Source: Candidatus Poribacteria bacterium (GTDB lineage: Bacteria > Poribacteria > WGA-4E > WGA-3G). Taken from it: a DNA stretch of 64,000 nt. The notes beneath the pieces were generated by a model, which had not been told where the DNA came from, ran no database searches, and was given only the letters and a program-made list of their open reading frames with translations. Every line of letters begins with the position of its first letter. Positions within the stretch are counted from its first letter, which is position 1. Position numbers and translations under genes: made by a program. Below, one piece after another: positions 1 to 64,000 of the stretch. The stretch lies in the NCBI GenBank assembly GCA_965242965.1, contig OZ251518.1, positions 64,001 through 128,000 on the forward strand, read 5' to 3'.

Positions 1-1
1 A

Positions 2-1366
2 CACCACCTGAAGGCGCATTTGGAAACTTCCAAGCATTTTCATACGCTGACGAGCTCACCGAACTACAACTTTCTGCGTTCCGGTGTGAAGGAACTGATG
101 AACCACATCTCACCGGAAGCGAAAGCTCTGGCGAGTAAGGTGGAGGCTGCCTTGAAACCGGGCACGCTGTTTGAAGAACTCGGCTTCCGATACTTCGGCC
201 CGATTGACGGGAACGATTTAGACGCGCTGATACCCGTTCTTACCGGTATCCGACAACTCTCAGGGCCGATACTGCTCCATCTCTCGACAGAGAAGGGACG
301 CGGATATCCCCCCGCTGAAGCAGACCCGGTTGGATTTTACAGCGTCAGCGGGCCCTTTAATCTTAAAACTGGTAAAACCACACGGCAGAAATCCCGAATC
401 CCGACGTATACCGAGGTATTCAGCCAGACGTTGACACAATTGGCACAACGCGATGCGCGTATTGTCGGCGTGACAGCGGCAATGCCCGGCGGAACGGGAC
501 TTGATACATTCGCCGATGCATTTCCGAACCGATGCTTTGACTTGGGATTGGCAGAGCAGTGCGCTGTCACCTTCGCCGCTGGACTCGCCACTGAAGGATT
601 GCGGCCCGTCGTCGCCATCTACTCTACCTTCCTCCAACGCGCGTATGACCAGGTGTTACACGACGTTTGTATCCAAAACCTGCCGGTTATCTTCGCTCTG
701 GATAGAGCCGGTCTCGTCGGTGCGGATGGCCCCACACATCACGGCGTGTTCGATCTTGCCTATCTCCGTTCCATCCCGAATCTGGTGGTGATGGCCCCGA
801 AGGACGAGAACGAATTGCAACATGCATTGAAAACGGCGTTGGAGTATCAAGACGGCCCCATCGCCTTCCGTTATCCGCGTGGCACGGGTGTCGGCGTGAA
901 AATGGAAGAGATGCCCAAGGCTTTCCCCATCGGCAGGGGTGAACTCGTCAGAGAAGGGAATGATATCCTCATCGTCGCCGTTGGCAACCGAGTGCATCCC
1001 GCACTGGCCGCCGCGAAAACCTTGGAGGATAACGGTATTTCGGTTGCCGTTATCAATCCGCGGTTTGTCAAACCGTTGGATACCGGCCTCATCCTGCCGA
1101 TGGCGGAACGCATCGGCAAAGTCATCACCGTTGAAGATGGCGTAGTGATGGGCGGCTTCGGCAGCGCAGTGCTAGAAGCACTCTCGGATGCAGGCATGCC
1201 CGGCGTGCAGGTGAAACGTCTCGGCATTCCCGATGCATTTGTTGAGCACGGCGACACGTCCCAACTCTACGCCTTATGCGGCTGTGACGAGAACGGCATT
1301 ATCCGCGCTGTGGAAACTATGATGCAGACACCGTCACCTGCCCGGCAAATCAGGAGCCCGAGATGA
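2..1366 (+). CDS. dxs: 1-deoxy-D-xylulose-5-phosphate synthase, 5'-truncated by window edge
   Basis: Motifs LFEELGFRYFGPIDG, TAAMPGGTGL, AIYSTFLQRAYDQ, DRAGLVGADGPTHHG; frame open from position 2. Confidence 0.96.
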   Translation, partial: HHLKAHLETSKHFHTLTSSPNYNFLRSGVKELMNHISPEAKALASKVEAALKPGTLFEELGFRYFGPIDGNDLDALIPVLTGIRQLSGPILLHLSTEKGRGYPPAEADPVGFYSVSGPFNLKTGKTTRQKSRIPTYTEVFSQTLTQLAQRDARIVGVTAAMPGGTGLDTFADAFPNRCFDLGLAEQCAVTFAAGLATEGLRPVVAIYSTFLQRAYDQVLHDVCIQNLPVIFALDRAGLVGADGPTHHGVFDLAYLRSIPNLVVMAPKDENELQHALKTALEYQDGPIAFRYPRGTGVGVKMEEMPKAFPIGRGELVREGNDILIVAVGNRVHPALAAAKTLEDNGISVAVINPRFVKPLDTGLILPMAERIGKVITVEDGVVMGGFGSAVLEALSDAGMPGVQVKRLGIPDAFVEHGDTSQLYALCGCDENGIIRAVETMMQTPSPARQIRSPR

Positions 1367-2229
1367 CAACAAAAATCCGCATCGATACGTTACTCGTGCA
1401 GCGCGAACTCGTCGAAAGTCGAGAACAAGCGAAACGGCTTCTCCTCGCGGGTTCCGTTCGTGTCAATGGCGAATCGCTGACGAAACCGGGACACCGCGTC
1501 TCCACCGATGCCGATGTTGTCGTGTTGCATCCACCAAAATATGTCAGCCGCGGCGGCTTCAAGTTGGAAAAGGCACTCCGCGTTTTTGACATTGACGTGC
1601 GCGCCCGGGTCGCGATTGATGTCGGTGCTTCCACGGGCGGCTTCACCGATTGCTTGCTCCAGCACGGCGCGGAGTTCGTTTACGCCATTGACGTTGGGTA
1701 TGGGCAACTCGCGTGGAAACTACGCACACATCCTCGCGTCAAACCGATAGAAAAAACGAACATCCGTGACGTAGAGCCAGAATTGTTCACGGATTGCGCC
1801 GGTAGGAGAGACATTCAAGACAAGGAGTTTTCCCCTACAGTGCTACACCTTGCGGTGATTGACGTTTCGTTTATCTCACTCAGGACGGTGCTGCCAAAGG
1901 TAGTCGCCCTCTGTCCGCAGGATATCGTCGCGCTGGTGAAACCGCAATTTGAAGCTGGACGCGCGCACGTCAAAAAAGGTGGAATTGTGCCTGATAAACA
2001 CGTGCATCTTGAGACACTCAAGAATCTGATCTCGTTTTGTGAGGCGCATCTCAATGTGTGCTTGCAAGGGTTAACCTATTCGCCAATTCACCGTGACATC
2101 GGAAATATTGAATATTTGCTGTGGCTGCAACCGGGGATTCCTCATGGCAAAACTGCATCGGTGGAAGAGGTTGTCCAGACAGCCCATCACCACTTTCAGG
2201 CAGGAAAAGCATCATGCATGACTTCATAA
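1363..2229 (+). CDS. tlyA: TlyA family rRNA methyltransferase (S4 + FtsJ-like)
   Basis: RIDTLLV S4 start, YVSRGGFKL, DVGASTGGFTDCLLQ, DVSFISL, LVKPQFE, GNIEYL; ATGA overlap with dxs, a common gene pair. Confidence 0.93.
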   Translation: MTTKIRIDTLLVQRELVESREQAKRLLLAGSVRVNGESLTKPGHRVSTDADVVVLHPPKYVSRGGFKLEKALRVFDIDVRARVAIDVGASTGGFTDCLLQHGAEFVYAIDVGYGQLAWKLRTHPRVKPIEKTNIRDVEPELFTDCAGRRDIQDKEFSPTVLHLAVIDVSFISLRTVLPKVVALCPQDIVALVKPQFEAGRAHVKKGGIVPDKHVHLETLKNLISFCEAHLNVCLQGLTYSPIHRDIGNIEYLLWLQPGIPHGKTASVEEVVQTAHHHFQAGKASCMTS

Positions 2230-5200
2230 AACGCTTTATCAGAAGCAAAATTCTACTCAGCGCATTCGCCTTTTTCAGCATCGCACTCATCGGTGGTGCG
2301 CTCTTCATCCAGTCAGGCACAGTCATGAATTGGGTAAAACAGCGCGTTGAAGCCGAGATTCGCAAGCAGATAACTGATACCTACACCGTGAATATCGGCG
2401 AAATCACTGGGAATGTGCTGACAGGTGTCAAGGTTGATAACGTCGTTGTGTTTCCAAAGGGAGGAAACCCTTCTGACGCGGCAGTCTTGTCGCTGCGGCA
2501 GCTTACCCTCAAGTATAATTTATTCGCACTGCTTTTCCGCAAAATTGAGGTGACAGCACTTGAAATGTCCCAACCGCGTCTCTACGCCGAAGTGGATGCA
2601 GGCGGGACTTTGAACCTCACCGAACTCTTCCGGTTATCCAAAGAATCGCAGGGAGCGGCTCCTCGCGCAACAGACCAGGAAGCATCGGGTTGGACATTTG
2701 CCGTGCAACGCGTTCGCTGCTCAAAAGGCACACTCCGATTCTTGGATAGACAGCGCAACCTAGACATCGCGATTACCGGGGTTACCTTATCCGTCCAGGG
2801 CCCGCTCAACACTTGGAATCATCAAGGTGCTTTCAGTATCAGCGATGGTAGCATCGCATTCAACGACTCGGCGATGGCGATAACACGATTTGACGCTGAT
2901 TTCCTGATTGCCGCTAGCGGCGGCGAGTTGACACAGTTTCAACTCAACGTTGGAAACCACTCGGTTTTAGAAGCAACCGCTCGCTACGATGGAACGTGGC
3001 ACGCCGATATCAACGTGAAAGTAGATGCAGCGGATGTCCAAAAATTCGTGGGAGATATGCCACATATCAACGGTATAGCGTCGTTACACGTCACCGCCGA
3101 AGGCACATCTGATACTGCTTCTGGCACCCTCACTGCAACCGTGCCTTCCCTCACGATAGCCGGACTCTCTGGGCATTTCACGCCTACCGGTGGCACCTTG
3201 TCGCTCCATGATGTGGCAATAGATGTGGATTTCAACACATACCCGGTGCCCACGTTTACTCTCAATCAATTGCAGATGCACGTCGCGGAGGGGCTTTTCC
3301 AAGCCAGCGCGCGGGTGAGAGAGGATAGTTATGAAGGCACATGGCACGCGGCCGGCGTTCAACTCGCCGCTCTTCCACCGATGGAGCCTTTCAGTAATTG
3401 GGACGGAAGTCTCTCCACAACCGGCATGTTCAGTGGAAAAGGCACCGACATCATTAGCACCCTCCGCCTTGAAAGCACGTTGGAGTTAACGGATACACTG
3501 CTGAACAGCATCGCGGTTGAAGATACTAGCATCACCTGCACTGTTGCCGCATCGCCGGTAAGCGCGGTTTCAAACCGTGCCTACGGGAGAAGCAGGGAGC
3601 TCAATGTTGTGGGCACACTCGCCGAAGCCGATGTGCAACTGGGTGGATTCCTTGGAGAAGATTTACATCTCCACGCCACCTCACTTCGCATGGATAAACT
3701 GATGGACATTTTTGGCGGCGGACCGCTTGACGGACTCGGCGAGTTGATTGCGGACATTTCACCGACAGGGACGATGAAAGGACACATCGAAATCCCTGAC
3801 GCAACTTTCATGGACATCCCCCTCGGCGTATTGGCAGGCGATTTTCGGTATCAAGACGCGCAAGTGTTCGTGGAAAACGGCCTCTTGACAAAGGGTGAAA
3901 GTCGTGTTTCCATAGAAGGAACAGTTGATGTTGAAGGCGAACTCCCCGCGCGGTTTCGCATCTTCGCCAATTCGTGCCAGGTCGCGGAGTATCGGCAACT
4001 CCTCTTTGGAAACGCCGAGTATGACATATCGGGGCGCGTCACCGGCGAACTCTTCTGTGACGGTTCTCTCTCTCGTCTTGATGGCAGCGGAACGTTCGCT
4101 GTTACCGAAGGCATCGCTTGGGGTATGCGTTTAGATGAATTGACACTCCCACTGGAAATAGAGGACTATGCCATCGCTATCCCGAATTTCCAGATTTCGG
4201 CGAGAGGACAGCGCGCCGTTCTGAATTTGGAACTAGCGACTACCGGCGACTTCACGCTTGACATCCGGACTCACGCGCCTGTGCAACTCGCCGAACTGGT
4301 GCGCGCCGCTGATGTCCCTGACTTCCCGATAGACGCGAACATGGATATCGTCGTCAGAGGAACGACAAAACATGAGCCCGAAAACGGGTTACGTCAACAA
4401 ACGTCAGTGCCCACAGCCACCTCTCCGAACGCCTCGCGAACAACAAAAAAACGAACGTCAGTGCCCACAGCCACGTCGCCAAACGCCTCGCGAACAACAA
4501 AACTTGACTTCAAATTGGACATCAGGCTGGCTGACATTACCTATGAAGGCAATCCACTAACCGATGCCACCCTGCACGGCACCCTTGTCGAACGAAAAAA
4601 GACGACAGGAGAACCGGACATCTTTCAGTTTGTTGGGGAAGCGTTTGAGGGCGCGAGCCAGATCAGCGGTGAAATCAGCACTGCCACCGACAGTCCCTAT
4701 CGCTTTACCGTGCAGAGCCGCGCGATGCCCGCCACCCCTATTTTGCGATGCCTCCATCCGATGCTGGAAGTGGTAACGGGCACAGCGGATAGCACAGTTG
4801 AAATCACCGGGACATTGGCAGCTCTTTCGCCGAAGGCAACGGCGTTGTTCTCGGAAGGCGAAAAACCTGTCTATCCTTACGATGTGGATATTGCCATTGA
4901 CACAACGACTCTTCGTTATCGGGACATCCCGATAACGAATTCGGAACAGATTCGCCTGCACCTGAAAGATGATGTGTGGACGTTTGCGGATTTTCGTCTC
5001 GCAACCGAGATGGAAGCAGCTTCACCTTTTGTCTCGCTTACCGGCACCTTTTCTGCACGAGATGAAGCGATGGACATCGTGGCAAAATCGGCAGGTTTCG
5101 CGCTTGAACCTTTAGGCACCGCATTCGGATTCGCTATTGATGGCACGGCGCGTTATGAAATGTCCATGAACGGGACGGTGACTGCGCCAGAAGTTACACT

Positions 5201-8200
5201 TGAACTGATTCTTCCCGCGTTGCGCATGCAAACGGAATTCGGAGATATCCTCGCGTCCACAGCGGATACCGGCGCGAGGGTTCGGTATGAAAACAACTCG
5301 GTGCAGATTGAACCCTTCGCCTTGCAGGTTCATGGGAATAAAATAGATGTGGAGGGAAACATTTCTGTGAATCCAAAAGACATGAACGCTACTCGGCTGA
5401 ATGTCCAACTCCGCGCGCCGCAACTCGCACTCGCGAATTATGAACATCTTATCCGAAAAAGTCTCCCGCCTGAAACGTTCGCGTTGCTAACGGAATCAGT
5501 CTCCCATCCCGATACCGTAGCGCGGGAGCCTGATGGGTTTGCACCGAGACCGGGAGGACTCTCCTACGCCCGCCCCGATACCGTAGTGCGGAGGCCTGTC
5601 CCCCGAAATCCTGATTCTCCTCTCAATACCGTAGCGCGGGGGCCTGTCCCCCGAAATCCTGATTCCTTGGAATGGATAACCGGCACGCTAGACGTTTCCG
5701 TAAACATAGCGGGCAGTCTCGTTGAACCCATCATTACCGTCCAGGCCAAATCCGCCGAAAATCCTGCACGTAATTCTGGAAATCTTGGAAATCCTGCGCA
5801 AATTCGCATCGGCGCGTTCCCGAAACCGATAATTTTGGACGCTATGCAGGCAAGCGTTACCCTAAATCAAGAGACTGTGCGTATCAGCGACGTTGACGTG
5901 AACTGGCAGATAGCGGATGCCACCTATCACGCACACGGCGAGGCAAACTTCCCTAATAGGAAAGCCGTCCCGGGCTCAACAGAACTCCCTATGCTGAAAC
6001 CCCGATTTGCCTTCACTCTCGCCGCAAATCAACTAGAAGTAGCCGATTTTGCTGCTCTGTTCCTTAAACAAGCAAAACCGTCACTCCGCGGCACGCTTTC
6101 CGCAGTAGTGGAGTTGACAGGCAGCGGCATGTCGCCAGAACAAATCTCTGCAACTTGCGAGGTAACCTCCCTATCCGTTACTGCCGGTTCACTGTATTTC
6201 TCAAACCCGGACACCGTGCTTACTGTGGCATCCCGCTATGGTGCGCTGGAGGGTGCGTTCACCTTCAATCTCGCGTCACCACTGCTCGCCGGTTCGGTGA
6301 ACGTCGCCATCGGCGGCACACACACTGCACCGGAAATTGTTGCAACCGGACATGGGGCTCTCCACCATCTCAATTGGCTTGGTGCCATTGATTACCGTGA
6401 TGAACAGATTACCGTCCATCGTGTGGAACTTAGTTCACGTGAGCAGAAAAAGTTAACGCTGACTGGCAGTATCCCCTTCAATCTGGCACTGACATCCGTG
6501 CCGGTAACGGAACGGTTCCTGGATAAACCGGTGGAGGTGCATCTCCGTGGACACGAACTGCCGCTTGCGTTTTTCCCGAAAATGGACGCAGTCTTTTCAA
6601 CGTCCGAAGGTGTTGTTGATATTAACATCGGTATCGTCGGTGCAACACGCTCGCCGCAGCTCAGTGGCGGTGTTTCCGTATTGGCACCACATCTTCAATT
6701 AAAGGGTTTTCCCGAGCCGTTCCGTAATGCAACGCTGCATCTCACGGCAAGTGAGGCCGGACTTGAAAGTCATAACTTTCGTTTTGAGGTGGGTGATGGC
6801 GCGTGCATCGGGCAGCGCGCCCACGTGATGTTAGATGGATTAACGCCGAAGGGACTTACGCTCACCGGATTCCATCTCCACCAATTTCCGCTAGCAGGCA
6901 TCGCGCGGCAGGCTGTTCCATCCGATGCGCTAGGGGCGGTTCGCGGACATGTCACGGCAACTGTGTCGGAATTCCGCATCCCGCTAGATAGTTTTTTCAT
7001 TGAAGCGATGCCCGGTGTGCCTTTTCCACAACTCAGCCGAGTCCCATCGCTCACTGCACTCGCCGAAGTCGCCACGGCATCAGCTGAAATAGAAGAGGTT
7101 CGCTTCGCCTTTAACGCGGCGGTAACTGCCTCAGGCGAACCGATTCAATACGACTTGCGGAATATGGAACCCGTGCCGATAGTGCTAGCAGATGGCAGCG
7201 CGCGCCTTTTGAAGGAATTTTTGATGAAAGATTTTTCCTATTGGCGCGCAGCATTCGGACAGGGGAACGCAGCAGTGGGACAGCCGCTATTTCGCATCAA
7301 AGGCGATTTTGTTGCGCAACTGAACGATGACAAGTTGCCCTCGGAACTTCAAACGCGACTGCAGGAACGCGCGCCGATGGAAAGTTACATACTCACGAAA
7401 AGAGAAGATTTATGGCGGATTTTTGGCGGGGATACAAACGCGCCTGACTTCTGGCTTTGGCAGCGCGTGAAAGCTGATGAGCAGTCTAACGGCCGGATAC
7501 AGATTTTTGAAGAGTCCCCTGCACTCGGCGTGGACAGGGAGGCATCTTTTGGAATCAAGGCAGATTTCTCGCAGGAACTTAATGCTGAGACGGTGCCAGC
7601 AGAACTTCGCAGCCAATTGCAATCCAAAGGGCTTATTCTTCCCGAAACGCTCCACGTCTCTAAAATTGACACGCTATGGCAAGTGCATGATGAAGAAACG
7701 AAGCATCGCTGGATGCTGTCACAAGAAGGGGCAGGCACGAAAGAGCCCGTTCTCTCGGTTTTTGAGCACAGTCTCCAAGTGAGTTTGGATAAAGGGAGCA
7801 CGGTTCAAATGGCGGCATGTGATATCGCGGCGCGTGTCAAAAATCTTGATGTCGCGCCTCTGACAATGGACTGGCCCGAGGAGTATCAAGTCAAAGGGAC
7901 ACTTTCCGCGAGTCTCCAATTGGGAACTACCAACGGTGCGCCTAGGATAACGCTCCGCCGGAAGAAGCCGAGGACTCGGACGCATCTCGACGGCATCCAT
8001 CTCAACGGCGTACCGATTGAACTGAACGGGCGGCTCCGTTATACCGATGGTGCATGGGAACTGACAGAAACCAGACCTTTTCTGCTCGCCATTGAACCCG
8101 AAAATACCATCGCTGTCTTTTTTGTCTGCAAGGCACCGCCAAGCACGGAGAAGGAAACGGGTGGCGATGAAGTTGTGAAGACTTCGGTTCCTGGTCCTTT

Positions 8201-9413
8201 TTGGAAACAGGTTTTTGAAGCACCGGCGCATTTGCTTACAGGGAAACTCACCGGCGGTGTGGATATTCAAATGCAAGACCTGAAAACGCTCCAATTTCTC
8301 ATGCCTACCGTGAGCGATGCTGGCGGCGCGTGCGAAGGCACTGTCCGCCTGAGTGGCACACTAGATACCCCGCAAATTGATGGCACGGTGATGTTCACGA
8401 ATCTCGCGTTGGAGCAGGAAGAAACCGGGCTTGCGTTCCATTCGGTGGAAGGCGCGTGCCAACTCTCCAATGCACAACTCGCGATTACGCGACTCGGCGG
8501 CATCGTGAACGGCGGCGGCTTCTCTGTAACCGGTGATGTATTCTTATGGACAACAGCCGAACGCCTATGGAACCCTATTGAACCGACATTCGCTCTGGAA
8601 TCCACGCTAGCGAAGGCAACGTTCGCTCAAGAAGGACAGTATCATCTCGAAGTGGATTCAGCGACGTTGGGATTTGACGGGCCCATCGCCTCCCCACTCC
8701 TCACCGGCACGGTGAATATCCGCGACGGCGAATATCGTCAAAATTGGGAGAACGTGCGCGAGTGGTTCGCCGGCACCTCGGTTACCGCCACGGAAGTCGC
8801 CTTAGATGCATCCCCACTCCGCGAACTTCAGTTAGACGTGCGCCTCAACGTGCCGAGTTTCTACCTACTCTCCTCGGTGGTAGGCCCGACAGACATCCAC
8901 ATCGCCTGCGACGGCACACTTACAGGGTTGGTGCAACAGCCCATTTTCAAAGGCGATGTCCGAATCCTTGATGGACGGGTGAGTTTCTTGACACAGCAAT
9001 TCGCGTTCGTTGAAGGTTCACGTATCAGCAACGATAGCACCACCGTGTTTGACCCGGGGCTGGACATTCGCCTCCGGACTGTCAACCCGCTTCGGGCAGT
9101 CCCGCTCCGCGACGGTAGCACGGCAGACTTGGATGTGTTGCTCACCTATCAGGGAAACCTGAGCGATGCCGATTTCAATCTGCGCGCGGAACCAGTGAAC
9201 GCCACGACAACCGAATTGCCAACGCAGGAAGAAATCTGGACGTTGCTCTCGCAGCGACTTACGCTACCTTTCGGCGGTGTCACCTTCGGTTTTGAACCCT
9301 ATTCCCGGCATATCAGTGTCGAATATCTATTGCCGCGAAATATGTCGCTTAAGTTTGAACGGGACAAGCACGAGGGATATGGCATTGATTTCCAATTTGA
9401 AGGCCGCTTTTGA
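2214..9413 (+). CDS. Giant TamB/AsmA-like (DUF490-type) envelope protein
   Basis: N-terminal TM anchor, long beta-taco-like repeats, TamB-like C-terminus ending in FQFEGRF, adjacent to an Omp85 gene; start placed at ATG 2214. Confidence 0.75.
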   Translation: MHDFIKRFIRSKILLSAFAFFSIALIGGALFIQSGTVMNWVKQRVEAEIRKQITDTYTVNIGEITGNVLTGVKVDNVVVFPKGGNPSDAAVLSLRQLTLKYNLFALLFRKIEVTALEMSQPRLYAEVDAGGTLNLTELFRLSKESQGAAPRATDQEASGWTFAVQRVRCSKGTLRFLDRQRNLDIAITGVTLSVQGPLNTWNHQGAFSISDGSIAFNDSAMAITRFDADFLIAASGGELTQFQLNVGNHSVLEATARYDGTWHADINVKVDAADVQKFVGDMPHINGIASLHVTAEGTSDTASGTLTATVPSLTIAGLSGHFTPTGGTLSLHDVAIDVDFNTYPVPTFTLNQLQMHVAEGLFQASARVREDSYEGTWHAAGVQLAALPPMEPFSNWDGSLSTTGMFSGKGTDIISTLRLESTLELTDTLLNSIAVEDTSITCTVAASPVSAVSNRAYGRSRELNVVGTLAEADVQLGGFLGEDLHLHATSLRMDKLMDIFGGGPLDGLGELIADISPTGTMKGHIEIPDATFMDIPLGVLAGDFRYQDAQVFVENGLLTKGESRVSIEGTVDVEGELPARFRIFANSCQVAEYRQLLFGNAEYDISGRVTGELFCDGSLSRLDGSGTFAVTEGIAWGMRLDELTLPLEIEDYAIAIPNFQISARGQRAVLNLELATTGDFTLDIRTHAPVQLAELVRAADVPDFPIDANMDIVVRGTTKHEPENGLRQQTSVPTATSPNASRTTKKRTSVPTATSPNASRTTKLDFKLDIRLADITYEGNPLTDATLHGTLVERKKTTGEPDIFQFVGEAFEGASQISGEISTATDSPYRFTVQSRAMPATPILRCLHPMLEVVTGTADSTVEITGTLAALSPKATALFSEGEKPVYPYDVDIAIDTTTLRYRDIPITNSEQIRLHLKDDVWTFADFRLATEMEAASPFVSLTGTFSARDEAMDIVAKSAGFALEPLGTAFGFAIDGTARYEMSMNGTVTAPEVTLELILPALRMQTEFGDILASTADTGARVRYENNSVQIEPFALQVHGNKIDVEGNISVNPKDMNATRLNVQLRAPQLALANYEHLIRKSLPPETFALLTESVSHPDTVAREPDGFAPRPGGLSYARPDTVVRRPVPRNPDSPLNTVARGPVPRNPDSLEWITGTLDVSVNIAGSLVEPIITVQAKSAENPARNSGNLGNPAQIRIGAFPKPIILDAMQASVTLNQETVRISDVDVNWQIADATYHAHGEANFPNRKAVPGSTELPMLKPRFAFTLAANQLEVADFAALFLKQAKPSLRGTLSAVVELTGSGMSPEQISATCEVTSLSVTAGSLYFSNPDTVLTVASRYGALEGAFTFNLASPLLAGSVNVAIGGTHTAPEIVATGHGALHHLNWLGAIDYRDEQITVHRVELSSREQKKLTLTGSIPFNLALTSVPVTERFLDKPVEVHLRGHELPLAFFPKMDAVFSTSEGVVDINIGIVGATRSPQLSGGVSVLAPHLQLKGFPEPFRNATLHLTASEAGLESHNFRFEVGDGACIGQRAHVMLDGLTPKGLTLTGFHLHQFPLAGIARQAVPSDALGAVRGHVTATVSEFRIPLDSFFIEAMPGVPFPQLSRVPSLTALAEVATASAEIEEVRFAFNAAVTASGEPIQYDLRNMEPVPIVLADGSARLLKEFLMKDFSYWRAAFGQGNAAVGQPLFRIKGDFVAQLNDDKLPSELQTRLQERAPMESYILTKREDLWRIFGGDTNAPDFWLWQRVKADEQSNGRIQIFEESPALGVDREASFGIKADFSQELNAETVPAELRSQLQSKGLILPETLHVSKIDTLWQVHDEETKHRWMLSQEGAGTKEPVLSVFEHSLQVSLDKGSTVQMAACDIAARVKNLDVAPLTMDWPEEYQVKGTLSASLQLGTTNGAPRITLRRKKPRTRTHLDGIHLNGVPIELNGRLRYTDGAWELTETRPFLLAIEPENTIAVFFVCKAPPSTEKETGGDEVVKTSVPGPFWKQVFEAPAHLLTGKLTGGVDIQMQDLKTLQFLMPTVSDAGGACEGTVRLSGTLDTPQIDGTVMFTNLALEQEETGLAFHSVEGACQLSNAQLAITRLGGIVNGGGFSVTGDVFLWTTAERLWNPIEPTFALESTLAKATFAQEGQYHLEVDSATLGFDGPIASPLLTGTVNIRDGEYRQNWENVREWFAGTSVTATEVALDASPLRELQLDVRLNVPSFYLLSSVVGPTDIHIACDGTLTGLVQQPIFKGDVRILDGRVSFLTQQFAFVEGSRISNDSTTVFDPGLDIRLRTVNPLRAVPLRDGSTADLDVLLTYQGNLSDADFNLRAEPVNATTTELPTQEEIWTLLSQRLTLPFGGVTFGFEPYSRHISVEYLLPRNMSLKFERDKHEGYGIDFQFEGRF
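4401..4502 (+). repeat. 54-bp in-frame tandem duplication within tamB-like gene (TSVPTATSPNASRTTK x2)
   Basis: ACGTCAGTGCCCACAGCCAC at 4401 and 4455. Confidence 0.9.
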
Positions 9414-9520
9414 GCAGGATTCACAAGATTTACAAGATTTTCAGGATTATAGGATACGTTCAATAACAGTCTCCTTGTATCCTACTATCATGACGCTATC
9501 GGACTTCAAGAGGGAAATTT

Positions 9521-9786
9521 GAGGGTGTTTCATAACTCCGTTTCGGTAGTTATCCCGCCTTGGAGGGCGAGCGAATACCAGAAGGCATCGGGCCCACCTC
9601 TGTAGTTCGGGAGCGCCTGCTCCCGAACAGGTCAAGATCAGGCGATCTTGACCTACAGGGGTGATGCGGTCTGCCAGCCAAACCATGGCGAGGGCCTGTC
9701 CCTCGCCCTACGTGAAGCGGAGGCGTTTTTTTCACCGGCGCGCGATGCCTGTCACCGCGACGTTGAGCGAGTTATGAAACACCCTC
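9521..9786. mobile_element. MITE-like element with 18-bp perfect terminal inverted repeats, carrying GTAG-REP hairpins
   Basis: GAGGGTGTTTCATAACTC (9521-9538) / GAGTTATGAAACACCCTC (9769-9786); related copies elsewhere in window. Confidence 0.7.
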
Positions 9787-9888
9787 GGGCGATTTGCAAT
9801 TGCAACCAGAAATCGGGCCAGGAATCTGGTATAATCCTGCCAATCCTGCTTGCGTGCCAAACCACAACCAGAGACAAGGAGACTCGCC

Positions 9889-12800
9889 GTGAACCAAAAC
9901 TATAATCCTGGAAATCTTGGAAATCTTGGAAATCCTGCTCCGGTTTTGATGCTGTGCTTTTTCTTCTTCACCCTCTGCGCCGGTGTCACGCACGCAGTGC
10001 CGGTAGTGCATATTACCTATCAACTCGATTCTGTCCCCGTGACAGACGAAGAAACCCTCGCGATGCTGCGTGCACGAATGCATCTCAGCGTCGGTGAACC
10101 CTTCTCGCGCCACGCTGTCCACCGTAGCGTTGTCGCGCTTTACGCTTCGGCGCAGTTTTCACAAGTTACCGTTGATGCGATAGAAACACTAGAGGGTGTC
10201 TCGCTTCTCTTTTCGCTCAAGGCTGTGTTGAAGATTGCGGGCATTACGATATCCAACGTGCCAGAAGAACTGCGCTTACCACTGAAAGCAGTCCTACAGT
10301 TGCAAGCCGGCGGTGCGTATCATCCGGCTGTTGCGCAGCGGGATGTCGTCAGCATCAAAAACGTGTGCGCGGCGTATGGGTATTTTGACGCGTCCGCCGC
10401 GGCGTTCTTCTCACCCACCCCTGGCTCAAAGATAACCGGCAATTTGACATACCGTGTCACTCTTGGCGCGCCTTCGCTGATTCAAACGGTTCGGGTTGAG
10501 GAAAATACGGACAGCGAAACACAATCCCTCACCGATGCCTTGCGCACAAGTCGGCCCGGCGAGCCGTATCGTCACACTGCCGTCGAACGAGATGCCGCGG
10601 CACTTGTCTCGCTGTATCGGGAAAGGGGTTACCTTACAGCAACGGTTCGCCACACCTTCACACCAGCAACAGGGATGCTGCAATTCTTTGTCGATGCCGG
10701 CAAACGATTCGTTTTTTCATATCTTCGCACCGAGAACTTAGATAGCGAAACGTCATTGCAAACAACGAAAAAACCGGCGGATATTGATGAACAGGAGTTG
10801 CGTAACCTGGTTGCTTCCTCGCGGCAGTCGCCGTTTCTGTGGCAACAGCGCGTCAAGGCATATTTTGAATCAAAAGGTTACGACAGCACACAGGTAGAGA
10901 TTGAAGAAAATCAGGAGCGGATAACGTTGACGATTCGTCCGGGGACGCGCTACGTCGTCACGCGCGTGACTTTTTCTGGAAACCTCGCCTTTTCCGAATC
11001 CGACTTGCTGCGGGAGATGAAGACGAAGCCGCAGGGATTCTTCGCGAAACGCTTCCTGAAACGTTTTTTCAATGCACAGACGCTTGAAACCGACATTGAC
11101 AGGCTCACTATTCTCTATCGCAACGAGGGTTATCCGGGTGTCCGAATAGAGACGCGAACCGAGAAGGATGCAACCGCCGGTGAAATCGCTATCCACGTGC
11201 AGATTGCTGCATCGGCGCGTGAAGTCATCTATCGGTGCGAATTCAACGGGAATAGTGCGTTAACGGAGGATACGCTGCTTGCAGCCCTGCAAGAAGCCGG
11301 ATTCTCGCCGCCGCAGCCGAATGCGCGATTCGTTCAGAACGATTACCGGAACGCTGTCCTTCGCGCCTATCAGGAACGCGGGTTTATGGATGTGGCAGTG
11401 AACGTTCGCTACGTCGCAAAAAACACAGAACCGGTTTTCCAAATTAAAGGTGATGCCGCGGCAGAAATCAGTGCCGCCCTCCACACCGGCACGCTCTCGG
11501 AGGCACTCCATCACCATTTTGAACAGGCAACGGGCATGCGGTTACCAGCGGTATCTCTCGCAACGCAAATCGACACGCTCTGGAGTTTACAAGATACAGC
11601 AGGGATTGCGCGCTACACCCTCCAAATTGACAACGTCATTGACAATGTCACTGTCGGCGATACAGAGAGCGACGTGTCCGCACAGAAACCGTCAGCAAGC
11701 GCAACGAAAATCCTCTCGGTTTTCGAGCATCACCTCCTTGCGTTTGACATCTCGGAAGGACAGCCTGTTCATTTCGGCACCTTCACGTTTCTCGGCGATG
11801 CTGGCGTGAAAGAAGAGGTGCTGACGCGAGAAGTGAAGCACCTAGGAGGCACGCTCTGGACACCGGCGAAATTGAGTCAAACTGTGCGGAATCTTTACAA
11901 TACCGGGATTTTTCGGCGGGTTGATGCACAGCCGAGCGCGGAGAATGTGTCAGGCATTCGCGCGAAGAACGTAGACGGCGACAACGGCGATATTGGAGAC
12001 GAGGCGAAAGATGCGCTTGCCTCAGAAACGCTTGTCAAACGGAACGTTTTCGTTCAGGTAGAAAAGCAAAAACCGGGCAGCTATCGCGCCGGGCTCGGCT
12101 ATAGCACGACAGACGGCTTTCGCACCACGCTCGCGATGCAACACCGCAACCTCTACCAACGGAATATCGGCGTTTCACTCCGCGGCAGGGCCGGACTCCG
12201 AGCTGGCACACTCGGGTACCTGCTGGAAAGCAGATTGACGAAACCGTGGCTGTTTGGGAGAAACCGCGGCACGCTGCAAGTCTCCGAAAGAAACCTTGAA
12301 GAAGATGATAACGTCCGCGCTCTCCAAAGCAGCGTGACGCTCAGTCGGGAACTCTCTAACGAACTGCTCCTCCAATTCCAATACAATTACAGGTTCTTGC
12401 GCCAAGCCACGCCGATGTTGAACGAACAAGAACGCCTCGCTCTACAACAGATTGAAACCGAACCAGATCTTCGCACTACCGTCAGTAGCCTGCGGCTTTC
12501 TTGGACGTATGACAGCAGCCTCCCCTACCTCGCGCCGACATCAGGGATGCACAACGAGGTGACATTGGAATACGCCGGTGGATTCCTGCAAGGCGAAACC
12601 AGTTTTATTAAGACGACGACAGACTTCCGACTCTATCGGCAACTCTTCACCGCCGGGCCAACCGTAGCAACGGCTTTGCGCCTCGGTGTCACCAACGGAT
12701 TGCGTGCGAATCGCGGCGCGGAGCTCATTTCGTTTGAACGGTTCTGGGCCGGCGGCAGCACGACGGTGCGGGGATACGCTGAACGCGGCCTCGGGCCGCT

Positions 12801-13089
12801 GGATAGCGCAGGCAACCACCGCGGCGATATTCAATTCATCTTCAACACCGAATTGCGCTTTCCTATCTACAAACCGATTCGGGGCGTGCTTTTCTTTGAT
12901 ACAGGCAACGTCTGGCGTTCGCTGGACACTTTCGACTTTATCCTCACGGAATTGCCGGCGGCTATCGGCGCGGGCATTCGTCTGCAGTGGGGTGCTTTCA
13001 CGGGCGGCGTGGATTACGCTGTGCCACTACGCGATATCCCCAGTGCCGCTGCTACTCCCCTCTACTGGCGACTCGGCAGCACTTTTTAG
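9889..13089 (+). CDS. Omp85 family outer membrane protein (BamA/TamA-like), multiple POTRA + beta-barrel
   Basis: POTRA-like segments (VTFSGNLAFSESDL), barrel motif RFWAGGSTTVRGY, FFDTGNVW, C-terminal Phe; GTG start with AGGAG RBS. Confidence 0.88.
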   Translation: MNQNYNPGNLGNLGNPAPVLMLCFFFFTLCAGVTHAVPVVHITYQLDSVPVTDEETLAMLRARMHLSVGEPFSRHAVHRSVVALYASAQFSQVTVDAIETLEGVSLLFSLKAVLKIAGITISNVPEELRLPLKAVLQLQAGGAYHPAVAQRDVVSIKNVCAAYGYFDASAAAFFSPTPGSKITGNLTYRVTLGAPSLIQTVRVEENTDSETQSLTDALRTSRPGEPYRHTAVERDAAALVSLYRERGYLTATVRHTFTPATGMLQFFVDAGKRFVFSYLRTENLDSETSLQTTKKPADIDEQELRNLVASSRQSPFLWQQRVKAYFESKGYDSTQVEIEENQERITLTIRPGTRYVVTRVTFSGNLAFSESDLLREMKTKPQGFFAKRFLKRFFNAQTLETDIDRLTILYRNEGYPGVRIETRTEKDATAGEIAIHVQIAASAREVIYRCEFNGNSALTEDTLLAALQEAGFSPPQPNARFVQNDYRNAVLRAYQERGFMDVAVNVRYVAKNTEPVFQIKGDAAAEISAALHTGTLSEALHHHFEQATGMRLPAVSLATQIDTLWSLQDTAGIARYTLQIDNVIDNVTVGDTESDVSAQKPSASATKILSVFEHHLLAFDISEGQPVHFGTFTFLGDAGVKEEVLTREVKHLGGTLWTPAKLSQTVRNLYNTGIFRRVDAQPSAENVSGIRAKNVDGDNGDIGDEAKDALASETLVKRNVFVQVEKQKPGSYRAGLGYSTTDGFRTTLAMQHRNLYQRNIGVSLRGRAGLRAGTLGYLLESRLTKPWLFGRNRGTLQVSERNLEEDDNVRALQSSVTLSRELSNELLLQFQYNYRFLRQATPMLNEQERLALQQIETEPDLRTTVSSLRLSWTYDSSLPYLAPTSGMHNEVTLEYAGGFLQGETSFIKTTTDFRLYRQLFTAGPTVATALRLGVTNGLRANRGAELISFERFWAGGSTTVRGYAERGLGPLDSAGNHRGDIQFIFNTELRFPIYKPIRGVLFFDTGNVWRSLDTFDFILTELPAAIGAGIRLQWGAFTGGVDYAVPLRDIPSAAATPLYWRLGSTF

Positions 13090-13142
13090 TCTTCTTCGGT
13101 ATTTATTCTCCCTTGGGGAGCGGGCGACTCCCGCGCCCTCTG

Positions 13143-13912
13143 GGTAGGAGAGACCACCCAGTCTCGATTATCCCCGTAGGCGAGATCGCCCGGTCTCGAT
13201 TGCCATCAGGCCCTCGCCCTACGGTGGTAGGAGGGGTGTTTTAGATGACGTAGCGCGGGGGCCTGTCCCCCGCGATCTCTCCGCCGAAACGAAAAACGTT
13301 CGCAGCCCCAGAGGCATGGGCGTTTACTGTCACGATCGAGGCATGGCGAGGGACAGGCCCTCGCCCTACGGTGGTAAGAGGGTGTTTTAGGTGCCGTAGC
13401 GCGGGGGCCTGTCCCCCGCGATGCTAAGTGTCTGAAGCAGGATTTGCAGGATTTACAAGATTTACAAGATTATCTCCCGCGCCGCTAGCGTTTTTTGCAA
13501 TGGATACCTCTTCAGGTCCTTTAGGTCCTGCATGTCTATAGAAAAAACAGACATGCCACTGTTTTCAAGGTCCTTTAGGTCCTTAATGGAAATGGCAGCC
13601 AAGCGAGTCAAGGCACATTAAGGTCCTACAGACCTTAGGGTGCGCTGCGATGCAGGATGCTATAGACATTAAGGTCTTACAGACCTTAAGTCCCGAGCGG
13701 AAACGCCAAGGTTACCGTAGCGCGGGGGCCTGTCCCCCGCGAGTGTTCGATCCAAACGAAAAACGTCGCGGTTACCGTAGCGCGGGGGACAGGCCCCCGC
13801 GATCTACCGAACGAAACGAGAAACGTCCACAGCCCAAGAGGCCACGGACGTTGCCTGTTAATACCGGCGCATGGCGAGGGACAGGCCCTCGCCCTACGGT
13901 GAACGGAAACGG
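13143..13912. repeat. Composite cluster of GTAG-REP hairpins, 9-mer repeats and a CTATAGACAT/AGGTCC element
   Basis: Many copies of GTAGCGCGGGGGCCTGTCCCCCGCG / GTAGGGCGAGGGCCTGTCCCTCGCC in both orientations. Confidence 0.9.
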
Positions 13913-13916
13913 TTTC

Positions 13917-15533
13917 CTACTTCCGAATGACCATCTTCCGGGTTGCGGAGAAATCATCCGCGGTCAACGTATAGAAATAAACACCGCTGGCAACAGGCTC
14001 ACCCGCCGCATTCCGGCCATCCCAATAGGCTGCGCGAGAACGGTTTTGATAGATGCCCGCCGGGACCTGACCGAGGTCGAGTGCGCGGACGAGTTTTCCG
14101 TCTGCCGAATAAATAGAGACTTTCACCCCAGCGGGTTTTGCCAACTGATACGGTATCCATGTCTCTGGGTTAAACGGATTTGGATAATTCGCAAGCAGGA
14201 CTGTCTCTTTCGGCTGTGCTTCGACGCGCGTTAATGCCGCTAAGAGCCGTTCCAGCGCGGCGATTCCCGCCGGGTCTGCGTTCGCTGCCTTTGCATCACG
14301 GAGCCACCGCTGCACATCTGCTGCCTGTAGGCTCCCGGTCTTGATGTTTGCCTGTGTTAATGCAGGCGCACCTGCAGCATCCACCGCCTCTGCCACAGCA
14401 ATGAAATCGTCAACATCAACCTTCCCATCGTTATTAACATCCGCCCTCCGGTTTGCACCGGCACCGACGGTTTTCCCGTAGTTTCTGGCCACCTCTACAA
14501 GATCATTGACGTTGACTTTACCATTCCCCGTGACATCCACTGTGAGCAATCGCCACAAACCGATGTCTTGCTGAAGAGGCACCTTGCCCGCGAGAATCTG
14601 CCCATTCGGTGAAAACGCTAAGCCCGCCGACGACCCCCCTCCGTATCCCGTGAGCGCGGTTTTGAGGGCACCGGTGTTCGGATTCCAAAGGCGGAGGGTG
14701 CCGTGCGTTGCCCCCCTCTGGCGACCCGCACTCACCAACGTCTCCCCGTTCGGATGGAACGCTAACGAAATAATATATTGGCGAGGTACCTGCAGCACGT
14801 GCCGGGTGGTGTGCGTATCGGGATTCCAGAGGCGGATGGTTTTGTCGTGACTTCCACTCGCGAGGATGCGGCCATCCGGACTCCACGCCACGCAGTTGAC
14901 CGACTCCGTATGCCCCCGCAGCACGGCGAAGTTGATGCCGTTGCTTGGATTCCACAACCGCACCGTGCCATCATTACTCGCACTCGCTAGCACCCTACCA
15001 TCTGGACTCCACGCGACCGATCTGACAGCTTCCGTGTGCCCCCGCAGTGTGCGCACATGCCGCAGGTTGTTGATGTCACCCACATCCCAGATACGGATAG
15101 TCTTGTCACCACTCGCACTCGCCAGCACATAACTGTTCAGCTTGAAGGCGAGGCTGATGACAACGTCTGTATGCCCCGCCACCGAGCCGCGCCAGTCGCC
15201 ATCGGAGCTATAGCGCATCCGAATCTTATGATTATCTACCCCACCACCATAGGCGATGAAGTGGGGGTTCTGCGAAGGGAGCGCAACGGCGTAGACCTCA
15301 TTCCCGACATCCTGTTCCCAGCGTTGTGTGCCGGTGGTGACATTCCAGGCGCGGAGAGTGTTGTCATAACTCCCACTGATTAGCGTCCCGTTATCCTTGA
15401 AGACTACCACCCTGACATAATGCGTGTGTCCCGTCAAGGTATCGGTGTGGACGTATTGTTGTGCGGTGGCGGTCGTCACTGCCATCGCTGCTATTAACAC
15501 TAGTGTTAAGGTTAAAACCGTTAATTTTCTCAT
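13917..15533 (-). CDS. Secreted WD40-repeat protein with dockerin-like EF-hand pair and FlgD/T9SS-like C-terminal domain
   Basis: Signal peptide MRKLTVLTL, GH...W(D/N) repeats, DVNNDGKVDVDD, LLANYPNPFNPETWIPYQL...SGVYFY...RKMVIRK. Confidence 0.88.
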   Translation of the reverse strand: MRKLTVLTLTLVLIAAMAVTTATAQQYVHTDTLTGHTHYVRVVVFKDNGTLISGSYDNTLRAWNVTTGTQRWEQDVGNEVYAVALPSQNPHFIAYGGGVDNHKIRMRYSSDGDWRGSVAGHTDVVISLAFKLNSYVLASASGDKTIRIWDVGDINNLRHVRTLRGHTEAVRSVAWSPDGRVLASASNDGTVRLWNPSNGINFAVLRGHTESVNCVAWSPDGRILASGSHDKTIRLWNPDTHTTRHVLQVPRQYIISLAFHPNGETLVSAGRQRGATHGTLRLWNPNTGALKTALTGYGGGSSAGLAFSPNGQILAGKVPLQQDIGLWRLLTVDVTGNGKVNVNDLVEVARNYGKTVGAGANRRADVNNDGKVDVDDFIAVAEAVDAAGAPALTQANIKTGSLQAADVQRWLRDAKAANADPAGIAALERLLAALTRVEAQPKETVLLANYPNPFNPETWIPYQLAKPAGVKVSIYSADGKLVRALDLGQVPAGIYQNRSRAAYWDGRNAAGEPVASGVYFYTLTADDFSATRKMVIRK

Positions 15534-15577
15534 GATAAAAAAATTCCTTTGCCCGCCATTAATAGCGAGCATTCGTA

Positions 15578-16072
15578 TCAATCCGCTTCCCCCAGATGCC
15601 GAATCTCAAAAGCGTAAACGCGCATCTTCACGTAACCGCTCTTCTTATACTCGGCGTGACTCTCACATCTGATGAGAAGCCCAGTAAACTCGTATTTGTG
15701 CCCCCGTTCGTAGGTCTCGGGGGGATTCGGTACATCTAGCGGATACACGTCAACCACATTTCCTTCTAGCGTTATCTTCCGAACCTGTTTCGTTCGGAAG
15801 GAGGTCTCAACAAGTCCAGCCACACCTGTGAAACGGACAAACCGCCCCACATACTGGTCCCAGTTCTGCTGCAGCTCTCGGAAGCGCATCGGCTTGATCC
15901 AAACGTGCTCCTCACCCCGTCCCCGTGCAAAGAGCCTCACCTGAACGGGAACCCCATTCAAAGTGCTTGAAAACCCCTGAGAGAAATGAACAATCGGCTC
16001 TCTTGCAACGAGGATTGCACTAACGCTTAAAACCATCAGCGCAATGACGATGCAAAATTTTCTGCAGGTCAT
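15578..16072 (-). CDS. Hypothetical exported protein, possible OB-fold
   Basis: Signal-like N-terminus, GAGG RBS, YVGRFVRFTG motif resembling OB-fold proteins. Confidence 0.6.
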   Translation of the reverse strand: MTCRKFCIVIALMVLSVSAILVAREPIVHFSQGFSSTLNGVPVQVRLFARGRGEEHVWIKPMRFRELQQNWDQYVGRFVRFTGVAGLVETSFRTKQVRKITLEGNVVDVYPLDVPNPPETYERGHKYEFTGLLIRCESHAEYKKSGYVKMRVYAFEIRHLGEAD

Positions 16073-16467
16073 TCAAAATCCTCTTTCGTTTGTGATAAAA
16101 ACCGCGTTAAACCGCGCGGTTTTCGTCTATTCCGTTGTCTGAATCAGGATTTCCAAGATTCAAGGATTTCCAAGATGAGGGATTGCTTGTCCTCGTAAAT
16201 CCCTCTGGCGCGTTAGGAATGATCTCCATATCGCAATTTCTACGAAGGTCAGCCTTGGCGAAGCGATGCGCTCCTAATCCTGTAAATCCTATCATCTTGT
16301 GAATCCTGATTCAGACAGTTAATTGCAATTCGTCTCCAGACAACGTGTCTGGGGTTGCGGCGGGAGGTTGCAGTCGCCTTTCGGCGATGCAGTGCCTCCC
16401 GTAAACGTGGAAACATTCCAAAATTCACGCGCCCGGTGTCAAACACTAGGCGATACAGGAAGAGAGT

Positions 16468-17106
16468 TCAGTCCTGGCCCCTTGAGAGATCCATGGAATT
16501 AAATCCACGAATCTTGATATCGTCATCCCCCTTGAACTGGACATACTTCTCTTTATAGAGTTTGAATAGGCACAGTTGAATAGGGATAACCTCTGAAGCG
16601 TTGATTGGACCGAGCACTCCTGCCTTCTCTAAGGCAGCAACAACAAGTTCGGAACAGAAGAATTTCTCAAAATCCTCCCGATTCGCAGTGGGGCCTAAGG
16701 CATCAAGGATACCATCTATGGCAGCTTTGACGGCTTGGCCGTAATCGTAGGGTTTCCCCTCTTGTTCAAGCAAAAAATCAATGAGTTTTTGCTTATCCAA
16801 TTTGCAGCGGGCTTCGTCACTCAAAGGCAACCACCAGAGTTCGCCTTCATAAGCCTCTTCAAGCCGGCTCAGTCGGCTGAATTGAACTCCTTCAGCGGTA
16901 GCCTCTGCAACTCGGACGCGCCTATTGGGTTGTGCGGTATCATCTACCACGAGTTCGCTGTGGAGGACAATGCCGACATGTGACACATTACTGTTCGTAA
17001 ACAACTTTATCGCGTCGGAGACAGGCTTTTTGCCGGCAAAAGCGATGATATCTCCGGGTTGCATCTTATCTCTGATACTCGCGTACGTACCTCGTTTCCA
17101 GGACAC
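16468..17106 (-). CDS. Permuted papain-like NlpC/P60 amidase (YiiX/YaeF-like, C92)
   Basis: QPGDIIAF, SHVGIV (His), GKPYDY, FFCSELV (Cys after His = permuted order); GTG start after GAGGAG. Confidence 0.85.
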   Translation of the reverse strand: MSWKRGTYASIRDKMQPGDIIAFAGKKPVSDAIKLFTNSNVSHVGIVLHSELVVDDTAQPNRRVRVAEATAEGVQFSRLSRLEEAYEGELWWLPLSDEARCKLDKQKLIDFLLEQEGKPYDYGQAVKAAIDGILDALGPTANREDFEKFFCSELVVAALEKAGVLGPINASEVIPIQLCLFKLYKEKYVQFKGDDDIKIRGFNSMDLSRGQD

Positions 17107-17124
17107 TTTTTTCTCCTCTCTTGT

Positions 17125-17208
17125 GCAGAACGAACCGAATTGAGTCAGCGACACGATGGGCAGCATTGCCCATCGCAGCGTCGCTGGTTTCAACGGTGTT
17201 CGTTAGAC
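17125..17208 (-). other. attC-like imperfect palindrome (candidate integron cassette recombination site)
   Basis: Minus strand GTCTAAC ... long imperfect stem ... GTTCTGC, 84 bp, followed directly by RBS and start of the YiiX-like gene. Confidence 0.45.
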
Positions 17209-17452
17209 AGATTCTCGCCGCGTCTCGCCGCTGTCAGGAGCAAGACACGGTATCGGGTTTAAAAACAGTCCCACTCGGCGTTAACTGACATAGTCTCAAG
17301 TGGCTTTCCGTTGAGGGTAGTTGAAATGTCCTCGGACAGACTCACTCAAATTTCGTCAGCGTCCACTACGGTGGAAGACAATCAATGTTTGCGCTATGCC
17401 ACAAAAATTTGGCTGCGGCGGAGGGGACCAACGCTGTTCTGCCCCCGCGTTC

Positions 17453-17543
17453 GCCGCAACTCTCGCACGGTCCCAACCCCACCGGGCCGCCGAAAAATGC
17501 TCGCGGCGTAGGGTGAAGTGACGCGAGACCGTAGGTTGGTGGC
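17453..17543 (-). other. Long imperfect hairpin just after 137-aa ORF stop (attC-like or RNA structure)
   Basis: CAAC/GTTG ends, ACGGTCTC/GGGACCGT, ACTTCACC/GGTGGGGT, GCCGC/GCGGC. Confidence 0.35.
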
Positions 17544-17550
17544 CTTCAAC

Positions 17551-17964
17551 CTAGTCTTCAGCGAGGGAGTTTGTCAAAGCTAATTCCACTTTGACCCAGT
17601 CTCCCCCGAATGGTTCCCTATTATACAACGAGATCGTGCGGCTGACAGGGTGACCTCCTCGAGGAACTCTGAAACTGATAGTCTTATCATCCGCAAGATC
17701 TTCAGTATTTTCAGACGTTCCCTCATAAAATCGCACTGCGACCTCCATATTAACATGGCCATCGTCAACTAAGCGTCCGGTCATGTCAACTTCAACGCGG
17801 CACTCATCACCCCATCTGACGTGTGGGATATCAAAGTTATCAATAGGGTTGCTACCATCAAAAATTCTTTCTCTCTTATAGGCGCGATGAACGGGCACAT
17901 CTTTTTTGTACCATTCATCATCGATGCCTGTGATAATAATCGTGGCAAAAACGCGTCTTGCCAT
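17551..17964 (-). CDS. Hypothetical beta-rich protein (FYEGTSENTEDL motif)
   Basis: Strong RBS AAGGAG, protein-like composition, 137 aa. Confidence 0.7.
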   Translation of the reverse strand: MARRVFATIIITGIDDEWYKKDVPVHRAYKRERIFDGSNPIDNFDIPHVRWGDECRVEVDMTGRLVDDGHVNMEVAVRFYEGTSENTEDLADDKTISFRVPRGGHPVSRTISLYNREPFGGDWVKVELALTNSLAED

Positions 17965-18126
17965 TTTATGGCTCCTTCTTTAATTTGTTTGGTAGAACAC
18001 AGATGTCCCACCTACTTATGGGTGCTTAATTTGAGAAACTAAGCAGGATTCAGGTTAAAGACACCTGCCACTATCCGGACACTATTCCAACACTACCATC
18101 CCCTCCATTTGCCGCCATCAAGAATA

Positions 18127-18328
18127 GACAGCGACAGAAATCCGCACCACCAAACGCGGCGCACGGAAATCTCGTATGGACAAACAGGGAGAATAACAAG
18201 GGAAACGGGTGCAACGGGAAATATGGCAGGGAAATGCATCGGGCCAGTCCCGATGCAACGAAAGTAACCCGCCACGCAAGAATGCGTGCGGGGTCAAAGA
18301 CAACAGGACGACAAAAGTCGCCGCTGTC
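18127..18328 (-). ncRNA. Candidate structured RNA domain (multibranch, four UCCC motifs)
   Basis: Closing helix GACAGCGGC/GTCGCTGTC, three internal hairpins; G-U pairs favour the minus strand; lies downstream of triple promoter. Confidence 0.4.
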
Positions 18329-18345
18329 AAGTGAATAAGATTTGC

Positions 18346-18519
18346 TTAACGCCTGTGGGTGTCGGGGGGGGTCGAGCCTCCCCTCTGGACATTAAGCCGA
18401 ACGGGAACTCGTGACGGCGCGACAACGGGCATAGACGCACGGCAAACGTGCATCTCTCGGTGCCCAAGCAGGTCTACGGTGACCTCGGTAGCAATGGAAA
18501 AATCAATTCGCTGGTTCAC
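18346..18519 (-). CDS. Small 57-aa ORF (possible leader peptide)
   Basis: AGAGGA RBS then GTG; MNQRIDFSIATEVTVDLLGHREMHVC...QRGGSTPPDTHRR; first ORF after the promoters. Confidence 0.4.
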   Translation of the reverse strand: MNQRIDFSIATEVTVDLLGHREMHVCRASMPVVAPSRVPVRLNVQRGGSTPPDTHRR

Positions 18520-18591
18520 GGTATCGTTCCTCTGTTCGGTTTCGGTTTCGCGGTGGCGCATTTTTTCGCGCGTATCACCGCGTTTGCATTA

Positions 18592-18766
18592 ATGATACAC
18601 GAACATGCAATAAATGTCAAACATTTTTTTGCGAAAAATCGTGGAAATGTTGACAATTAACCACATTCTACATGAATTTCGGTTTTTTGTCAACGTTTTT
18701 CTGCGGAAAATCGTGAAAAATGTTTAAAACTGATTTTATTTTAGCAAATGTCACGTTTTTTGTCAA
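18592..18766 (-). promoter_or_regulatory. Three tandem sigma70 promoters at 73-bp periodicity
   Basis: TTGACA-N17-TAAAAT (18766-18738), TTGACA-N17-TAGAAT (18693-18665), TTGACA-N17-TATCAT (18620-18592). Confidence 0.8.
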
Positions 18767-18796
18767 GGTTATTGCGCGAAAAAAAACGCTGCTGCT

Positions 18797-19480
18797 ACCG
18801 TAGCGTGGGGGCCTGTCCCCCGCGATGCTAATTGTCTGAAGCAGGATTTCCAAGATTAGCAGGATTTGCAGGATGAAGAGTTGTTCGCCTTGACACGTCT
18901 ATGGGGACATCAAAGAATGCTCTTCAGGTCCGTAGGACCTGCATGTCTATAGAAAAGTAGATCTGCCACCGTTTTCAAGGTCCGTTAGGACCTTAATGGA
19001 AATGGCACAAGCGAGTCAAAGCACATTAAGGTCCTACAGACCTTAGGTTCATCGTGATGCGAGGTGCTATAGACATTAAGGTCTTACAGACCTAAAGAAA
19101 CATTTCGGCGCAATACCCGCCTAATCCTGAAAATCTTGAAAATCTTGTAAATCCTGCTCCAGACCGAGGCACGGCGAGGGACAGGCCCTCGCCCTACGGT
19201 GGCAGGAGAATTTTGGCACGGCGAGGGAAACCCGCTCGCATGCGCGTGTGGCATGCGAGGGCCCAAGCCCTACGGTTCGACGGCGCGGTTTGGATAGCCA
19301 CGAAATAAAAAGCATATTAAGGTCCTACAGACCTTAGCCATCTTCGCATCACATTGCTCTATAGACATTAAGGTCCTACAGCCCTAAAGAGACGTTTCGG
19401 CGCGATACCCTCCTAATCTTGCTAATCTTGTAAATCTTGGAAATCCTGCTCATATCTTGCCTAATCTTGTAAATCCTACT
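18797..19480. repeat. Composite REP / 9-mer / CTATAGACAT-AGGTCC repeat cluster
   Basis: 18797-19094 closely matches 13394-13690 in the same orientation; further partial copy 19314-19386. Confidence 0.9.
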
Positions 19481-19485
19481 CGGTG

Positions 19486-20415
19486 TTATTCCCGCTCTGG
19501 ATACGGCTTTCCTAATGCAGCAGGTGCCTCCGCGCGGCCGACGAAGCCCGCCAGCACCGCTAAGCAAAGCACGTAAGGCAACATCAATAGCACTTGATGT
19601 GGAATGCCCCAGCCGAAGGCCTGAAATCGGACATCCAGCGCGCCGCCGAGTCCAAAAAGCAACGCCGCCCCACACGCTTTCACCGGATGCCACTTCCCAA
19701 AGATGACTATCGCTAACGCAATAAACCCGCGTCCTACCGTCATGTTCGGCGTGAAATAGGGGACATCCGCCAGCGAGAGGTACCCACCGCCGATGCCTGC
19801 CATCGCACCGGCAAATAAGAGGCACGCCGTGCGCAGCAGCGGGACGTTCGTGCCAACCGCCGCTACTGCCTCTGGATGCTCGCCGCACGCACGAATGTGA
19901 AGCCCCGGGCGTGTGTGGTAGATGAAAAAGGTGACGCACGGCACCAGCAGGAACGTTAGAAACACTAAGATATTATGCGAAAAGAATGCCCGTCCAAAAA
20001 AAGGTATCTGCGAAAGGAACGGGATTGCTAAAGGCTGGAACGAGGGCACCCGCAGCGCGCTGCCTGTCACGCCGAAGAGGCGTTGATAAAGCACTTCGGT
20101 TAAGCCCAAGGCGAGCAGTGTGATGGCAGTGCCGATAATCACCTGGTCTCCTCGCAATCGGATGGCGAAGAGCGCGAAGAGCGCGGCGGTGCAAACACCA
20201 GCGATGCCAGCCAGCAGTAGCCCACACCCCGGCGCGAGGAACGGAACCTGCGCCGTGTAGAAAGAACCTACCATGCCGAAAAACGCACCCATCAGCATCA
20301 TGCCTTCAATGCCGATGTTGATGATGCCTGCGCGTTGCGATACGACTTCGCCTAACGCGGCGAGCAGCAGCGGTGTCGCGCCTCGAACCGTTGCGGAGAA
20401 CGTCTCTTCAAACAT
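19486..20415 (-). CDS. ABC transporter permease (nucleoside/simple sugar, BPD_transp_2)
   Basis: ATPLLLAALGEVVSQRAGIINIGIEG, GRGFIALAIVIFGKWHP, APAALGKPY. Confidence 0.92.
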   Translation of the reverse strand: MFEETFSATVRGATPLLLAALGEVVSQRAGIINIGIEGMMLMGAFFGMVGSFYTAQVPFLAPGCGLLLAGIAGVCTAALFALFAIRLRGDQVIIGTAITLLALGLTEVLYQRLFGVTGSALRVPSFQPLAIPFLSQIPFFGRAFFSHNILVFLTFLLVPCVTFFIYHTRPGLHIRACGEHPEAVAAVGTNVPLLRTACLLFAGAMAGIGGGYLSLADVPYFTPNMTVGRGFIALAIVIFGKWHPVKACGAALLFGLGGALDVRFQAFGWGIPHQVLLMLPYVLCLAVLAGFVGRAEAPAALGKPYPERE

Positions 20416-20451
20416 TTTTACCTCACATGCATCGAGACCGGGAGGTCTCGC

Positions 20452-21534
20452 CTACCTGCAATTTTCTGTTTCCTCCGGTAGGCGCGGTTTGAAACCGCGC
20501 TTTCGGAAAGTGTTGTCCTTCAAGAATTTCGCGGAACCGTAACCGAGCACAGCCAGCAGAATCGTCGCCTGCATGACAAGCGTTACCTTATCCGAAATGC
20601 CGACACCGCGTTGCATCGCATACGAACCTGTCGTGAGCGCGCCGAAAAGGAGTGCCGCCGCCATTGTGACTAGCGGATGCAACTTCGCTAGCAACGCCAC
20701 CGCAATCGCCGTGTAGCCGTAGCCGGGTGAGAAGTTGAGGAATAATCGGCGCGTCAGAGCCATTAGTTCTATCGCACCGCCGAGTCCTGCTAAGACACCG
20801 CTGATAAAAAAGACGCGGAACGTGTTATGCACAATGGAGATACCCGCCGCCTCCGCTGCCGCTGCCCCCGCGCCAACAGCACGCAGTTGATATCCAAATG
20901 TCGTCCGAAAAAGGACGAATGTGAGAATAATCGCCAAAACAATCGCGATGACGATGCCGAGATGGATGCGGTGAGGTGGAAACAGCCTCGGCAGAAATAC
21001 CCACTCGACGAGCCTGTCACTTTGCGGGCCACGCTGCGATACCTCCTGTAATGGCCCGCTGTCTACCATGAAACTGACGAGGTAGATGGCAACGTAGTTG
21101 AGCATAATCGTGCTAATGACTTCGTTTACACCGCGCGTTATCTTGAGGAACGCGGGAATCAGGGCCCAGATGCCACCTGCCAGTGCTGCGAAACAGAGAC
21201 ACAACGGCACGGCTATCCACGGTGTCGCGGGAAAAAACGGCGCGAGTTTCGTGCCGAACCATGTCGCCGCTAACGCGCCCATCAAAAACTGTCCCTCCGC
21301 GCCGATGTTCCATATCCCGCACCGGAAAGCGACAGCGACAGAAAGCCCTGCCATCAAAAACGGCGTGCTTTTCACCAGCGTCTCCCCTAATTTCCTGCCG
21401 TTGCCGAACGCGCCGCCGACTGCCGCCGCGTAAGCCTCTAGCGGATTATAGCCGCACACGAGCATGATGATGCCGTTCGTCGCAAACGCGCTGATGAGAA
21501 TGAGCGCGGGCATCCCGAGCCAACGTTTTATCAC
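20452..21534 (-). CDS. ABC transporter permease (nucleoside/simple sugar)
   Basis: WNIGAEGQF, NEVISTIMLNYVA, GYGYTAIAVALLA. Confidence 0.92.
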   Translation of the reverse strand: MIKRWLGMPALILISAFATNGIIMLVCGYNPLEAYAAAVGGAFGNGRKLGETLVKSTPFLMAGLSVAVAFRCGIWNIGAEGQFLMGALAATWFGTKLAPFFPATPWIAVPLCLCFAALAGGIWALIPAFLKITRGVNEVISTIMLNYVAIYLVSFMVDSGPLQEVSQRGPQSDRLVEWVFLPRLFPPHRIHLGIVIAIVLAIILTFVLFRTTFGYQLRAVGAGAAAAEAAGISIVHNTFRVFFISGVLAGLGGAIELMALTRRLFLNFSPGYGYTAIAVALLAKLHPLVTMAAALLFGALTTGSYAMQRGVGISDKVTLVMQATILLAVLGYGSAKFLKDNTFRKRGFKPRLPEETENCR

Positions 21535-23066
21535 GTGCTCCCTCCAGTCATTAACAAGCCTAATGCCTCAATGTCGTTCCGATGCGCCGTCGCTTCATGG
21601 AGTTGCCCTTTTGACATGACATAGAGCCTGTCGCTCAGTTGCAAGACTTCGTCTAATTCGGTGGAGATAAGCAGCACCGATTTGCCGCGGTTGCGCTGTG
21701 TTAGTAGATTCTGATGCACATAACGGGCGGCACTGATATCCAAGCCACGCGTCGGATTCACTGCGATGAGCAGTTCCGGTTCCGGTTCCATCTCTCGCGC
21801 GAGGACAACCTTCTGTTGATTGCCGCCGGATAGCGCGCCCGCGTCCAATTGAGGGTTAGGCGGACGGATATCGTAGGCATCTATCAGTTGTGCAACTGTC
21901 TCCCGCCGCTTTTTCTGTGGCAGAAGCCAACCGTATTGTTTGAGGTGTAGCACACTCAATTCAAGATTCTCCGCTACCGAAAACGATGGAATAAGCCCAA
22001 GCGTTTGTCTATCTTCCGGAATATAGCCGACACCGAGCAGGCGCGTCGACTTTGTGCCACGGGGTGCCTTGCCGAGGATTTCTATCGTGCTAGCGTCGCT
22101 TGCCGCTCGCAACCCCATAATCGCCTCGGCGAGTTCACGTTGCCCGTTACCGTCAACCCCCGCTACCCCAACGATTTCACCGCGATGTGTCGTCAGTGAG
22201 ACATCCGACACCGCGAGTTCATCACGACTGCCACGCACACTCAGCTCAGAAACGTGGAGCACCTTTTCCTGCGCGGGGCTTCGTTCCTCTCGCACCACTT
22301 CTCTCACCTCCTTGCCGAGCATCTCTCTGGCGAGCTCGCGAGCGGTTAGTTCCCCGGTGCATCCTTCATAAACTTTTTTGCCGCGCCTTAAGACGGTAAT
22401 CCTATCGCTAATCTGTAACACCTCGTTCATCTTATGGCTGATGAAGAGGATAGAACGGTTATCCGCCTGCAAGTTGCGCAGAATGGTAAAGAAACTGTCT
22501 ACTTCCTGCGGACTCAGCACCGCCGTCGGTTCATCAAGGATGAGGATGCGCGCATCACCGGCGAGTGCCTTGAGGATTTCAACGCGCTGTTTTAACCCAA
22601 CTGACAACGTTCGGACGAGGGCATTTGCGTCAACGGCGAGACCAAACTTATCAGAAAGTGCCGCTGTCGTTTTCACGGCATCGGCTTTTTTGAAGCGAAA
22701 TCCTTGAGTCCGTGGCGCGAGTGCCTGTCCCTCGCGAACCTTCCGATGCGCGGCACTCAGCGCGATATTCTCGGCGACGGTGAGGTTCTCAATCAACATG
22801 AAATGTTGATGCACCATGCCGATGCCGTTGGCGATGGCATCGCGCGGCGTTTTGAAGTTTTTCCGCTCATGCCTAACGCAGATGCTCCCTGATGTCGGTT
22901 GATACAAACCGTAGATGAGGTGCATCAATGTCGATTTGCCCGCGCCGTTTTCGCCTAAAATGGCGTGGATTTCCCCTTCCTTGAGGGTGAAATCGACGTT
23001 ATCCACGGCGACAAGGTTTCCAAAGGCTTTGGTGATGTTGCGGAGTTCTAAGATGTTTTCTGCCAC
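21531..23066 (-). CDS. ABC transporter ATP-binding protein with two NBDs (CUT2 family)
   Basis: GENGAGKST, ILDEPTAVL, GVDGNGQ, LSGGNQQK. Confidence 0.94.
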   Translation of the reverse strand: MAENILELRNITKAFGNLVAVDNVDFTLKEGEIHAILGENGAGKSTLMHLIYGLYQPTSGSICVRHERKNFKTPRDAIANGIGMVHQHFMLIENLTVAENIALSAAHRKVREGQALAPRTQGFRFKKADAVKTTAALSDKFGLAVDANALVRTLSVGLKQRVEILKALAGDARILILDEPTAVLSPQEVDSFFTILRNLQADNRSILFISHKMNEVLQISDRITVLRRGKKVYEGCTGELTARELAREMLGKEVREVVREERSPAQEKVLHVSELSVRGSRDELAVSDVSLTTHRGEIVGVAGVDGNGQRELAEAIMGLRAASDASTIEILGKAPRGTKSTRLLGVGYIPEDRQTLGLIPSFSVAENLELSVLHLKQYGWLLPQKKRRETVAQLIDAYDIRPPNPQLDAGALSGGNQQKVVLAREMEPEPELLIAVNPTRGLDISAARYVHQNLLTQRNRGKSVLLISTELDEVLQLSDRLYVMSKGQLHEATAHRNDIEALGLLMTGGST

Positions 23067-23908
23067 CGGACCGCGTGTGCCTCCGTTAATTCGCCATCAT
23101 ACGCAACAACGCGCAGCGAGAGTTTCCATGATTCTCCCGCCGGTGTGGAGAGAGTTGCTCTCCAGGTCGGATTATAGAGTGCCATGCCGTAATCGCGGAT
23201 GAACCACGGACCGCGGGCACGCTCATCCACTGGGAGAATCGTCATGAAAACACCAAAATGCCCATGGCCGAACAGACGGTTTTGATAGGCGACGAAATCG
23301 GAGTCGGCTTCATGGACGACATCGGCGTTCCCGACGCGGTTATTATCACCGATGACTACGCCGCCCATGACTGGCAGAAGCCTCGGTTCAACGCGGATGC
23401 CGATACTGCCGAATTTCGTCTGTGGATAGGTGACAGCACCGTAGTTAGCAATTTTCTCGCTCGTCACATCGCAGATTGTCGCGTCTGGCAGACTCCAGAG
23501 GTTCACCGTCCGGATTTCGTCAATTAGCGGTTCTTCGTTCGCGTCGCGCCAAATCACCTTCTGGACGAATCTCACGCCATCTGCATGCGGCGTGATGTCC
23601 ACCTCTTTTTGGGTATCCATCCGCCCCATGTTGGCGAAGACTTTATCGGTGAAGGAACGTTGCGGCGGAGCGGCCCAAAAGCCCGCTTCTCGTTCGCCGA
23701 CATGAACCGGACCTTGGCCAACGAAAACGCCGTTGTGAAACGGATGATCGAAGGCGAATTCTTGAACGACGGTATGTCCCGCCGGCGTGTAAAGTGGAAA
23801 GACGAAGGGCCGATAAAAGTTAGCACCTACGCCGCCGAGGCAGCGGCCGCTCTCTTTCTCCACAACGAGGTGGGTTTTGGCGTTGATTTTGACTTCAAAG
23901 TTGCTCAT
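23048..23908 (-). CDS. DUF6807 / 'PmoA-like' family protein (not a methane monooxygenase)
   Basis: RPFVFPLYTPAG...DHPFHNGVF motif; no TM helices. Confidence 0.65.
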   Translation of the reverse strand: MSNFEVKINAKTHLVVEKESGRCLGGVGANFYRPFVFPLYTPAGHTVVQEFAFDHPFHNGVFVGQGPVHVGEREAGFWAAPPQRSFTDKVFANMGRMDTQKEVDITPHADGVRFVQKVIWRDANEEPLIDEIRTVNLWSLPDATICDVTSEKIANYGAVTYPQTKFGSIGIRVEPRLLPVMGGVVIGDNNRVGNADVVHEADSDFVAYQNRLFGHGHFGVFMTILPVDERARGPWFIRDYGMALYNPTWRATLSTPAGESWKLSLRVVAYDGELTEAHAVRWQKTS

Positions 23909-26024
23909 GATTTTCCAAATGAATGATTTTCTCGAAATCCCAAAGGAGGACTGTGCCATCCGAACTCCCGCTAGCAAGCGTTTTGCCATCGGGAGAAAAT
24001 ACCAAAGACCGGAGCCATCGCGTATGTCCTGTCTGTGTGGACAAAAGATGCCCGGTCTGGGGATTCCAGAACTGTAGAATTCCGTGCCGAGTTCCGTTCA
24101 CCAAGATACCGCTATCTGGTGAAAAGGCGAGATCTCCAGCTGTTTTGTGCTGTTCTCGTTTCAGCACACTGATTCTGTCACCGGTGGCGGCATCCCATAC
24201 ATAGCACTGCCTTTCACTCGCACTCGCAAGCATTTTGTTGTCCGGCGAAAATGCCAATGACAAAACGGGATGCTGATGTTGTGTGAGCGTCCGAATTGCA
24301 CTGCCAGTGTCCACATTCCACAAGCAGACCTTGGAATCCCCTCCGCTACTTGCAACCGTTTTTCCATCTGGTGAGAATGTCAATGTGATAACCCTACCAG
24401 CGTGTGCTTTAAGCGTGATGTGGGGCTCGATCTTCGCCGCGGTAGCAGGAAAGAGTTGTTTAATCGCAGATTTTGGACGGTGCGGAACTTCCCACAATCG
24501 CAGGCGGCCAGTCTTATCGCCGCTCGCGAGGATGTTCCCCTCCGGCGAAAATGCGAATTTGACATTTAAATCATTCTTTCGATGCACTGAGGCTAAAACG
24601 GCCTCGGAGCGGTCCCGGTGCAGATTCCATAAATGGAATGTCCTATTTCTGTCTTCAGCGGCAAGAGTTGTGCCATCCGGTGAAATTGCCTCGGCTGCAA
24701 GAATCTTGAGGGAGTGCATCGACAGGTGGCTTCCGGTGCGGGAATCCCAGTGTCGATGTTGGATAATTCCGCGAGTAGTCCAGCTAGGCCGATTCACACT
24801 AGCGACAGTTCTTCCATCTTGAGAGAAAAATATTCCTTCAATTGGCCCCATAAACTCCGAGCAAGTGAACTGTTGGCTACCGGTGAGAGTATCCCATGCG
24901 CGGACTGTGCCATCGTGACTGCCACTGATGAGCGTTTTCCCATCCGGCGAAAATGCCAAATTCGTCACCTTGGCGTTATGCCCATTAAGGACGAGCGATG
25001 GCATATACTGCCCAACAGCGTCCCACCACTTTTCCTCCGTTTTGGTAGCATTCCATAGGTAAATAGTGCCATTTAAACTCCCGCTTGCGAGAAAGTTGCC
25101 GTTTGGTGAAAAGGCTAAGGCGTGGTGCCCACCACCAGCAGGAAGCTTGAAGGTTGCCAGCCGCTCACCGCCTTTCACATCCCACAAAAAGATAGTTTTG
25201 GATTCATCGCCGCTCGCAAGTGTCTTGCCATCGGGTGAAAAAACAAGGGACCGGATCCAGCTCGTATGCTCGGTTAAGTTAGACGTGAGGTTCCCTGTCC
25301 GCGTATCCCACACCTGAATCGGAAACCTTCGGTTCCGCCGATAGACACCCCGTGCCGCTGTGGCAAGAACCGACGCGCCGGGAGAGAGTTCCATCAAAGG
25401 CTCAAGGGGTTTTTTATCTCTCTTGAGAGGAACAGTTTTACGTGCGCCTCTGCCTTTCTCCCATTCGTGAAGTTTCCAGTTACGCAGTGCCAAGAGCAGT
25501 TTCGTTCCGGCATTTGAGAAAACGAGGGATTCAACGCGTCCGGCAATTGGAATCGTTTCAAGAAGTTCGCCAGTTTCTACATGCCCCGGCTCTACATGCC
25601 AAATTCGCAATTCCGAGCCTTCGTCTCCGCTGGCGAGTGTGCTGCCATCTGGCGAAAAAGCGATAGCACTAACCCTCTTTTGATGTCCTATCCACAGCGC
25701 GAGTTCTGTTCCAGTTTGCGCGTCGTAGAGCCAAATTCCGATAGAGGTCGCTACTGCAAAACGGCTGCCATCGGGCGCGAACTTGATGTCGGTTATTTCG
25801 CCTTTACCGAGGCGTGCGGTGGCACCTTCCGGCAAACCCCATCGGATATACGCGGGCGCGGCAACCTCCGGATACGGTTCTTGTCGTTCCGATTTATTTG
25901 CTGCTTCGTCTACGTTGTCTACGTTCCGAGTGGATATCACCCACCGTGCGCACACGGCAAGCAGCAGAACGGAACCGCAAAATAACAGCAGTATCAGTAG
26001 CATGCGATGTGATGTTTTCATCAT
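23895..26024 (-). CDS. Large WD40-repeat protein with N-terminal signal/anchor
   Basis: WGLPEGATARLGKG, many FSPDGxxLASG...LWD repeats. Confidence 0.92.
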   Translation of the reverse strand: MMKTSHRMLLILLLFCGSVLLLAVCARWVISTRNVDNVDEAANKSERQEPYPEVAAPAYIRWGLPEGATARLGKGEITDIKFAPDGSRFAVATSIGIWLYDAQTGTELALWIGHQKRVSAIAFSPDGSTLASGDEGSELRIWHVEPGHVETGELLETIPIAGRVESLVFSNAGTKLLLALRNWKLHEWEKGRGARKTVPLKRDKKPLEPLMELSPGASVLATAARGVYRRNRRFPIQVWDTRTGNLTSNLTEHTSWIRSLVFSPDGKTLASGDESKTIFLWDVKGGERLATFKLPAGGGHHALAFSPNGNFLASGSLNGTIYLWNATKTEEKWWDAVGQYMPSLVLNGHNAKVTNLAFSPDGKTLISGSHDGTVRAWDTLTGSQQFTCSEFMGPIEGIFFSQDGRTVASVNRPSWTTRGIIQHRHWDSRTGSHLSMHSLKILAAEAISPDGTTLAAEDRNRTFHLWNLHRDRSEAVLASVHRKNDLNVKFAFSPEGNILASGDKTGRLRLWEVPHRPKSAIKQLFPATAAKIEPHITLKAHAGRVITLTFSPDGKTVASSGGDSKVCLWNVDTGSAIRTLTQHQHPVLSLAFSPDNKMLASASERQCYVWDAATGDRISVLKREQHKTAGDLAFSPDSGILVNGTRHGILQFWNPQTGHLLSTQTGHTRWLRSLVFSPDGKTLASGSSDGTVLLWDFEKIIHLENHEQL

Positions 26025-26058
26025 GGCCCCTCACAAATCGGCAGAACTTGGTATTATT

Positions 26059-26316
26059 GAGGGTGTTTCATAAATCGCTCAACGTCGCGGGGGAAACCCG
26101 CTCGGATGCGCATGTGGCATCCGAGGGCCCCGCGCTACGGTGAAAAAAACGTCTCCCCATCACGTAGGGCGGGGGCCTGTCCCCCGCCATCGCTCGCGCG
26201 CCAGGCCCTGTAAGTCAGGATCGCCCGATCCTGACCCGTTCGGGAGCGGGTGCTCCCGAACTACAGAACGGGGCCTGATGCGCCCCCCAAGGGGGGTAAA
26301 TTTATGAAACCCCCTC
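26059..26316. mobile_element. Second MITE-like element copy, inverted relative to 9521-9786
   Basis: GAGGGTGTTTCATAAAT / ATTTATGAAACCCCCTC termini; CGCTCAACGTCGCGG is the reverse complement of the subterminal sequence in copy 1. Confidence 0.7.
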
Positions 26317-26324
26317 ATTTAGTA

Positions 26325-26786
26325 TTATTGCGGATGCAGGACAGCCTCATCAATTCGCCGATAGACGTGAAGTTCGTCTGGTGCGAACAAGATGCCTAAT
26401 TCGCGCCGGGCGTTCTCTGGAGAATCGGATGCATGCACGACGTTGTGCGTCACATTGAGCGAAAAATCGCCACGGATGCTCCCGGGTTGCGCTGCGAGCG
26501 GGTCTGTCGCGCCGTTGAGGGTGCGGACTAACTCTATGGCATTCCGTCCCTCTACGGCAAGCGCGACAATCGGTGCCGAGGTCACGAATTGGATGAGCGT
26601 CTCATAAAACGGCTTGCCGCCATGATGCACGGCGTAAAGTGCCGCTGCTGTCGTGGGTGAAAGTTGCATCATCTTCATGCCGACGAGCTTGAGCCCTTTG
26701 CGTTCATATCGCGCAATAATTTCCCCGATGAGGCGGCGTTGAACGCCATCGGGTTTGATTAAAATCAGTGTTTGTTCTGTCTCCAT
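26325..26786 (-). CDS. ndk: Nucleoside diphosphate kinase
   Basis: TLILIKPDGVQR, PGSIRGDF, NVVHASDS. Confidence 0.97.
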   Translation of the reverse strand: METEQTLILIKPDGVQRRLIGEIIARYERKGLKLVGMKMMQLSPTTAAALYAVHHGGKPFYETLIQFVTSAPIVALAVEGRNAIELVRTLNGATDPLAAQPGSIRGDFSLNVTHNVVHASDSPENARRELGILFAPDELHVYRRIDEAVLHPQ

Positions 26787-26853
26787 TGCCTCTCCTATTT
26801 CTTAGCGGTTGTTTGAGGTAGTCTTATCTCCAAAAGTTTTTCTTCAGTCTGGC

Positions 26854-26882
26854 TTGACATGAAGTCGTTTTAAGTATATCAT
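26854..26882 (+). promoter_or_regulatory. sigma70 promoter for GNAT gene
   Basis: TTGACA-N17-TATCAT. Confidence 0.7.
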
Positions 26883-26926
26883 ATTTTGTAGGATTTGCCA
26901 AATTTATTTTTTTACGAGGCGGAACG

Positions 26927-27913
26927 ATGTTCAATCAACTAGCGGAAGTGGTGCTAAAAACTGGGGAACGGATGGAAGTGGGTGTGATTACCGCGCCCGA
27001 TGCCCCACATGCGGCGGAAATGAAGGCGTTTCTCGGACATAAACCGGGGAACTATAAATGGCATATTGAACGCTGCGTGACTGAATCGCTGGACGCGTTG
27101 GAAACGCGGTTCTATGTCGGGAAACTTGATGGAAACGTGATTACTAATATCATGACGGTGGAGCATGAAGGAATTGGGATTTTAGGGCACGTCTTCACCT
27201 TACCGGAGCAGCGGCGGAAAGGGGCGTGTAAAGGCGTGATGGCACACCAGATGGAAGATTTTCGGCAACGTGGCGGCCGCGCGCTCTACCTCGGCACGGG
27301 ATACAACAGCGCGCCGTATCATATCTACCACAGCTTCGGGTTCAAGAGTGTCTTTCCGGCATCCGGGTTTATGCACTATTTTGTCAGCGCTGATTTTGCG
27401 GAACACTACTTCGCACCGGCACTCGCAAAGCCGAAGTCGGTTGAATGGCACGATTGGCCGAAAGTTACGGCTCTCTCGGCGATTGTTGGCGGGGACACGC
27501 TTCGGAGTTTGACATGGGGTGTTTACGGGCCCACGAACCTTGAGGGCGGATTTCTGGCTTTCAAACACGATTTGGAGACAGCGGATACCTACGCCGATGC
27601 CAAGTTGCTCGTCGCGCAGAACGGGGCAATCGTCGGTTGGGCGACGGTGATTTGGGATGCGCGCTGGCGCGGCACGTCTGCCGTGCTAGACATTTTCTTC
27701 CATCCCAATTTTGCCGATGCTGTTCCTACACTGCTTTCTGCTTTGACGTTTCCTGATGCGAAAGTTCAGTGTTACGTTGACGAGGATGCAACAGTGAAGG
27801 CAGATATTTTGACATCGGCTGGGTTTGATTGCGAGGCGCGTTTGAAGCAACAGTTTGCGTATAACGCGCGGCGTTATGACGTTTTGGTGTTCGGTAGTTC
27901 GGAAGGCGTTTAA
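26927..27913 (+). CDS. GNAT family N-acetyltransferase (probably tandem GNAT)
   Basis: VFTLPEQRRKGAC (motif A), AxHIYHSFGF (motif B). Confidence 0.8.
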   Translation: MFNQLAEVVLKTGERMEVGVITAPDAPHAAEMKAFLGHKPGNYKWHIERCVTESLDALETRFYVGKLDGNVITNIMTVEHEGIGILGHVFTLPEQRRKGACKGVMAHQMEDFRQRGGRALYLGTGYNSAPYHIYHSFGFKSVFPASGFMHYFVSADFAEHYFAPALAKPKSVEWHDWPKVTALSAIVGGDTLRSLTWGVYGPTNLEGGFLAFKHDLETADTYADAKLLVAQNGAIVGWATVIWDARWRGTSAVLDIFFHPNFADAVPTLLSALTFPDAKVQCYVDEDATVKADILTSAGFDCEARLKQQFAYNARRYDVLVFGSSEGV

Positions 27914-27951
27914 TAAGCGTTTCTCGGTATTTATGAATACCGCGCCTTCTT

Positions 27952-28230
27952 GGTAGGAGAGACCTCCTGGTCTCGATGCTGCCAGACGTTAGGTGCTCGC
28001 AAACTCGAGTGGTGGGCATCTCCTACCGGCAGACATCGGCCCCCTGTAGTTCGGGATCGCCTGATCCCGAACGGTTCAGGATCAGGCGATCCTGAACTAC
28101 AAGGGGGATGCGCTTTGACAGCAAGACGCATGGCGAGGGACAGGCCCTCGCCCTACGTGAAGGGGCGGCGTTTTTTCATCGTAGCGCGGGGCATGTCCCC
28201 GCGCCGTTGAGCCATTTATGAAACACGCTC
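27952..28230. repeat. REP cluster ending in one MITE terminal repeat
   Basis: Three GTAG hairpin families; ends ATTTATGAAACACGCTC. Confidence 0.8.
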
Positions 28231-28232
28231 AA

Positions 28233-31200
28233 TTATTTTACAACGACAATTTTGCCAACTTTATTCCGGCGCGTTTCGCCTTGGCGCGCGGTGAATTTAT
28301 AGAGATACACACCGTTCGCAAGCGGTTCACCATCGGCATCCAACCCATCGTAGTGGAATTCGTTGTAGGAGACAGCCGCGTCAAGTGTGTCAATCGCTGT
28401 GATGAGGCGGCCGGTGAGGGTATAAATTTTTAGCGTTACCTCGTCCGCGCTCTCTGTCAGGTAATAGGCGAAATCGGTGCCGCGCCCGGGCGTAAACGGG
28501 TTCGGGAAATTCGCAATGTTCTTAATCTCAAACTCTCCTGCGACGGTGGCTGTCCTGCCTGTGGATGCCGGGTTCCCATTTGCATCCTGCGCTTGCAACC
28601 GAATGGCATATTCACCCGCCTCTAAAATGGGCGTATAGGTTATCAACAGCACATTGCTATTGACAGGCGAAGCGGCGATGACATATTCGTCTTGCGGCAC
28701 GCGCTCGCTGTTTTTGGTGAGGACGATGTTCTCCGGACGCGTGTCAACGCCGTTGGCATCCTCAATCCGTGCAGAAATCGTGGGCGTATCGGAAATATAA
28801 TCGCCATCAATGAAGCCTTGGTTTTCAACAGTCAACTCCAGCGAAGGTGGACGTGAATCGGCGTGGGACAGCAGCGCGAAGGTGCCGGGCAACTCAACTT
28901 GGGTTGAGAGTGTCTCTTCGCTGCGCGTTTCATCGCCAATGCGAATCCAATTCCCAGTCCTCTCGTCCAGCATATAGATGTGGTGAATATCTGTCACCGA
29001 CGATGCCTCGGAAAAATGGAATGTAGCAGTCGCCGCAAATCCGTTCTGCGCGTCTAAACCGAGTTGATAAGCCATAGGGGCTGCTGAAGCAGGAACGATA
29101 TCGGGTTGATTGGTAATCGTCACCTCTTTCCGGTCAAGCGTCATAAGCGTCGGTGTTTGAATGCTGCCTGGCGTAAGTGAGAGCCGCAACGTGCCATCGC
29201 CACTCACGATTTCCCGCTGCTCCGGCGTGAGCAGAATCCAATTGCTAGAGAACCTTCGGGTGGCGGTGTTATTCCGCTCTCTGCGTTCAATGATAACCCC
29301 TTTTGGCAGTTCTGCCGATGGCATGTCCACAACTACCGTGACGAGATAATTGCCGGGGGCGGGTTGCCACCGCACACTCGCCTCCACTTCACCACCCGGC
29401 GGCACTTCTGCCAACATCTGAACTGCACCAATCGGTGTGGCGTTTTGGAGATCTTCTTCAAGGAGCACTGTCTCTTCAGTCTCCTCCGTTGCTGTTGTTT
29501 GGAGAAATTGGACCGGGACGTTTCGCACAAGCGCAGAACCGAAGTTCACAATCTTCGCCGAAAGCGTGAAGGGGGATGCGTCATCAACATCTGAACTTGC
29601 CCAGACGATGGTTTGCTCTAAAACACTCAAATCTACGTTGCGCTCACCAAACTCATAACTCTCTATCTCGGTTTGGAGGCTCCGGCCGTTCTGCAGCGTG
29701 ACTTCTAGATAGTAATCAATTAACTCCCGTTCCGGATAGCCGGGAATGGGCTGCTCGGTGCGATAGGTTGCACCCCTGTGCCGCACGACAGGAATTGTCT
29801 CAAATTCCAGTCCGTCTAAACTCCAAAACAGCGTCAGCGAATCAAGCGCGTTCTCGTCTTTTACCTCGCCGTAAAAATGCACGGGCTGGTTGGGTTCAAC
29901 TGGGTAAGGCGAGATGCGGATGTCAGTAATGTATCGCTCAAGCGCAGTATAACTGACAGAACCGACGGTATCTTCCTCCGCATTCCACGCGTAAGCGCGC
30001 ACGTCGCCCTCATCAAATTGGCTATTTGCGGGGAGAGATACGGCTACAGCGAACTTGCCATTGACAACAGAAACTGTCTCTTGCTCCGGTGGCGCGACAG
30101 GGAGTTCATTGCCACGTGGGATTGCTGTTGGAACAACGGTAACTTCAGCCTGTCCGTCAAAATTGCGGTTGGATAGCGTGCCGGTCACGGATACCGAATC
30201 CTCGCCTACATCGGCGGTTACTGCAATCTGGGGGAACGGTAACCGGAGCCGAGTCGCCGGATCTCCGAAGAGGGTGAAGACTTCCGCTAAGTCGAAATAG
30301 TGCGGCGCGTTAATGACAAATTGGGTTTTCGCCTGCGCAAGAATGGCACCGAGGTGCCTTACCGGTGTCGATTCCGCAAAAATCGCATCAAAAATCTCTC
30401 TGTTAAGCACGTAGTCGCCCTCAAGCAGCCCGATGCTAGTCCCGCCGATGACTGCAATTGCCCCACCATTCTGCGAACGGAGCAGCTCCTCGGCGAGGCA
30501 GCTCTGATTGCCATCAAAAAAGCCGGTGAAGCACGTCATGCTGATAACAAAGGGGAGTTGTTCAATATTGGTGAGGTTCTGCTCGGGGTCCTCCAGGTCT
30601 AACATGCGGCTCGATGCCCAGATACCGCCGCCACCGTGTCCGATGTAGTTGACGAGGATGGCACCGTCGTTGAATCCATCAATCACTTGTGTTGCGATGG
30701 GCGAACGGACGCGCTCGTCGAAGGCTTGCCCCTCGTTCGTCGGCGCGAAGATGTCCTTCACTTCATAAGTCGCCGCGAGATTGTTTCTGCCGATGAGCCA
30801 ATTGGTTTGGGTATGAAATATCCATTCCGTGCCAGCGAGCATGAGGAGCCGTTTTTGCCACGGCCCGATTTCCGCTTGTGTCTCATAATTGATGGCTCGC
30901 TCAACGAATACCCGCGCATCCACCCGATTCCTCGCCGGCATTCTGCCGATGAACATGTCAGGAAAATTGTCATCCCCGCGGAAGGTGACGAACTGATGGT
31001 CTGACGCTGTTGCACCGTATCCCGGAATCTGCACTTGTATGGTGGGGACAAAACTGAGTTCGTTCTTCAAGTCAACGTGCGTGTCGCCGACGAGTAGGAC
31101 ATAGGTCGGCGCGGGCGGCTGCCAGTTTTCGTAGGCATATTTCAGGAATTCGCGAATCGCATACGGATTAAGGATGCCGTGACTAAACTCATCGTAAATA

Positions 31201-33215
31201 TTTTGGATATTGACAACCTTTGTCCGCAAGTTACCGTGTTGCGCCCGGAAATCGGCAAGGGGTTGCACGTCCGGCAGGAAAGGCGTATCGGTGATGATGA
31301 TGTAATCCGCGCCGTTGTGCATGCCGCGCAACTCGGATGGGGATGCTTCAACGATTTGCGGTTTACGGAATTTCTCTCGCGTCAGCGCGATGTATTGCGT
31401 GTCGGTATCTTGCGCATTCCGTGAGACGAGTGTGTCCCGGAAGATGACGCGGTAGGTGCCCGTTTCTTCATCAAGAAGCGGATTTAACCCGACATACCGG
31501 GAGCCGTCAACGCCATAAATTTCAATGTCGCGCTCCGAGAAATTGTTCAATTGCACCTCAAAATTCGGGTTCACGGTGCCGGTTTCGTCGGCGAAAGGTG
31601 TGATGGAGAATCGAAGGATGTCCTTTTCTACGTCAAACGTCCGCCAATAATCGACTTCAAACCAGTTCACCATCACGATGTCCAAGAGGGTGCTCGGGAG
31701 AAGCGCGCGGAGGGAATTGTTCCCGTTTTTGAGATAGGACTGCAAAAGTGCAGTATCCTCAAATTGATACTCCGTCTCCCCCTCCCACCGCAATTGTTCA
31801 AAATTGAGTGTGTCGTTCAGCCACAAGCCAATACGGTGTTCCGTGTCCGATCTTCCGTAGAAACTCACTCTCAGCGTTGCAAACCGGTCCGTCCCTGCAA
31901 CCCCCGCGAGTGTGAAGCCCAAAGCGACAGAACGCCTCGGTTCACTTTTTTCGGTTTTGAGCGTGGGTAGCGATTGCCAGAACCAACTGTCATTAGGCAG
32001 CGCGGGTAGTTCTGTTAAAACGAAGTTGCGGGTTTGGAGTCCTGCGCCAATCTCCTCATATTCGCTCCCTTCCGGGAGGTTTGCTTTAGGAAACCGCCGA
32101 AATTGGTTATCCTTTTCAAAATGCGCGCGGGTAAGAAAATGCTGGTAAACCTGCGCGTTTTCGTTACCGGTGAGGGGTGTTTTCGTGGCCATCCGGAGGC
32201 CGCGCGCGCCGTTCCACGAAAGCCAATAGACGTTTTCGTCGGAAAAGGGATGGAAGTAGGTAGTTTCGCCGCGCGGGCGTTGCCCATAAAAAACGATTTC
32301 ATCGTTGGCATCAAACCTTCCATCGCCTTCGCCGCGCACGAAGATAGGCACTTGCCGCCCTTTGTTTGACAACGTCAATGTGGCTGGCACAATAGAACCT
32401 ATGTCTACGCCGGTGGCTTCCGCCAAGTCGCGTCCCGTAATGTGGTGCATGCCGCCGGCGGTGACGAGAATTTTATAGCGCGGGGTAGATACAGTCCCAG
32501 CGGGACTAGCAGGCGCGCTTGGTGCCATTCCTCTTTCCAATGTTAAGCTCGTAGAGCGAGGGCTTGCGGCGCGCCACTGCTTCGCGGTTTGTGGGTTTAT
32601 CAACATATTCCCGAACATCGCGTCGTAGACAGGCGATTCGGGCCGCTGAAAAGCCTGCGATGCAGCCGGCGCGCTCCCTGAGCGACGAAACTGCACCTCA
32701 ACGACAAGTTTATGATAGAGGCGCGCTTCCCCTGTCGCAGGATTATACTGCACCGGATTGAGTTGAATAGGTAACACGCGGTTCTCTCGTATCCACCCCG
32801 CCTTTCCGAGTTCAGCGAGATTCGCCGGGATGAAGCCGTTGCGAGGGACAACCCCTCGTCCTACGTTAGGATTTTGCGCGCTTTGCACACGGCGCGTCTT
32901 GAATGCCTTTTGGACGACGCGCACCTCAAATCCAACCTCAGGCGGAACACCGATTAACGTGGATTGCATCGGTAATGGCGGAAACCTCCCTGGCACTGTC
33001 GTCAAACGACATCCGGGAAAGGAAAATGAAGGAAATTGGCTCTCCGCTTGCGTTCCAATGTGAAAATCTCTCTCGGCGATGACAAGCTGAATTGTTACGC
33101 TTTGCGGCGTAGCGCGCACCAATTCGATTTGGCCGCTCGCTTGGTTGCGCGCAGCAAACGCCGTTGTGCAAAAGAGCAATAAAATTGTCGTGAATAGAGT
33201 AACCTTGTATTTCAT
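28233..33215 (-). CDS. C25 (gingipain/PorU-like) cysteine peptidase with propeptide, CARDB-like and FlgD-like C-terminal domain
   Basis: ADYIIIT, IYDEFSHG, YVLLVGD, GRMPAR, NYIGHGG (His), SMTCFTG (Cys), LFGDPA, IANFPNPF...NGVYLYK; alternative start 33245. Confidence 0.88.
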   Translation of the reverse strand: MKYKVTLFTTILLLFCTTAFAARNQASGQIELVRATPQSVTIQLVIAERDFHIGTQAESQFPSFSFPGCRLTTVPGRFPPLPMQSTLIGVPPEVGFEVRVVQKAFKTRRVQSAQNPNVGRGVVPRNGFIPANLAELGKAGWIRENRVLPIQLNPVQYNPATGEARLYHKLVVEVQFRRSGSAPAASQAFQRPESPVYDAMFGNMLINPQTAKQWRAASPRSTSLTLERGMAPSAPASPAGTVSTPRYKILVTAGGMHHITGRDLAEATGVDIGSIVPATLTLSNKGRQVPIFVRGEGDGRFDANDEIVFYGQRPRGETTYFHPFSDENVYWLSWNGARGLRMATKTPLTGNENAQVYQHFLTRAHFEKDNQFRRFPKANLPEGSEYEEIGAGLQTRNFVLTELPALPNDSWFWQSLPTLKTEKSEPRRSVALGFTLAGVAGTDRFATLRVSFYGRSDTEHRIGLWLNDTLNFEQLRWEGETEYQFEDTALLQSYLKNGNNSLRALLPSTLLDIVMVNWFEVDYWRTFDVEKDILRFSITPFADETGTVNPNFEVQLNNFSERDIEIYGVDGSRYVGLNPLLDEETGTYRVIFRDTLVSRNAQDTDTQYIALTREKFRKPQIVEASPSELRGMHNGADYIIITDTPFLPDVQPLADFRAQHGNLRTKVVNIQNIYDEFSHGILNPYAIREFLKYAYENWQPPAPTYVLLVGDTHVDLKNELSFVPTIQVQIPGYGATASDHQFVTFRGDDNFPDMFIGRMPARNRVDARVFVERAINYETQAEIGPWQKRLLMLAGTEWIFHTQTNWLIGRNNLAATYEVKDIFAPTNEGQAFDERVRSPIATQVIDGFNDGAILVNYIGHGGGGIWASSRMLDLEDPEQNLTNIEQLPFVISMTCFTGFFDGNQSCLAEELLRSQNGGAIAVIGGTSIGLLEGDYVLNREIFDAIFAESTPVRHLGAILAQAKTQFVINAPHYFDLAEVFTLFGDPATRLRLPFPQIAVTADVGEDSVSVTGTLSNRNFDGQAEVTVVPTAIPRGNELPVAPPEQETVSVVNGKFAVAVSLPANSQFDEGDVRAYAWNAEEDTVGSVSYTALERYITDIRISPYPVEPNQPVHFYGEVKDENALDSLTLFWSLDGLEFETIPVVRHRGATYRTEQPIPGYPERELIDYYLEVTLQNGRSLQTEIESYEFGERNVDLSVLEQTIVWASSDVDDASPFTLSAKIVNFGSALVRNVPVQFLQTTATEETEETVLLEEDLQNATPIGAVQMLAEVPPGGEVEASVRWQPAPGNYLVTVVVDMPSAELPKGVIIERRERNNTATRRFSSNWILLTPEQREIVSGDGTLRLSLTPGSIQTPTLMTLDRKEVTITNQPDIVPASAAPMAYQLGLDAQNGFAATATFHFSEASSVTDIHHIYMLDERTGNWIRIGDETRSEETLSTQVELPGTFALLSHADSRPPSLELTVENQGFIDGDYISDTPTISARIEDANGVDTRPENIVLTKNSERVPQDEYVIAASPVNSNVLLITYTPILEAGEYAIRLQAQDANGNPASTGRTATVAGEFEIKNIANFPNPFTPGRGTDFAYYLTESADEVTLKIYTLTGRLITAIDTLDAAVSYNEFHYDGLDADGEPLANGVYLYKFTARQGETRRNKVGKIVVVK

Positions 33216-33249
33216 AGCCTGAGTCAACTTTTTCCGTAGGGGCATCCTA

Positions 33250-33427
33250 TAATCCCGGAAATCTTGCCTAATCTTGAAAATCCTGCTTGGATTGCAGACG
33301 CTCGCGGGGGACAGGCCCCCGCGCTACGGTGAAAAAACTAATCCTGGAAATCCTGCTGCGATTGAAGGCACTCGCGGGGGACAGGCCCCCGCGCTACGGT
33401 GAAAAAACTAATCTTGGAAATCCTGCT
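33250..33427. repeat. 9-mer repeats plus 70-bp tandem duplication of REP unit
   Basis: CTCGCGGGGGACAGGCCCCCGCGCTACGGTGAAAAAACTAATC at 33301 and 33371. Confidence 0.85.
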
Positions 33428-34028
33428 TTGATTGCAGGTGGTATACCTCAATTTCGCGGAGTTGCGCCATCGCCGGTTGCATCACCCGATAGTGCGGGTA
33501 ATACTGGCCGACGAGGGTTGTCCGCCTGTCTACGATTCTATCCCCCGGTTGCGTAACGATTTTATTCACGATAATATCGTCAACTGTGCGCGTGACGTTG
33601 ACGCGCAGCATCTGGGTTTGAAAGTTCAGTCTGTCAAAGACATACATCGGTTGCGCGCGTTCGCCATCAAGGTTGCGTCGTTGCACAACGGTATGGAACG
33701 TCTCCCATTCGCCTGTCTCCGCGTTCAGGTAGTCCATCTCAAACCGGAACAAGTTGCCGTTGTGGACGACAATTTTCCGAACGGGCTGCACTTCAGCGAA
33801 TCGGATGATGAAGTTCCGCTCATTTTGGGCGGGGAGCGTCGCCACGGTCTGCAGATTTCCATCGTTCAGCCCGGGGTGATTCGCTTCGGCTCCGTAGTTA
33901 GTGAGCGCGACGTTCGGGCTATACTGCGTTGATAAAACCTCTGCCATTCTGCAGGCGTTCAGTAAGAGACAGCCGCATAACAGACAGAGTAGGGACGCGA
34001 AATGGAGACGGTTTTTCCCTGTTTTCAT
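33408..34028 (-). CDS. Hypothetical lipoprotein/exported protein, possibly discoidin-like
   Basis: LLLNAC lipobox-like, NDGNLQT and LREIEVY motifs, AGGAGG RBS. Confidence 0.65.
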   Translation of the reverse strand: MKTGKNRLHFASLLCLLCGCLLLNACRMAEVLSTQYSPNVALTNYGAEANHPGLNDGNLQTVATLPAQNERNFIIRFAEVQPVRKIVVHNGNLFRFEMDYLNAETGEWETFHTVVQRRNLDGERAQPMYVFDRLNFQTQMLRVNVTRTVDDIIVNKIVTQPGDRIVDRRTTLVGQYYPHYRVMQPAMAQLREIEVYHLQSKQDFQD

Positions 34029-34182
34029 CTTTTTCCTCCTACCCCCCTGTAGGGCAAGATCGTCTGAAGCTCTGGCACATTTGCCAAGCGATCTTGACCC
34101 GGTCGGGAGCAGGTGCTCCCGAACTATAGAGGTGAGTCATTAAGCACCTAACGATGCTAGCGTGGGTTTTTGTCCGATAACC

Positions 34183-34464
34183 CTAATCAAACGCCTCGCG
34201 AACGGCGAAAGAATCAACGATGCCCATCACGAGTTCACGGATAGGCGCGTCTTCAATACCAAAGACTTCTTGGGCAACGCCGGGGCCTGCCCCGACAATC
34301 ACCGTATCGCCTTCGCCCGCGCCGACGTAATCCACCGCTATCGTCGGTGTGCGAACCACCTCGGATTTCAGGCTGAGCGGTTGGATGAGCAGCAGCGTGC
34401 GGTTCTGATACGCCGGATGCTTCACAACTGAGACAACTTTGCCTATGACTTTCGCGAGATACAT
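34183..34464 (-). CDS. EutN/CcmL family microcompartment vertex (BMC-P) protein
   Basis: MYLAKVIGKVVS, IAVDYVGAGEGDTV, MGIVD. Confidence 0.92.
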   Translation of the reverse strand: MYLAKVIGKVVSVVKHPAYQNRTLLLIQPLSLKSEVVRTPTIAVDYVGAGEGDTVIVGAGPGVAQEVFGIEDAPIRELVMGIVDSFAVREAFD

Positions 34465-34537
34465 AGTGATACCAAATTAATTGAACGTGAAACGTAATCC
34501 TGGAAATCTTGTGAATCTTGTATAATCCTGATTGGGA

Positions 34538-34819
34538 TTACTTCGCATCCTCAAGCAGCGAGACAGAATCGACAAGCCCAACGATTGCGACATCAACGGG
34601 CATCCGTTTGCCGGGGCTGACGCTCATGGCATCTCCACCTGTGACAAAGTAGACGTTCTCGCCTACGCCTGCATCCTGCAGCGTATCTACAGCGACGAGG
34701 GGCGCGGCACAAGGGTTTTCTTGCTCGTCCAAAGGTTGCACGATGAGGAGGCGTGTCCCAACGAGACTCGGGTCTTTCCGCGTTGCGACGACAGTGCCAA
34801 TCACTTTTCCTATATCCAT
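34538..34819 (-). CDS. EutN/CcmL family microcompartment vertex (BMC-P) protein
   Basis: GKVIGTVVATRKDPSL, VAVDT..AGVGE, PVDVAIVGLVD. Confidence 0.93.
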   Translation of the reverse strand: MDIGKVIGTVVATRKDPSLVGTRLLIVQPLDEQENPCAAPLVAVDTLQDAGVGENVYFVTGGDAMSVSPGKRMPVDVAIVGLVDSVSLLEDAK

Positions 34820-34857
34820 TAGTGTTATCTTCCCCGTAATTTCTTCGTATTTAAGTG

Positions 34858-35085
34858 AAGGGGTTTCATAAATCCCCGTAGGAGAGACCTCCCGGTCTCG
34901 ATTCCTGCCGCCGAGTCTCTCCTACCGGAAGGCATTGTGCCCACCTCTGTAGTTCGAGATCGCCCGATCTCGAACGGGTCAGGATCAGGCGATCCTGACC
35001 TACAGGGGTGAGGCGGTCTGACCGCCAAACGCATGGCAAGGGACAGACCCTCGCCCTATGTAAAGGGCGGCGTTTTTTACCGTAG
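34858..35085. repeat. REP cluster beginning with a MITE terminal repeat
   Basis: GGGTTTCATAAAT followed by GTAGGAGAGACC and GTAGTTCGAGATC hairpins. Confidence 0.8.
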
Positions 35086-35101
35086 ACCCGGCAAATCCTG
35101 C

Positions 35102-36568
35102 TCATAGTTTATACTCGCTCAATTTTGTATGGAGCGTGTTGCGGTTAATGCCGAGCAGTTCAGCGGCTTTGCTCCGATTGCCGTTGGTATGTTCCAGCAC
35201 AATGCGGAAGAGCGGTTTCTCAAAAAGCGCGCGAACATGCGCGTAAAGTTCCCCCGCACCCGCTTCCGAACCCTCCTCCAGATAACCTTCAATATAGCCG
35301 CGGAGGAGCGCGGTTACGTCTGTTATTGAATAGTCTTTGCCGACATCCGGCTGTCCATCGTGCCCGACATGCGCGAAATGTTCCGGGAGCAGCATCTGTC
35401 CCGCGCAAATAACCAGTGCGCGTTTGATGGCGTTTTCAAGCTCCCGCACGTTGCCGGGCCACTCGTAATCCGCGAGTTGCTGAAGCACCTCCGATGAGAT
35501 GCCGATGTCCGGCAGCTTGTATTCTTCAACAAAGCGGCGCGTGAACAGGGATACCAATTCCGGAATATCCTCTTTCCGTTCCCGCAGCGGCGGCAGCGCG
35601 ATAGGGACAACGTTCAAGCGATAGTAAAGGTCTTCACGAAACGTCTTTTCTTCTACAGCCTCTTCCAACCTACGGTTGGTGGCGGCGATGATACGGACGT
35701 TGACAGTGCGCCGTTCGTTAGAACCCACCGGTTCAACCTCGCGTTCTTGGAGGACACGCAGCAGTTTCATCTGCACTTGCGCGGGCAGTTCGCCGATTTC
35801 GTCAAGGAAAATAGTGCCGGTATCCGCCTGCTCAAACTTCCCTTTTCGTGAGGTGTGTGCATCAGTATACGCGCCTTTGACATGTCCGAAGAGCGCGCTC
35901 TCAATGAGACTCGGCGTTATCGCACCGCAGTCGAAAACCACGAACGGGTTATCGGCGCGCGGGCTATTCTGGTGAATTAATTGCGAGACGAGCTCTTTCC
36001 CCGTGCCGCTTTCACCCAGAATCAGCACGGTTTCATCGCTGACAGCGGCTCTGCCTACCATCTGATAGACAGCTTGCATTGCGAAACTCTGTCCGACGAG
36101 CCTTCCTTGTCTGTCAATCTCCATCGCGGACTGCGATGCGCGCTGGGTGTTGACGCTTCGGAGTGCAGACTGTGTCTGGTTCGTCGCCGAGGCGGCGCGC
36201 GCCACTAAGTCCAGAAGTGCGGTTTTGTCCACAGGCTTAGTGAGATAGCCATACGCGCGTCGCTTCGCCGCATCTATCGCCGTCTGTGTTGTGCCGTGCG
36301 CCGTGATGATAATGATAGAAGCGGTGCTGTTGAACTTCTGGATATCCGTGATGAGCTCCAGCCCATTCGCATCACCTAAAAAAATATCAAGAAGGATGAC
36401 ATCAACACTGCTTTTTTTTGCGGTGGCGAGTGTCTCTTTGCCATCGCGCGCCGTGAGCGTCTGGTAACCTGCTTTCTCTAGGACAGCGGCGAGGACGCGG
36501 CGTAGGCTATCGTCATCGTCTGCGATGAGAATCTTTGGACCGCGCGATGCGTTCGATAAGGGTTTCAT
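35102..36568 (-). CDS. sigma54-dependent NtrC-family response regulator (REC-AAA+-Fis HTH)
   Basis: ILIADDD, LLDIFL, GESGTGKE, GAYTDA, FLDEIGE, WPGNVRELEN, LGINRNTL. Confidence 0.93.
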   Translation of the reverse strand: MKPLSNASRGPKILIADDDDSLRRVLAAVLEKAGYQTLTARDGKETLATAKKSSVDVILLDIFLGDANGLELITDIQKFNSTASIIIITAHGTTQTAIDAAKRRAYGYLTKPVDKTALLDLVARAASATNQTQSALRSVNTQRASQSAMEIDRQGRLVGQSFAMQAVYQMVGRAAVSDETVLILGESGTGKELVSQLIHQNSPRADNPFVVFDCGAITPSLIESALFGHVKGAYTDAHTSRKGKFEQADTGTIFLDEIGELPAQVQMKLLRVLQEREVEPVGSNERRTVNVRIIAATNRRLEEAVEEKTFREDLYYRLNVVPIALPPLRERKEDIPELVSLFTRRFVEEYKLPDIGISSEVLQQLADYEWPGNVRELENAIKRALVICAGQMLLPEHFAHVGHDGQPDVGKDYSITDVTALLRGYIEGYLEEGSEAGAGELYAHVRALFEKPLFRIVLEHTNGNRSKAAELLGINRNTLHTKLSEYKL

Positions 36569-36586
36569 AAATTCCTCACGTTTTAG

Positions 36587-36802
36587 GAGCAGGATTTCCG
36601 AGCAGGATTTACAGGATTATCAAGATTTACAAGATTTCGCAGGATTTCCAATAATTTGTGATATTTTAGCATAAAATGCGATTTTTTGTCAAATTTAGGA
36701 GCAGGATTTCCGAGCAGGATTTACAAGATTTACAAGATTTCGCAGGATTCGGTGCAGGATTTAGGAGCAGGATTTACAGGATTATCAAGATTTCGCAGGA
36801 TT
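36587..36802. repeat. Dense array of ~9-bp CA(A/G)GATTT(A/C) repeats around divergent promoters
   Basis: e.g. CAGGATTTACAAGATTTACAAGATTTCGCAGGATT. Confidence 0.85.
36663..36692 (-). promoter_or_regulatory. sigma70 promoter for NtrC-like gene
   Basis: TTGACA-N18-TAAAAT with extended -10 TG. Confidence 0.6.
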
Positions 36803-37120
36803 GTGTTTAATCTTGCAAAAATAAAATTATGTGGTATCATTAAGGGGGAAATTGATTTTAGGTTTTTTTGACGAACGAAGGAGGGTTTTGCTTTAGTTAC
36901 CGTAGGGCGAGGGCCTGTCCCTCGCCGGGCGCAGGTCTTAGCAACAAACCTCCGTAGTCTCTGGTTTGCGGGCGTTTCTCGTTTTGTTTGAGAGATCGCG
37001 GGGGGAACCCTCTCGCCTGCGCGTGTGGCATGCGAGGGCCCCCGCGCTACGATAAAAAACGCCCCGTATTACCGTAGGAGGGACCTCCGGGTCCTGATAC
37101 AGAAAAAGGAGAAATTCCAA

Positions 37121-39340
37121 ATGAAAAAATTGACGATTTTAACTTTGATCTTGGTGTTAACTGCCTTGGTGCAGTTGACTGCGCCGCCTGTGCAAGCAGA
37201 GGTTTCTATTCCGGATGCCGAGTTAGCAGCGGTTATCCGCGAAACCCTTGAGTTGCCGGCAGGTGCAGCAATCACGGCGGATGCGATGCGCAATTTAAGG
37301 GGACTTCATGCAAGTAGCCGTGGGATAGCAGATCTCACCGGGCTGGAGCATGCAGTCAACTTGGAGACGCTGAATCTCTACGACACCGATGTATCGGATG
37401 TCTCTGCGCTGGCAAACCTCACCAACTTGAAGACGCTGGTGCTTGACAGCACCGATGTATCGAATGTCTCTGCACTCGCAAACCTCACAAACTTGGAGTG
37501 GCTGGAGCTCGACAGCACCGATGTATCGGATGTCTCTGCACTCGCAAACCTTACAAACTTGGAGTGGCTGTGGCTCAACGACACCGATGTATCGGATGTC
37601 TCTGCACTCGCAAACCTTACAAACTTGGAGACGCTGAATCTCTACGACACCGATGTATCGGATGTCTCTGCACTCGCAAACCTTACAAACTTGGAGACGC
37701 TGAATCTCTACGACACCGATGTATCAAATGTCTCTGCACTGGCAACCCTCACAAACTTGGAGTGGCTGGAGCTCGACAGCACCGATGTATCGGATGTCTC
37801 TGCACTCGCAAACCTCACAAACTTGGAGTGGCTGGAGCTCGACAGCACCGATGTATCGGATGTCTCTGCACTCGCAAACCTTACAAACTTGGAGTGGCTG
37901 TGGCTCAACGACACCGATGTATCGGATGTCTCTGCACTCGCAAACCTCACAAACTTGAAGACGCTGAATCTCTACGACACCGATGTATCGGATGTCTCTG
38001 CACTCGCAAACCTTACAAACTTGAAGACGCTGAATCTCTACGACACCGATGTATCGGATGTCTCTGCACTCGCAAACCTTACAAACTTGGAGTGGCTGGA
38101 TCTCGACAGCACCGATGTATCGGATGTCTCTGCACTCGCAAACCTTACAAACTTGGAGTGGCTGGAGCTCGACAGCACCGATGTATCGGATGTCTCTGCA
38201 CTCGCAAACCTTACAAACTTGGAGTGGCTGTGGCTCAACGACACCGATGTATCGGATGTCTCTGCGCTGGCCAACCTCACAAACTTGGAGACGCTGTGGC
38301 TCGACGGCTGCCCGCTAAGTTACGCCTCCATCCACACGCATATTCCCGCCTTGCAGGCGATGGGGACACGGGTGGAATTTGACAATGTCGCGCATCCCGC
38401 CTTGTTGAAAGTTTCTGGGGATAGGCAAGAAGGCGCGGGTGCGACAGCATTGTCAAACCCTTTTGTCGTGGAGGCGATGGATGAGCGCGGTAAGCCGATA
38501 GTCGGCAGGGCAATCGAATTTGATATCCTTGGTGGCGGTGGGAGTCTCAGTGCTGAAACGGTGGAAACAGATGCACAAGGGCAAGCAGGAGTATCTCTCA
38601 CGCTTGGTAACTCTCAAGGCGCGAATAAAGTCAGGGCATCTTCGGAGGGGATTCGGTCTTGGGTGTTGTTTACTGCTGTTGGGACAGAAGAGGCTCCGCA
38701 ACTCGTCGCGGATGTGAATGGGGACGGTGTCGTCAACGTTCAGGATTTGGTGCTGGTTGCCGGTCAGTTCGGGAAAACGGGTGAGCACGTTGCGGATGTG
38801 AATGGCGATGGTGTCGTTAACATTCAGGATCTGGTGTTGGTTGCGGGTGCGTTTGGGGCGGGTGCGGCTGCACCGTCGGTGCGTGCGGTTTCGCGGGCGC
38901 GTCTTACAGTATCGGATGTGGAGGGATGGTTGATTGAAGCGCGGGGGTTGATTCGTTCGGGTTCGGGGGATGCATCGAGACCGGGAGGTCTCTCCTACGG
39001 GCGTGGGATTGCGGTGTTGGAGCGGCTGCTTGCCAGCCTCATGCCAACGGAGACGGTGCTGCTTGCGAATTATCCGAATCCGTTTAATCCGGAGACGTGG
39101 ATTCCGTATCAATTGTCGGAACCTGCCGAGGTGACGGTGACGATTTATGCGGCGAATGGTGCGGTGGTTCGGATGTTAGATATCGGGCATCGGCGTGCGG
39201 GGAGTTATGAGAGTCGAGGTCGTGCGGCGTATTGGGATGGCCGGAATGCGGCGGGTGAGTCTGTTGCAAGTGGTGTCTATTTCTATATGTTGTCGGCGGG
39301 AGAGTTTTCTGCGACGCGGAAGATGGTGATTCGGAAGTAA
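37121..39340 (+). CDS. Secreted internalin-like LRR protein with Ig-like, dockerin-like and FlgD/T9SS-like C-terminal domains
   Basis: Signal peptide MKKLTILTL, IPDAELAAVI cap, 14 x 22-aa LRR, DVNGDGVVNVQDL x2, LLANYPNPFNPETWIPYQL; AAGGAG RBS. Confidence 0.92.
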   Translation: MKKLTILTLILVLTALVQLTAPPVQAEVSIPDAELAAVIRETLELPAGAAITADAMRNLRGLHASSRGIADLTGLEHAVNLETLNLYDTDVSDVSALANLTNLKTLVLDSTDVSNVSALANLTNLEWLELDSTDVSDVSALANLTNLEWLWLNDTDVSDVSALANLTNLETLNLYDTDVSDVSALANLTNLETLNLYDTDVSNVSALATLTNLEWLELDSTDVSDVSALANLTNLEWLELDSTDVSDVSALANLTNLEWLWLNDTDVSDVSALANLTNLKTLNLYDTDVSDVSALANLTNLKTLNLYDTDVSDVSALANLTNLEWLDLDSTDVSDVSALANLTNLEWLELDSTDVSDVSALANLTNLEWLWLNDTDVSDVSALANLTNLETLWLDGCPLSYASIHTHIPALQAMGTRVEFDNVAHPALLKVSGDRQEGAGATALSNPFVVEAMDERGKPIVGRAIEFDILGGGGSLSAETVETDAQGQAGVSLTLGNSQGANKVRASSEGIRSWVLFTAVGTEEAPQLVADVNGDGVVNVQDLVLVAGQFGKTGEHVADVNGDGVVNIQDLVLVAGAFGAGAAAPSVRAVSRARLTVSDVEGWLIEARGLIRSGSGDASRPGGLSYGRGIAVLERLLASLMPTETVLLANYPNPFNPETWIPYQLSEPAEVTVTIYAANGAVVRMLDIGHRRAGSYESRGRAAYWDGRNAAGESVASGVYFYMLSAGEFSATRKMVIRK
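37361..38284 (+). repeat. 14 near-identical 66-bp LRR coding repeats
   Basis: Constant ACCGATGTATCGGATGTCTCTGCACTCGCAAACCT core with a variable first third. Confidence 0.97.
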
Positions 39341-39848
39341 AAAACCGTATCCGTTCATCGTAGGGCGGTGGGAAAACCTGTCCCTCGCCGTGCATCGAGC
39401 CCGTCTTCTATACCGTAGGGCGAGGGCCTGTCCCTCGCCATGCACCGGTCTTAACAGGAAACGTCTGTAGTCTCTGGGTTGCGGGCGTTTTTCGCCGAGG
39501 TTGAGAGATCGCGGGGGACAGGCCCCCGCGCTACGGTAATAAAGATGATTTGCCTCGCCAAGAGATCCTAATCCTGTAAATCGTATAAATCTTGTAAATC
39601 CTGCTTCAGACAATTAAGATCGCGGGGGACAGGCCCCCACGCTACGGTAATAAAGAAGATCTTGACCCGTTCGGGAGCAGGCGCTCCCGAACTACAGTCA
39701 CTGGGGCACGCGGCAGATCGCGGGGGAAACCCGCTCGCATGCGCGTGTGGCATGCGAGGGCCCCCGCGCTACGGTAAGAAAGATGATTTGCTTCGCCAAG
39801 AGGTCCTAATCTTGTAAATCGTGTAAATCTTGGAAATCCTGCTTCAGT
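39341..39848. repeat. REP / 9-mer composite cluster between convergent genes
   Basis: Multiple GTAG hairpins and AATCTTGTAAATCCTG repeats. Confidence 0.88.
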
Positions 39849-39880
39849 CCGTCATCTACGTCAATACCTACGTTCTTGGT

Positions 39881-41491
39881 TCAACAAAGAGGAAGCGTGA
39901 TGACAAACGCCGTGCCGACAGCGAGAGTAGCATCTACCTCAATACTCCCTCCATGCTCTTCAACGATGTTTCGGCTAATGTAAAGCCCGAGCCCGGTGCC
40001 TTTCTGTTTCGTCGTATAAAACGGATGGAAGAGCCGCTGCACATCGTCAGGTGCAATCCCAGGTCCTGTGTCCTGCACGCGAATGCACACCATTTCCTCA
40101 ATATCCCGATATTCTGTCTGAATTCTCAAGCACCCGCCGGATGGCATCGCTTCGATGGCGTTGTAAAAGAGATTCAGCAGAACCTGGGTTACTCCATCTG
40201 CGTTTACATTGACAGCGGGATATTTTGGATTTCGCGACGCGTCCAGCGGATGTTTTTGGTGGTTTCCTATCTCTTCACTAGTGCGCTGCTTATATTCTGT
40301 CACCACCTCAATAGCATGCCGTTCTAACTCGGCGCGGCAAATAGCAAGACTGTCCTCAAGCAGTTTATGGATATCGCACGGTTTCGCGAATTCCATCGCC
40401 GGTTTGCTAAACGCAAGCAGCTGCTCAACGAAACGGTTCAGCCTGTCTACTTCTTTGATGATAATCTCCGAATACCCACGAATTTCCTCTTTCTCTCCAT
40501 CTCCTGTCCCCGTCGCCACTGCGGCAGTCTGCTCCAGAAGTTGCGTTCCTAATCGGATACTGCCGAGCGGGTTTCGCACTTCGTGTGCTATTGTCCGCAC
40601 GAGTCGTCCGAGTGCCGCCAAACGTTCAGATTCTACGAGCACGTCAATTGTCTGTTGAATTTTGACGCGCTGTGCGATGATAGAGGCGATAATTGTCAAC
40701 AACCGCCTGTCATCCTCCGCTGAAAATTCGTCCGATGCCTTGTCAATTGTCAGCGTGCCGACGACATGCTCTTCCACGATGACAGGGATGCACCAGAAGG
40801 CGATAGCATCTTTGGATTCAACGTTTTCGGGTTCAAAGAGTTTGACGTAACTTCGCGGCAGCCGCGTCTGTGGCACCCCCATCGCTTTGCCGGAGGCAAG
40901 CACCCGTTGCTGGATATCCTCTATATGTGCATCAGTGCCCCGTTTCATTTCCGCGGGGGTGAGCCCTAAAACGACTTCGGTGGATGCCACTACCTTTCCC
41001 TCTTGATAGAGATGCAAGGCACCGCGATAGATGCCGAGTCGGTTCGAGAGTATCTCAATAATGCGCCGAAAGAGCCCCTCCAATTCAAGGTTCGCGTTCG
41101 CTGTCTGGCTCACCTGAAAAAGGGTGGACAGATCTCGCACTCGTTTTTCCAAATAGGCGTTCGCGCTGTTTATTTCGGCTAACTCTTCTCCCCGAACGCC
41201 TCGTTCTCTCCGCAGCTGCCGAATGACGCGCATTATCCCTAAAACCAGCACCGGATAGAGCAGGAGAACGATGATGCCCGCTGTTTCGGTAGGATAGAGA
41301 GCCACATAGACGATGTTGCCTATCGTTGTCATCCCAAGCAAAATCTTCTGTCCGCGCGGACTATCGTAGATAATCGCCAGCAGCATCACGCCGTAGTAAA
41401 AGTGGCTCACGGCGTGGTAATAGTGCGGCACCTCCAGCATAAACACCAGCAGGTTCGCAACAAGCACGAGAGATGTGAGAAAAAATGTCAT
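39881..41491 (-). CDS. Membrane sensor histidine kinase with NifA-like GAF domain (NtrB-type)
   Basis: N-terminal TMs, GAF (CIPVIVEEHVVGTL), IAHEVRNPL, NLFYNAIEA, DTGPGI, FYTTKQKGTGLGL. Confidence 0.92.
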   Translation of the reverse strand: MTFFLTSLVLVANLLVFMLEVPHYYHAVSHFYYGVMLLAIIYDSPRGQKILLGMTTIGNIVYVALYPTETAGIIVLLLYPVLVLGIMRVIRQLRRERGVRGEELAEINSANAYLEKRVRDLSTLFQVSQTANANLELEGLFRRIIEILSNRLGIYRGALHLYQEGKVVASTEVVLGLTPAEMKRGTDAHIEDIQQRVLASGKAMGVPQTRLPRSYVKLFEPENVESKDAIAFWCIPVIVEEHVVGTLTIDKASDEFSAEDDRRLLTIIASIIAQRVKIQQTIDVLVESERLAALGRLVRTIAHEVRNPLGSIRLGTQLLEQTAAVATGTGDGEKEEIRGYSEIIIKEVDRLNRFVEQLLAFSKPAMEFAKPCDIHKLLEDSLAICRAELERHAIEVVTEYKQRTSEEIGNHQKHPLDASRNPKYPAVNVNADGVTQVLLNLFYNAIEAMPSGGCLRIQTEYRDIEEMVCIRVQDTGPGIAPDDVQRLFHPFYTTKQKGTGLGLYISRNIVEEHGGSIEVDATLAVGTAFVITLPLC

Positions 41492-41527
41492 CTTTTTGTT
41501 TCTAGAACCCTTATCAAAGGGACATGC

Positions 41528-42157
41528 CTATTGCGAACAACGAAAAACAAAATTACGGAGCATTTTGAGGCCGACGCGCCCACTTTTCTCCAAGTGAAAT
41601 TGGGTTGCGATGAGATTCTCGTGTGCAAGCGCGCTACAAAATTCGAGCCCATACGCCGTTTTCCCGATCATTGCCTCATCTGTCTCCGGGACAGGATAGT
41701 AGGAATTGACGAAGTAAAAGTGCGCGGGATTCGGAATGCCTTCAAAAATCGGATGCGATTGCACCTGATGCACCTCGTTCCATCCAATCTGTGGGACTTT
41801 GTTAAAGGCCGATGCCGCGCTTGCATCGCTAGTCGGGAACTTTTTGACGCGTCCCGGCAAGAAACCGAGGCACTCGGTATCCTCTTCGTCGCTGTGTTCA
41901 AAGAGAATCTGGATGCCGATGCAGATGCCGAGCATCGGGGTGCCACGCCGGTAGACATCTGTCAAGACTTCGTCTAGCCCGCGCTGTCGAAGCGTCGCCA
42001 TCGTCGCTTTAGCAGCACCGACACCGGGGAAAATCACGCAGTCTGCCGCCAGAATCGTTTCGGGAACGGCGGTGATTTCGTTTGGATAACCGAGATGTGT
42101 TAAGGCGCGGGCAACGCTGGTGAGGTTGCCCGCGTCGTAGTCAATAATTGCTACCAT
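41528..42157 (-). CDS. hisH: Imidazole glycerol phosphate synthase glutaminase subunit
   Basis: IIDYDAGNLTSV, FPGVGA, LGICIGIQ, VPQIGWN, QFHLEKSG; upstream start 42196 possible. Confidence 0.93.
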   Translation of the reverse strand: MVAIIDYDAGNLTSVARALTHLGYPNEITAVPETILAADCVIFPGVGAAKATMATLRQRGLDEVLTDVYRRGTPMLGICIGIQILFEHSDEEDTECLGFLPGRVKKFPTSDASAASAFNKVPQIGWNEVHQVQSHPIFEGIPNPAHFYFVNSYYPVPETDEAMIGKTAYGLEFCSALAHENLIATQFHLEKSGRVGLKMLRNFVFRCSQ

Positions 42158-42201
42158 TTTTCCACTTGAGTTTAGGCTGTTACAAACCACGTCCACCGAA
42201 A

Positions 42202-42672
42202 CTATTGGGGCATCGCTTTGTAAAGATTCGCCATCTCAATGCCTGCGACAGCGGCTTCAAATCCCTTGTTCCCTGCCTTGATGCCAGCGCGCTCAATCGC
42301 TTGCTCTATCGTATCGGTGGTAATCACGCCGTAGACGACAGGCGTGTTCGTCTGCATCGCGACGTTTGCGATGCCTTTAGCACTCTCGCCAGCGACGTAG
42401 TCAAAATGCGGTGTCGCGCCACGGATGACAGCACCGATACAAAGCACAGCATCGTATCTACAGCTTTCGGCGAGGCGTTTGGCAACCCCCGGAATTTCAA
42501 AAGCACCGGGTGTCCAAAACACGTCAATATCGTCAAGGTTCACGCCGTGGCGTTTTAGGGCATCTAGCGCGCCAGCGAGAAGTTTTTCGGTGACAAAGTT
42601 GTTGAACCGACTCACGACAATGCCGAATTTAAGTCCATCGCCGTTGAGGGTTCCTTCGTAAACATGGGGCAT
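42202..42672 (-). CDS. ribH: 6,7-dimethyl-8-ribityllumazine synthase
   Basis: [32 protein letters not shown]. Confidence 0.97.
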
Positions 42673-42714
42673 AGTTATGTGATGCTCCTAAAGGTTATCT
42701 GCTATCAACGGGAA

Positions 42715-43117
42715 AAAAACCGTCTCCGTTCACCGTAGGGCGAGGGCCTGTCCCTCGCCATGCTGCGGTCTGGGTTGCGGGCGTTTTTCGCCGAGGTCGG
42801 TAGATCGCGGGGGACAGGCCCCCGCGCTACGGTGAAAATAACGCCACCCCTTCACGTAGGGCGAGGGCCTGTCCCTCGCCATGCTGCGGTCTTAACAGGA
42901 AACATCCGGGGTCTCTGGGCTGCGGGCGTTTTTCGCCTCGGTTGAGAGATCGCGGGGGACAGGCCCCCGCGCTACGGTAGAAAGATGATTTTCCTCGCCA
43001 AGAGGTCCTAATCCTATAAATCTTGGAAATCTTGGAAATCCTGATTCAGACTATTAAGATTGCAGGGGAAACCCGCTCGGATGCGCGTGTGGCATCCGAG
43101 GGCCCCCGCGCTACGGT
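42715..43117. repeat. REP cluster between ribBA and ribH
   Basis: Paired inverted GTAG hairpins, 9-mer repeats, loop-expanded variant. Confidence 0.88.
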
Positions 43118-43120
43118 TAA

Positions 43121-43149
43121 ATAATAGCATTTTTCAGCGTATTCGTCAA
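43121..43149 (-). promoter_or_regulatory. Internal sigma70 promoter upstream of ribH
   Basis: TTGACG-N17-TATTAT with extended -10 TG. Confidence 0.55.
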
Positions 43150-43166
43150 GAAAAATGAATTTGGCA

Positions 43167-44396
43167 CTACTCCTCATGCAAAAGGAGATGCCCCAATTTC
43201 GTCCGCTTCGTCTGCAAATATGCGCGGTTAAAGGGATTCGGGCTCGTCTGCAAGGGAACGCGCTCCACAATTTCCAAGCCGTAGCCTCCCAAACCCTTAA
43301 CCTTCTGCGGGTTGTTCGTAAGCAGGCGCATCTTTTTCACGCCGAGGTCTACGAGGATTTGCGCGCCAATGCCGTAATCACGAAGATCTGGGGGGAAACC
43401 GAGGCGTTCGTTCGCTTCAACAGTATCCAATCCTTCGTTATCCTGCAACTGATAGGCGCGGAGTTTCTCCTTGAGCCCCATGCCTCTCCCTTCTTGTCGC
43501 ATATAGAGGACAATACCCCTGCCTTCCCTCTCAATCATCTCAAGCGCAAGTTGGAGTTGTGCGCCGCAATCGCATCGGAGTGAACCGAACACGTCACCGG
43601 TGAGGCATTGCGAATGCGCCCGCACTAACACCGGTGCTTCATCGGCAACGTCACCTTTCGTCAGCGCAATGTGCGTTTTCGGCATATCCGTGCTCCCCTC
43701 AGGGATGTCGCTGCTCTCGTAAGCATAGAGTTTGAACTGCCCGTGTTCTGTGGGGATGTCTGCCGTCGCGACCCGCTTGACAAGCGTCTCCGTGCGCCGT
43801 CGATACGCAATCAGATCAGCGATGGTGATAATCTTCAGGTGATGCTTTTCTGCGAATTGCATGAGTTCCGGCACGCGCGCCATTGAACCGTCATCGTCCA
43901 GCACTTCGCAAAGCACACCGGCGGGATAGAGTCCGGCGAGTCGGGCAAGATCTACGGTGGCTTCGGTATGTCCGGCGCGGCGAAGAACGCCTCCCGGTTT
44001 CGCCTCTAACGGGAAAATGTGGCCTGGGCGCACAAAATCGGCGGGGACAGCCGTGTCATCGACGAATTTTCGGATGGTATAGGCGCGCTCCTGTGCAGAA
44101 ATGCCGGTTGACACTTCCTTCGCGTCAATCGTCACCGTAAACGCTGTCTGCATCTGGGCGGTATTGTCCACTACCATCGGTTGGAGTTGCAACTCAGCGA
44201 GGCGTTCGGAACAGGTCGGGAGGCAGATGAGTCCTCTGCCGTATGTCGCCATGAAGTTAATAGATTCGGCGGTGACTTTTTCGGCCGCCATCACCAGGTC
44301 GCCTTCGTTCTCCCGGTCTGGTTCATCGACGACGATGATGATTTCGCCATTCTGAATGGCAACAAGGGCATCTGGAATTGTGCTAAAAGTTCCCAT
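43167..44396 (-). CDS. ribBA: Bifunctional DHBP synthase / GTP cyclohydrolase II
   Basis: [50 protein letters not shown]. Confidence 0.97.
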
Positions 44397-44462
44397 GTTT
44401 TTGGTATTTTTTGTCTCTTTCTTACGAACAATGTGCAGTGCGTTGCGCAGTGCGTTGCACCG

Positions 44463-45104
44463 TTATGAACTGAATCCGTGCCGTGCCAAGAAGGCTCTAT
44501 CGATACCGGCGGTGTCGTTTTTTAAGAGCAACGTCTCAACGTAACGTGCAAGGAGATCGACTTCAATGTTGACACGCGCTCCGTTGTGTTTCGTTCCGAG
44601 CGTCGTCACCTGTTTCGTATGCGGAATCAGCGCAACTTCAAACCCATCGGCGACGACGTTGGCGATGGTTAAGCTGACTCCGTCAACGGCGACGGAGCCT
44701 TTGTAGGCAATGTAGCGTCTCGCCTTTTCAGAGAGCGTCACCTGCATGCGTGTAGAGGTGCCTTCATCCTTCCATCCGCTGATTATTCCCACTTCGTCAA
44801 CATGCGCGAGGACGAGATGGCCGCCCAGCCGGTCCTGCAGTCGGAGGGCGCGTTCAAGGTTTACCTGTTCGCCGGACTTTCGTTCACCTAGCGTCGTGCG
44901 GCGCAAGGTTTCGGCAGAGATATCGGCAAGGAACGTGTCAGCGGTGCACGCGCGCACGGTGAGGCAGGCACCATCAACGGCGATACTGTCGCCTATTTTT
45001 GCATCGGTAAGGACAGTGTGTGCCTGAATTTCAAGCGTCGCGCCTTGCGAGTCGCGCCGGAGGCGTATGACGGTTCCGAGTTCTTCAACGATTCCGGTAA
45101 ACAT
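44463..45104 (-). CDS. ribE: Riboflavin synthase (alpha chain)
   Basis: MFTGIVE, GDSIAVDGACLTV, VNLERAL, KGSVAVDGVSLT. Confidence 0.97.
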   Translation of the reverse strand: MFTGIVEELGTVIRLRRDSQGATLEIQAHTVLTDAKIGDSIAVDGACLTVRACTADTFLADISAETLRRTTLGERKSGEQVNLERALRLQDRLGGHLVLAHVDEVGIISGWKDEGTSTRMQVTLSEKARRYIAYKGSVAVDGVSLTIANVVADGFEVALIPHTKQVTTLGTKHNGARVNIEVDLLARYVETLLLKNDTAGIDRAFLARHGFSS

Positions 45105-45123
45105 TTTTTCGTATTTCGCGAGG

Positions 45124-45321
45124 CATGGGCGAGGGACAGGCCCTCGCCCTACGGTAATGCGTGGCGTTTTTTCACCGTAGCGCGGGGGCCTGTCCCCCGC
45201 GATCGTTGGATTACGCGGACGATGGCGAGGGAAACCCAGGCCCCCGCGCTACGGACGGTGTCCATGATTACATTTATGCCTTAGTTTGCACGTTCGCGGG
45301 GGACAGGCCCCCGCGCTACGG
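45124..45321. repeat. REP cluster between ribD and ribE
   Basis: Four GTAG hairpin copies. Confidence 0.85.
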
Positions 45322-45327
45322 ACGTTG

Positions 45328-46446
45328 TCAATAGGCCTTTGAGAGATATCCTTGTATTAAAATGTCGCCATCGCCATTTTCCACGGGCATTACGGTGACG
45401 TTATGCAACCTCGGCGCGTCTGCCAAAGCGAAAATTCCTTCGCCACCGAGCGGTCCCGGGGCATCCGCGCCGCCGATAAGTTTCGGTGCAACAAAACAGA
45501 GGACCTTATCCACAACCCCAGCGGCGATTGCGGCGGCGTTCACTTCCCCACCGCCTTCTATCAGGACGCTTGTTATTTCACGCGTGCCAAGCGTCAACAT
45601 AAGCGCGTTGATACAGACGCGGTCCTGCTTCGCTGGCACAACGATGACATCAGCTCCCGCGCTTTTCAAAGCAGCGACGTTTTCCGCCGGTGCCTGCGGC
45701 GTAACCGCAACGATGAGGGCTGCGGAACTCTCAACATTGAAGACGTTCGCATCCGTGGGTGTGCGCCCGCGCGAATCTAGCACAATGCGCGTCGCATCTT
45801 TGCCTTTGCGGTGCGCGAGACGCGTCGTCAGCGCAGGATTGTCGCGCAGGACAGTGCCCATGCCGACGAGAATTGCGTCCACTTCATCACGAATCTCATG
45901 CACACTCTGGCGTGATGCTTCGGAGGTAATCCAGCGCGATTCTCCGGTGGCAGTGGCGATTTTTCCATCAAGGCTCATCGCTGTCTTGAGGATGACAAAG
46001 GGCTGTCCAGTCTGGACGTATTTTCGATGCACCTCATTGAGTTGCGCCGCCTCTTCGGCACATATTCCGACGTTCACAGAGATGCCCGCCATTTCTAACT
46101 GCTGAATGCCTTTACCGGCAACTTTGGGGTTTGCATCAACTTCTGCGATGTAAACCTGCGCGATGCCCGCCTGTATCAGCGCATCCGTGCAGGGCGGCGT
46201 GCGTCCCCAATGGCAACACGGTTCAAGGTTCACGTAGAGGGTCCCGTCTTTCGCGGCTTCCCCGGCAGCTTGTAGCGCGTCAATCTCTGCGTGCGGTCCG
46301 CCGGCTTTCTGATGATACCCTTCGCCGACAATTTGTCCCGCTTTCACGATAACTGCGCCGACGAGGGGATTTGGGCTCGTGCTGCCTTTGCCCATTTTGG
46401 CTAATGTCAGCGCGCGCCGCATAAACGCTATATGTGCTTCATCCAT
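45328..46446 (-). CDS. ribD: Bifunctional pyrimidine deaminase/reductase
   Basis: PNPLVGAV, HAE, LEPCCHWGRTPPC, SLDGKIA, IEGGG. Confidence 0.97.
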   Translation of the reverse strand: MDEAHIAFMRRALTLAKMGKGSTSPNPLVGAVIVKAGQIVGEGYHQKAGGPHAEIDALQAAGEAAKDGTLYVNLEPCCHWGRTPPCTDALIQAGIAQVYIAEVDANPKVAGKGIQQLEMAGISVNVGICAEEAAQLNEVHRKYVQTGQPFVILKTAMSLDGKIATATGESRWITSEASRQSVHEIRDEVDAILVGMGTVLRDNPALTTRLAHRKGKDATRIVLDSRGRTPTDANVFNVESSAALIVAVTPQAPAENVAALKSAGADVIVVPAKQDRVCINALMLTLGTREITSVLIEGGGEVNAAAIAAGVVDKVLCFVAPKLIGGADAPGPLGGEGIFALADAPRLHNVTVMPVENGDGDILIQGYLSKAY

Positions 46447-46481
46447 CGCGATGTGTTACCTTCAATTGCTGTGCTGATAGT

Positions 46482-46510
46482 AGTATACCACATTTTCGTT
46501 AAAAATTCAA
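46482..46510 (-). promoter_or_regulatory. sigma70 promoter for rib operon
   Basis: TTGAAT-N17-TATACT with extended -10 TG. Confidence 0.55.
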
Positions 46511-46537
46511 AATGTTTTTTGTAACGAATGCGGCATA

Positions 46538-47158
46538 CTAGTTTTTCAGGTTATCTTCGCCGACGCAGGCTTTAAGTCCCGCTACAAATATCTGAAAACT
46601 CCGCGAACGATTGCGGCTAGGCTCCATGTGCGGCGCGATCTTTTGTGCCACTACCCTTTTGGGTAAAAAGTTCGGGTAGTCTTGTTTTAGCAAACGCCCA
46701 AGGGATTCCGACGTGCCTCCGGTGATTGCATCAGGATCCCGATATTTTGCCCTGCGATGAAAGGTTTTTGAGACACCGGGATAAGCTTTCCTCAGTGCTT
46801 CAACGTCTCCAAAAAACCATGCCTCTAACTCTTCGACCACCAACCGATTGACGACGCGAAAATCGCCTTGGGAATTCGGATGGGATTTCGTCGAAAATCC
46901 TGCCTCGCGCGCAGCGCGTTCTAACTGCGCCTTCAGTTTTTGGCAATCCTGCCGGTCTTCATCAATAAGCACAAAGATTCGCCAGTCGACAGGCAGCCGG
47001 CGGTAACCCCTCAGTCTCAAGGGCAACTTTTTTAACAGGTCTCGTTTGCCTTCAAAGACATGGAAGTGAAAACTGACATTGTCGGCAAGAATCTTCGGCA
47101 AGATAGCCGTTAACGCCGCTTCAGCAGAGGGTTCCTCCAATAGGAATTCAATGTGCAT
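46538..47158 (-). CDS. DUF4276-like (TOPRIM-related) protein
   Basis: [39 protein letters not shown]; overlaps ATPase stop. Confidence 0.8.
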
Positions 47159-48371
47159 GCGCGCCTCCCTTTGGCCCGCCGGCATTCGTCAGCGGATCGC
47201 CGATTTCAAAGTAATTTTCCATCCAGAGCGACCCCAACTTCGCACCGGTTCCCAGAAACTCCTTGATACCTAGCATATCCGCCGTGCGTTTGCAGTTGGT
47301 AAACCCCTGTTCATCACGATAAAGCACCCAGACCTCCTCGGCGCGGAGGCCGTTGATAAAATGAGGCGAATGCGTGGTAATCATGAGTTGAGAAGACGCT
47401 GATGCCTCGCGGCACTCATCAGTTAGCCCTGCCAACAAGCGCGGATGTAGGTAATTTTCGGGTTCCTCAATGCCGATTAATTCCGGTGGTTCTGCATCGT
47501 GTAACAACGTCAAATAGGACAGCATCTTCAAGGTGCCATCGGAGGCGAACTTGGCTAAGATAGGTTGCTCAAACGGCGCGTCCTTAATCTGTAACAGGAG
47601 GCGGCCATCCTGCATTAGTTCTGCATCCACCCGTTCTAAGCGCGGCACCCGATACGCCAAGATTGAAAGAATATGTTCCAGCTGCACCGGGTGTTGTTCT
47701 TTCAGATATTGGATAACGTTCGGTAGATTATCGCCTGTTTCCGAGAGCCGTTCTTGTGGGCCCGCTTCGGGCACCCCGCGCGTGGCATCGGCGGACAAGT
47801 AGGAGAGATGCCAGCCGGTAATGAAGCGGCGCAGGGCACTCACGCGAGGATGCCTCGCCAATTGCCCAAGCGTGCTGACGGCCAGCATTGATGCGTCGTC
47901 AAGTTGTTCACCAATTCGCGTATCCTTCATATCGGGTGCTTCACCAGCGATGACCCGGCCTTCGCCTTGACGAAAATCAAGAAAGTGAAAAGGTTTTCCT
48001 CCACTCCCGCGCCGCCATCGCAGGGATTCTGTCTCAACGTACGCGCCTTTCGGCCCTTCATCAATTGCCAAATGGTAGGTGAGGAGAGGTGTCTTCGGTT
48101 TCTCCCGATATTTTAACTCAAATTCAATTGGGCCATCACACCCGCGGGTGCGCAATTCCTTAAAACGCCCCCTTTTGTCCCATGCACGACGCAGCCCCAC
48201 CGTGAAGCATTCCGAGAGGAACGCGAAAACATCAAACAGCGTTGACTTCCCGCTGCCGTTCGGGCCTAGGAAGGCTGACAGCGGCGTGATGTTTCGTAAT
48301 GTCACGTCTCGCAACGCGCGATAGTTCTTCACACGCAAGGATTCAATGCGGGGAACAGTCTGTTTTACCAT
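47148..48371 (-). CDS. ABC-type AAA ATPase (AAA_21/AbiEii-like)
   Basis: [15 protein letters not shown] signature, [15 protein letters not shown]; start 48371 or 48386. Confidence 0.88.
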
Positions 48372-48404
48372 CTCAATTGTCTCCATATAAACACATTCAC
48401 TGGG

Positions 48405-48434
48405 ATGATACCCTATTTCCAAGCAGATTGTCAA
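48405..48434 (-). promoter_or_regulatory. sigma70 promoter for ATPase/DUF4276 pair
   Basis: TTGACA-N18-TATCAT. Confidence 0.55.
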
Positions 48435-48451
48435 GTTTTTACTGGTTCTGC

Positions 48452-48946
48452 TCACACTTCTTCGTCAACTGCACGTAAGCATTCCAGAATTTCAGCCTGC
48501 TTCGCCAAATCAAACTGGTGCGAGCCGATATACATATATCGGATAATCCCGCGCTTGTCAATGATAAACGTCGCAGGACGCGCGATGTTGTATGCCTCAA
48601 GGCTGAGCCAGTGGTAAACGCCGTAACTCTTAATGACACGCCGCTCCTTGTCCACTAGCAACGGATAGGTGATGCCGTTGCGTTCCGCATAGCCGCGCAA
48701 TTCACGGGGCCACTGCCCCGCGATGGCGAGCGGAATAGCATCGTGCGCTGCGTAAGCATCAACCTGTTCTTGCACTGCCGCCAACTGACGACGGCTATTC
48801 GGTCACCATGTGCCCCGAAAAAACGTCAGCACGACGCGATGTTCTCCACGATACGACACTAGCGATACTTCCTGTCGTTCATGCGAAGGGAGCGTCCATA
48901 AAGGCGCGGTATCGCCGATGTTGAGAATCTTGTTTTCGCGTGGCAT
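48452..48946 (-). CDS. AhpC/TSA peroxiredoxin-like probable selenoprotein (UGA codon 48 at 48803-48805)
   Basis: [19 protein letters not shown]...[20 protein letters not shown]...[16 protein letters not shown]; UGA falls at the Cys of the FxRGxWCP motif. Confidence 0.82.
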
Positions 48947-48996
48947 ATTTTCGTTGTTCCTAGCGGTTGTTTACCGGTTTCGTATTAGGTGTTTTT

Positions 48997-50124
48997 TTAC
49001 CCTATCAATTCCACAAATACTTCGTTCGCCAAGAAAAGTCCCCGTTCTGTCAGGCGTAAATGCGTTCCAGAGCGTTCCATCAACCCTAAATCTATCCATT
49101 TCTGGCAGACATCGCCAAATTCAGTTTCAACCTCCTCGCCAAAGCGGCACTGATATGCCGCAAGCGAAAGCCCCTCCCGTTTCCGCAGCGCGAGCATGAG
49201 AGTATCTGCCTTTTCAGCACTCCCGGTGGGGCGTTCAGCATCCGCGATAGGTTTTATGCCTTGCTGGATGCCTGCGATGTAATCGGCGATGCCGCGAATG
49301 TTGGTGTAACGAACGCCATTAACATAGCCGCACGCGCCTGCACCTAACCCGATGCACGCACGGTTATTCCAATAAACGAGGTTATGTTTCGCCGCTTGAT
49401 TTGGCCGCGCGAAGTTGCAGATTTCATAATGTGCATAGCCGCGCGCCGTTAATGTCTCAATCGCATACTCAAACATGTTCGCCTCGGTATCCTCCGGAGG
49501 AAGGTGCAACTCGCCTGCTTTCCACCACTCATAAAACGGCGTTGTCTCCTCCATGACGAGGTTATAGACAGAAATATGCGCCGGTTCAAGCGAAATCACC
49601 TCGGTTAAGGTGTGTTGCCATTCCGCCATCGTCTGCTTCGGAATCGCGAAAATCACATCGACGTTGATGTTATCAAAACCGCAATCGCGGGTGAGTCGAT
49701 AACTGTGCAGGAAATCGGCGACGGTGTGGATGCGGCCGAGCTGCTTTAACGTCTCATCCTGCATCGCTTGCAAACCGAAACTGAGCCGATTGACACCAAC
49801 ATCCCGCATCACCTGCAGCTTCTCCGTGTCAACGGTGTCGGGATTACATTCCACCGTGATTTCCGCATCCGCACAGATTTGGAAATGCGCGCGTAAATCG
49901 GCGAACAACTGCGCGAACGCCTCGGCAGAAAGCATGGAAGGCGTGCCGCCACCGATAAAAATTGTCTTTAACGGCGCAGCCTTCGGCGCGTAAAGTGCCA
50001 TCTCTTCGCGAAGGACTAGGAGGTATGCCTTCGCCTGTTCTTTGTCAAAGGCGGACGTGTTGAAAGCGCAGTAGTAGCACTTCGTCGCGCAAAACGGAAT
50101 GTGGAGGTAGACAGAAGAAGCCAT
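48997..50124 (-). CDS. hemW: Radical SAM heme chaperone HemW (HemN-like)
   Basis: YLHIPFCATKCYYCAF, IGGGTPS, HYEICNF, HNLVYW. Confidence 0.88.
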   Translation of the reverse strand: MASSVYLHIPFCATKCYYCAFNTSAFDKEQAKAYLLVLREEMALYAPKAAPLKTIFIGGGTPSMLSAEAFAQLFADLRAHFQICADAEITVECNPDTVDTEKLQVMRDVGVNRLSFGLQAMQDETLKQLGRIHTVADFLHSYRLTRDCGFDNINVDVIFAIPKQTMAEWQHTLTEVISLEPAHISVYNLVMEETTPFYEWWKAGELHLPPEDTEANMFEYAIETLTARGYAHYEICNFARPNQAAKHNLVYWNNRACIGLGAGACGYVNGVRYTNIRGIADYIAGIQQGIKPIADAERPTGSAEKADTLMLALRKREGLSLAAYQCRFGEEVETEFGDVCQKWIDLGLMERSGTHLRLTERGLFLANEVFVELIG

Positions 50125-50126
50125 GG

Positions 50127-50420
50127 TTAGCGACGATGGCTCGGGAAGACGGTTATGTTCTTCTCCCAAAACCGTTTGTATTGGGACTCCGTCGTCTCCG
50201 ATGGTGGCACCCCAGCGAGGTCTGCCGCAAGGTTGAAGGGATTGGTGTGATAACAAGCAATCTTATCATAGACAGAACCTGCGTTGACAAATTGCTGGTA
50301 GTCATCTGCCTCCTCGGTTGATTCGCCGAAGATCTCGCTGAGCGTCCAGCGAACTAAGTCCCAATACGCATCGATATCGCGCTGCGATAAAGGGAATTCT
50401 TGCTCTTTTATCGTAGCCAT
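50127..50420 (-). CDS. Small acidic hypothetical protein overlapping DUF3990-like gene (candidate antitoxin)
   Basis: AAAGGAG RBS inside upstream gene, 13-nt overlap, helical acidic 97 aa. Confidence 0.65.
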   Translation of the reverse strand: MATIKEQEFPLSQRDIDAYWDLVRWTLSEIFGESTEEADDYQQFVNAGSVYDKIACYHTNPFNLAADLAGVPPSETTESQYKRFWEKNITVFPSHRR

Positions 50421-50962
50421 TGTGGTATTCTCCTTTCATACTCTGGCGTTCCCCGGCTGTGTAACACGGGCGCGGGGAGGATTTTCAACGCCGCTTCGGT
50501 ATGAAAACCGACCTGGTCCATGTCTTTAGCAACGAACAACTGCGGCCAAAATGAGACAGGCCCGAAGACAACGTCGTAATTTCTATCGCCTTGCAGCCGG
50601 TGTGAGCCCAACTCGTTTCGGCAATGTGAGACGAAATTCCAATAATCGGAGTTTGAACTGTCTGTCACGAAACACAAACTCAATAAAGGTGCCAATTGAT
50701 TCCTGTCCACCTCAAACCTCAGCACTACTGCGCATGTTGGAGGCCTTGATTTGCTGCGTTGGTTACGAAACAGCCGATTTGCCCAACCTTCTGCCTGACC
50801 TAGGACTGTTGTCAAGTAAAACCCTCTGCCGAAATCCGTTTTTGCGCGACCTTTTGACAACTCAATACTGTGAGGCAACTCACTTGAAGGCCTGCTGATA
50901 GCTGATGCCCCAATATCAGTTGTGCCATGATAAAGGACGAGTGGGCCATTTGTCCAAGCCAA
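50408..50962 (-). CDS. DUF3990-like protein (predicted ADP-ribosyltransferase-like fold)
   Basis: LYHGT...DFGRGFYLTT...QAEGWA...YDVVFGPV...QVGFHTEAAL. Confidence 0.78.
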   Translation of the reverse strand: MAWTNGPLVLYHGTTDIGASAISRPSSELPHSIELSKGRAKTDFGRGFYLTTVLGQAEGWANRLFRNQRSKSRPPTCAVVLRFEVDRNQLAPLLSLCFVTDSSNSDYWNFVSHCRNELGSHRLQGDRNYDVVFGPVSFWPQLFVAKDMDQVGFHTEAALKILPAPVLHSRGTPEYERRIPQWLR

Positions 50963-50974
50963 TGCGTTTCTCCT

Positions 50975-52072
50975 TTAAAACTCCAAACCCACCCGAATGG
51001 CATTCCCACCATCCGCATAAGCAAACGCCTCGTTCAACTGCGCAAACGGGAAGGTATGCGAGATGATTTTATGGAACGGATATTTATGCTGCGTGCGGCT
51101 CAAAAAATCAAGGGCGCGCGGGATAACCCACGGTTCATACACGATAACCCCGCGAATCGCCTTGCTACACCGCACAATGTTACCCGGGTCGATCTCTGTC
51201 GGAAAACCGAGGTTGATATTGCCGATCCAGAGATACCGTCCACCCCACCGAAGCATCTCTATCCCTTCAGAAAGCACGCGCGGCGAACCGACGAACTCCG
51301 CAACCAGGTCCGCGCCGATACCACCGGTATGCTCCATCACGTAAGCGACCCGTTCTTTAGTCGGCATCTCGTCAACGTTAATGCCGTGGTCTGCCCCGAA
51401 TTCCTGCGCAAGCGCAAGACGCGCCGGGAGCCGGTCCAACACAATCACCTGGCCCGCGCCCATCTCCTTCGCGACAGCGGTAGCGTAAAGGCCAAGCCCG
51501 CCGGCACCTTGAATTACCACCGTATCGCCGAGGGTAATGCCGATTTGGTTGAGGCCATATACTACTTCGGACAGCGCGCAGTTGATAGGCGAGACGAGCG
51601 CGTCGGGGAGCGCGTCCGGCACCTTGAAAATCCAATGTCCGCGCTTCATGTAGTAGTATTCGCCATAGGCACCGTGAAAATGCGGCGGCTGCTCACTAGA
51701 GACACCGAGCCAATCGCGGTATCTATCCGGGCATCCCGGCTTCCCATTAAGGCACGTCCAACATTGCTGGCACGGTTTGAAATAGGAGTAGGCAATCCGG
51801 TCGCCTTCCCTTAAAGGTTGTCCCAGGCTATCGGCTGTGACATTTTTGCCCATCGCCTCAATCGTGCCAACCATCTCGTGGCCGAGCACCTGTGGAATGC
51901 CGCTGGCGATTTTCGGTCCGTGCCCACGCCAGAAGTGCAAATCAGAACCACAGATGTTCGCCATGCGGATACGCACGAGGATATCGTCATCGCTGACAGC
52001 GGGAACCGGGTATTCGCGAAATTCCATCGGTGCCTGCGGTTGTGTGAAAATAGCGACTCTTCCTGTTTTCAT
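50975..52072 (-). CDS. Zinc-binding alcohol dehydrogenase (MDR family)
   Basis: ICGSDLH, GHEMVG, CxxCxxC...C, GAGGLG. Confidence 0.93.
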   Translation of the reverse strand: MKTGRVAIFTQPQAPMEFREYPVPAVSDDDILVRIRMANICGSDLHFWRGHGPKIASGIPQVLGHEMVGTIEAMGKNVTADSLGQPLREGDRIAYSYFKPCQQCWTCLNGKPGCPDRYRDWLGVSSEQPPHFHGAYGEYYYMKRGHWIFKVPDALPDALVSPINCALSEVVYGLNQIGITLGDTVVIQGAGGLGLYATAVAKEMGAGQVIVLDRLPARLALAQEFGADHGINVDEMPTKERVAYVMEHTGGIGADLVAEFVGSPRVLSEGIEMLRWGGRYLWIGNINLGFPTEIDPGNIVRCSKAIRGVIVYEPWVIPRALDFLSRTQHKYPFHKIISHTFPFAQLNEAFAYADGGNAIRVGLEF

Positions 52073-52087
52073 TTCTGCTTCTCGCGG

Positions 52088-52606
52088 TTACGCACTAGGA
52101 ACTTGGCCCTGCTTGAGGATTCTCAATTCCTCTTGCATTGCGTCAATTTGCCGTTGTTGCGCGGCAATTTGCTGTTGTTGCGTGGCAATCTTCTCTTCCT
52201 GCGCGTCAATCTTCTCCTCTTGCGCTCGTGTATTTTTCCGCTCCCAAAGTATCGGAAGCCCGATAACAGCAGCAATAAACGCGAGAAGTCCCAGTAACAG
52301 CAAAAAGTTCCTGTCCTGCTGCTTGTCCAGACTATCCATTCTGATCGAAAGGCCCCGGTTTTCATGGGAGACATGCTCCCGTATCTGCTTATCGGACGCC
52401 GCGATTTTAGCCTCCACGAAATCCCGCATCCGCTGCTCGGACTTCCCAATATCCTCCGAGATTTTCATTCCGACGAATTCTCGCATGCGCGCATCGTATT
52501 TTTCAAACATTCCCTCAATTTTCCCCAGGTCTTCAACACTCAGTTCAGCGAATGCCGATACGTTCATGAGCAGGAACCCGATGAGAAAAAACGGTGATAA
52601 TTTCAC
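52088..52606 (-). CDS. Hypothetical coiled-coil membrane protein
   Basis: Signal peptide, one TM, heptad repeats AQEEKI; AGGAGG RBS and GTG start. Confidence 0.75.
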   Translation of the reverse strand: MKLSPFFLIGFLLMNVSAFAELSVEDLGKIEGMFEKYDARMREFVGMKISEDIGKSEQRMRDFVEAKIAASDKQIREHVSHENRGLSIRMDSLDKQQDRNFLLLLGLLAFIAAVIGLPILWERKNTRAQEEKIDAQEEKIATQQQQIAAQQRQIDAMQEELRILKQGQVPSA

Positions 52607-52638
52607 CTGTCGTGCCTCCTAGCGTAAAAATTGTTAAT

Positions 52639-52667
52639 AGTATACCCGAATCGGACAAGAATGTCAA
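52639..52667 (-). promoter_or_regulatory. sigma70 promoter
   Basis: TTGACA-N17-TATACT. Confidence 0.7.
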
Positions 52668-52673
52668 CCTTTT

Positions 52674-53081
52674 TTAGAACTCATCAAAATTAACCACCTT
52701 CCACTCGCCGTTGATAAGTTCCGTGTTGAGGATAACGTTCCGCGTCGTCGTTTCCATGCCGCTGCGTTTGATGGATAGTTCATAATTGAACAGCACCTGA
52801 TGCTCATCCTGACTTTGACGTGCAAGCTGCTTATATTCAATATTCGGCAGTTCCACTACCTGTTGCCCGGGCATTCGGACTGCCTTCACGCGCGCGATTT
52901 CAGCATGCAACTTCTCTGCCGCCAATAAATCGGTGAGGAGGAGTGCCGCCCCCTGGTCTGCCCGTTGGTAATAGTTATAGATGAAATCCTCGCTGACAGC
53001 CTGCGGCGTGTTCCGATTTGAACACGCAAGGAAACATAAGCACAAGATGAACGTTTGTGAAATGATAATTGCGATTTTCAT
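52674..53081 (-). CDS. Hypothetical lipoprotein (NTF2-like/DUF4878-like)
   Basis: FLAC lipobox, TPQAVSEDF, GEWKV; true start 53081, not 53414. Confidence 0.7.
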   Translation of the reverse strand: MKIAIIISQTFILCLCFLACSNRNTPQAVSEDFIYNYYQRADQGAALLLTDLLAAEKLHAEIARVKAVRMPGQQVVELPNIEYKQLARQSQDEHQVLFNYELSIKRSGMETTTRNVILNTELINGEWKVVNFDEF

Positions 53082-53125
53082 TGAATTCCTCGCTATATCA
53101 CGAACGCGGGGGACAGGCCCCTGCC

Positions 53126-56100
53126 CTACAGCCCGGGGAGATTCCCCACAATCCGCACCGTATCCAAACTCACGGTAATCACACGTCCGATTAAATCCAC
53201 AATATAACCTGGCGCGTCGGCGCGATTCGGTTCGTTCACAATGCCACTCGCATCGTCTGCCGAAACCTGATACCGCTGCAGCACCCAGTCCAACGCCGAA
53301 TATGTCCCCAACTGATACGCAAACGCCTCCTCCGGCACCCCCTCCAACGTGAGGAAATCGTTGTAGTGGATGCACGTCTTGTCTTCGGAGAGCCGCATCT
53401 TTTCTACGCGCCAATTGAGTTGCATCCCCGGCGTTTCAACCCGCCGCAACGGATACACCGGCTGGTTTTCATAATTGACATGCAGCTCAGCTAATGCTTT
53501 CCCTGCATTAGCAAATCCCCAGAAGTCCGGGGCGAAGGGGAGATGCGGCAGATCGCGCTTGAGGTTGACACCATACCGCTCGCGGTAATCGGGATGATGC
53601 AACAGCCCATACGCATAGTGGAAAATGTCCCACTTCTCAATAGACGCGTCGCTGTAATGCGCGCGGAATTGGGACAATGCCCAATCGGTGATGTTCTCGC
53701 GCCGATTCGTGCCATCCTCATCGTAGATGTAGAACGGAAAGCATTGAGCTGTGCCTAGCATGCCATAAAACGGAATCACGTTTGTCATCAGGCAGTGGAA
53801 CGGCTTTTTGCTTCCAATGCCATTCACACAAATGACTCGGTTTTCCGTTTCCGTTTCAAGGGTAGGAAGGATAACTGACAATCTAGATGTCGTGTCAATG
53901 AGGAGCCTATCAAAGAACAGTCTCATTTTTGTATAGGGGCGGTAAAGTCCGTCCCGAATTTTGCTATCGGCGTATTCGGCGATTCGACCGCGCTTCAAAT
54001 TCGCCCGCAAACTGTCGCTCCACTTGATTTTTGTGTCATCATACGTCACAAAATCGTTGATAGCGGCACTTAAGTCTGTTCGGTGTTGCCATCGTGCCGC
54101 CTCCGCGTTGTAAAATTCTATCATCCGCAGCATGTTTTCGCCGAGTGTATCTGAATTGAAATTGCAAACCCAACGGTCGCGCCCACTCAAAATACCGTTG
54201 CTATACATACGAAATATCACACCTTCGGGTTGACTCTTACTCGCCTTCGCCGCTTGGCTCCCGAGCGGCATGAAGGTTGTGAATTCGGGACGGAGCCCTT
54301 CGGTGAGCCACGTATTATTTGCATCGACAGCGGCGCGTTTCATCGGCACGGTGGTGTAATCACCGAATTGGGTTAAGACGTTCTGCTTTTCGGCGGACTT
54401 CAGATAGTCGTCAACGTGGTAGAGATACACTTCAGCGGGTGCCGAGTCTTCTGCGAGTTTCGCCTTCTTGACGAGGAGGGTAATTCCGACGCTCACCCGC
54501 ACCTTATCGTCAAAGACGTTGCCGCCCTCTTTGCGGCGTTGCTCACCGGATGTGCGCGCGTCGCCTTTGAGATTCACGTGGTAAATCTTCGTGAAGTCCT
54601 GCGCTAGATGCTTCCGAATGCCATCGCCTGAGATAGCGTCCAAAAAATTGTTATTTGTCACGAAGGCGACGATACCTTCCTCGCCGATTCTGTCGGATGC
54701 CCAGCGGAGTGCTTTAATGCAAGCATCATAGAGCGAAGCTTTGAGTTGCGCCGCAGAGTCTTGCACGTAAGTCTCTCGCACCCGTTCATCCATCGCCTCG
54801 TGTTTCCGATTTCGGTTATTGTCGCTATCCTTCGCTTGCCCCACATTGTAAGGCGGATTGCCGATGACGATGAACATCGGCGATGCCTTCTGTTTCTCGG
54901 CGCGTTCGGTATTCTCGCGCGTCAGTAAGGGCAGCTGCCGCGATTCCGCCAGGTCAAACGTATCCACGAGGCAGATTTTATCGAACGGCACATATCGTCC
55001 GGTCGCCTCATAGAATTCGTGTTCAATATTCATGCTCGCGATGTAGTAAGGCAGGAGTAGCACCTCGTTGCAATGGAGTTCGTGGCGGTATTTATGCTCC
55101 AACGCCGTTTTGTCAATCTCGCGCATGAGTCGGACGATAAAATTGCCGGTGCCGACAAATGCATCGATGATATGCACTCCTTCATCTGACAGGGTACGCC
55201 CAAACTCGTTCTGCAGGATTTGCGCGACGCTTTTCACCATGAAGTCAACAATCGGCTGCGGGGTGTAGACGATGCCGTGTCTATCAGCGTCCTTTACCGA
55301 GAACCCTTGGAAGAACTGCTCATAGACGGTGTTGAGAAAGTGCTGTTTCTGTGAGAAATCTTGGCAGAGGCGCGCCGCATCCTCAATGGCGAGGTAAAAG
55401 TCGTTTAGTTCTGCCAGAAACTCATCGCGGCTAAATGCCTCGTCTGTCAGCACGTCAATGACGTTCTCAATTTCACGTGCGATGATATTGCGGCGCGTGA
55501 AATCGGGGTTATTGAAAACGGTGCGGAACGTGCGTTCGGTTAAAATGTGCTGGCTGAGCATCTCCTCGACTGCATCGGTGGAGAGATTCGGGTTGATGGA
55601 GGTGCGGCAGAGTTCGTAAAAGTCGGTGAAAACGGTGCTGAAACGCGGATTCGTCCGGCGCGCGTTCTGGATGATTGCCGTCATTTCACGTCCGAGTGCC
55701 GGGACCGTCTCTCGGAATTCGGCGACAGCGGCGTGCCACCTGTCAACAGCCGCAAGCGGAGCGGAAAAGAGGCGTTCCAGTGTGGTGCAGAGGTCTTTGC
55801 GTTCGGTGAGTTCCACGTCAAGCACCTTCTGTCCATTTTGATAGAGAACCCCGCGTTGCGGCGTGTAGAAAAAGATGTTAGTATCCGGATAGCCTGCGGC
55901 AAATTTGCGTTGGATTTCGCTCTCCAAATCATCGTGAATATCTTTCGCTTCAATGAAGGCGAACGGGAGTCTGTATTCGTCCAATATCGCGCCATCAATG
56001 ACGATGCGGTTTCCGGCATCCGTGCGCATTGCGTATTGCGGCACGAAGGTGGCATCGACTTTTTTCGCGCAGGCATCCAGTAGCGTTTGCAGCGGCAAAC

Positions 56101-56203
56101 TCACCGCGCCTTCGTGAGTGATGTTGTGCGTGTCAAACTGCGCCAGCGTGGCGTAGTATTCTTTGACGGGTTTGTGGTTTGGTTTGAGATTCAGTTTTCG
56201 CAT
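53126..56203 (-). CDS. Type ISP-like / IIG restriction-modification protein (PD-(D/E)xK nuclease + N6-adenine MTase + TRD, no helicase)
   Basis: IDG...IEAKD, GIVYTPQPIVDFMV, DAFVGTGNF, GNPPY, YRPYTK, DIFHYAYGLLHHPDYRERY. Confidence 0.85.
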   Translation of the reverse strand: MRKLNLKPNHKPVKEYYATLAQFDTHNITHEGAVSLPLQTLLDACAKKVDATFVPQYAMRTDAGNRIVIDGAILDEYRLPFAFIEAKDIHDDLESEIQRKFAAGYPDTNIFFYTPQRGVLYQNGQKVLDVELTERKDLCTTLERLFSAPLAAVDRWHAAVAEFRETVPALGREMTAIIQNARRTNPRFSTVFTDFYELCRTSINPNLSTDAVEEMLSQHILTERTFRTVFNNPDFTRRNIIAREIENVIDVLTDEAFSRDEFLAELNDFYLAIEDAARLCQDFSQKQHFLNTVYEQFFQGFSVKDADRHGIVYTPQPIVDFMVKSVAQILQNEFGRTLSDEGVHIIDAFVGTGNFIVRLMREIDKTALEHKYRHELHCNEVLLLPYYIASMNIEHEFYEATGRYVPFDKICLVDTFDLAESRQLPLLTRENTERAEKQKASPMFIVIGNPPYNVGQAKDSDNNRNRKHEAMDERVRETYVQDSAAQLKASLYDACIKALRWASDRIGEEGIVAFVTNNNFLDAISGDGIRKHLAQDFTKIYHVNLKGDARTSGEQRRKEGGNVFDDKVRVSVGITLLVKKAKLAEDSAPAEVYLYHVDDYLKSAEKQNVLTQFGDYTTVPMKRAAVDANNTWLTEGLRPEFTTFMPLGSQAAKASKSQPEGVIFRMYSNGILSGRDRWVCNFNSDTLGENMLRMIEFYNAEAARWQHRTDLSAAINDFVTYDDTKIKWSDSLRANLKRGRIAEYADSKIRDGLYRPYTKMRLFFDRLLIDTTSRLSVILPTLETETENRVICVNGIGSKKPFHCLMTNVIPFYGMLGTAQCFPFYIYDEDGTNRRENITDWALSQFRAHYSDASIEKWDIFHYAYGLLHHPDYRERYGVNLKRDLPHLPFAPDFWGFANAGKALAELHVNYENQPVYPLRRVETPGMQLNWRVEKMRLSEDKTCIHYNDFLTLEGVPEEAFAYQLGTYSALDWVLQRYQVSADDASGIVNEPNRADAPGYIVDLIGRVITVSLDTVRIVGNLPGL

Positions 56204-56338
56204 GTGCTGTTAATCCTTTGCAAGAGACAAAGAAGGCAAGAACGCTCGGGCTCTCGCCTTCTTCGGTTCGCGAAGAGCCCCCATTCTCCTGCATGGGGAT
56301 TTTCTCCGGGCGCCGCTTTAAGAATAAAGCGACAAGTT

Positions 56339-57331
56339 CTAGCGGCCGAGTGCCTCTAGGAACGTTTCCAGGCTTTCTGCCGACGCGGCAACAGGCGCAA
56401 GCTGCTTGAGTCGCTCTACGTCGTCAATCGTTTCAAGCAGGGGCATGAGATTGCGCACCGCAGCCGGATGAAAGCGCGCTTCCAGCACACCGAGGAGCAT
56501 TTCAAGGGCACCCTGGTTGCGGCCTTGTTCTAGTCCCTGGTTGCGGGCTTGTTCTAGCCACTGATTGCGGGCTTGCTCTAGCCCTTGCTCAAAGCCCTGC
56601 GCACGCGCCTCTTCAACCGCCGGTTTTAACGCCGCCTCGGCATAGTTTTCGGCATAGCGTTTGGCATAGCGTTGAAAAACAAGTGATTCGTACACCATTT
56701 CCTCCTTCACTGACTCCATTATCAGTGACTCGTCGTAACTCAATTTCCCAAATATACTCAGCAGGGCCAACAAGTCGTGCCGATGCGCCATGCTCACAGA
56801 CAGCGAGGCTGTCGCTTCAATGCACTCTTTCAACCATCGTTCCGCACTCATCCCATCGGGGGGACGCATCAACGGTGTGAACGGCATCAACCCGGGAGAC
56901 TGCAACTCCAAAATGGGGGCACCCTCCACCTCAATCAGCCGCAGCACTCGATAGGTGAGCAAATAGCACGGCTCCCCATGCCAGTCATAGCCGTACCCAC
57001 CCGGGTCATTCCGACCGGCGTTGGCATGCAAGTAGATAACCGTGCTATACACCGGCTTTTGATGCTCCGCAATGAGGAAACCGTGGTATCCCGCCACGCG
57101 GAACGGCATTGGCACCGGACTGTTATGCGTCTGCACCTCTACATGCGAGATGCTCTCCTCTCCATCAATGCTTGTCTCCCACGTGCTATCCGCCTGCCGC
57201 GTTTTCAACGTGGGCTGTTCCGTATCTAACCGTCTCAGCACTTTCAGGTTCGGTGCGTCCTGCAGATAGGGGAGGAGAGTGTCAGCGTTTTGCAGCAGAT
57301 GATATTTTGCTGCATCGTCATATTGTGTCAT
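56339..57331 (-). CDS. Rpn/YhgA-like PD-(D/E)xK nuclease (recombination-promoting nuclease family)
   Basis: RQADS, HVEVQT, MPFRVAGY, STVIYL, C-terminal QGLEQ repeats and LEARF. Confidence 0.82.
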   Translation of the reverse strand: MTQYDDAAKYHLLQNADTLLPYLQDAPNLKVLRRLDTEQPTLKTRQADSTWETSIDGEESISHVEVQTHNSPVPMPFRVAGYHGFLIAEHQKPVYSTVIYLHANAGRNDPGGYGYDWHGEPCYLLTYRVLRLIEVEGAPILELQSPGLMPFTPLMRPPDGMSAERWLKECIEATASLSVSMAHRHDLLALLSIFGKLSYDESLIMESVKEEMVYESLVFQRYAKRYAENYAEAALKPAVEEARAQGFEQGLEQARNQWLEQARNQGLEQGRNQGALEMLLGVLEARFHPAAVRNLMPLLETIDDVERLKQLAPVAASAESLETFLEALGR

Positions 57332-57337
57332 GATAGT

Positions 57338-57366
57338 ATTATATCATTTTTTTCATGTAATGTCAA
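57338..57366 (-). promoter_or_regulatory. Perfect consensus sigma70 promoter, predicted TSS at the rpn start codon
   Basis: TTGACA-N17-TATAAT with extended -10 TG; ATG begins 7 nt after the -10. Confidence 0.8.
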
Positions 57367-57438
57367 CCGATTTTTCCAGAGCCCCCAGGTCTTTTCGTTT
57401 TCTGTTTGCGATTGGACCGGACGCAAGAGAAAGTGTAG

Positions 57439-58731
57439 TTAATCCTCCTTTACGGCGCGGATGAGTGCCACGTTAAAAATCCGTCGTTCATAGCCGTGCG
57501 AGGGACTATTAACCACTTTACCCAACGCCCATAACGTTGAAGAACTCCCACCATCAAAATTAATGGCGTGTTTGATGCCCAAGTCGCTGAAGAAATCTGC
57601 CATCTGATAGAGCGTCATCCCCATGCTATAGCCGGGCTGTCTGCCATCAACGGCGATGAGGAAGAGTTTTTCGTCATTGAAACCTAATGCGCTGCGCGGA
57701 TTGCGGCGGGCGGCGTTACGGTGCGAACGGCTTCTGCCGAAGCGCGCGAACTGGTTCAACTCCGGCTCAATCTCTCCATCGCGCAAAATACGTAGATTGC
57801 CGCCAACCCCCGAATGCACCGTTTGCCATTTCTCCGGAGTCAAAGCGATAGTGATTTCTCCCGCAACGGCTTCTTTCAACTTTTCGCTCCAGGCTCTCGC
57901 CTGGGACGAGGTAACCGCAATCACAGCACCGCGAGGTGGAATCGGGCTGTTGCCGCGTTTTGACACGTCAGTGACGACAAAACGGCTGCGATATTTCCCG
58001 GTGAGGGGGAGTGCCAACGCTTCCAACGTGAACTCGTAGCATCGGCGTGTGAGAGTGCGTCTACCGAACCGCGGCGTGTAAATAACAACGGGACACAACG
58101 AATCGCAGATCTGGTTGACACCGCTTATCTCAAAGGTTTCGCCATCAACCTCAAGCGTGCCGTTGAGTTTCACCATGTCCATGAGGAATTCGCCTTCCGG
58201 AGTTACGCCGAAACTGGTTTCACCCCAAGGCGATGGCGGCGAATAGCCCCACCTGTCCAACGGTGTCGGAATGCTGACGAGTTCGCCGTTTTCGATATGC
58301 AGATTGAATATCATCCCGCCGCGGCCGCGGGAGTCCTCCCGAATTCCAAAACTGCCGTTAACGCCGGCAAACGGAAGAACCTCTTTTCTCATCAGCCGCT
58401 TCGTGGCACCGCTGATAGTTTCCCTTCCGAGAATCTGGGTATTCGCGAGCTCCACATCAAAACGGAGCCCGAACGCGTGCCTGTCCATTTCCGCCACGTA
58501 GACAGCGGCATCGCCTACCCACCAATAGCGATAGAGACGAAACCCATCCGGCCAGTGTTCCGCTTCCAATGCCTCGCGCTTTCGGACGGTATCGGGGAGG
58601 GCATCGGTGCGCGGTGCAGCGGCGCGGAAAGGCACGCGCAAGGCAGTGACAGCCAATATAAAGAGAAGGATGAGCCCACAGAGGGCAATCACTTTTTGGG
58701 GAATCGCGTTTCGTTTAGTGGCATTTGACAT
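57439..58731 (-). CDS. Phosphodiester glycosidase (NAGPA) family protein
   Basis: AGVNGSF, RNPRSALG, AVDGRQPGYSMGMT, AINFDGGSS. Confidence 0.88.
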   Translation of the reverse strand: MSNATKRNAIPQKVIALCGLILLFILAVTALRVPFRAAAPRTDALPDTVRKREALEAEHWPDGFRLYRYWWVGDAAVYVAEMDRHAFGLRFDVELANTQILGRETISGATKRLMRKEVLPFAGVNGSFGIREDSRGRGGMIFNLHIENGELVSIPTPLDRWGYSPPSPWGETSFGVTPEGEFLMDMVKLNGTLEVDGETFEISGVNQICDSLCPVVIYTPRFGRRTLTRRCYEFTLEALALPLTGKYRSRFVVTDVSKRGNSPIPPRGAVIAVTSSQARAWSEKLKEAVAGEITIALTPEKWQTVHSGVGGNLRILRDGEIEPELNQFARFGRSRSHRNAARRNPRSALGFNDEKLFLIAVDGRQPGYSMGMTLYQMADFFSDLGIKHAINFDGGSSSTLWALGKVVNSPSHGYERRIFNVALIRAVKED

Positions 58732-58784
58732 GAGTGGTTTCCATTTTTTTTAGCAAAGGACAGACGAGGGAAAGTTCCCTCGTC

Positions 58785-60200
58785 CTACAATGTATTGACA
58801 GGTTTTGCTTTTAACCCGATACCGGTGAGGACAGAGAGCGTGGTTTCGCCTTCGCCGATAATGCCAGCCTCGCGAAATTTCTCATAGCCTTTGACAACTA
58901 CCGCCGAGGTGGGTTCAACGTAAATACCGCGCGTCGCAAGCGTTTCTAGGCCTGCCTGAATTTCTGCATCGTCAACGATGGTGAACGCGCCGTTCGTGTA
59001 ATGAATCGCGTCTAAAATCATCTGCCCGCGGACAGGCAGTTCAGCGGTAATCCCTTCGGCAAGCGTGGGGTTTGTCTGTCTCATTCTTGAAATAATCCCT
59101 TTATTCCGTAGGGCGAGCGTCTGTCCCTCATCGCGCCGCGCACTATTTCGTAGGGCGTGGGCCTGTCCCTCGCTGGGGCCTGGGGCACACGAACGCTCGC
59201 GGGGGACAGGCCCCCGCGCTACGGGGAAAGATACCGCCCGCGTAACCCGTAGGGCGTGGGCCTGTCCCTCGCCATGCTCCATATCCCGATAAGCATTGTA
59301 AATCGGACAACACGCCGCCGCCTGAACGCCCAACAACCGCGGGACGCATTCAATAACGTCCGCCTCGCGCAACTCGCGAAAACCGATGAACAGTCCCAAA
59401 TAGATGCTCCCGAAACCGACAGGACAGATAACGTGCGCTGGGACATCTCCATCCAACTGCTCAACGATTTCAAACGCCAGCGTTTTCGTGCCTTCCAAAA
59501 AGAAGGGGTGCCAATTATGCGAGGCATAGCAGACGTTTTTCGCCGCGTCCTTCACCGCCTCGGTAGTCGCCATGCGGTTGCCTTCAACGAGTTTCAACTC
59601 GGCACCGTAGGCGGCAATCTGCGCTAATTTTCCTTTTGATGTCGATGCAGGACAATAGATGGTGCATCGGATGCCGGCTCGTGCGCTGTAAGCGGCAATC
59701 GCCGCGCCTGCATTCCCCGACGAATCCTCAACCACTTCCTCAACGCCGAGTGCTTTGAGATGCGTCAGCAACACCGATGCCCCCCGGTCTTTGTAAGAAC
59801 CGGTCGGACAGAGGTAGTCAAGTTTGACGTAATGTCCCGAATCTGCCGCCACATCAATCGGTATCAAGGGTGTCATTCCTTCACCGAGGGTGACGATATC
59901 CGCATCATCGGGTATTGGTAGTGCCTCGCGATACCGCCAGAGGGATATGTCTTCAACCGCGCGCGCCAACTTTCCCGTAGGGCGAGGGCCTGTCCCTCGC
60001 CATCCTCCGGGCTCCCCAGAACTCTCCTCGGCGCACCGCGACTTCACTGTAGGGCGAGGGCCTGTCCCTCGCCATGCCCCGGATGCCCCAGAACTATTCT
60101 CTCGCCAAGTATCAAGCATTAGCGGTGAACCGCAATCGCACTGGTAGCGAAGCGGCGATATTGGGTATGTTGTGTTGCAGTGGCTGCAGAGGTATTGCAA
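58785..60200 (-). CDS. Threonine synthase-like PLP enzyme with two REP-derived insertions
   Basis: CxxC...CxCG N-terminus, TLGEGMTPL, PTGSYKDRG, DSSGNAG, VEPTSA, LTGIGLK. Confidence 0.85.
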   Translation of the reverse strand: MQYLCSHCNTTYPISPLRYQCDCGSPLMLDTWRENSSGASGAWRGTGPRPTVKSRCAEESSGEPGGWRGTGPRPTGKLARAVEDISLWRYREALPIPDDADIVTLGEGMTPLIPIDVAADSGHYVKLDYLCPTGSYKDRGASVLLTHLKALGVEEVVEDSSGNAGAAIAAYSARAGIRCTIYCPASTSKGKLAQIAAYGAELKLVEGNRMATTEAVKDAAKNVCYASHNWHPFFLEGTKTLAFEIVEQLDGDVPAHVICPVGFGSIYLGLFIGFRELREADVIECVPRLLGVQAAACCPIYNAYRDMEHGEGQAHALRVTRAVSFPVARGPVPRERSCAPGPSEGQAHALRNSARRDEGQTLALRNKGIISRMRQTNPTLAEGITAELPVRGQMILDAIHYTNGAFTIVDDAEIQAGLETLATRGIYVEPTSAVVVKGYEKFREAGIIGEGETTLSVLTGIGLKAKPVNTL

Positions 60201-60220
60201 GAGTTTCTCCTAGTTTGCAG

Positions 60221-60425
60221 CATGGCGAGGGACAGGCCCTCGCCATGCGTTTTGCTGGCAGACCCCATCACTCCTGTAGGTCAGGATCGCCTGATCCTGA
60301 CCCGTTCGGGTGCAGGCGCACCCGAACTACAGAGGTGGGCCCGATGCGCCTCCCTCGTTTTTCTATCGGTATTCGCCTTCCCACCAAGGGGGATAACTAC
60401 CGAAACGGAGTTATGAAACACCCTC
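60221..60425. mobile_element. Partial MITE-like copy (inverted left part of the 9521 element)
   Basis: GGGATAACTACCGAAACGGAGTTATGAAACACCCTC is the reverse complement of the start of 9521-9786. Confidence 0.7.
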
Positions 60426-61428
60426 ATTCATCCCACGGCAACGGAATTCCAAGCCGCTCACTCGCGGCGCGTGCCGATGCCTGTTCCATCTCCCCATACT
60501 GAATGCCCTCTCGGCGATGCTTCTCTGTCCGCTCCGCCTCAATCGCGCCGGGGAGGAGGGCTCTATCCGTGCCGGGCAAAGGTTCGTAAGTATCGCGCAC
60601 GTCGCGCACCATCCTGTCAACTTCAGCGTGAAACACCTCGGCGGGGACAACAGAACCAATATCTATTGCCAGCACCATGCCGCCCATGCGGCCGCCGCTC
60701 CACTTCGCCGTGTCTTCCGGTGGCGGTTCAGTGAACCCGGTCAGCGCGCCGCCGAGCAGACTCGCCACGGCGGTATAACCGATGCTCTTGAAGAAAGCGG
60801 CGGGAATGACAGAGAACAACGCATCGAAATCCGGACCGCGCTGATAATCCGCCATGATGCAAGTCGCCGCATCTAGCACGACAGGCGGCTCCTCACCCGA
60901 TGGAATCGCAAAACAGATAGGCGGATTGCCATAATAACCGAGCTGCGGTTTTGACTCTTGTTGCCCGGCGTTGCCTTGGCCCTGATACCCCTGCACCGAG
61001 AAGCCGATGCATCCTGACTCGTTGCACATCCGCGCGTAATGCCCCGCAGAACCGTAATGCCCGATATAGCGCGCAAGCCCCATGCCGATGCCGACTTTCT
61101 TCGCTTTAGCAATCGCATATTCAGTCGCGCGCACCATCGGAAGATAACCCAGCGTGCCGTTCCCATCCAGCACCACAGCCGTCGGCGTTTCGTGCAGAAT
61201 GCGGAGCTGCGGACGCGGGTTATGGCTGCCGTTTTCAAAGCCTCCGCAGTAACCGTTCACCGTCCGAGTGCCGTGGCTGCGGACACCGCGCAAATCAGAA
61301 TTCACCAGCAGTCGGCTGATGAGGGCGGCGTGCTCGTGTGTTAAACCCACTTTTTCAAAACACGCCGTTGAGAAATGGAGAAGGCGTTCTTCTTCGACAA
61401 GAACGAATGTTTCCGGTGGTTTGTTCAT
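60424..61428 (-). CDS. Ldh_2 family (malate/L-lactate/L-sulfolactate-type) oxidoreductase
   Basis: SDLRGVRSHG, LDGNGTLG, HYGSAGHYA, GNPPICFAIP, PVVLDAAT. Confidence 0.9.
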   Translation of the reverse strand: MNKPPETFVLVEEERLLHFSTACFEKVGLTHEHAALISRLLVNSDLRGVRSHGTRTVNGYCGGFENGSHNPRPQLRILHETPTAVVLDGNGTLGYLPMVRATEYAIAKAKKVGIGMGLARYIGHYGSAGHYARMCNESGCIGFSVQGYQGQGNAGQQESKPQLGYYGNPPICFAIPSGEEPPVVLDAATCIMADYQRGPDFDALFSVIPAAFFKSIGYTAVASLLGGALTGFTEPPPEDTAKWSGGRMGGMVLAIDIGSVVPAEVFHAEVDRMVRDVRDTYEPLPGTDRALLPGAIEAERTEKHRREGIQYGEMEQASARAASERLGIPLPWDE

Positions 61429-61488
61429 TTGTGTTGCTCCTTTCGTGCAGATCTGTGCATCGAGACCAGGAGTCTCTCCTACCTTATC

Positions 61489-62652
61489 TTACGGATCCAA
61501 CTGTTTATAGAATACCTTCATCCCATCCTTGATAATCATAATGACGACGCTCTTGGTAGGATGCCGGGCTTCATTGTAACCCGCGATGTTCGTGACACCG
61601 ACGTAGTCCTTCGTCGCCGCGATTTCATCACGGATTGCCGCTGCGTCAAAACTTTCGGCGCGCTCCACGGCTGCGGCGAGCAATTTGACGCAATCGTAAC
61701 TGACAGCAATGCCGCCGACCGGGGTAATCCCGTGCAGTGCCTCGTATTTTTTCACGAACGTCTGTGTTGCCTGCTGATCGGCGTTCGGCGAGAAGTGTGC
61801 ACTGAAGAAACTCCCCTCAATCTGCGCTTCCTCATTCTCCAGCAAGAGCTCGTTATCCCAAGCATCCGCACCGAGGAAAATGGTGGGTTTCCCCTCGGCG
61901 TTTTGCAGTTCCATGGCGCGCGCCTGCTTCGTCACAAGCACCACCCCTTCAGCGAAACCGGCGATGAGAAGTGCGTCGGGCACGGCATCGGCTATCCGAG
62001 TCAGTTGTTCGGTGAAGTCGGTTGCATCGTCTCCATAAAACTCCTTTGCAACGATTTCGCCGCCCGCTTTGACGACAGCATCGGCGAAGATTTCAGCGAG
62101 TCCTTCCGAATAGACATCTCCCTGTTGCGCTATTACAGCCGCCTTGGTGGCACCAAGTTCTTTTGTGGCGAACTGCGCCATAACTTCGCCTTGAAACAGA
62201 TCTGTTGCTGATGCCATGAAGACGAAATCGCCGGCGTTTGTGACACTCGGATTCGTCGCTGTCGTCGTAATCATGGGGACACGATACCGCTGCGCCACAG
62301 GACCGACTTCAACGGCATGCGTAGAGCGGTTTGGACCGAGGATAGCGATGACTCCATCATCGCGAATCATTCTCTCGGCAGTCGCCGCAGCCACCGCCGC
62401 ATCTTCTATCCCGACTTGGATAACCAACTCAACAGGCACACCGAGCAGCCCACCCATCTCGTTAATCTCACCCACAGCTATCGCCGCACCGTTCGGGAAC
62501 GTCACACGGCTCCCTGAACCGATGAAGCCAATCTTAACTGACTGTGGCTGTAGTTGCGCCGGCACCACTACCTCTTGGATGCTGTCACATCCAACAAGTG
62601 TCACCGCGAACGCAATTAAACTGAATATTGCAAAAAATTTTGTTTTTCCCAT
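61489..62652 (-). CDS. Branched-chain amino acid-type ABC substrate-binding lipoprotein
   Basis: LVGC lipobox, EINEMGGLLG, ATNPSVT, DFTEQL, GADAWD. Confidence 0.9.
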   Translation of the reverse strand: MGKTKFFAIFSLIAFAVTLVGCDSIQEVVVPAQLQPQSVKIGFIGSGSRVTFPNGAAIAVGEINEMGGLLGVPVELVIQVGIEDAAVAAATAERMIRDDGVIAILGPNRSTHAVEVGPVAQRYRVPMITTTATNPSVTNAGDFVFMASATDLFQGEVMAQFATKELGATKAAVIAQQGDVYSEGLAEIFADAVVKAGGEIVAKEFYGDDATDFTEQLTRIADAVPDALLIAGFAEGVVLVTKQARAMELQNAEGKPTIFLGADAWDNELLLENEEAQIEGSFFSAHFSPNADQQATQTFVKKYEALHGITPVGGIAVSYDCVKLLAAAVERAESFDAAAIRDEIAATKDYVGVTNIAGYNEARHPTKSVVIMIIKDGMKVFYKQLDP

Positions 62653-62676
62653 ATCGTCACCTTTTGACTCTCCCCG

Positions 62677-62825
62677 GTAGGAGAGACCGCCTGGTCTCGA
62701 TGCATTTCCGTAGGAGAACCCTCCTCGTCTCGACACTTCCCGGTAGGAGAGACCTCCCGGTCTCGATGCGGTAGGAGAGACCGCCTGGTCTCGACTCCCC
62801 AGTAGAAAAGCCCTCCCGGTCTCAA
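62677..62825 (+). repeat. Five head-to-tail GTAGGAGAGACC..GGTCTCGA hairpins
   Basis: GTAG at 62677, 62710, 62743, 62771, 62802. Confidence 0.9.
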
Positions 62826-62856
62826 TGTCCAACCCCTACCCTTTTGAAAAAATCGC

Positions 62857-62930
62857 TTGTCTTATTAATCAATTTCTGATACAATCAGATCAGTGTTGTT
62901 ATTATACTTTAAATTTGCGGAAATAAGCAA
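62857..62930. promoter_or_regulatory. Face-to-face sigma70-like promoters for divergent genes
   Basis: Plus TTGTCT-N17-TACAAT (62857-62885); minus TTGCTT-N18-TATAAT (62930-62901). Confidence 0.5.
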
Positions 62931-62942
62931 GACATTTTGATT

Positions 62943-63674
62943 ATGACGCTCATCACAGTTATCGGGCGCGGGCATTCAGGGACGCGCGCCATCTCTCACA
63001 CGTTATACGCCAGCGGAGTTTTCATGGGCAGTCAACTGAATCCCTCCGGCGATAAAATCCCGCCGCACGCCATGTATGATGCATGCCGCGTGATGGCGCA
63101 ACACGTTCAATGGAACGGCGGACTCTCATGGGAATTTGAACCGCTGTTGACGATGCCGATTGACGCGCAGTTCAAGCGGCTCATCAACGAATACCTCGCC
63201 GATGTCCTACAGAACAACGCAGCACATAAAGGCTGGAAGATTCCAGAGACGACGCTGGTTTACCCGTGGATAGCACGGATGTTTCCGGAGATAAAATTCA
63301 TCCACTGGCTCCGCGACCCGAGGGACTGCATCCTCGGCAGCCATAAAACAGATGATTTGCGCAACTTCGGCGTTAATTACCCGCAAACCGACGATATCTA
63401 CGAGCGGCGTGCAATCTCTTGGCTTTACCAATATAAGTTGATGCAGGCAACGCCGAAACCAGAAAACGTCACCCAGGTCCGCTTTGAGGATTTCGTGTTG
63501 AAGCATGAGGAGACGCTCAAGCGGCTTGAGGCGTTTTTAGGCATTCCGTTGGGTAGGATTATCGTCCGTCCAGATGCAGTCGCGCGCTGGAAAAGGGAAC
63601 CAATTGAGTGCCGATACAATTTTGAATTTCTTCACGAAGCAATTGTCGAGAACGGCTATTCGTTGACAAAGTAA
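62943..63674 (+). CDS. Sulfotransferase family protein
   Basis: GRGHSGTR (5'-PSB), GWKIP, RDPRD..S (3'-PB), VRFEDFV. Confidence 0.85.
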   Translation: MTLITVIGRGHSGTRAISHTLYASGVFMGSQLNPSGDKIPPHAMYDACRVMAQHVQWNGGLSWEFEPLLTMPIDAQFKRLINEYLADVLQNNAAHKGWKIPETTLVYPWIARMFPEIKFIHWLRDPRDCILGSHKTDDLRNFGVNYPQTDDIYERRAISWLYQYKLMQATPKPENVTQVRFEDFVLKHEETLKRLEAFLGIPLGRIIVRPDAVARWKREPIECRYNFEFLHEAIVENGYSLTK

Positions 63675-63690
63675 GGGTGGCGCGTCATAC

Positions 63691-63801
63691 CGTAGGGCGA
63701 GGGCCTGTCCCTCGCCAAGCCTCGGTCAGGGAAACGGCTTTGGGCGGCGGGCGATTTTCGCGCAGAGCGACGCTCGCGGGGGACAGGCCCCCGCGCTACG
63801 G
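63691..63801. repeat. Inverted REP doublet
   Basis: GTAGGGCGAGGGCCTGTCCCTCGCC ... CGCGGGGGACAGGCCCCCGCGCTAC. Confidence 0.88.
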
Positions 63802-63867
63802 GCCGAGGACCCATTGGATTGCAAGGGCAAATGTCTCCATCTGCCCATTCCGTAACGAGGAACCATT

Positions 63868-64000
63868 ATGTCAAAAAACAATTACCGCGTTGGACTTGTC
63901 GGCACAGGCGGCATCGCCCGCGCGCACGGCAAGGCATGCCAACTCGCAGAAAGTGCCGAATTGGCGGCAATCTGCGATGTGTATGAAACTGCATTAACCA
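63868..64000 (+). CDS. Gfo/Idh/MocA oxidoreductase, 3'-truncated by window edge (not in ORF track)
   Basis: GAGG RBS; MSKNNYRVGLVGTGGIARAH...ELAAICDV. Confidence 0.85.
   Translation, partial: MSKNNYRVGLVGTGGIARAHGKACQLAESAELAAICDVYETALT

Follow-up and report, generated by a model that had tools for sequence, protein, structure and literature searches.

The window, by which we mean the whole 64,000-nucleotide stretch of Candidatus Poribacteria DNA that was analysed, carries on its minus strand three stacked sigma70-like promoters (18766-18738, 18693-18665 and 18620-18592, 11/12 matches each), followed by a structured region and a putative operon. As the preliminary description had reported, a 5' hairpin is formed by CGCGGTG (18582-18576) and CACCGCG (18555-18549), a 57-aa ORF (18519-18346) starts with GTG behind the ribosome binding site GAGGAAC (18532-18526), and the first long gene is far from the promoters, its start at 17964 lying 628 nt beyond the -10 box of the last promoter. 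From the sequence, transcription would be expected to start near 18585. The features are as follows.

18797-18826, minus strand: 5' boundary of the repeated cassette described below, a GC hairpin GCGGGGGACAGGCCCCC(A/G)C with GCTACGG, common to an abundant REP-like repeat
18738-18766, minus strand: promoter P1, TTGACA-17-TAAAAT with TG before the -10 box, 11/12 matches, kept in the copy alignment
18665-18693, minus strand: promoter P2, TTGACA-17-TAGAAT, within a 73-bp repeat module (spacing 72/73 bp)
18592-18620, minus strand: promoter P3, TTGACA-17-TATCAT, leader-proximal, kept in all aligned copies
18549-18582, minus strand: 5'-terminal nested stem-loop, CGCGGUG..GCGC..GCGC..CACCGCG, in the MFE fold
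18526-18532, minus strand: Shine-Dalgarno sequence GAGGAAC of the small ORF, GAGGAAC(G/A)A being almost invariant in 30 aligned copies from 4 genomes
18346-18519, minus strand: small ORF (uORF), GTG start, 57 codons plus TAA
18364-18371, minus strand: homopolymeric C8 tract in the uORF, separated from the ORF end by 15 nt and the stop codon
18299-18328, minus strand: hairpin HP1, GACAGCGGCGAC / GUCGUC..GUUGUC
18265-18296, minus strand: hairpin HP2, CCCGCACGCA / UGCGU.GCGGG
18235-18257, minus strand: hairpin HP3, UGCAUCGGG / CCCGAUGCA, then a U-rich tail
18176-18232, minus strand: pyrimidine-rich tract with four UCCC, family consensus UUUCC(C/G) repeats, an accessory module
18111-18162, minus strand: two local hairpins, 18162-18144 and 18135-18111, in the MFE fold
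18064-18108, minus strand: purine-rich tract, predicted partner of the pyrimidine tract at 18230-18176
17965-18063, minus strand: locus-specific leader end with the Shine-Dalgarno sequence AAGGAG (17977-17972) of the first gene, without similarity between copies
17551-17964, minus strand: first operon gene, 137 aa, no Pfam family
16468-17193, minus strand: C92 peptidase-like gene, in the putative operon (13917-17193)
15578-16072, minus strand: 164-aa ORF, in the putative operon
13917-15581, minus strand: WD40 protein of 554 aa, in the putative operon

Comparison with the rest of the genome showed that a promoter-plus-leader cassette is repeated there and that the region is one of its copies rather than a free-standing small RNA. 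The cassette is about 650 bp long and occurs in about 20 copies in this Candidatus Poribacteria genome, each 5' of different co-directional genes; in the window it runs from 18826 to about 18050 on the minus strand, exceeding the 18127-18585 segment originally described. Long matches to the window copy number 18 in its own genome when the window copy is counted (69-91% identity, 17 of them at 81-91%), and 20 matches each were returned there by a peptide-profile search and by a covariance model of the hairpins. The covariance model also found matches in 60 of 112 family genomes, the RNA domain being kept across six genera. Related leaders in the genome amount to about 50-60. A DNA pattern scan of genome contigs returned 3 loci; scans of JGI metagenome contigs with the tract-flank pattern and with the HP2 core gave 0 matches each.

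The conserved core comprises the promoter(s), the 5' hairpin, the small ORF and three local hairpins, and every copy of the conserved block is followed immediately, in the same orientation, by a gene that has its own Shine-Dalgarno sequence. The cassette boundary and promoters were assessed in an alignment of 18 copies, and the Shine-Dalgarno sequence and ORF in one of 30 copies from 4 genomes; variants of the 5' stem-loop in the copy alignment include CGCGGUG/CACCGCG, CGUGGUG/CACCACG and G-U forms. It can be seen from blastn against the own genome that copies begin at window position 18826/18825 and that 18874-18797 has more than 50 REP-like matches, such repeats surrounding the cassette. This fixed 5' edge is matched by a ragged 3' edge, at which own-genome matches end at 18251, 18234, 18180, 18096 or 18047. 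In a tree the copies cluster by genome, 16 of the 17 own copies forming one clade, which points to in-genome expansion or gene conversion. The promoter segment is flanked by a 16-nt inverted repeat (18789-18774 and 18571-18556, 88% complementary); an inverton was considered and rejected, as a reversed promoter block was found in 0 copies and all matches in four genomes were collinear with the query.

To judge from its sequence, the small ORF is probably translated. It is open at 52-65 codons in 27 of the 30 copies having a start, its frame contains 0 stops across copies (7 and 10 stop positions occur in the other two), all its indels (3, 12 and 15 nt) are in frame, and public assemblies contain 148 unnamed protein clusters in which it has been called as a gene. 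When the proposed dN/dS check was applied, the frame proved to be kept open but amino-acid constraint was slight, pN/pS being 0.83 for the ORF and 0.92 and 0.89 for the two alternative frames; part of the reason why the uORF stays open could therefore be conservation of the nucleotides. The peptide is a mosaic in which H25, L43 and P52 are invariant or almost so, and its N-terminus, M-N/Q-x-R-I, is also present in distant relatives. Neither a Pfam family nor a signal peptide was found for it, and AF2 gave a lone N-terminal helix (pLDDT 61, pTM 0.23). A RiPP precursor was also considered and set aside: the srp precursors of sponge Poribacteria, which are highly expressed according to the part of that report drawn on here, are 252-bp NHLP-type genes with an LCCCW core, unlike the uORF (10.1101/2023.06.09.544420).

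The ORF had been thought to be followed by a multibranch domain closed by GACAGCGGC/GTCGCTGTC. This closing stem is not conserved, with 62.8% of cells paired over 30 copies and 9/9 positions paired in only 3/30, and it was abandoned; each half belongs to a better-supported local hairpin. A possible competitor of HP1, in which its 5' arm would pair with 18135-18127, was perfect in only 3/30 copies. By contrast with the closing stem, the individual hairpins that had been proposed are present, at 18296-18265, 18257-18235 and 18162-18144, and a check for compensatory change in the aligned copies supported HP1, HP2 and HP3 as three local hairpins. The HP1 helices are 88-89% paired, with A-U replaced by G-C at one pair in 7/30 copies; HP2 has 99.7% of cells paired and compensatory change at 2 pairs, with many more in distant relatives; and HP3 is 95.9% paired. 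Together, 94.2% of 927 cells pair in the three hairpins, compared with 28-46% when partners are slid, and compensatory change is seen at 8 of 31 pairs, compared with 3.1 in shuffles (0/500 reach 8). The three hairpins persist in all 7 of the distant matches inspected, where many of their pairs have changed. The fold of 18127-18585 is better than its shuffled controls (z = -2.97, 1/100 shuffles as good), as is that of 17950-18345 (z = -6.24, 0/100). RNAalifold on the long 3' part gave only HP3 and one weak helix. HP3 is terminator-like in most copies; it was flagged as such in copy L023 and not in the window copy, where the terminator is weak.

Downstream of HP3 and of the conserved core lies the pyrimidine tract, in which the four UCCC reported earlier were found at 18232, 18219, 18203 and 18190 (spacing 13/16/13). 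At least four TCCC within 46 nt occur as a sole cluster in the 64-kb window, both strands considered, and as 74 clusters in the chromosome. The motifs are not conserved, four UCCC being kept in only 2/30 copies, and the tract is missing or replaced in about one-third of copies. Nor does it appear to be unpaired, as had been supposed: a fold that takes in the rest of the leader predicts pairing between the tract and the purine-rich stretch downstream. The best-kept helix of this pairing is CCUGCCA (18230-18224) with UGGCAGG (18070-18064), where 8-13 of 16 copies pair at seven positions; no compensatory change was seen in the 16-copy alignment. In 16 copies, pair counts were mostly 11-16 for the hairpin at 18162-18144 and 6-14 for that at 18135-18111. 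Rho loading (a rut role) was rejected as an account of the UCCC tract and is kept only as a minor possibility, since the C/G ratio of 2.1-2.2 lies between the 95th (1.78) and 99th (2.38) percentiles of the window background and an equally skewed, pairable G-rich stretch follows.

The genes downstream of the copies are unrelated to one another and include TPR, WD40, LRR-dockerin, trypsin-like, tyrosinase, haem peroxidase and FGE-sulfatase proteins, WD40-type proteins being found downstream of most copies and dockerin and Por_Secre_tail domains among the neighbours. A crude rule based on hydrophobicity assigns a signal-peptide-like N-terminus to 28 of 52 downstream genes, compared with 18% of 400 background ORFs, and the cassette probably controls genes for secreted proteins. 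Rho is encoded in the genome. A specialised NusG paralogue for RfaH/LoaP-type antitermination was discounted, there being a single NusG-domain gene in the genome.

The C8 tract lies five codons upstream of the uORF stop. A run of C7-C11 is present in 29 of the 30 copies tested and one of C7-C12 in 6 of 7 distant relatives. The tract is of slippable length (at least about 7), and a one-base change alters the reading frame, as at contingency loci. The prolines of the tract are all encoded by CCC, although long ORFs use CCC for 21% of prolines and prefer CCG (48%), which suggests a feature at the nucleotide level. Genome-wide, 45 of 118 C-runs of at least 8 have a near-consensus promoter at most 330 nt upstream on the same strand, as opposed to only 4 downstream, and about 34 of the 61 C-runs linked to a promoter stand 15-16 nt from the stop.

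In the window copy the frames after the tract meet stops at +18, +37 and +293. With C8 the ORF ends 17 nt before HP1; with one C fewer it would end at a TGA at the HP1 foot; and with one C more it would be read for 293 nt through all the hairpins, ending 107 nt before the gene. Of the 17 own-genome copies tested, 13 show the +18/+37/long pattern of stops, and the long frame stops short of the gene start by 11-142 nt in 20 of 26 copies. As to the frame actually in use, 14 of the 17 own-genome copies tested are in the short +18 state, two end at +11 or +3, and 0 are in the long frame; a short state shared by most copies resembles a fixed design more than switching. Sister copies in genome G004 nevertheless differ by one C and in state, L048 (C8) being short and L033 (C9) reading for 153 codons. 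The core motif occurs in 142 public protein clusters, of which 108 have a short tail and 34 a long one; PP or PPP is present in 126, the frame changes at the tract in about one-quarter of variants, and in the long-tailed clusters inspected it shifts immediately after the prolines. Part of the variation in tract length between assemblies could be long-read homopolymer error. In contigs of four runs aligned to 17900-18900, neither a C-tract indel at a level of 10% or more nor a strand-changing joint was found, these contigs being short repeat-broken pieces that left the unique segment 17900-18103 uncovered. Leaders having a frame with at most one stop numbered 16 of 21, against 11.4 +/- 2.1 in dinucleotide-preserving shuffles (3/300), a test in which the copies are kin and hence not independent; for the non-homologous leader part alone the count was 17 of 21 against 14.9, which was not significant (43/300 shuffles). 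Selection for the long frame is thus weakly indicated.

The earlier suggestion of a long regulatory leader agrees with these results, all copies facing a co-directional gene and the small ORF and three hairpins being kept across genomes. We consider it very probable, on sequence grounds, that the stretch is a transcribed 5' leader acting in cis on the operon for the 137-aa protein, the C92-like peptidase and the WD40 protein. Our best explanation as a whole, which we hold tentatively and which may quite possibly be right, is that in this cis leader the expression of the downstream genes depends on translation of the uORF, whose frame is fixed by the length of the C tract. Ribosomes on the small ORF would decide whether the downstream hairpins form, including the terminator-like HP3, and the state of the hairpins would set the amount of transcription or translation reaching the genes. 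The slippage-prone homopolymer might then act as a heritable stochastic switch, a contingency locus for secreted proteins. The C tract is accordingly a candidate length switch, although we are doubtful enough to call this a possibility short of our best expectation; extension to a genome-wide contingency regulon in Poribacteria, with about 50-60 leaders per genome, in which C-tract length would make the ribosome stop before, or read through, a three-hairpin attenuator, is rather unlikely.

The same leader and uORF could instead form a physiological attenuator, in which the ribosome pauses or arrests on the Pro-Pro(-Pro) located five codons from the stop, the pause depends on EF-P, prolyl-tRNA or a ligand and governs Rho access or the hairpins, and the C run merely encodes prolines. 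A short ORF with a ribosome binding site in a 5' leader, open in relatives, is what such a system would present, and the fixed distance from tract to stop, the frequency of PP/PPP in public variants, the N-terminus common to distant relatives, the presence of Rho, the C-rich, G-poor tract that follows the uORF and the single frame state of most own-genome copies all fit it. We nonetheless think it unlikely, because the prolines are written only as CCC despite the preference for CCG, the peptide is a weakly constrained mosaic and about one-quarter of public variants shift frame at the tract. That the cassette is a propagated promoter without any switch is distinctly unlikely. Strong promoters, an mRNA-stabilising 5' hairpin and a ribosome binding site would then spread or be homogenised as a repeat, with the small ORF, C run and hairpins as passengers or stabilisers; clustering of copies by genome, the fixed and ragged edges, the surrounding REP-like repeats and published promoter reuse (PMC3575422, in the part consulted) are all consistent with this. 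Passengers would be expected to decay, yet the hairpins are kept with compensatory changes across six genera, and the open ORF and tract-stop distance are kept in diverged subfamilies.

Two further readings place the function in a product of the locus. If the 57-residue peptide itself were that product, for instance because it is secreted, modified or a small regulator, the features of the RNA would be of lesser importance; the open ORF, its strong ribosome binding site, its annotation as a gene in 148 public clusters and the near-invariant H25, L43 and P52 could be so explained, but we regard this as very unlikely given the pN/pS, the low-confidence single-helix model, the lack of a Pfam family or signal peptide and the about 20 near-identical copies with a different operon behind each. 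The stand-alone dual-function sRNA first suggested, in which exposed, unpaired UCCC seeds would pair with Shine-Dalgarno sequences in trans, is extremely improbable. Four UCCC are present and unusual locally, and if HP3 terminates, about 20 strongly promoted copies would yield an abundant RNA of about 350 nt, but the UCCC tract lies 3' of HP3, is reduced in most copies and predicted to be paired, and a gene stands behind every copy. In the Rfam check no match at gathering score was found in the window, and 17500-19400 gave only chance-level hits (E at least 0.65).

Sponge symbionts, among them this uncultured bacterium, are thought to handle their host via secreted eukaryote-like proteins such as WD40, LRR and TPR proteins, among others. 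A shared, strongly promoted leader before about 20 operons is a candidate regulon, which the related leaders may widen, and the leader of about 350 nt is a candidate compact control element. If the C tract is a switch, it would represent an unusual route to phase variation, via an upstream ORF rather than the gene or promoter, and a contingency regulon, if real, would let secreted eukaryote-like proteins and giant surface proteins be switched on and off heritably and in many combinations. The hairpin model provides a handle for annotating such leaders, and the cassette accounts for many 'hypothetical 57-aa proteins' of sponge metagenomes. The main texts covered on Poribacteria promoters, repeats, WD40 proteins and metatranscriptomes contained no account of this element, and at the level of titles and abstracts the papers covered offered no example of a leader ORF containing a homopolymer.

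RsaE/RoxS and RNAIII are sRNAs with C-rich seeds. The window copy resembles them in having UCCC in a pyrimidine-rich stretch, but in the cassette UCCC is not conserved, is predicted to lie outside loops, is probably not part of an independent transcript and has no Rfam match. The leaders tnaC, speFL and mgtL are attenuators whose leader peptides act via ribosome position or arrest. Like them, the cassette has a short ORF, here predicted to be translated, in a long 5' leader; Pro codons occur towards the end of the ORF, a C-rich stretch and structured RNA separate it from the genes, and the genome encodes Rho. Unlike them, it occurs in about 20 copies with about 50-60 related leaders, and its prolines form a pure C homopolymer; any terminator/antiterminator alternative, ligand or signal would be hypothetical in its case. 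Rho has been reviewed (PMC12360218).

In the hmw1A 5'-UTR of Haemophilus influenzae, the part of PMC12721329 used here describes heptamer repeats that form a hairpin, with RNase III processing and no small ORF. The cassette is likewise predicted to be a cis-acting 5'-UTR repeat in which a pyrimidine-rich arm pairs with a G-rich one (here 18230-18176 with 18108-18064, as modelled), but its candidate variable element is a C homopolymer inside an ORF. Homopolymeric contingency loci are described for Neisseria, Haemophilus, Campylobacter and Helicobacter in the sections drawn on from PMC5084427. The cassette shares with these a homopolymer of 7-12 nt, linkage to secreted or surface genes, a frame effect of one base and many loci per genome. 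It differs in that the tract lies in an upstream small ORF and not in the regulated gene or a promoter spacer, so that any effect on the gene must go via leader translation, and the length differences observed are those between paralogues and between public variants. Finally, putative mobile promoters are described, in the part of PMC3575422 covered, as highly similar promoter-bearing regions before non-homologous genes of one genome. The cassette promoter region is similarly homologous upstream of non-homologous genes, but the repeated block, at about 350-750 nt, is far longer than a promoter and carries a conserved ORF and RNA domain.

The region at 18127-18585, presented in the preliminary description as a candidate dual-function RNA, lies within one minus-strand copy (~18826 to ~18050) of a multi-copy promoter and leader repeat of ~650 bp, here called the cassette. 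A search with 17960-18800 (841 bases) gave 17 further matches in the same genome, each 350-760 bases long; identity was 81-91% for 16 matches and 69% for the remaining one. When 17500-19000 was compared with this genome by blastn, the copies shared an abrupt 5′ edge at window 18826/18825 and had ragged 3′ edges (18251, 18234, ~18180, 18096 and 18047). A profile of the small-ORF peptide and a model of the hairpins each located 20 places in the genome.

Features of the window copy of the cassette
18766-18738, 18693-18665 and 18620-18592, minus strand: three promoter-like sites, each with 11 of 12 consensus matches
18582-18549, minus strand: nested 5′ stem-loop (MFE fold)
18519-18346, minus strand: small ORF with GTG start, preceded by the ribosome-binding site GAGGAAC
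18328-18299, minus strand: local hairpin HP1 (copy alignments, RNAalifold)
18296-18265, minus strand: local hairpin HP2 (copy alignments, RNAalifold)
18257-18235, minus strand: local hairpin HP3 (copy alignments, RNAalifold)
18232, 18219, 18203 and 18190, minus strand: four UCCC motifs (sequence reading)

It can be seen that the three promoters, the 5′ stem-loop, the small ORF with its ribosome-binding site, the further hairpins and the four UCCC motifs originally described were mostly borne out on the minus strand. The promoter-like sites are placed within 72/73-bp repeat modules. A 16-nt inverted repeat of the GCG-T8-CGCGC type (18774-18789/18556-18571) flanks the entire three-promoter block, as at invertible promoters; the block was not reversed in any copy seen in four genomes. 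Further upstream are members of two REP-like repeat families of ~75-80 nt (18997-18920 and 18874-18797), which together occur well over a hundred times on the chromosome, and 93-nt direct repeats are present in the intergenic region (18797-18997, 19018-19451) together with several TAAGGTCCTACAGACCTTA palindromes. Elsewhere, the window contains two very long ORFs (2121-9413, 2430 codons; 28233-33245, 1670 codons) and an unusually long Omp85/POTRA (BamA-like) protein of 1079 residues (9850-13089).

Downstream genes were read from 18 excised copies with 8 kb of downstream sequence each. Every copy faced co-directional ORFs, whose products form unrelated groups except for one large cluster, joined by single linkage, of repeat and dockerin-bearing proteins, mainly WD40-type, found behind most copies. 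Pfam matches were obtained for seven of ten sampled products (TPR; WD40; tyrosinase; animal-haem-peroxidase-like; FGE-sulfatase with dockerin; trypsin-like; LRR with dockerin and Por_Secre_tail), and no family for the other three. Behind the leader in the window, the Pfam search showed a 137-aa protein that fits no family, then a C92 peptidase-like protein, an ORF of 164 aa and a WD40 protein of 554 aa; the first of these (17551-17964) has a hydrophobic N-terminus by a crude rule. In several copies the conserved block stops directly after HP3, with the Shine-Dalgarno sequence of the next gene within 50-150 nt. Since the copies face co-directional genes and, in several, the next Shine-Dalgarno sequence lies near the block end, we conclude that the conserved block behaves, on its sequence context, as a promoter plus 5′ leader rather than as a separate gene. 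Two copies in the same genome lie 2.5 kb apart (C1:29256-29534 and 31621-32017), one truncated after ~380 nt and the other diverged to ~62% identity.

Alignments of the 18 copies from this genome, and of a 32-copy set drawn from four genomes, share a core of promoter(s), 5′ stem-loop, ribosome-binding site with small ORF, and three local hairpins. RNAalifold predicted exactly HP1-HP3, with compensatory change in 8 of 27 pairs. With a hand-set structure on 30 copies, 94.2% of 927 cells were paired, against 28-46% with slid partners, and both-sided change affected 8 of 31 pairs against 3.1 in shuffles (observed value reached in 0 of 500). The multibranch domain fared less well: 62.8% of the cells of its closing stem pair, 3 of 30 copies form the stem perfectly, and both its halves are parts of the local hairpins. 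Folding was moderately better than that of shuffled sequence for 18127-18585 (z = -2.97) and much better for 17950-18345 (z = -6.24).

The pyrimidine tract carrying the UCCC motifs is, judging from the aligned copies, an accessory module. It has the consensus UUUCC(C/G), is missing or replaced in roughly one copy in three, and keeps four UCCC in only 2 of 30; a cluster of at least four TCCC within 46 nt occurs only here in the window, both strands counted, and 74 times on the chromosome. The tract had been described as unpaired; a fold reaching the end of the leader predicts that it pairs with the purine-rich stretch 18108-18064, enclosing two small hairpins. The best-kept helix of this pairing, CCUGCCA/UGGCAGG, can form in 8-13 of 16 copies, with no compensatory change seen in the 16-copy alignment. 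No Rfam family matched the window or the region 17500-19400 above chance level; the cassette belongs to no Rfam family, and membership of the C-rich-seed sRNAs is not supported. The original observation holds but took too local a view: of its two proposals, the long regulatory leader is supported and the sRNA with UCCC seeds is not.

The small ORF is open for 52-65 codons in 27 of 30 copies with a recognisable start; one of the others has a 1-nt insertion (43 codons) and two continue beyond 150 codons. Stop and pN/pS tests were made on 30 sequences, with a truncated and a frameshifted copy dropped and three read-through copies cut to 58 codons. There were no stops in the small-ORF frame and 7 and 10 stop positions in the other frames (many in only 1-5 sequences), one-step paths to a stop being similar across frames (13, 16 and 16), and indels of 3, 12 and 15 nt were all in frame. 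Diversity by codon position was 0.241, 0.247 and 0.286. The frame is thus open, but amino-acid constraint is slight (pN/pS 0.83, the shifted frames giving 0.92 and 0.89). The region also shows RNA-like paired changes, for example GGGCA..UGCCC versus GGGCC..GGCCC. AlphaFold2 predicted a single N-terminal helix (36 variants; pLDDT 61, pTM 0.23), and public assemblies contain 148 unnamed, Pfam-less protein clusters of the small ORF with 29-114 residues and 30 longer ones. We read this as a small ORF whose translation would matter more than its product.

Within the small ORF, CCCCCCCC (18371-18364) lies 15 nt plus the stop before the ORF end, and a pure C7-C11 run occupies this position in 29 of 30 copies tested. 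Because CCC accounts for just 21% of the proline codons, and CCG for 48%, across 212 long ORFs of this genome, the homopolymer is apparently a nucleotide-level feature. In the window copy the frame after the tract stops at +18, 17 nt before HP1; with one C fewer it stops at +37, with TGA at the foot of HP1, and with one C more it stays open for 293 nt. This +18/+37/long pattern holds in 13 of 17 copies tested from this genome, and the long frame terminates 11-142 nt ahead of the next gene start in 20 of 26 copies. Evidence that the long frame is under selection is weak: against 300 dinucleotide-preserving shuffles, total stops were depleted (146 versus 178 ± 9; reached in 0 of 300) and 16 of 21 leaders had a frame of at most one stop (11.4 ± 2.1 expected; 3 of 300), the copies being kin and so non-independent, and the non-homologous part of the leaders alone was not significant (43 of 300).

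Searches by DNA similarity detected the cassette in 4 of 41 related genomes, and the peptide profile did so in 4 of 176 phylum genomes; one more profile match, inside a 508-residue frame, was taken as chance. The three-hairpin model, whose E-values are rough, matched in 60 of 112 family genomes from all six genera, with scores of 30-51 bits versus 55-113 in the four cassette genomes. All seven weaker matches inspected kept HP1-HP3 and the UAUUUUUGU linker with many pairs changed. Five had a near-consensus promoter 238-273 nt upstream, and six had a small ORF in which a C7-C12 run comes a few codons ahead of a stop within GTTAA, three of these ORFs being in the long state. Within ~70-300 nt downstream, six had a gene whose N-terminus is hydrophobic and signal- or lipoprotein-like; no such gene was evident at the seventh (L073). 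Across the window's genome, 45 of 118 strand-specific C-runs of at least 8 had a near-consensus promoter within 330 nt upstream, compared with 4 downstream as a control. Among 61 promoter-linked runs of at least 7, ~34 lay in an ORF of ~45-60 codons ending 15-16 nt past the run; one such locus had the same part order with different hairpins. Downstream genes were signal-peptide-like in 28 of 52 cases, versus 18% of 400 background ORFs (crude rule). Paralogous proteins of ~1100-1290 residues with signal-peptide-like N-termini lie behind many promoter-linked poly-C small ORFs outside the cassette family (for example C1:453531, 2734618, 1165573 and 5563922, plus strand). A tree of 30 copies had two deep clades, each represented in three genomes; in the larger, copies group by genome, with 16 copies of the window's genome together. 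This grouping and the mosaic make-up of peptide variants indicate probable expansion or gene conversion of the cassette within genomes.

With the architecture and conservation of the cassette, the openness of the small ORF, the homopolymer and the frame effects of tract-length change established at the sequence level, we propose that transcription would start near 18585, that the small ORF would be translated, and that the position at which the ribosome stops would decide whether HP1-HP3 form. HP3 and its U-rich tail were flagged as terminator-like in one copy (L023) and not in the window copy. Rho is encoded in the genome; a specialised NusG paralogue is unavailable, as there is a sole NusG gene.

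In our preferred reading the C tract could act as a slippage switch; the main rival is that it could merely encode a proline pause. Two sister copies of another genus differ by one C and are in different frame states. Of the 142 public protein clusters carrying the core motif, 108 stop no more than 12 residues past the prolines and 34 read on; a frame change directly after the prolines explains the extension in most of 43 variants read, and a lost stop in some. PP, PPP and PPPP also occur ahead of one and the same tail, which amounts to changes by three Cs. Against switching, 14 of 17 copies tested from the window's genome are in the same +18 state and none is in the long frame, and homopolymer errors of long-read assemblies may inflate length variation between assemblies.

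The titles and abstracts searched described neither the cassette nor a leader ORF that contains a homopolymer. The leader would work in the manner of a leader-peptide attenuator and perhaps also as a contingency locus. The cassette agrees with the definition of reused or mobile promoters (PMC3575422), and its predicted pyrimidine/purine leader helix resembles the hmw1A 5′-UTR hairpin as outlined in PMC12721329. We conclude that the cassette family is a variant of already known kinds of element.
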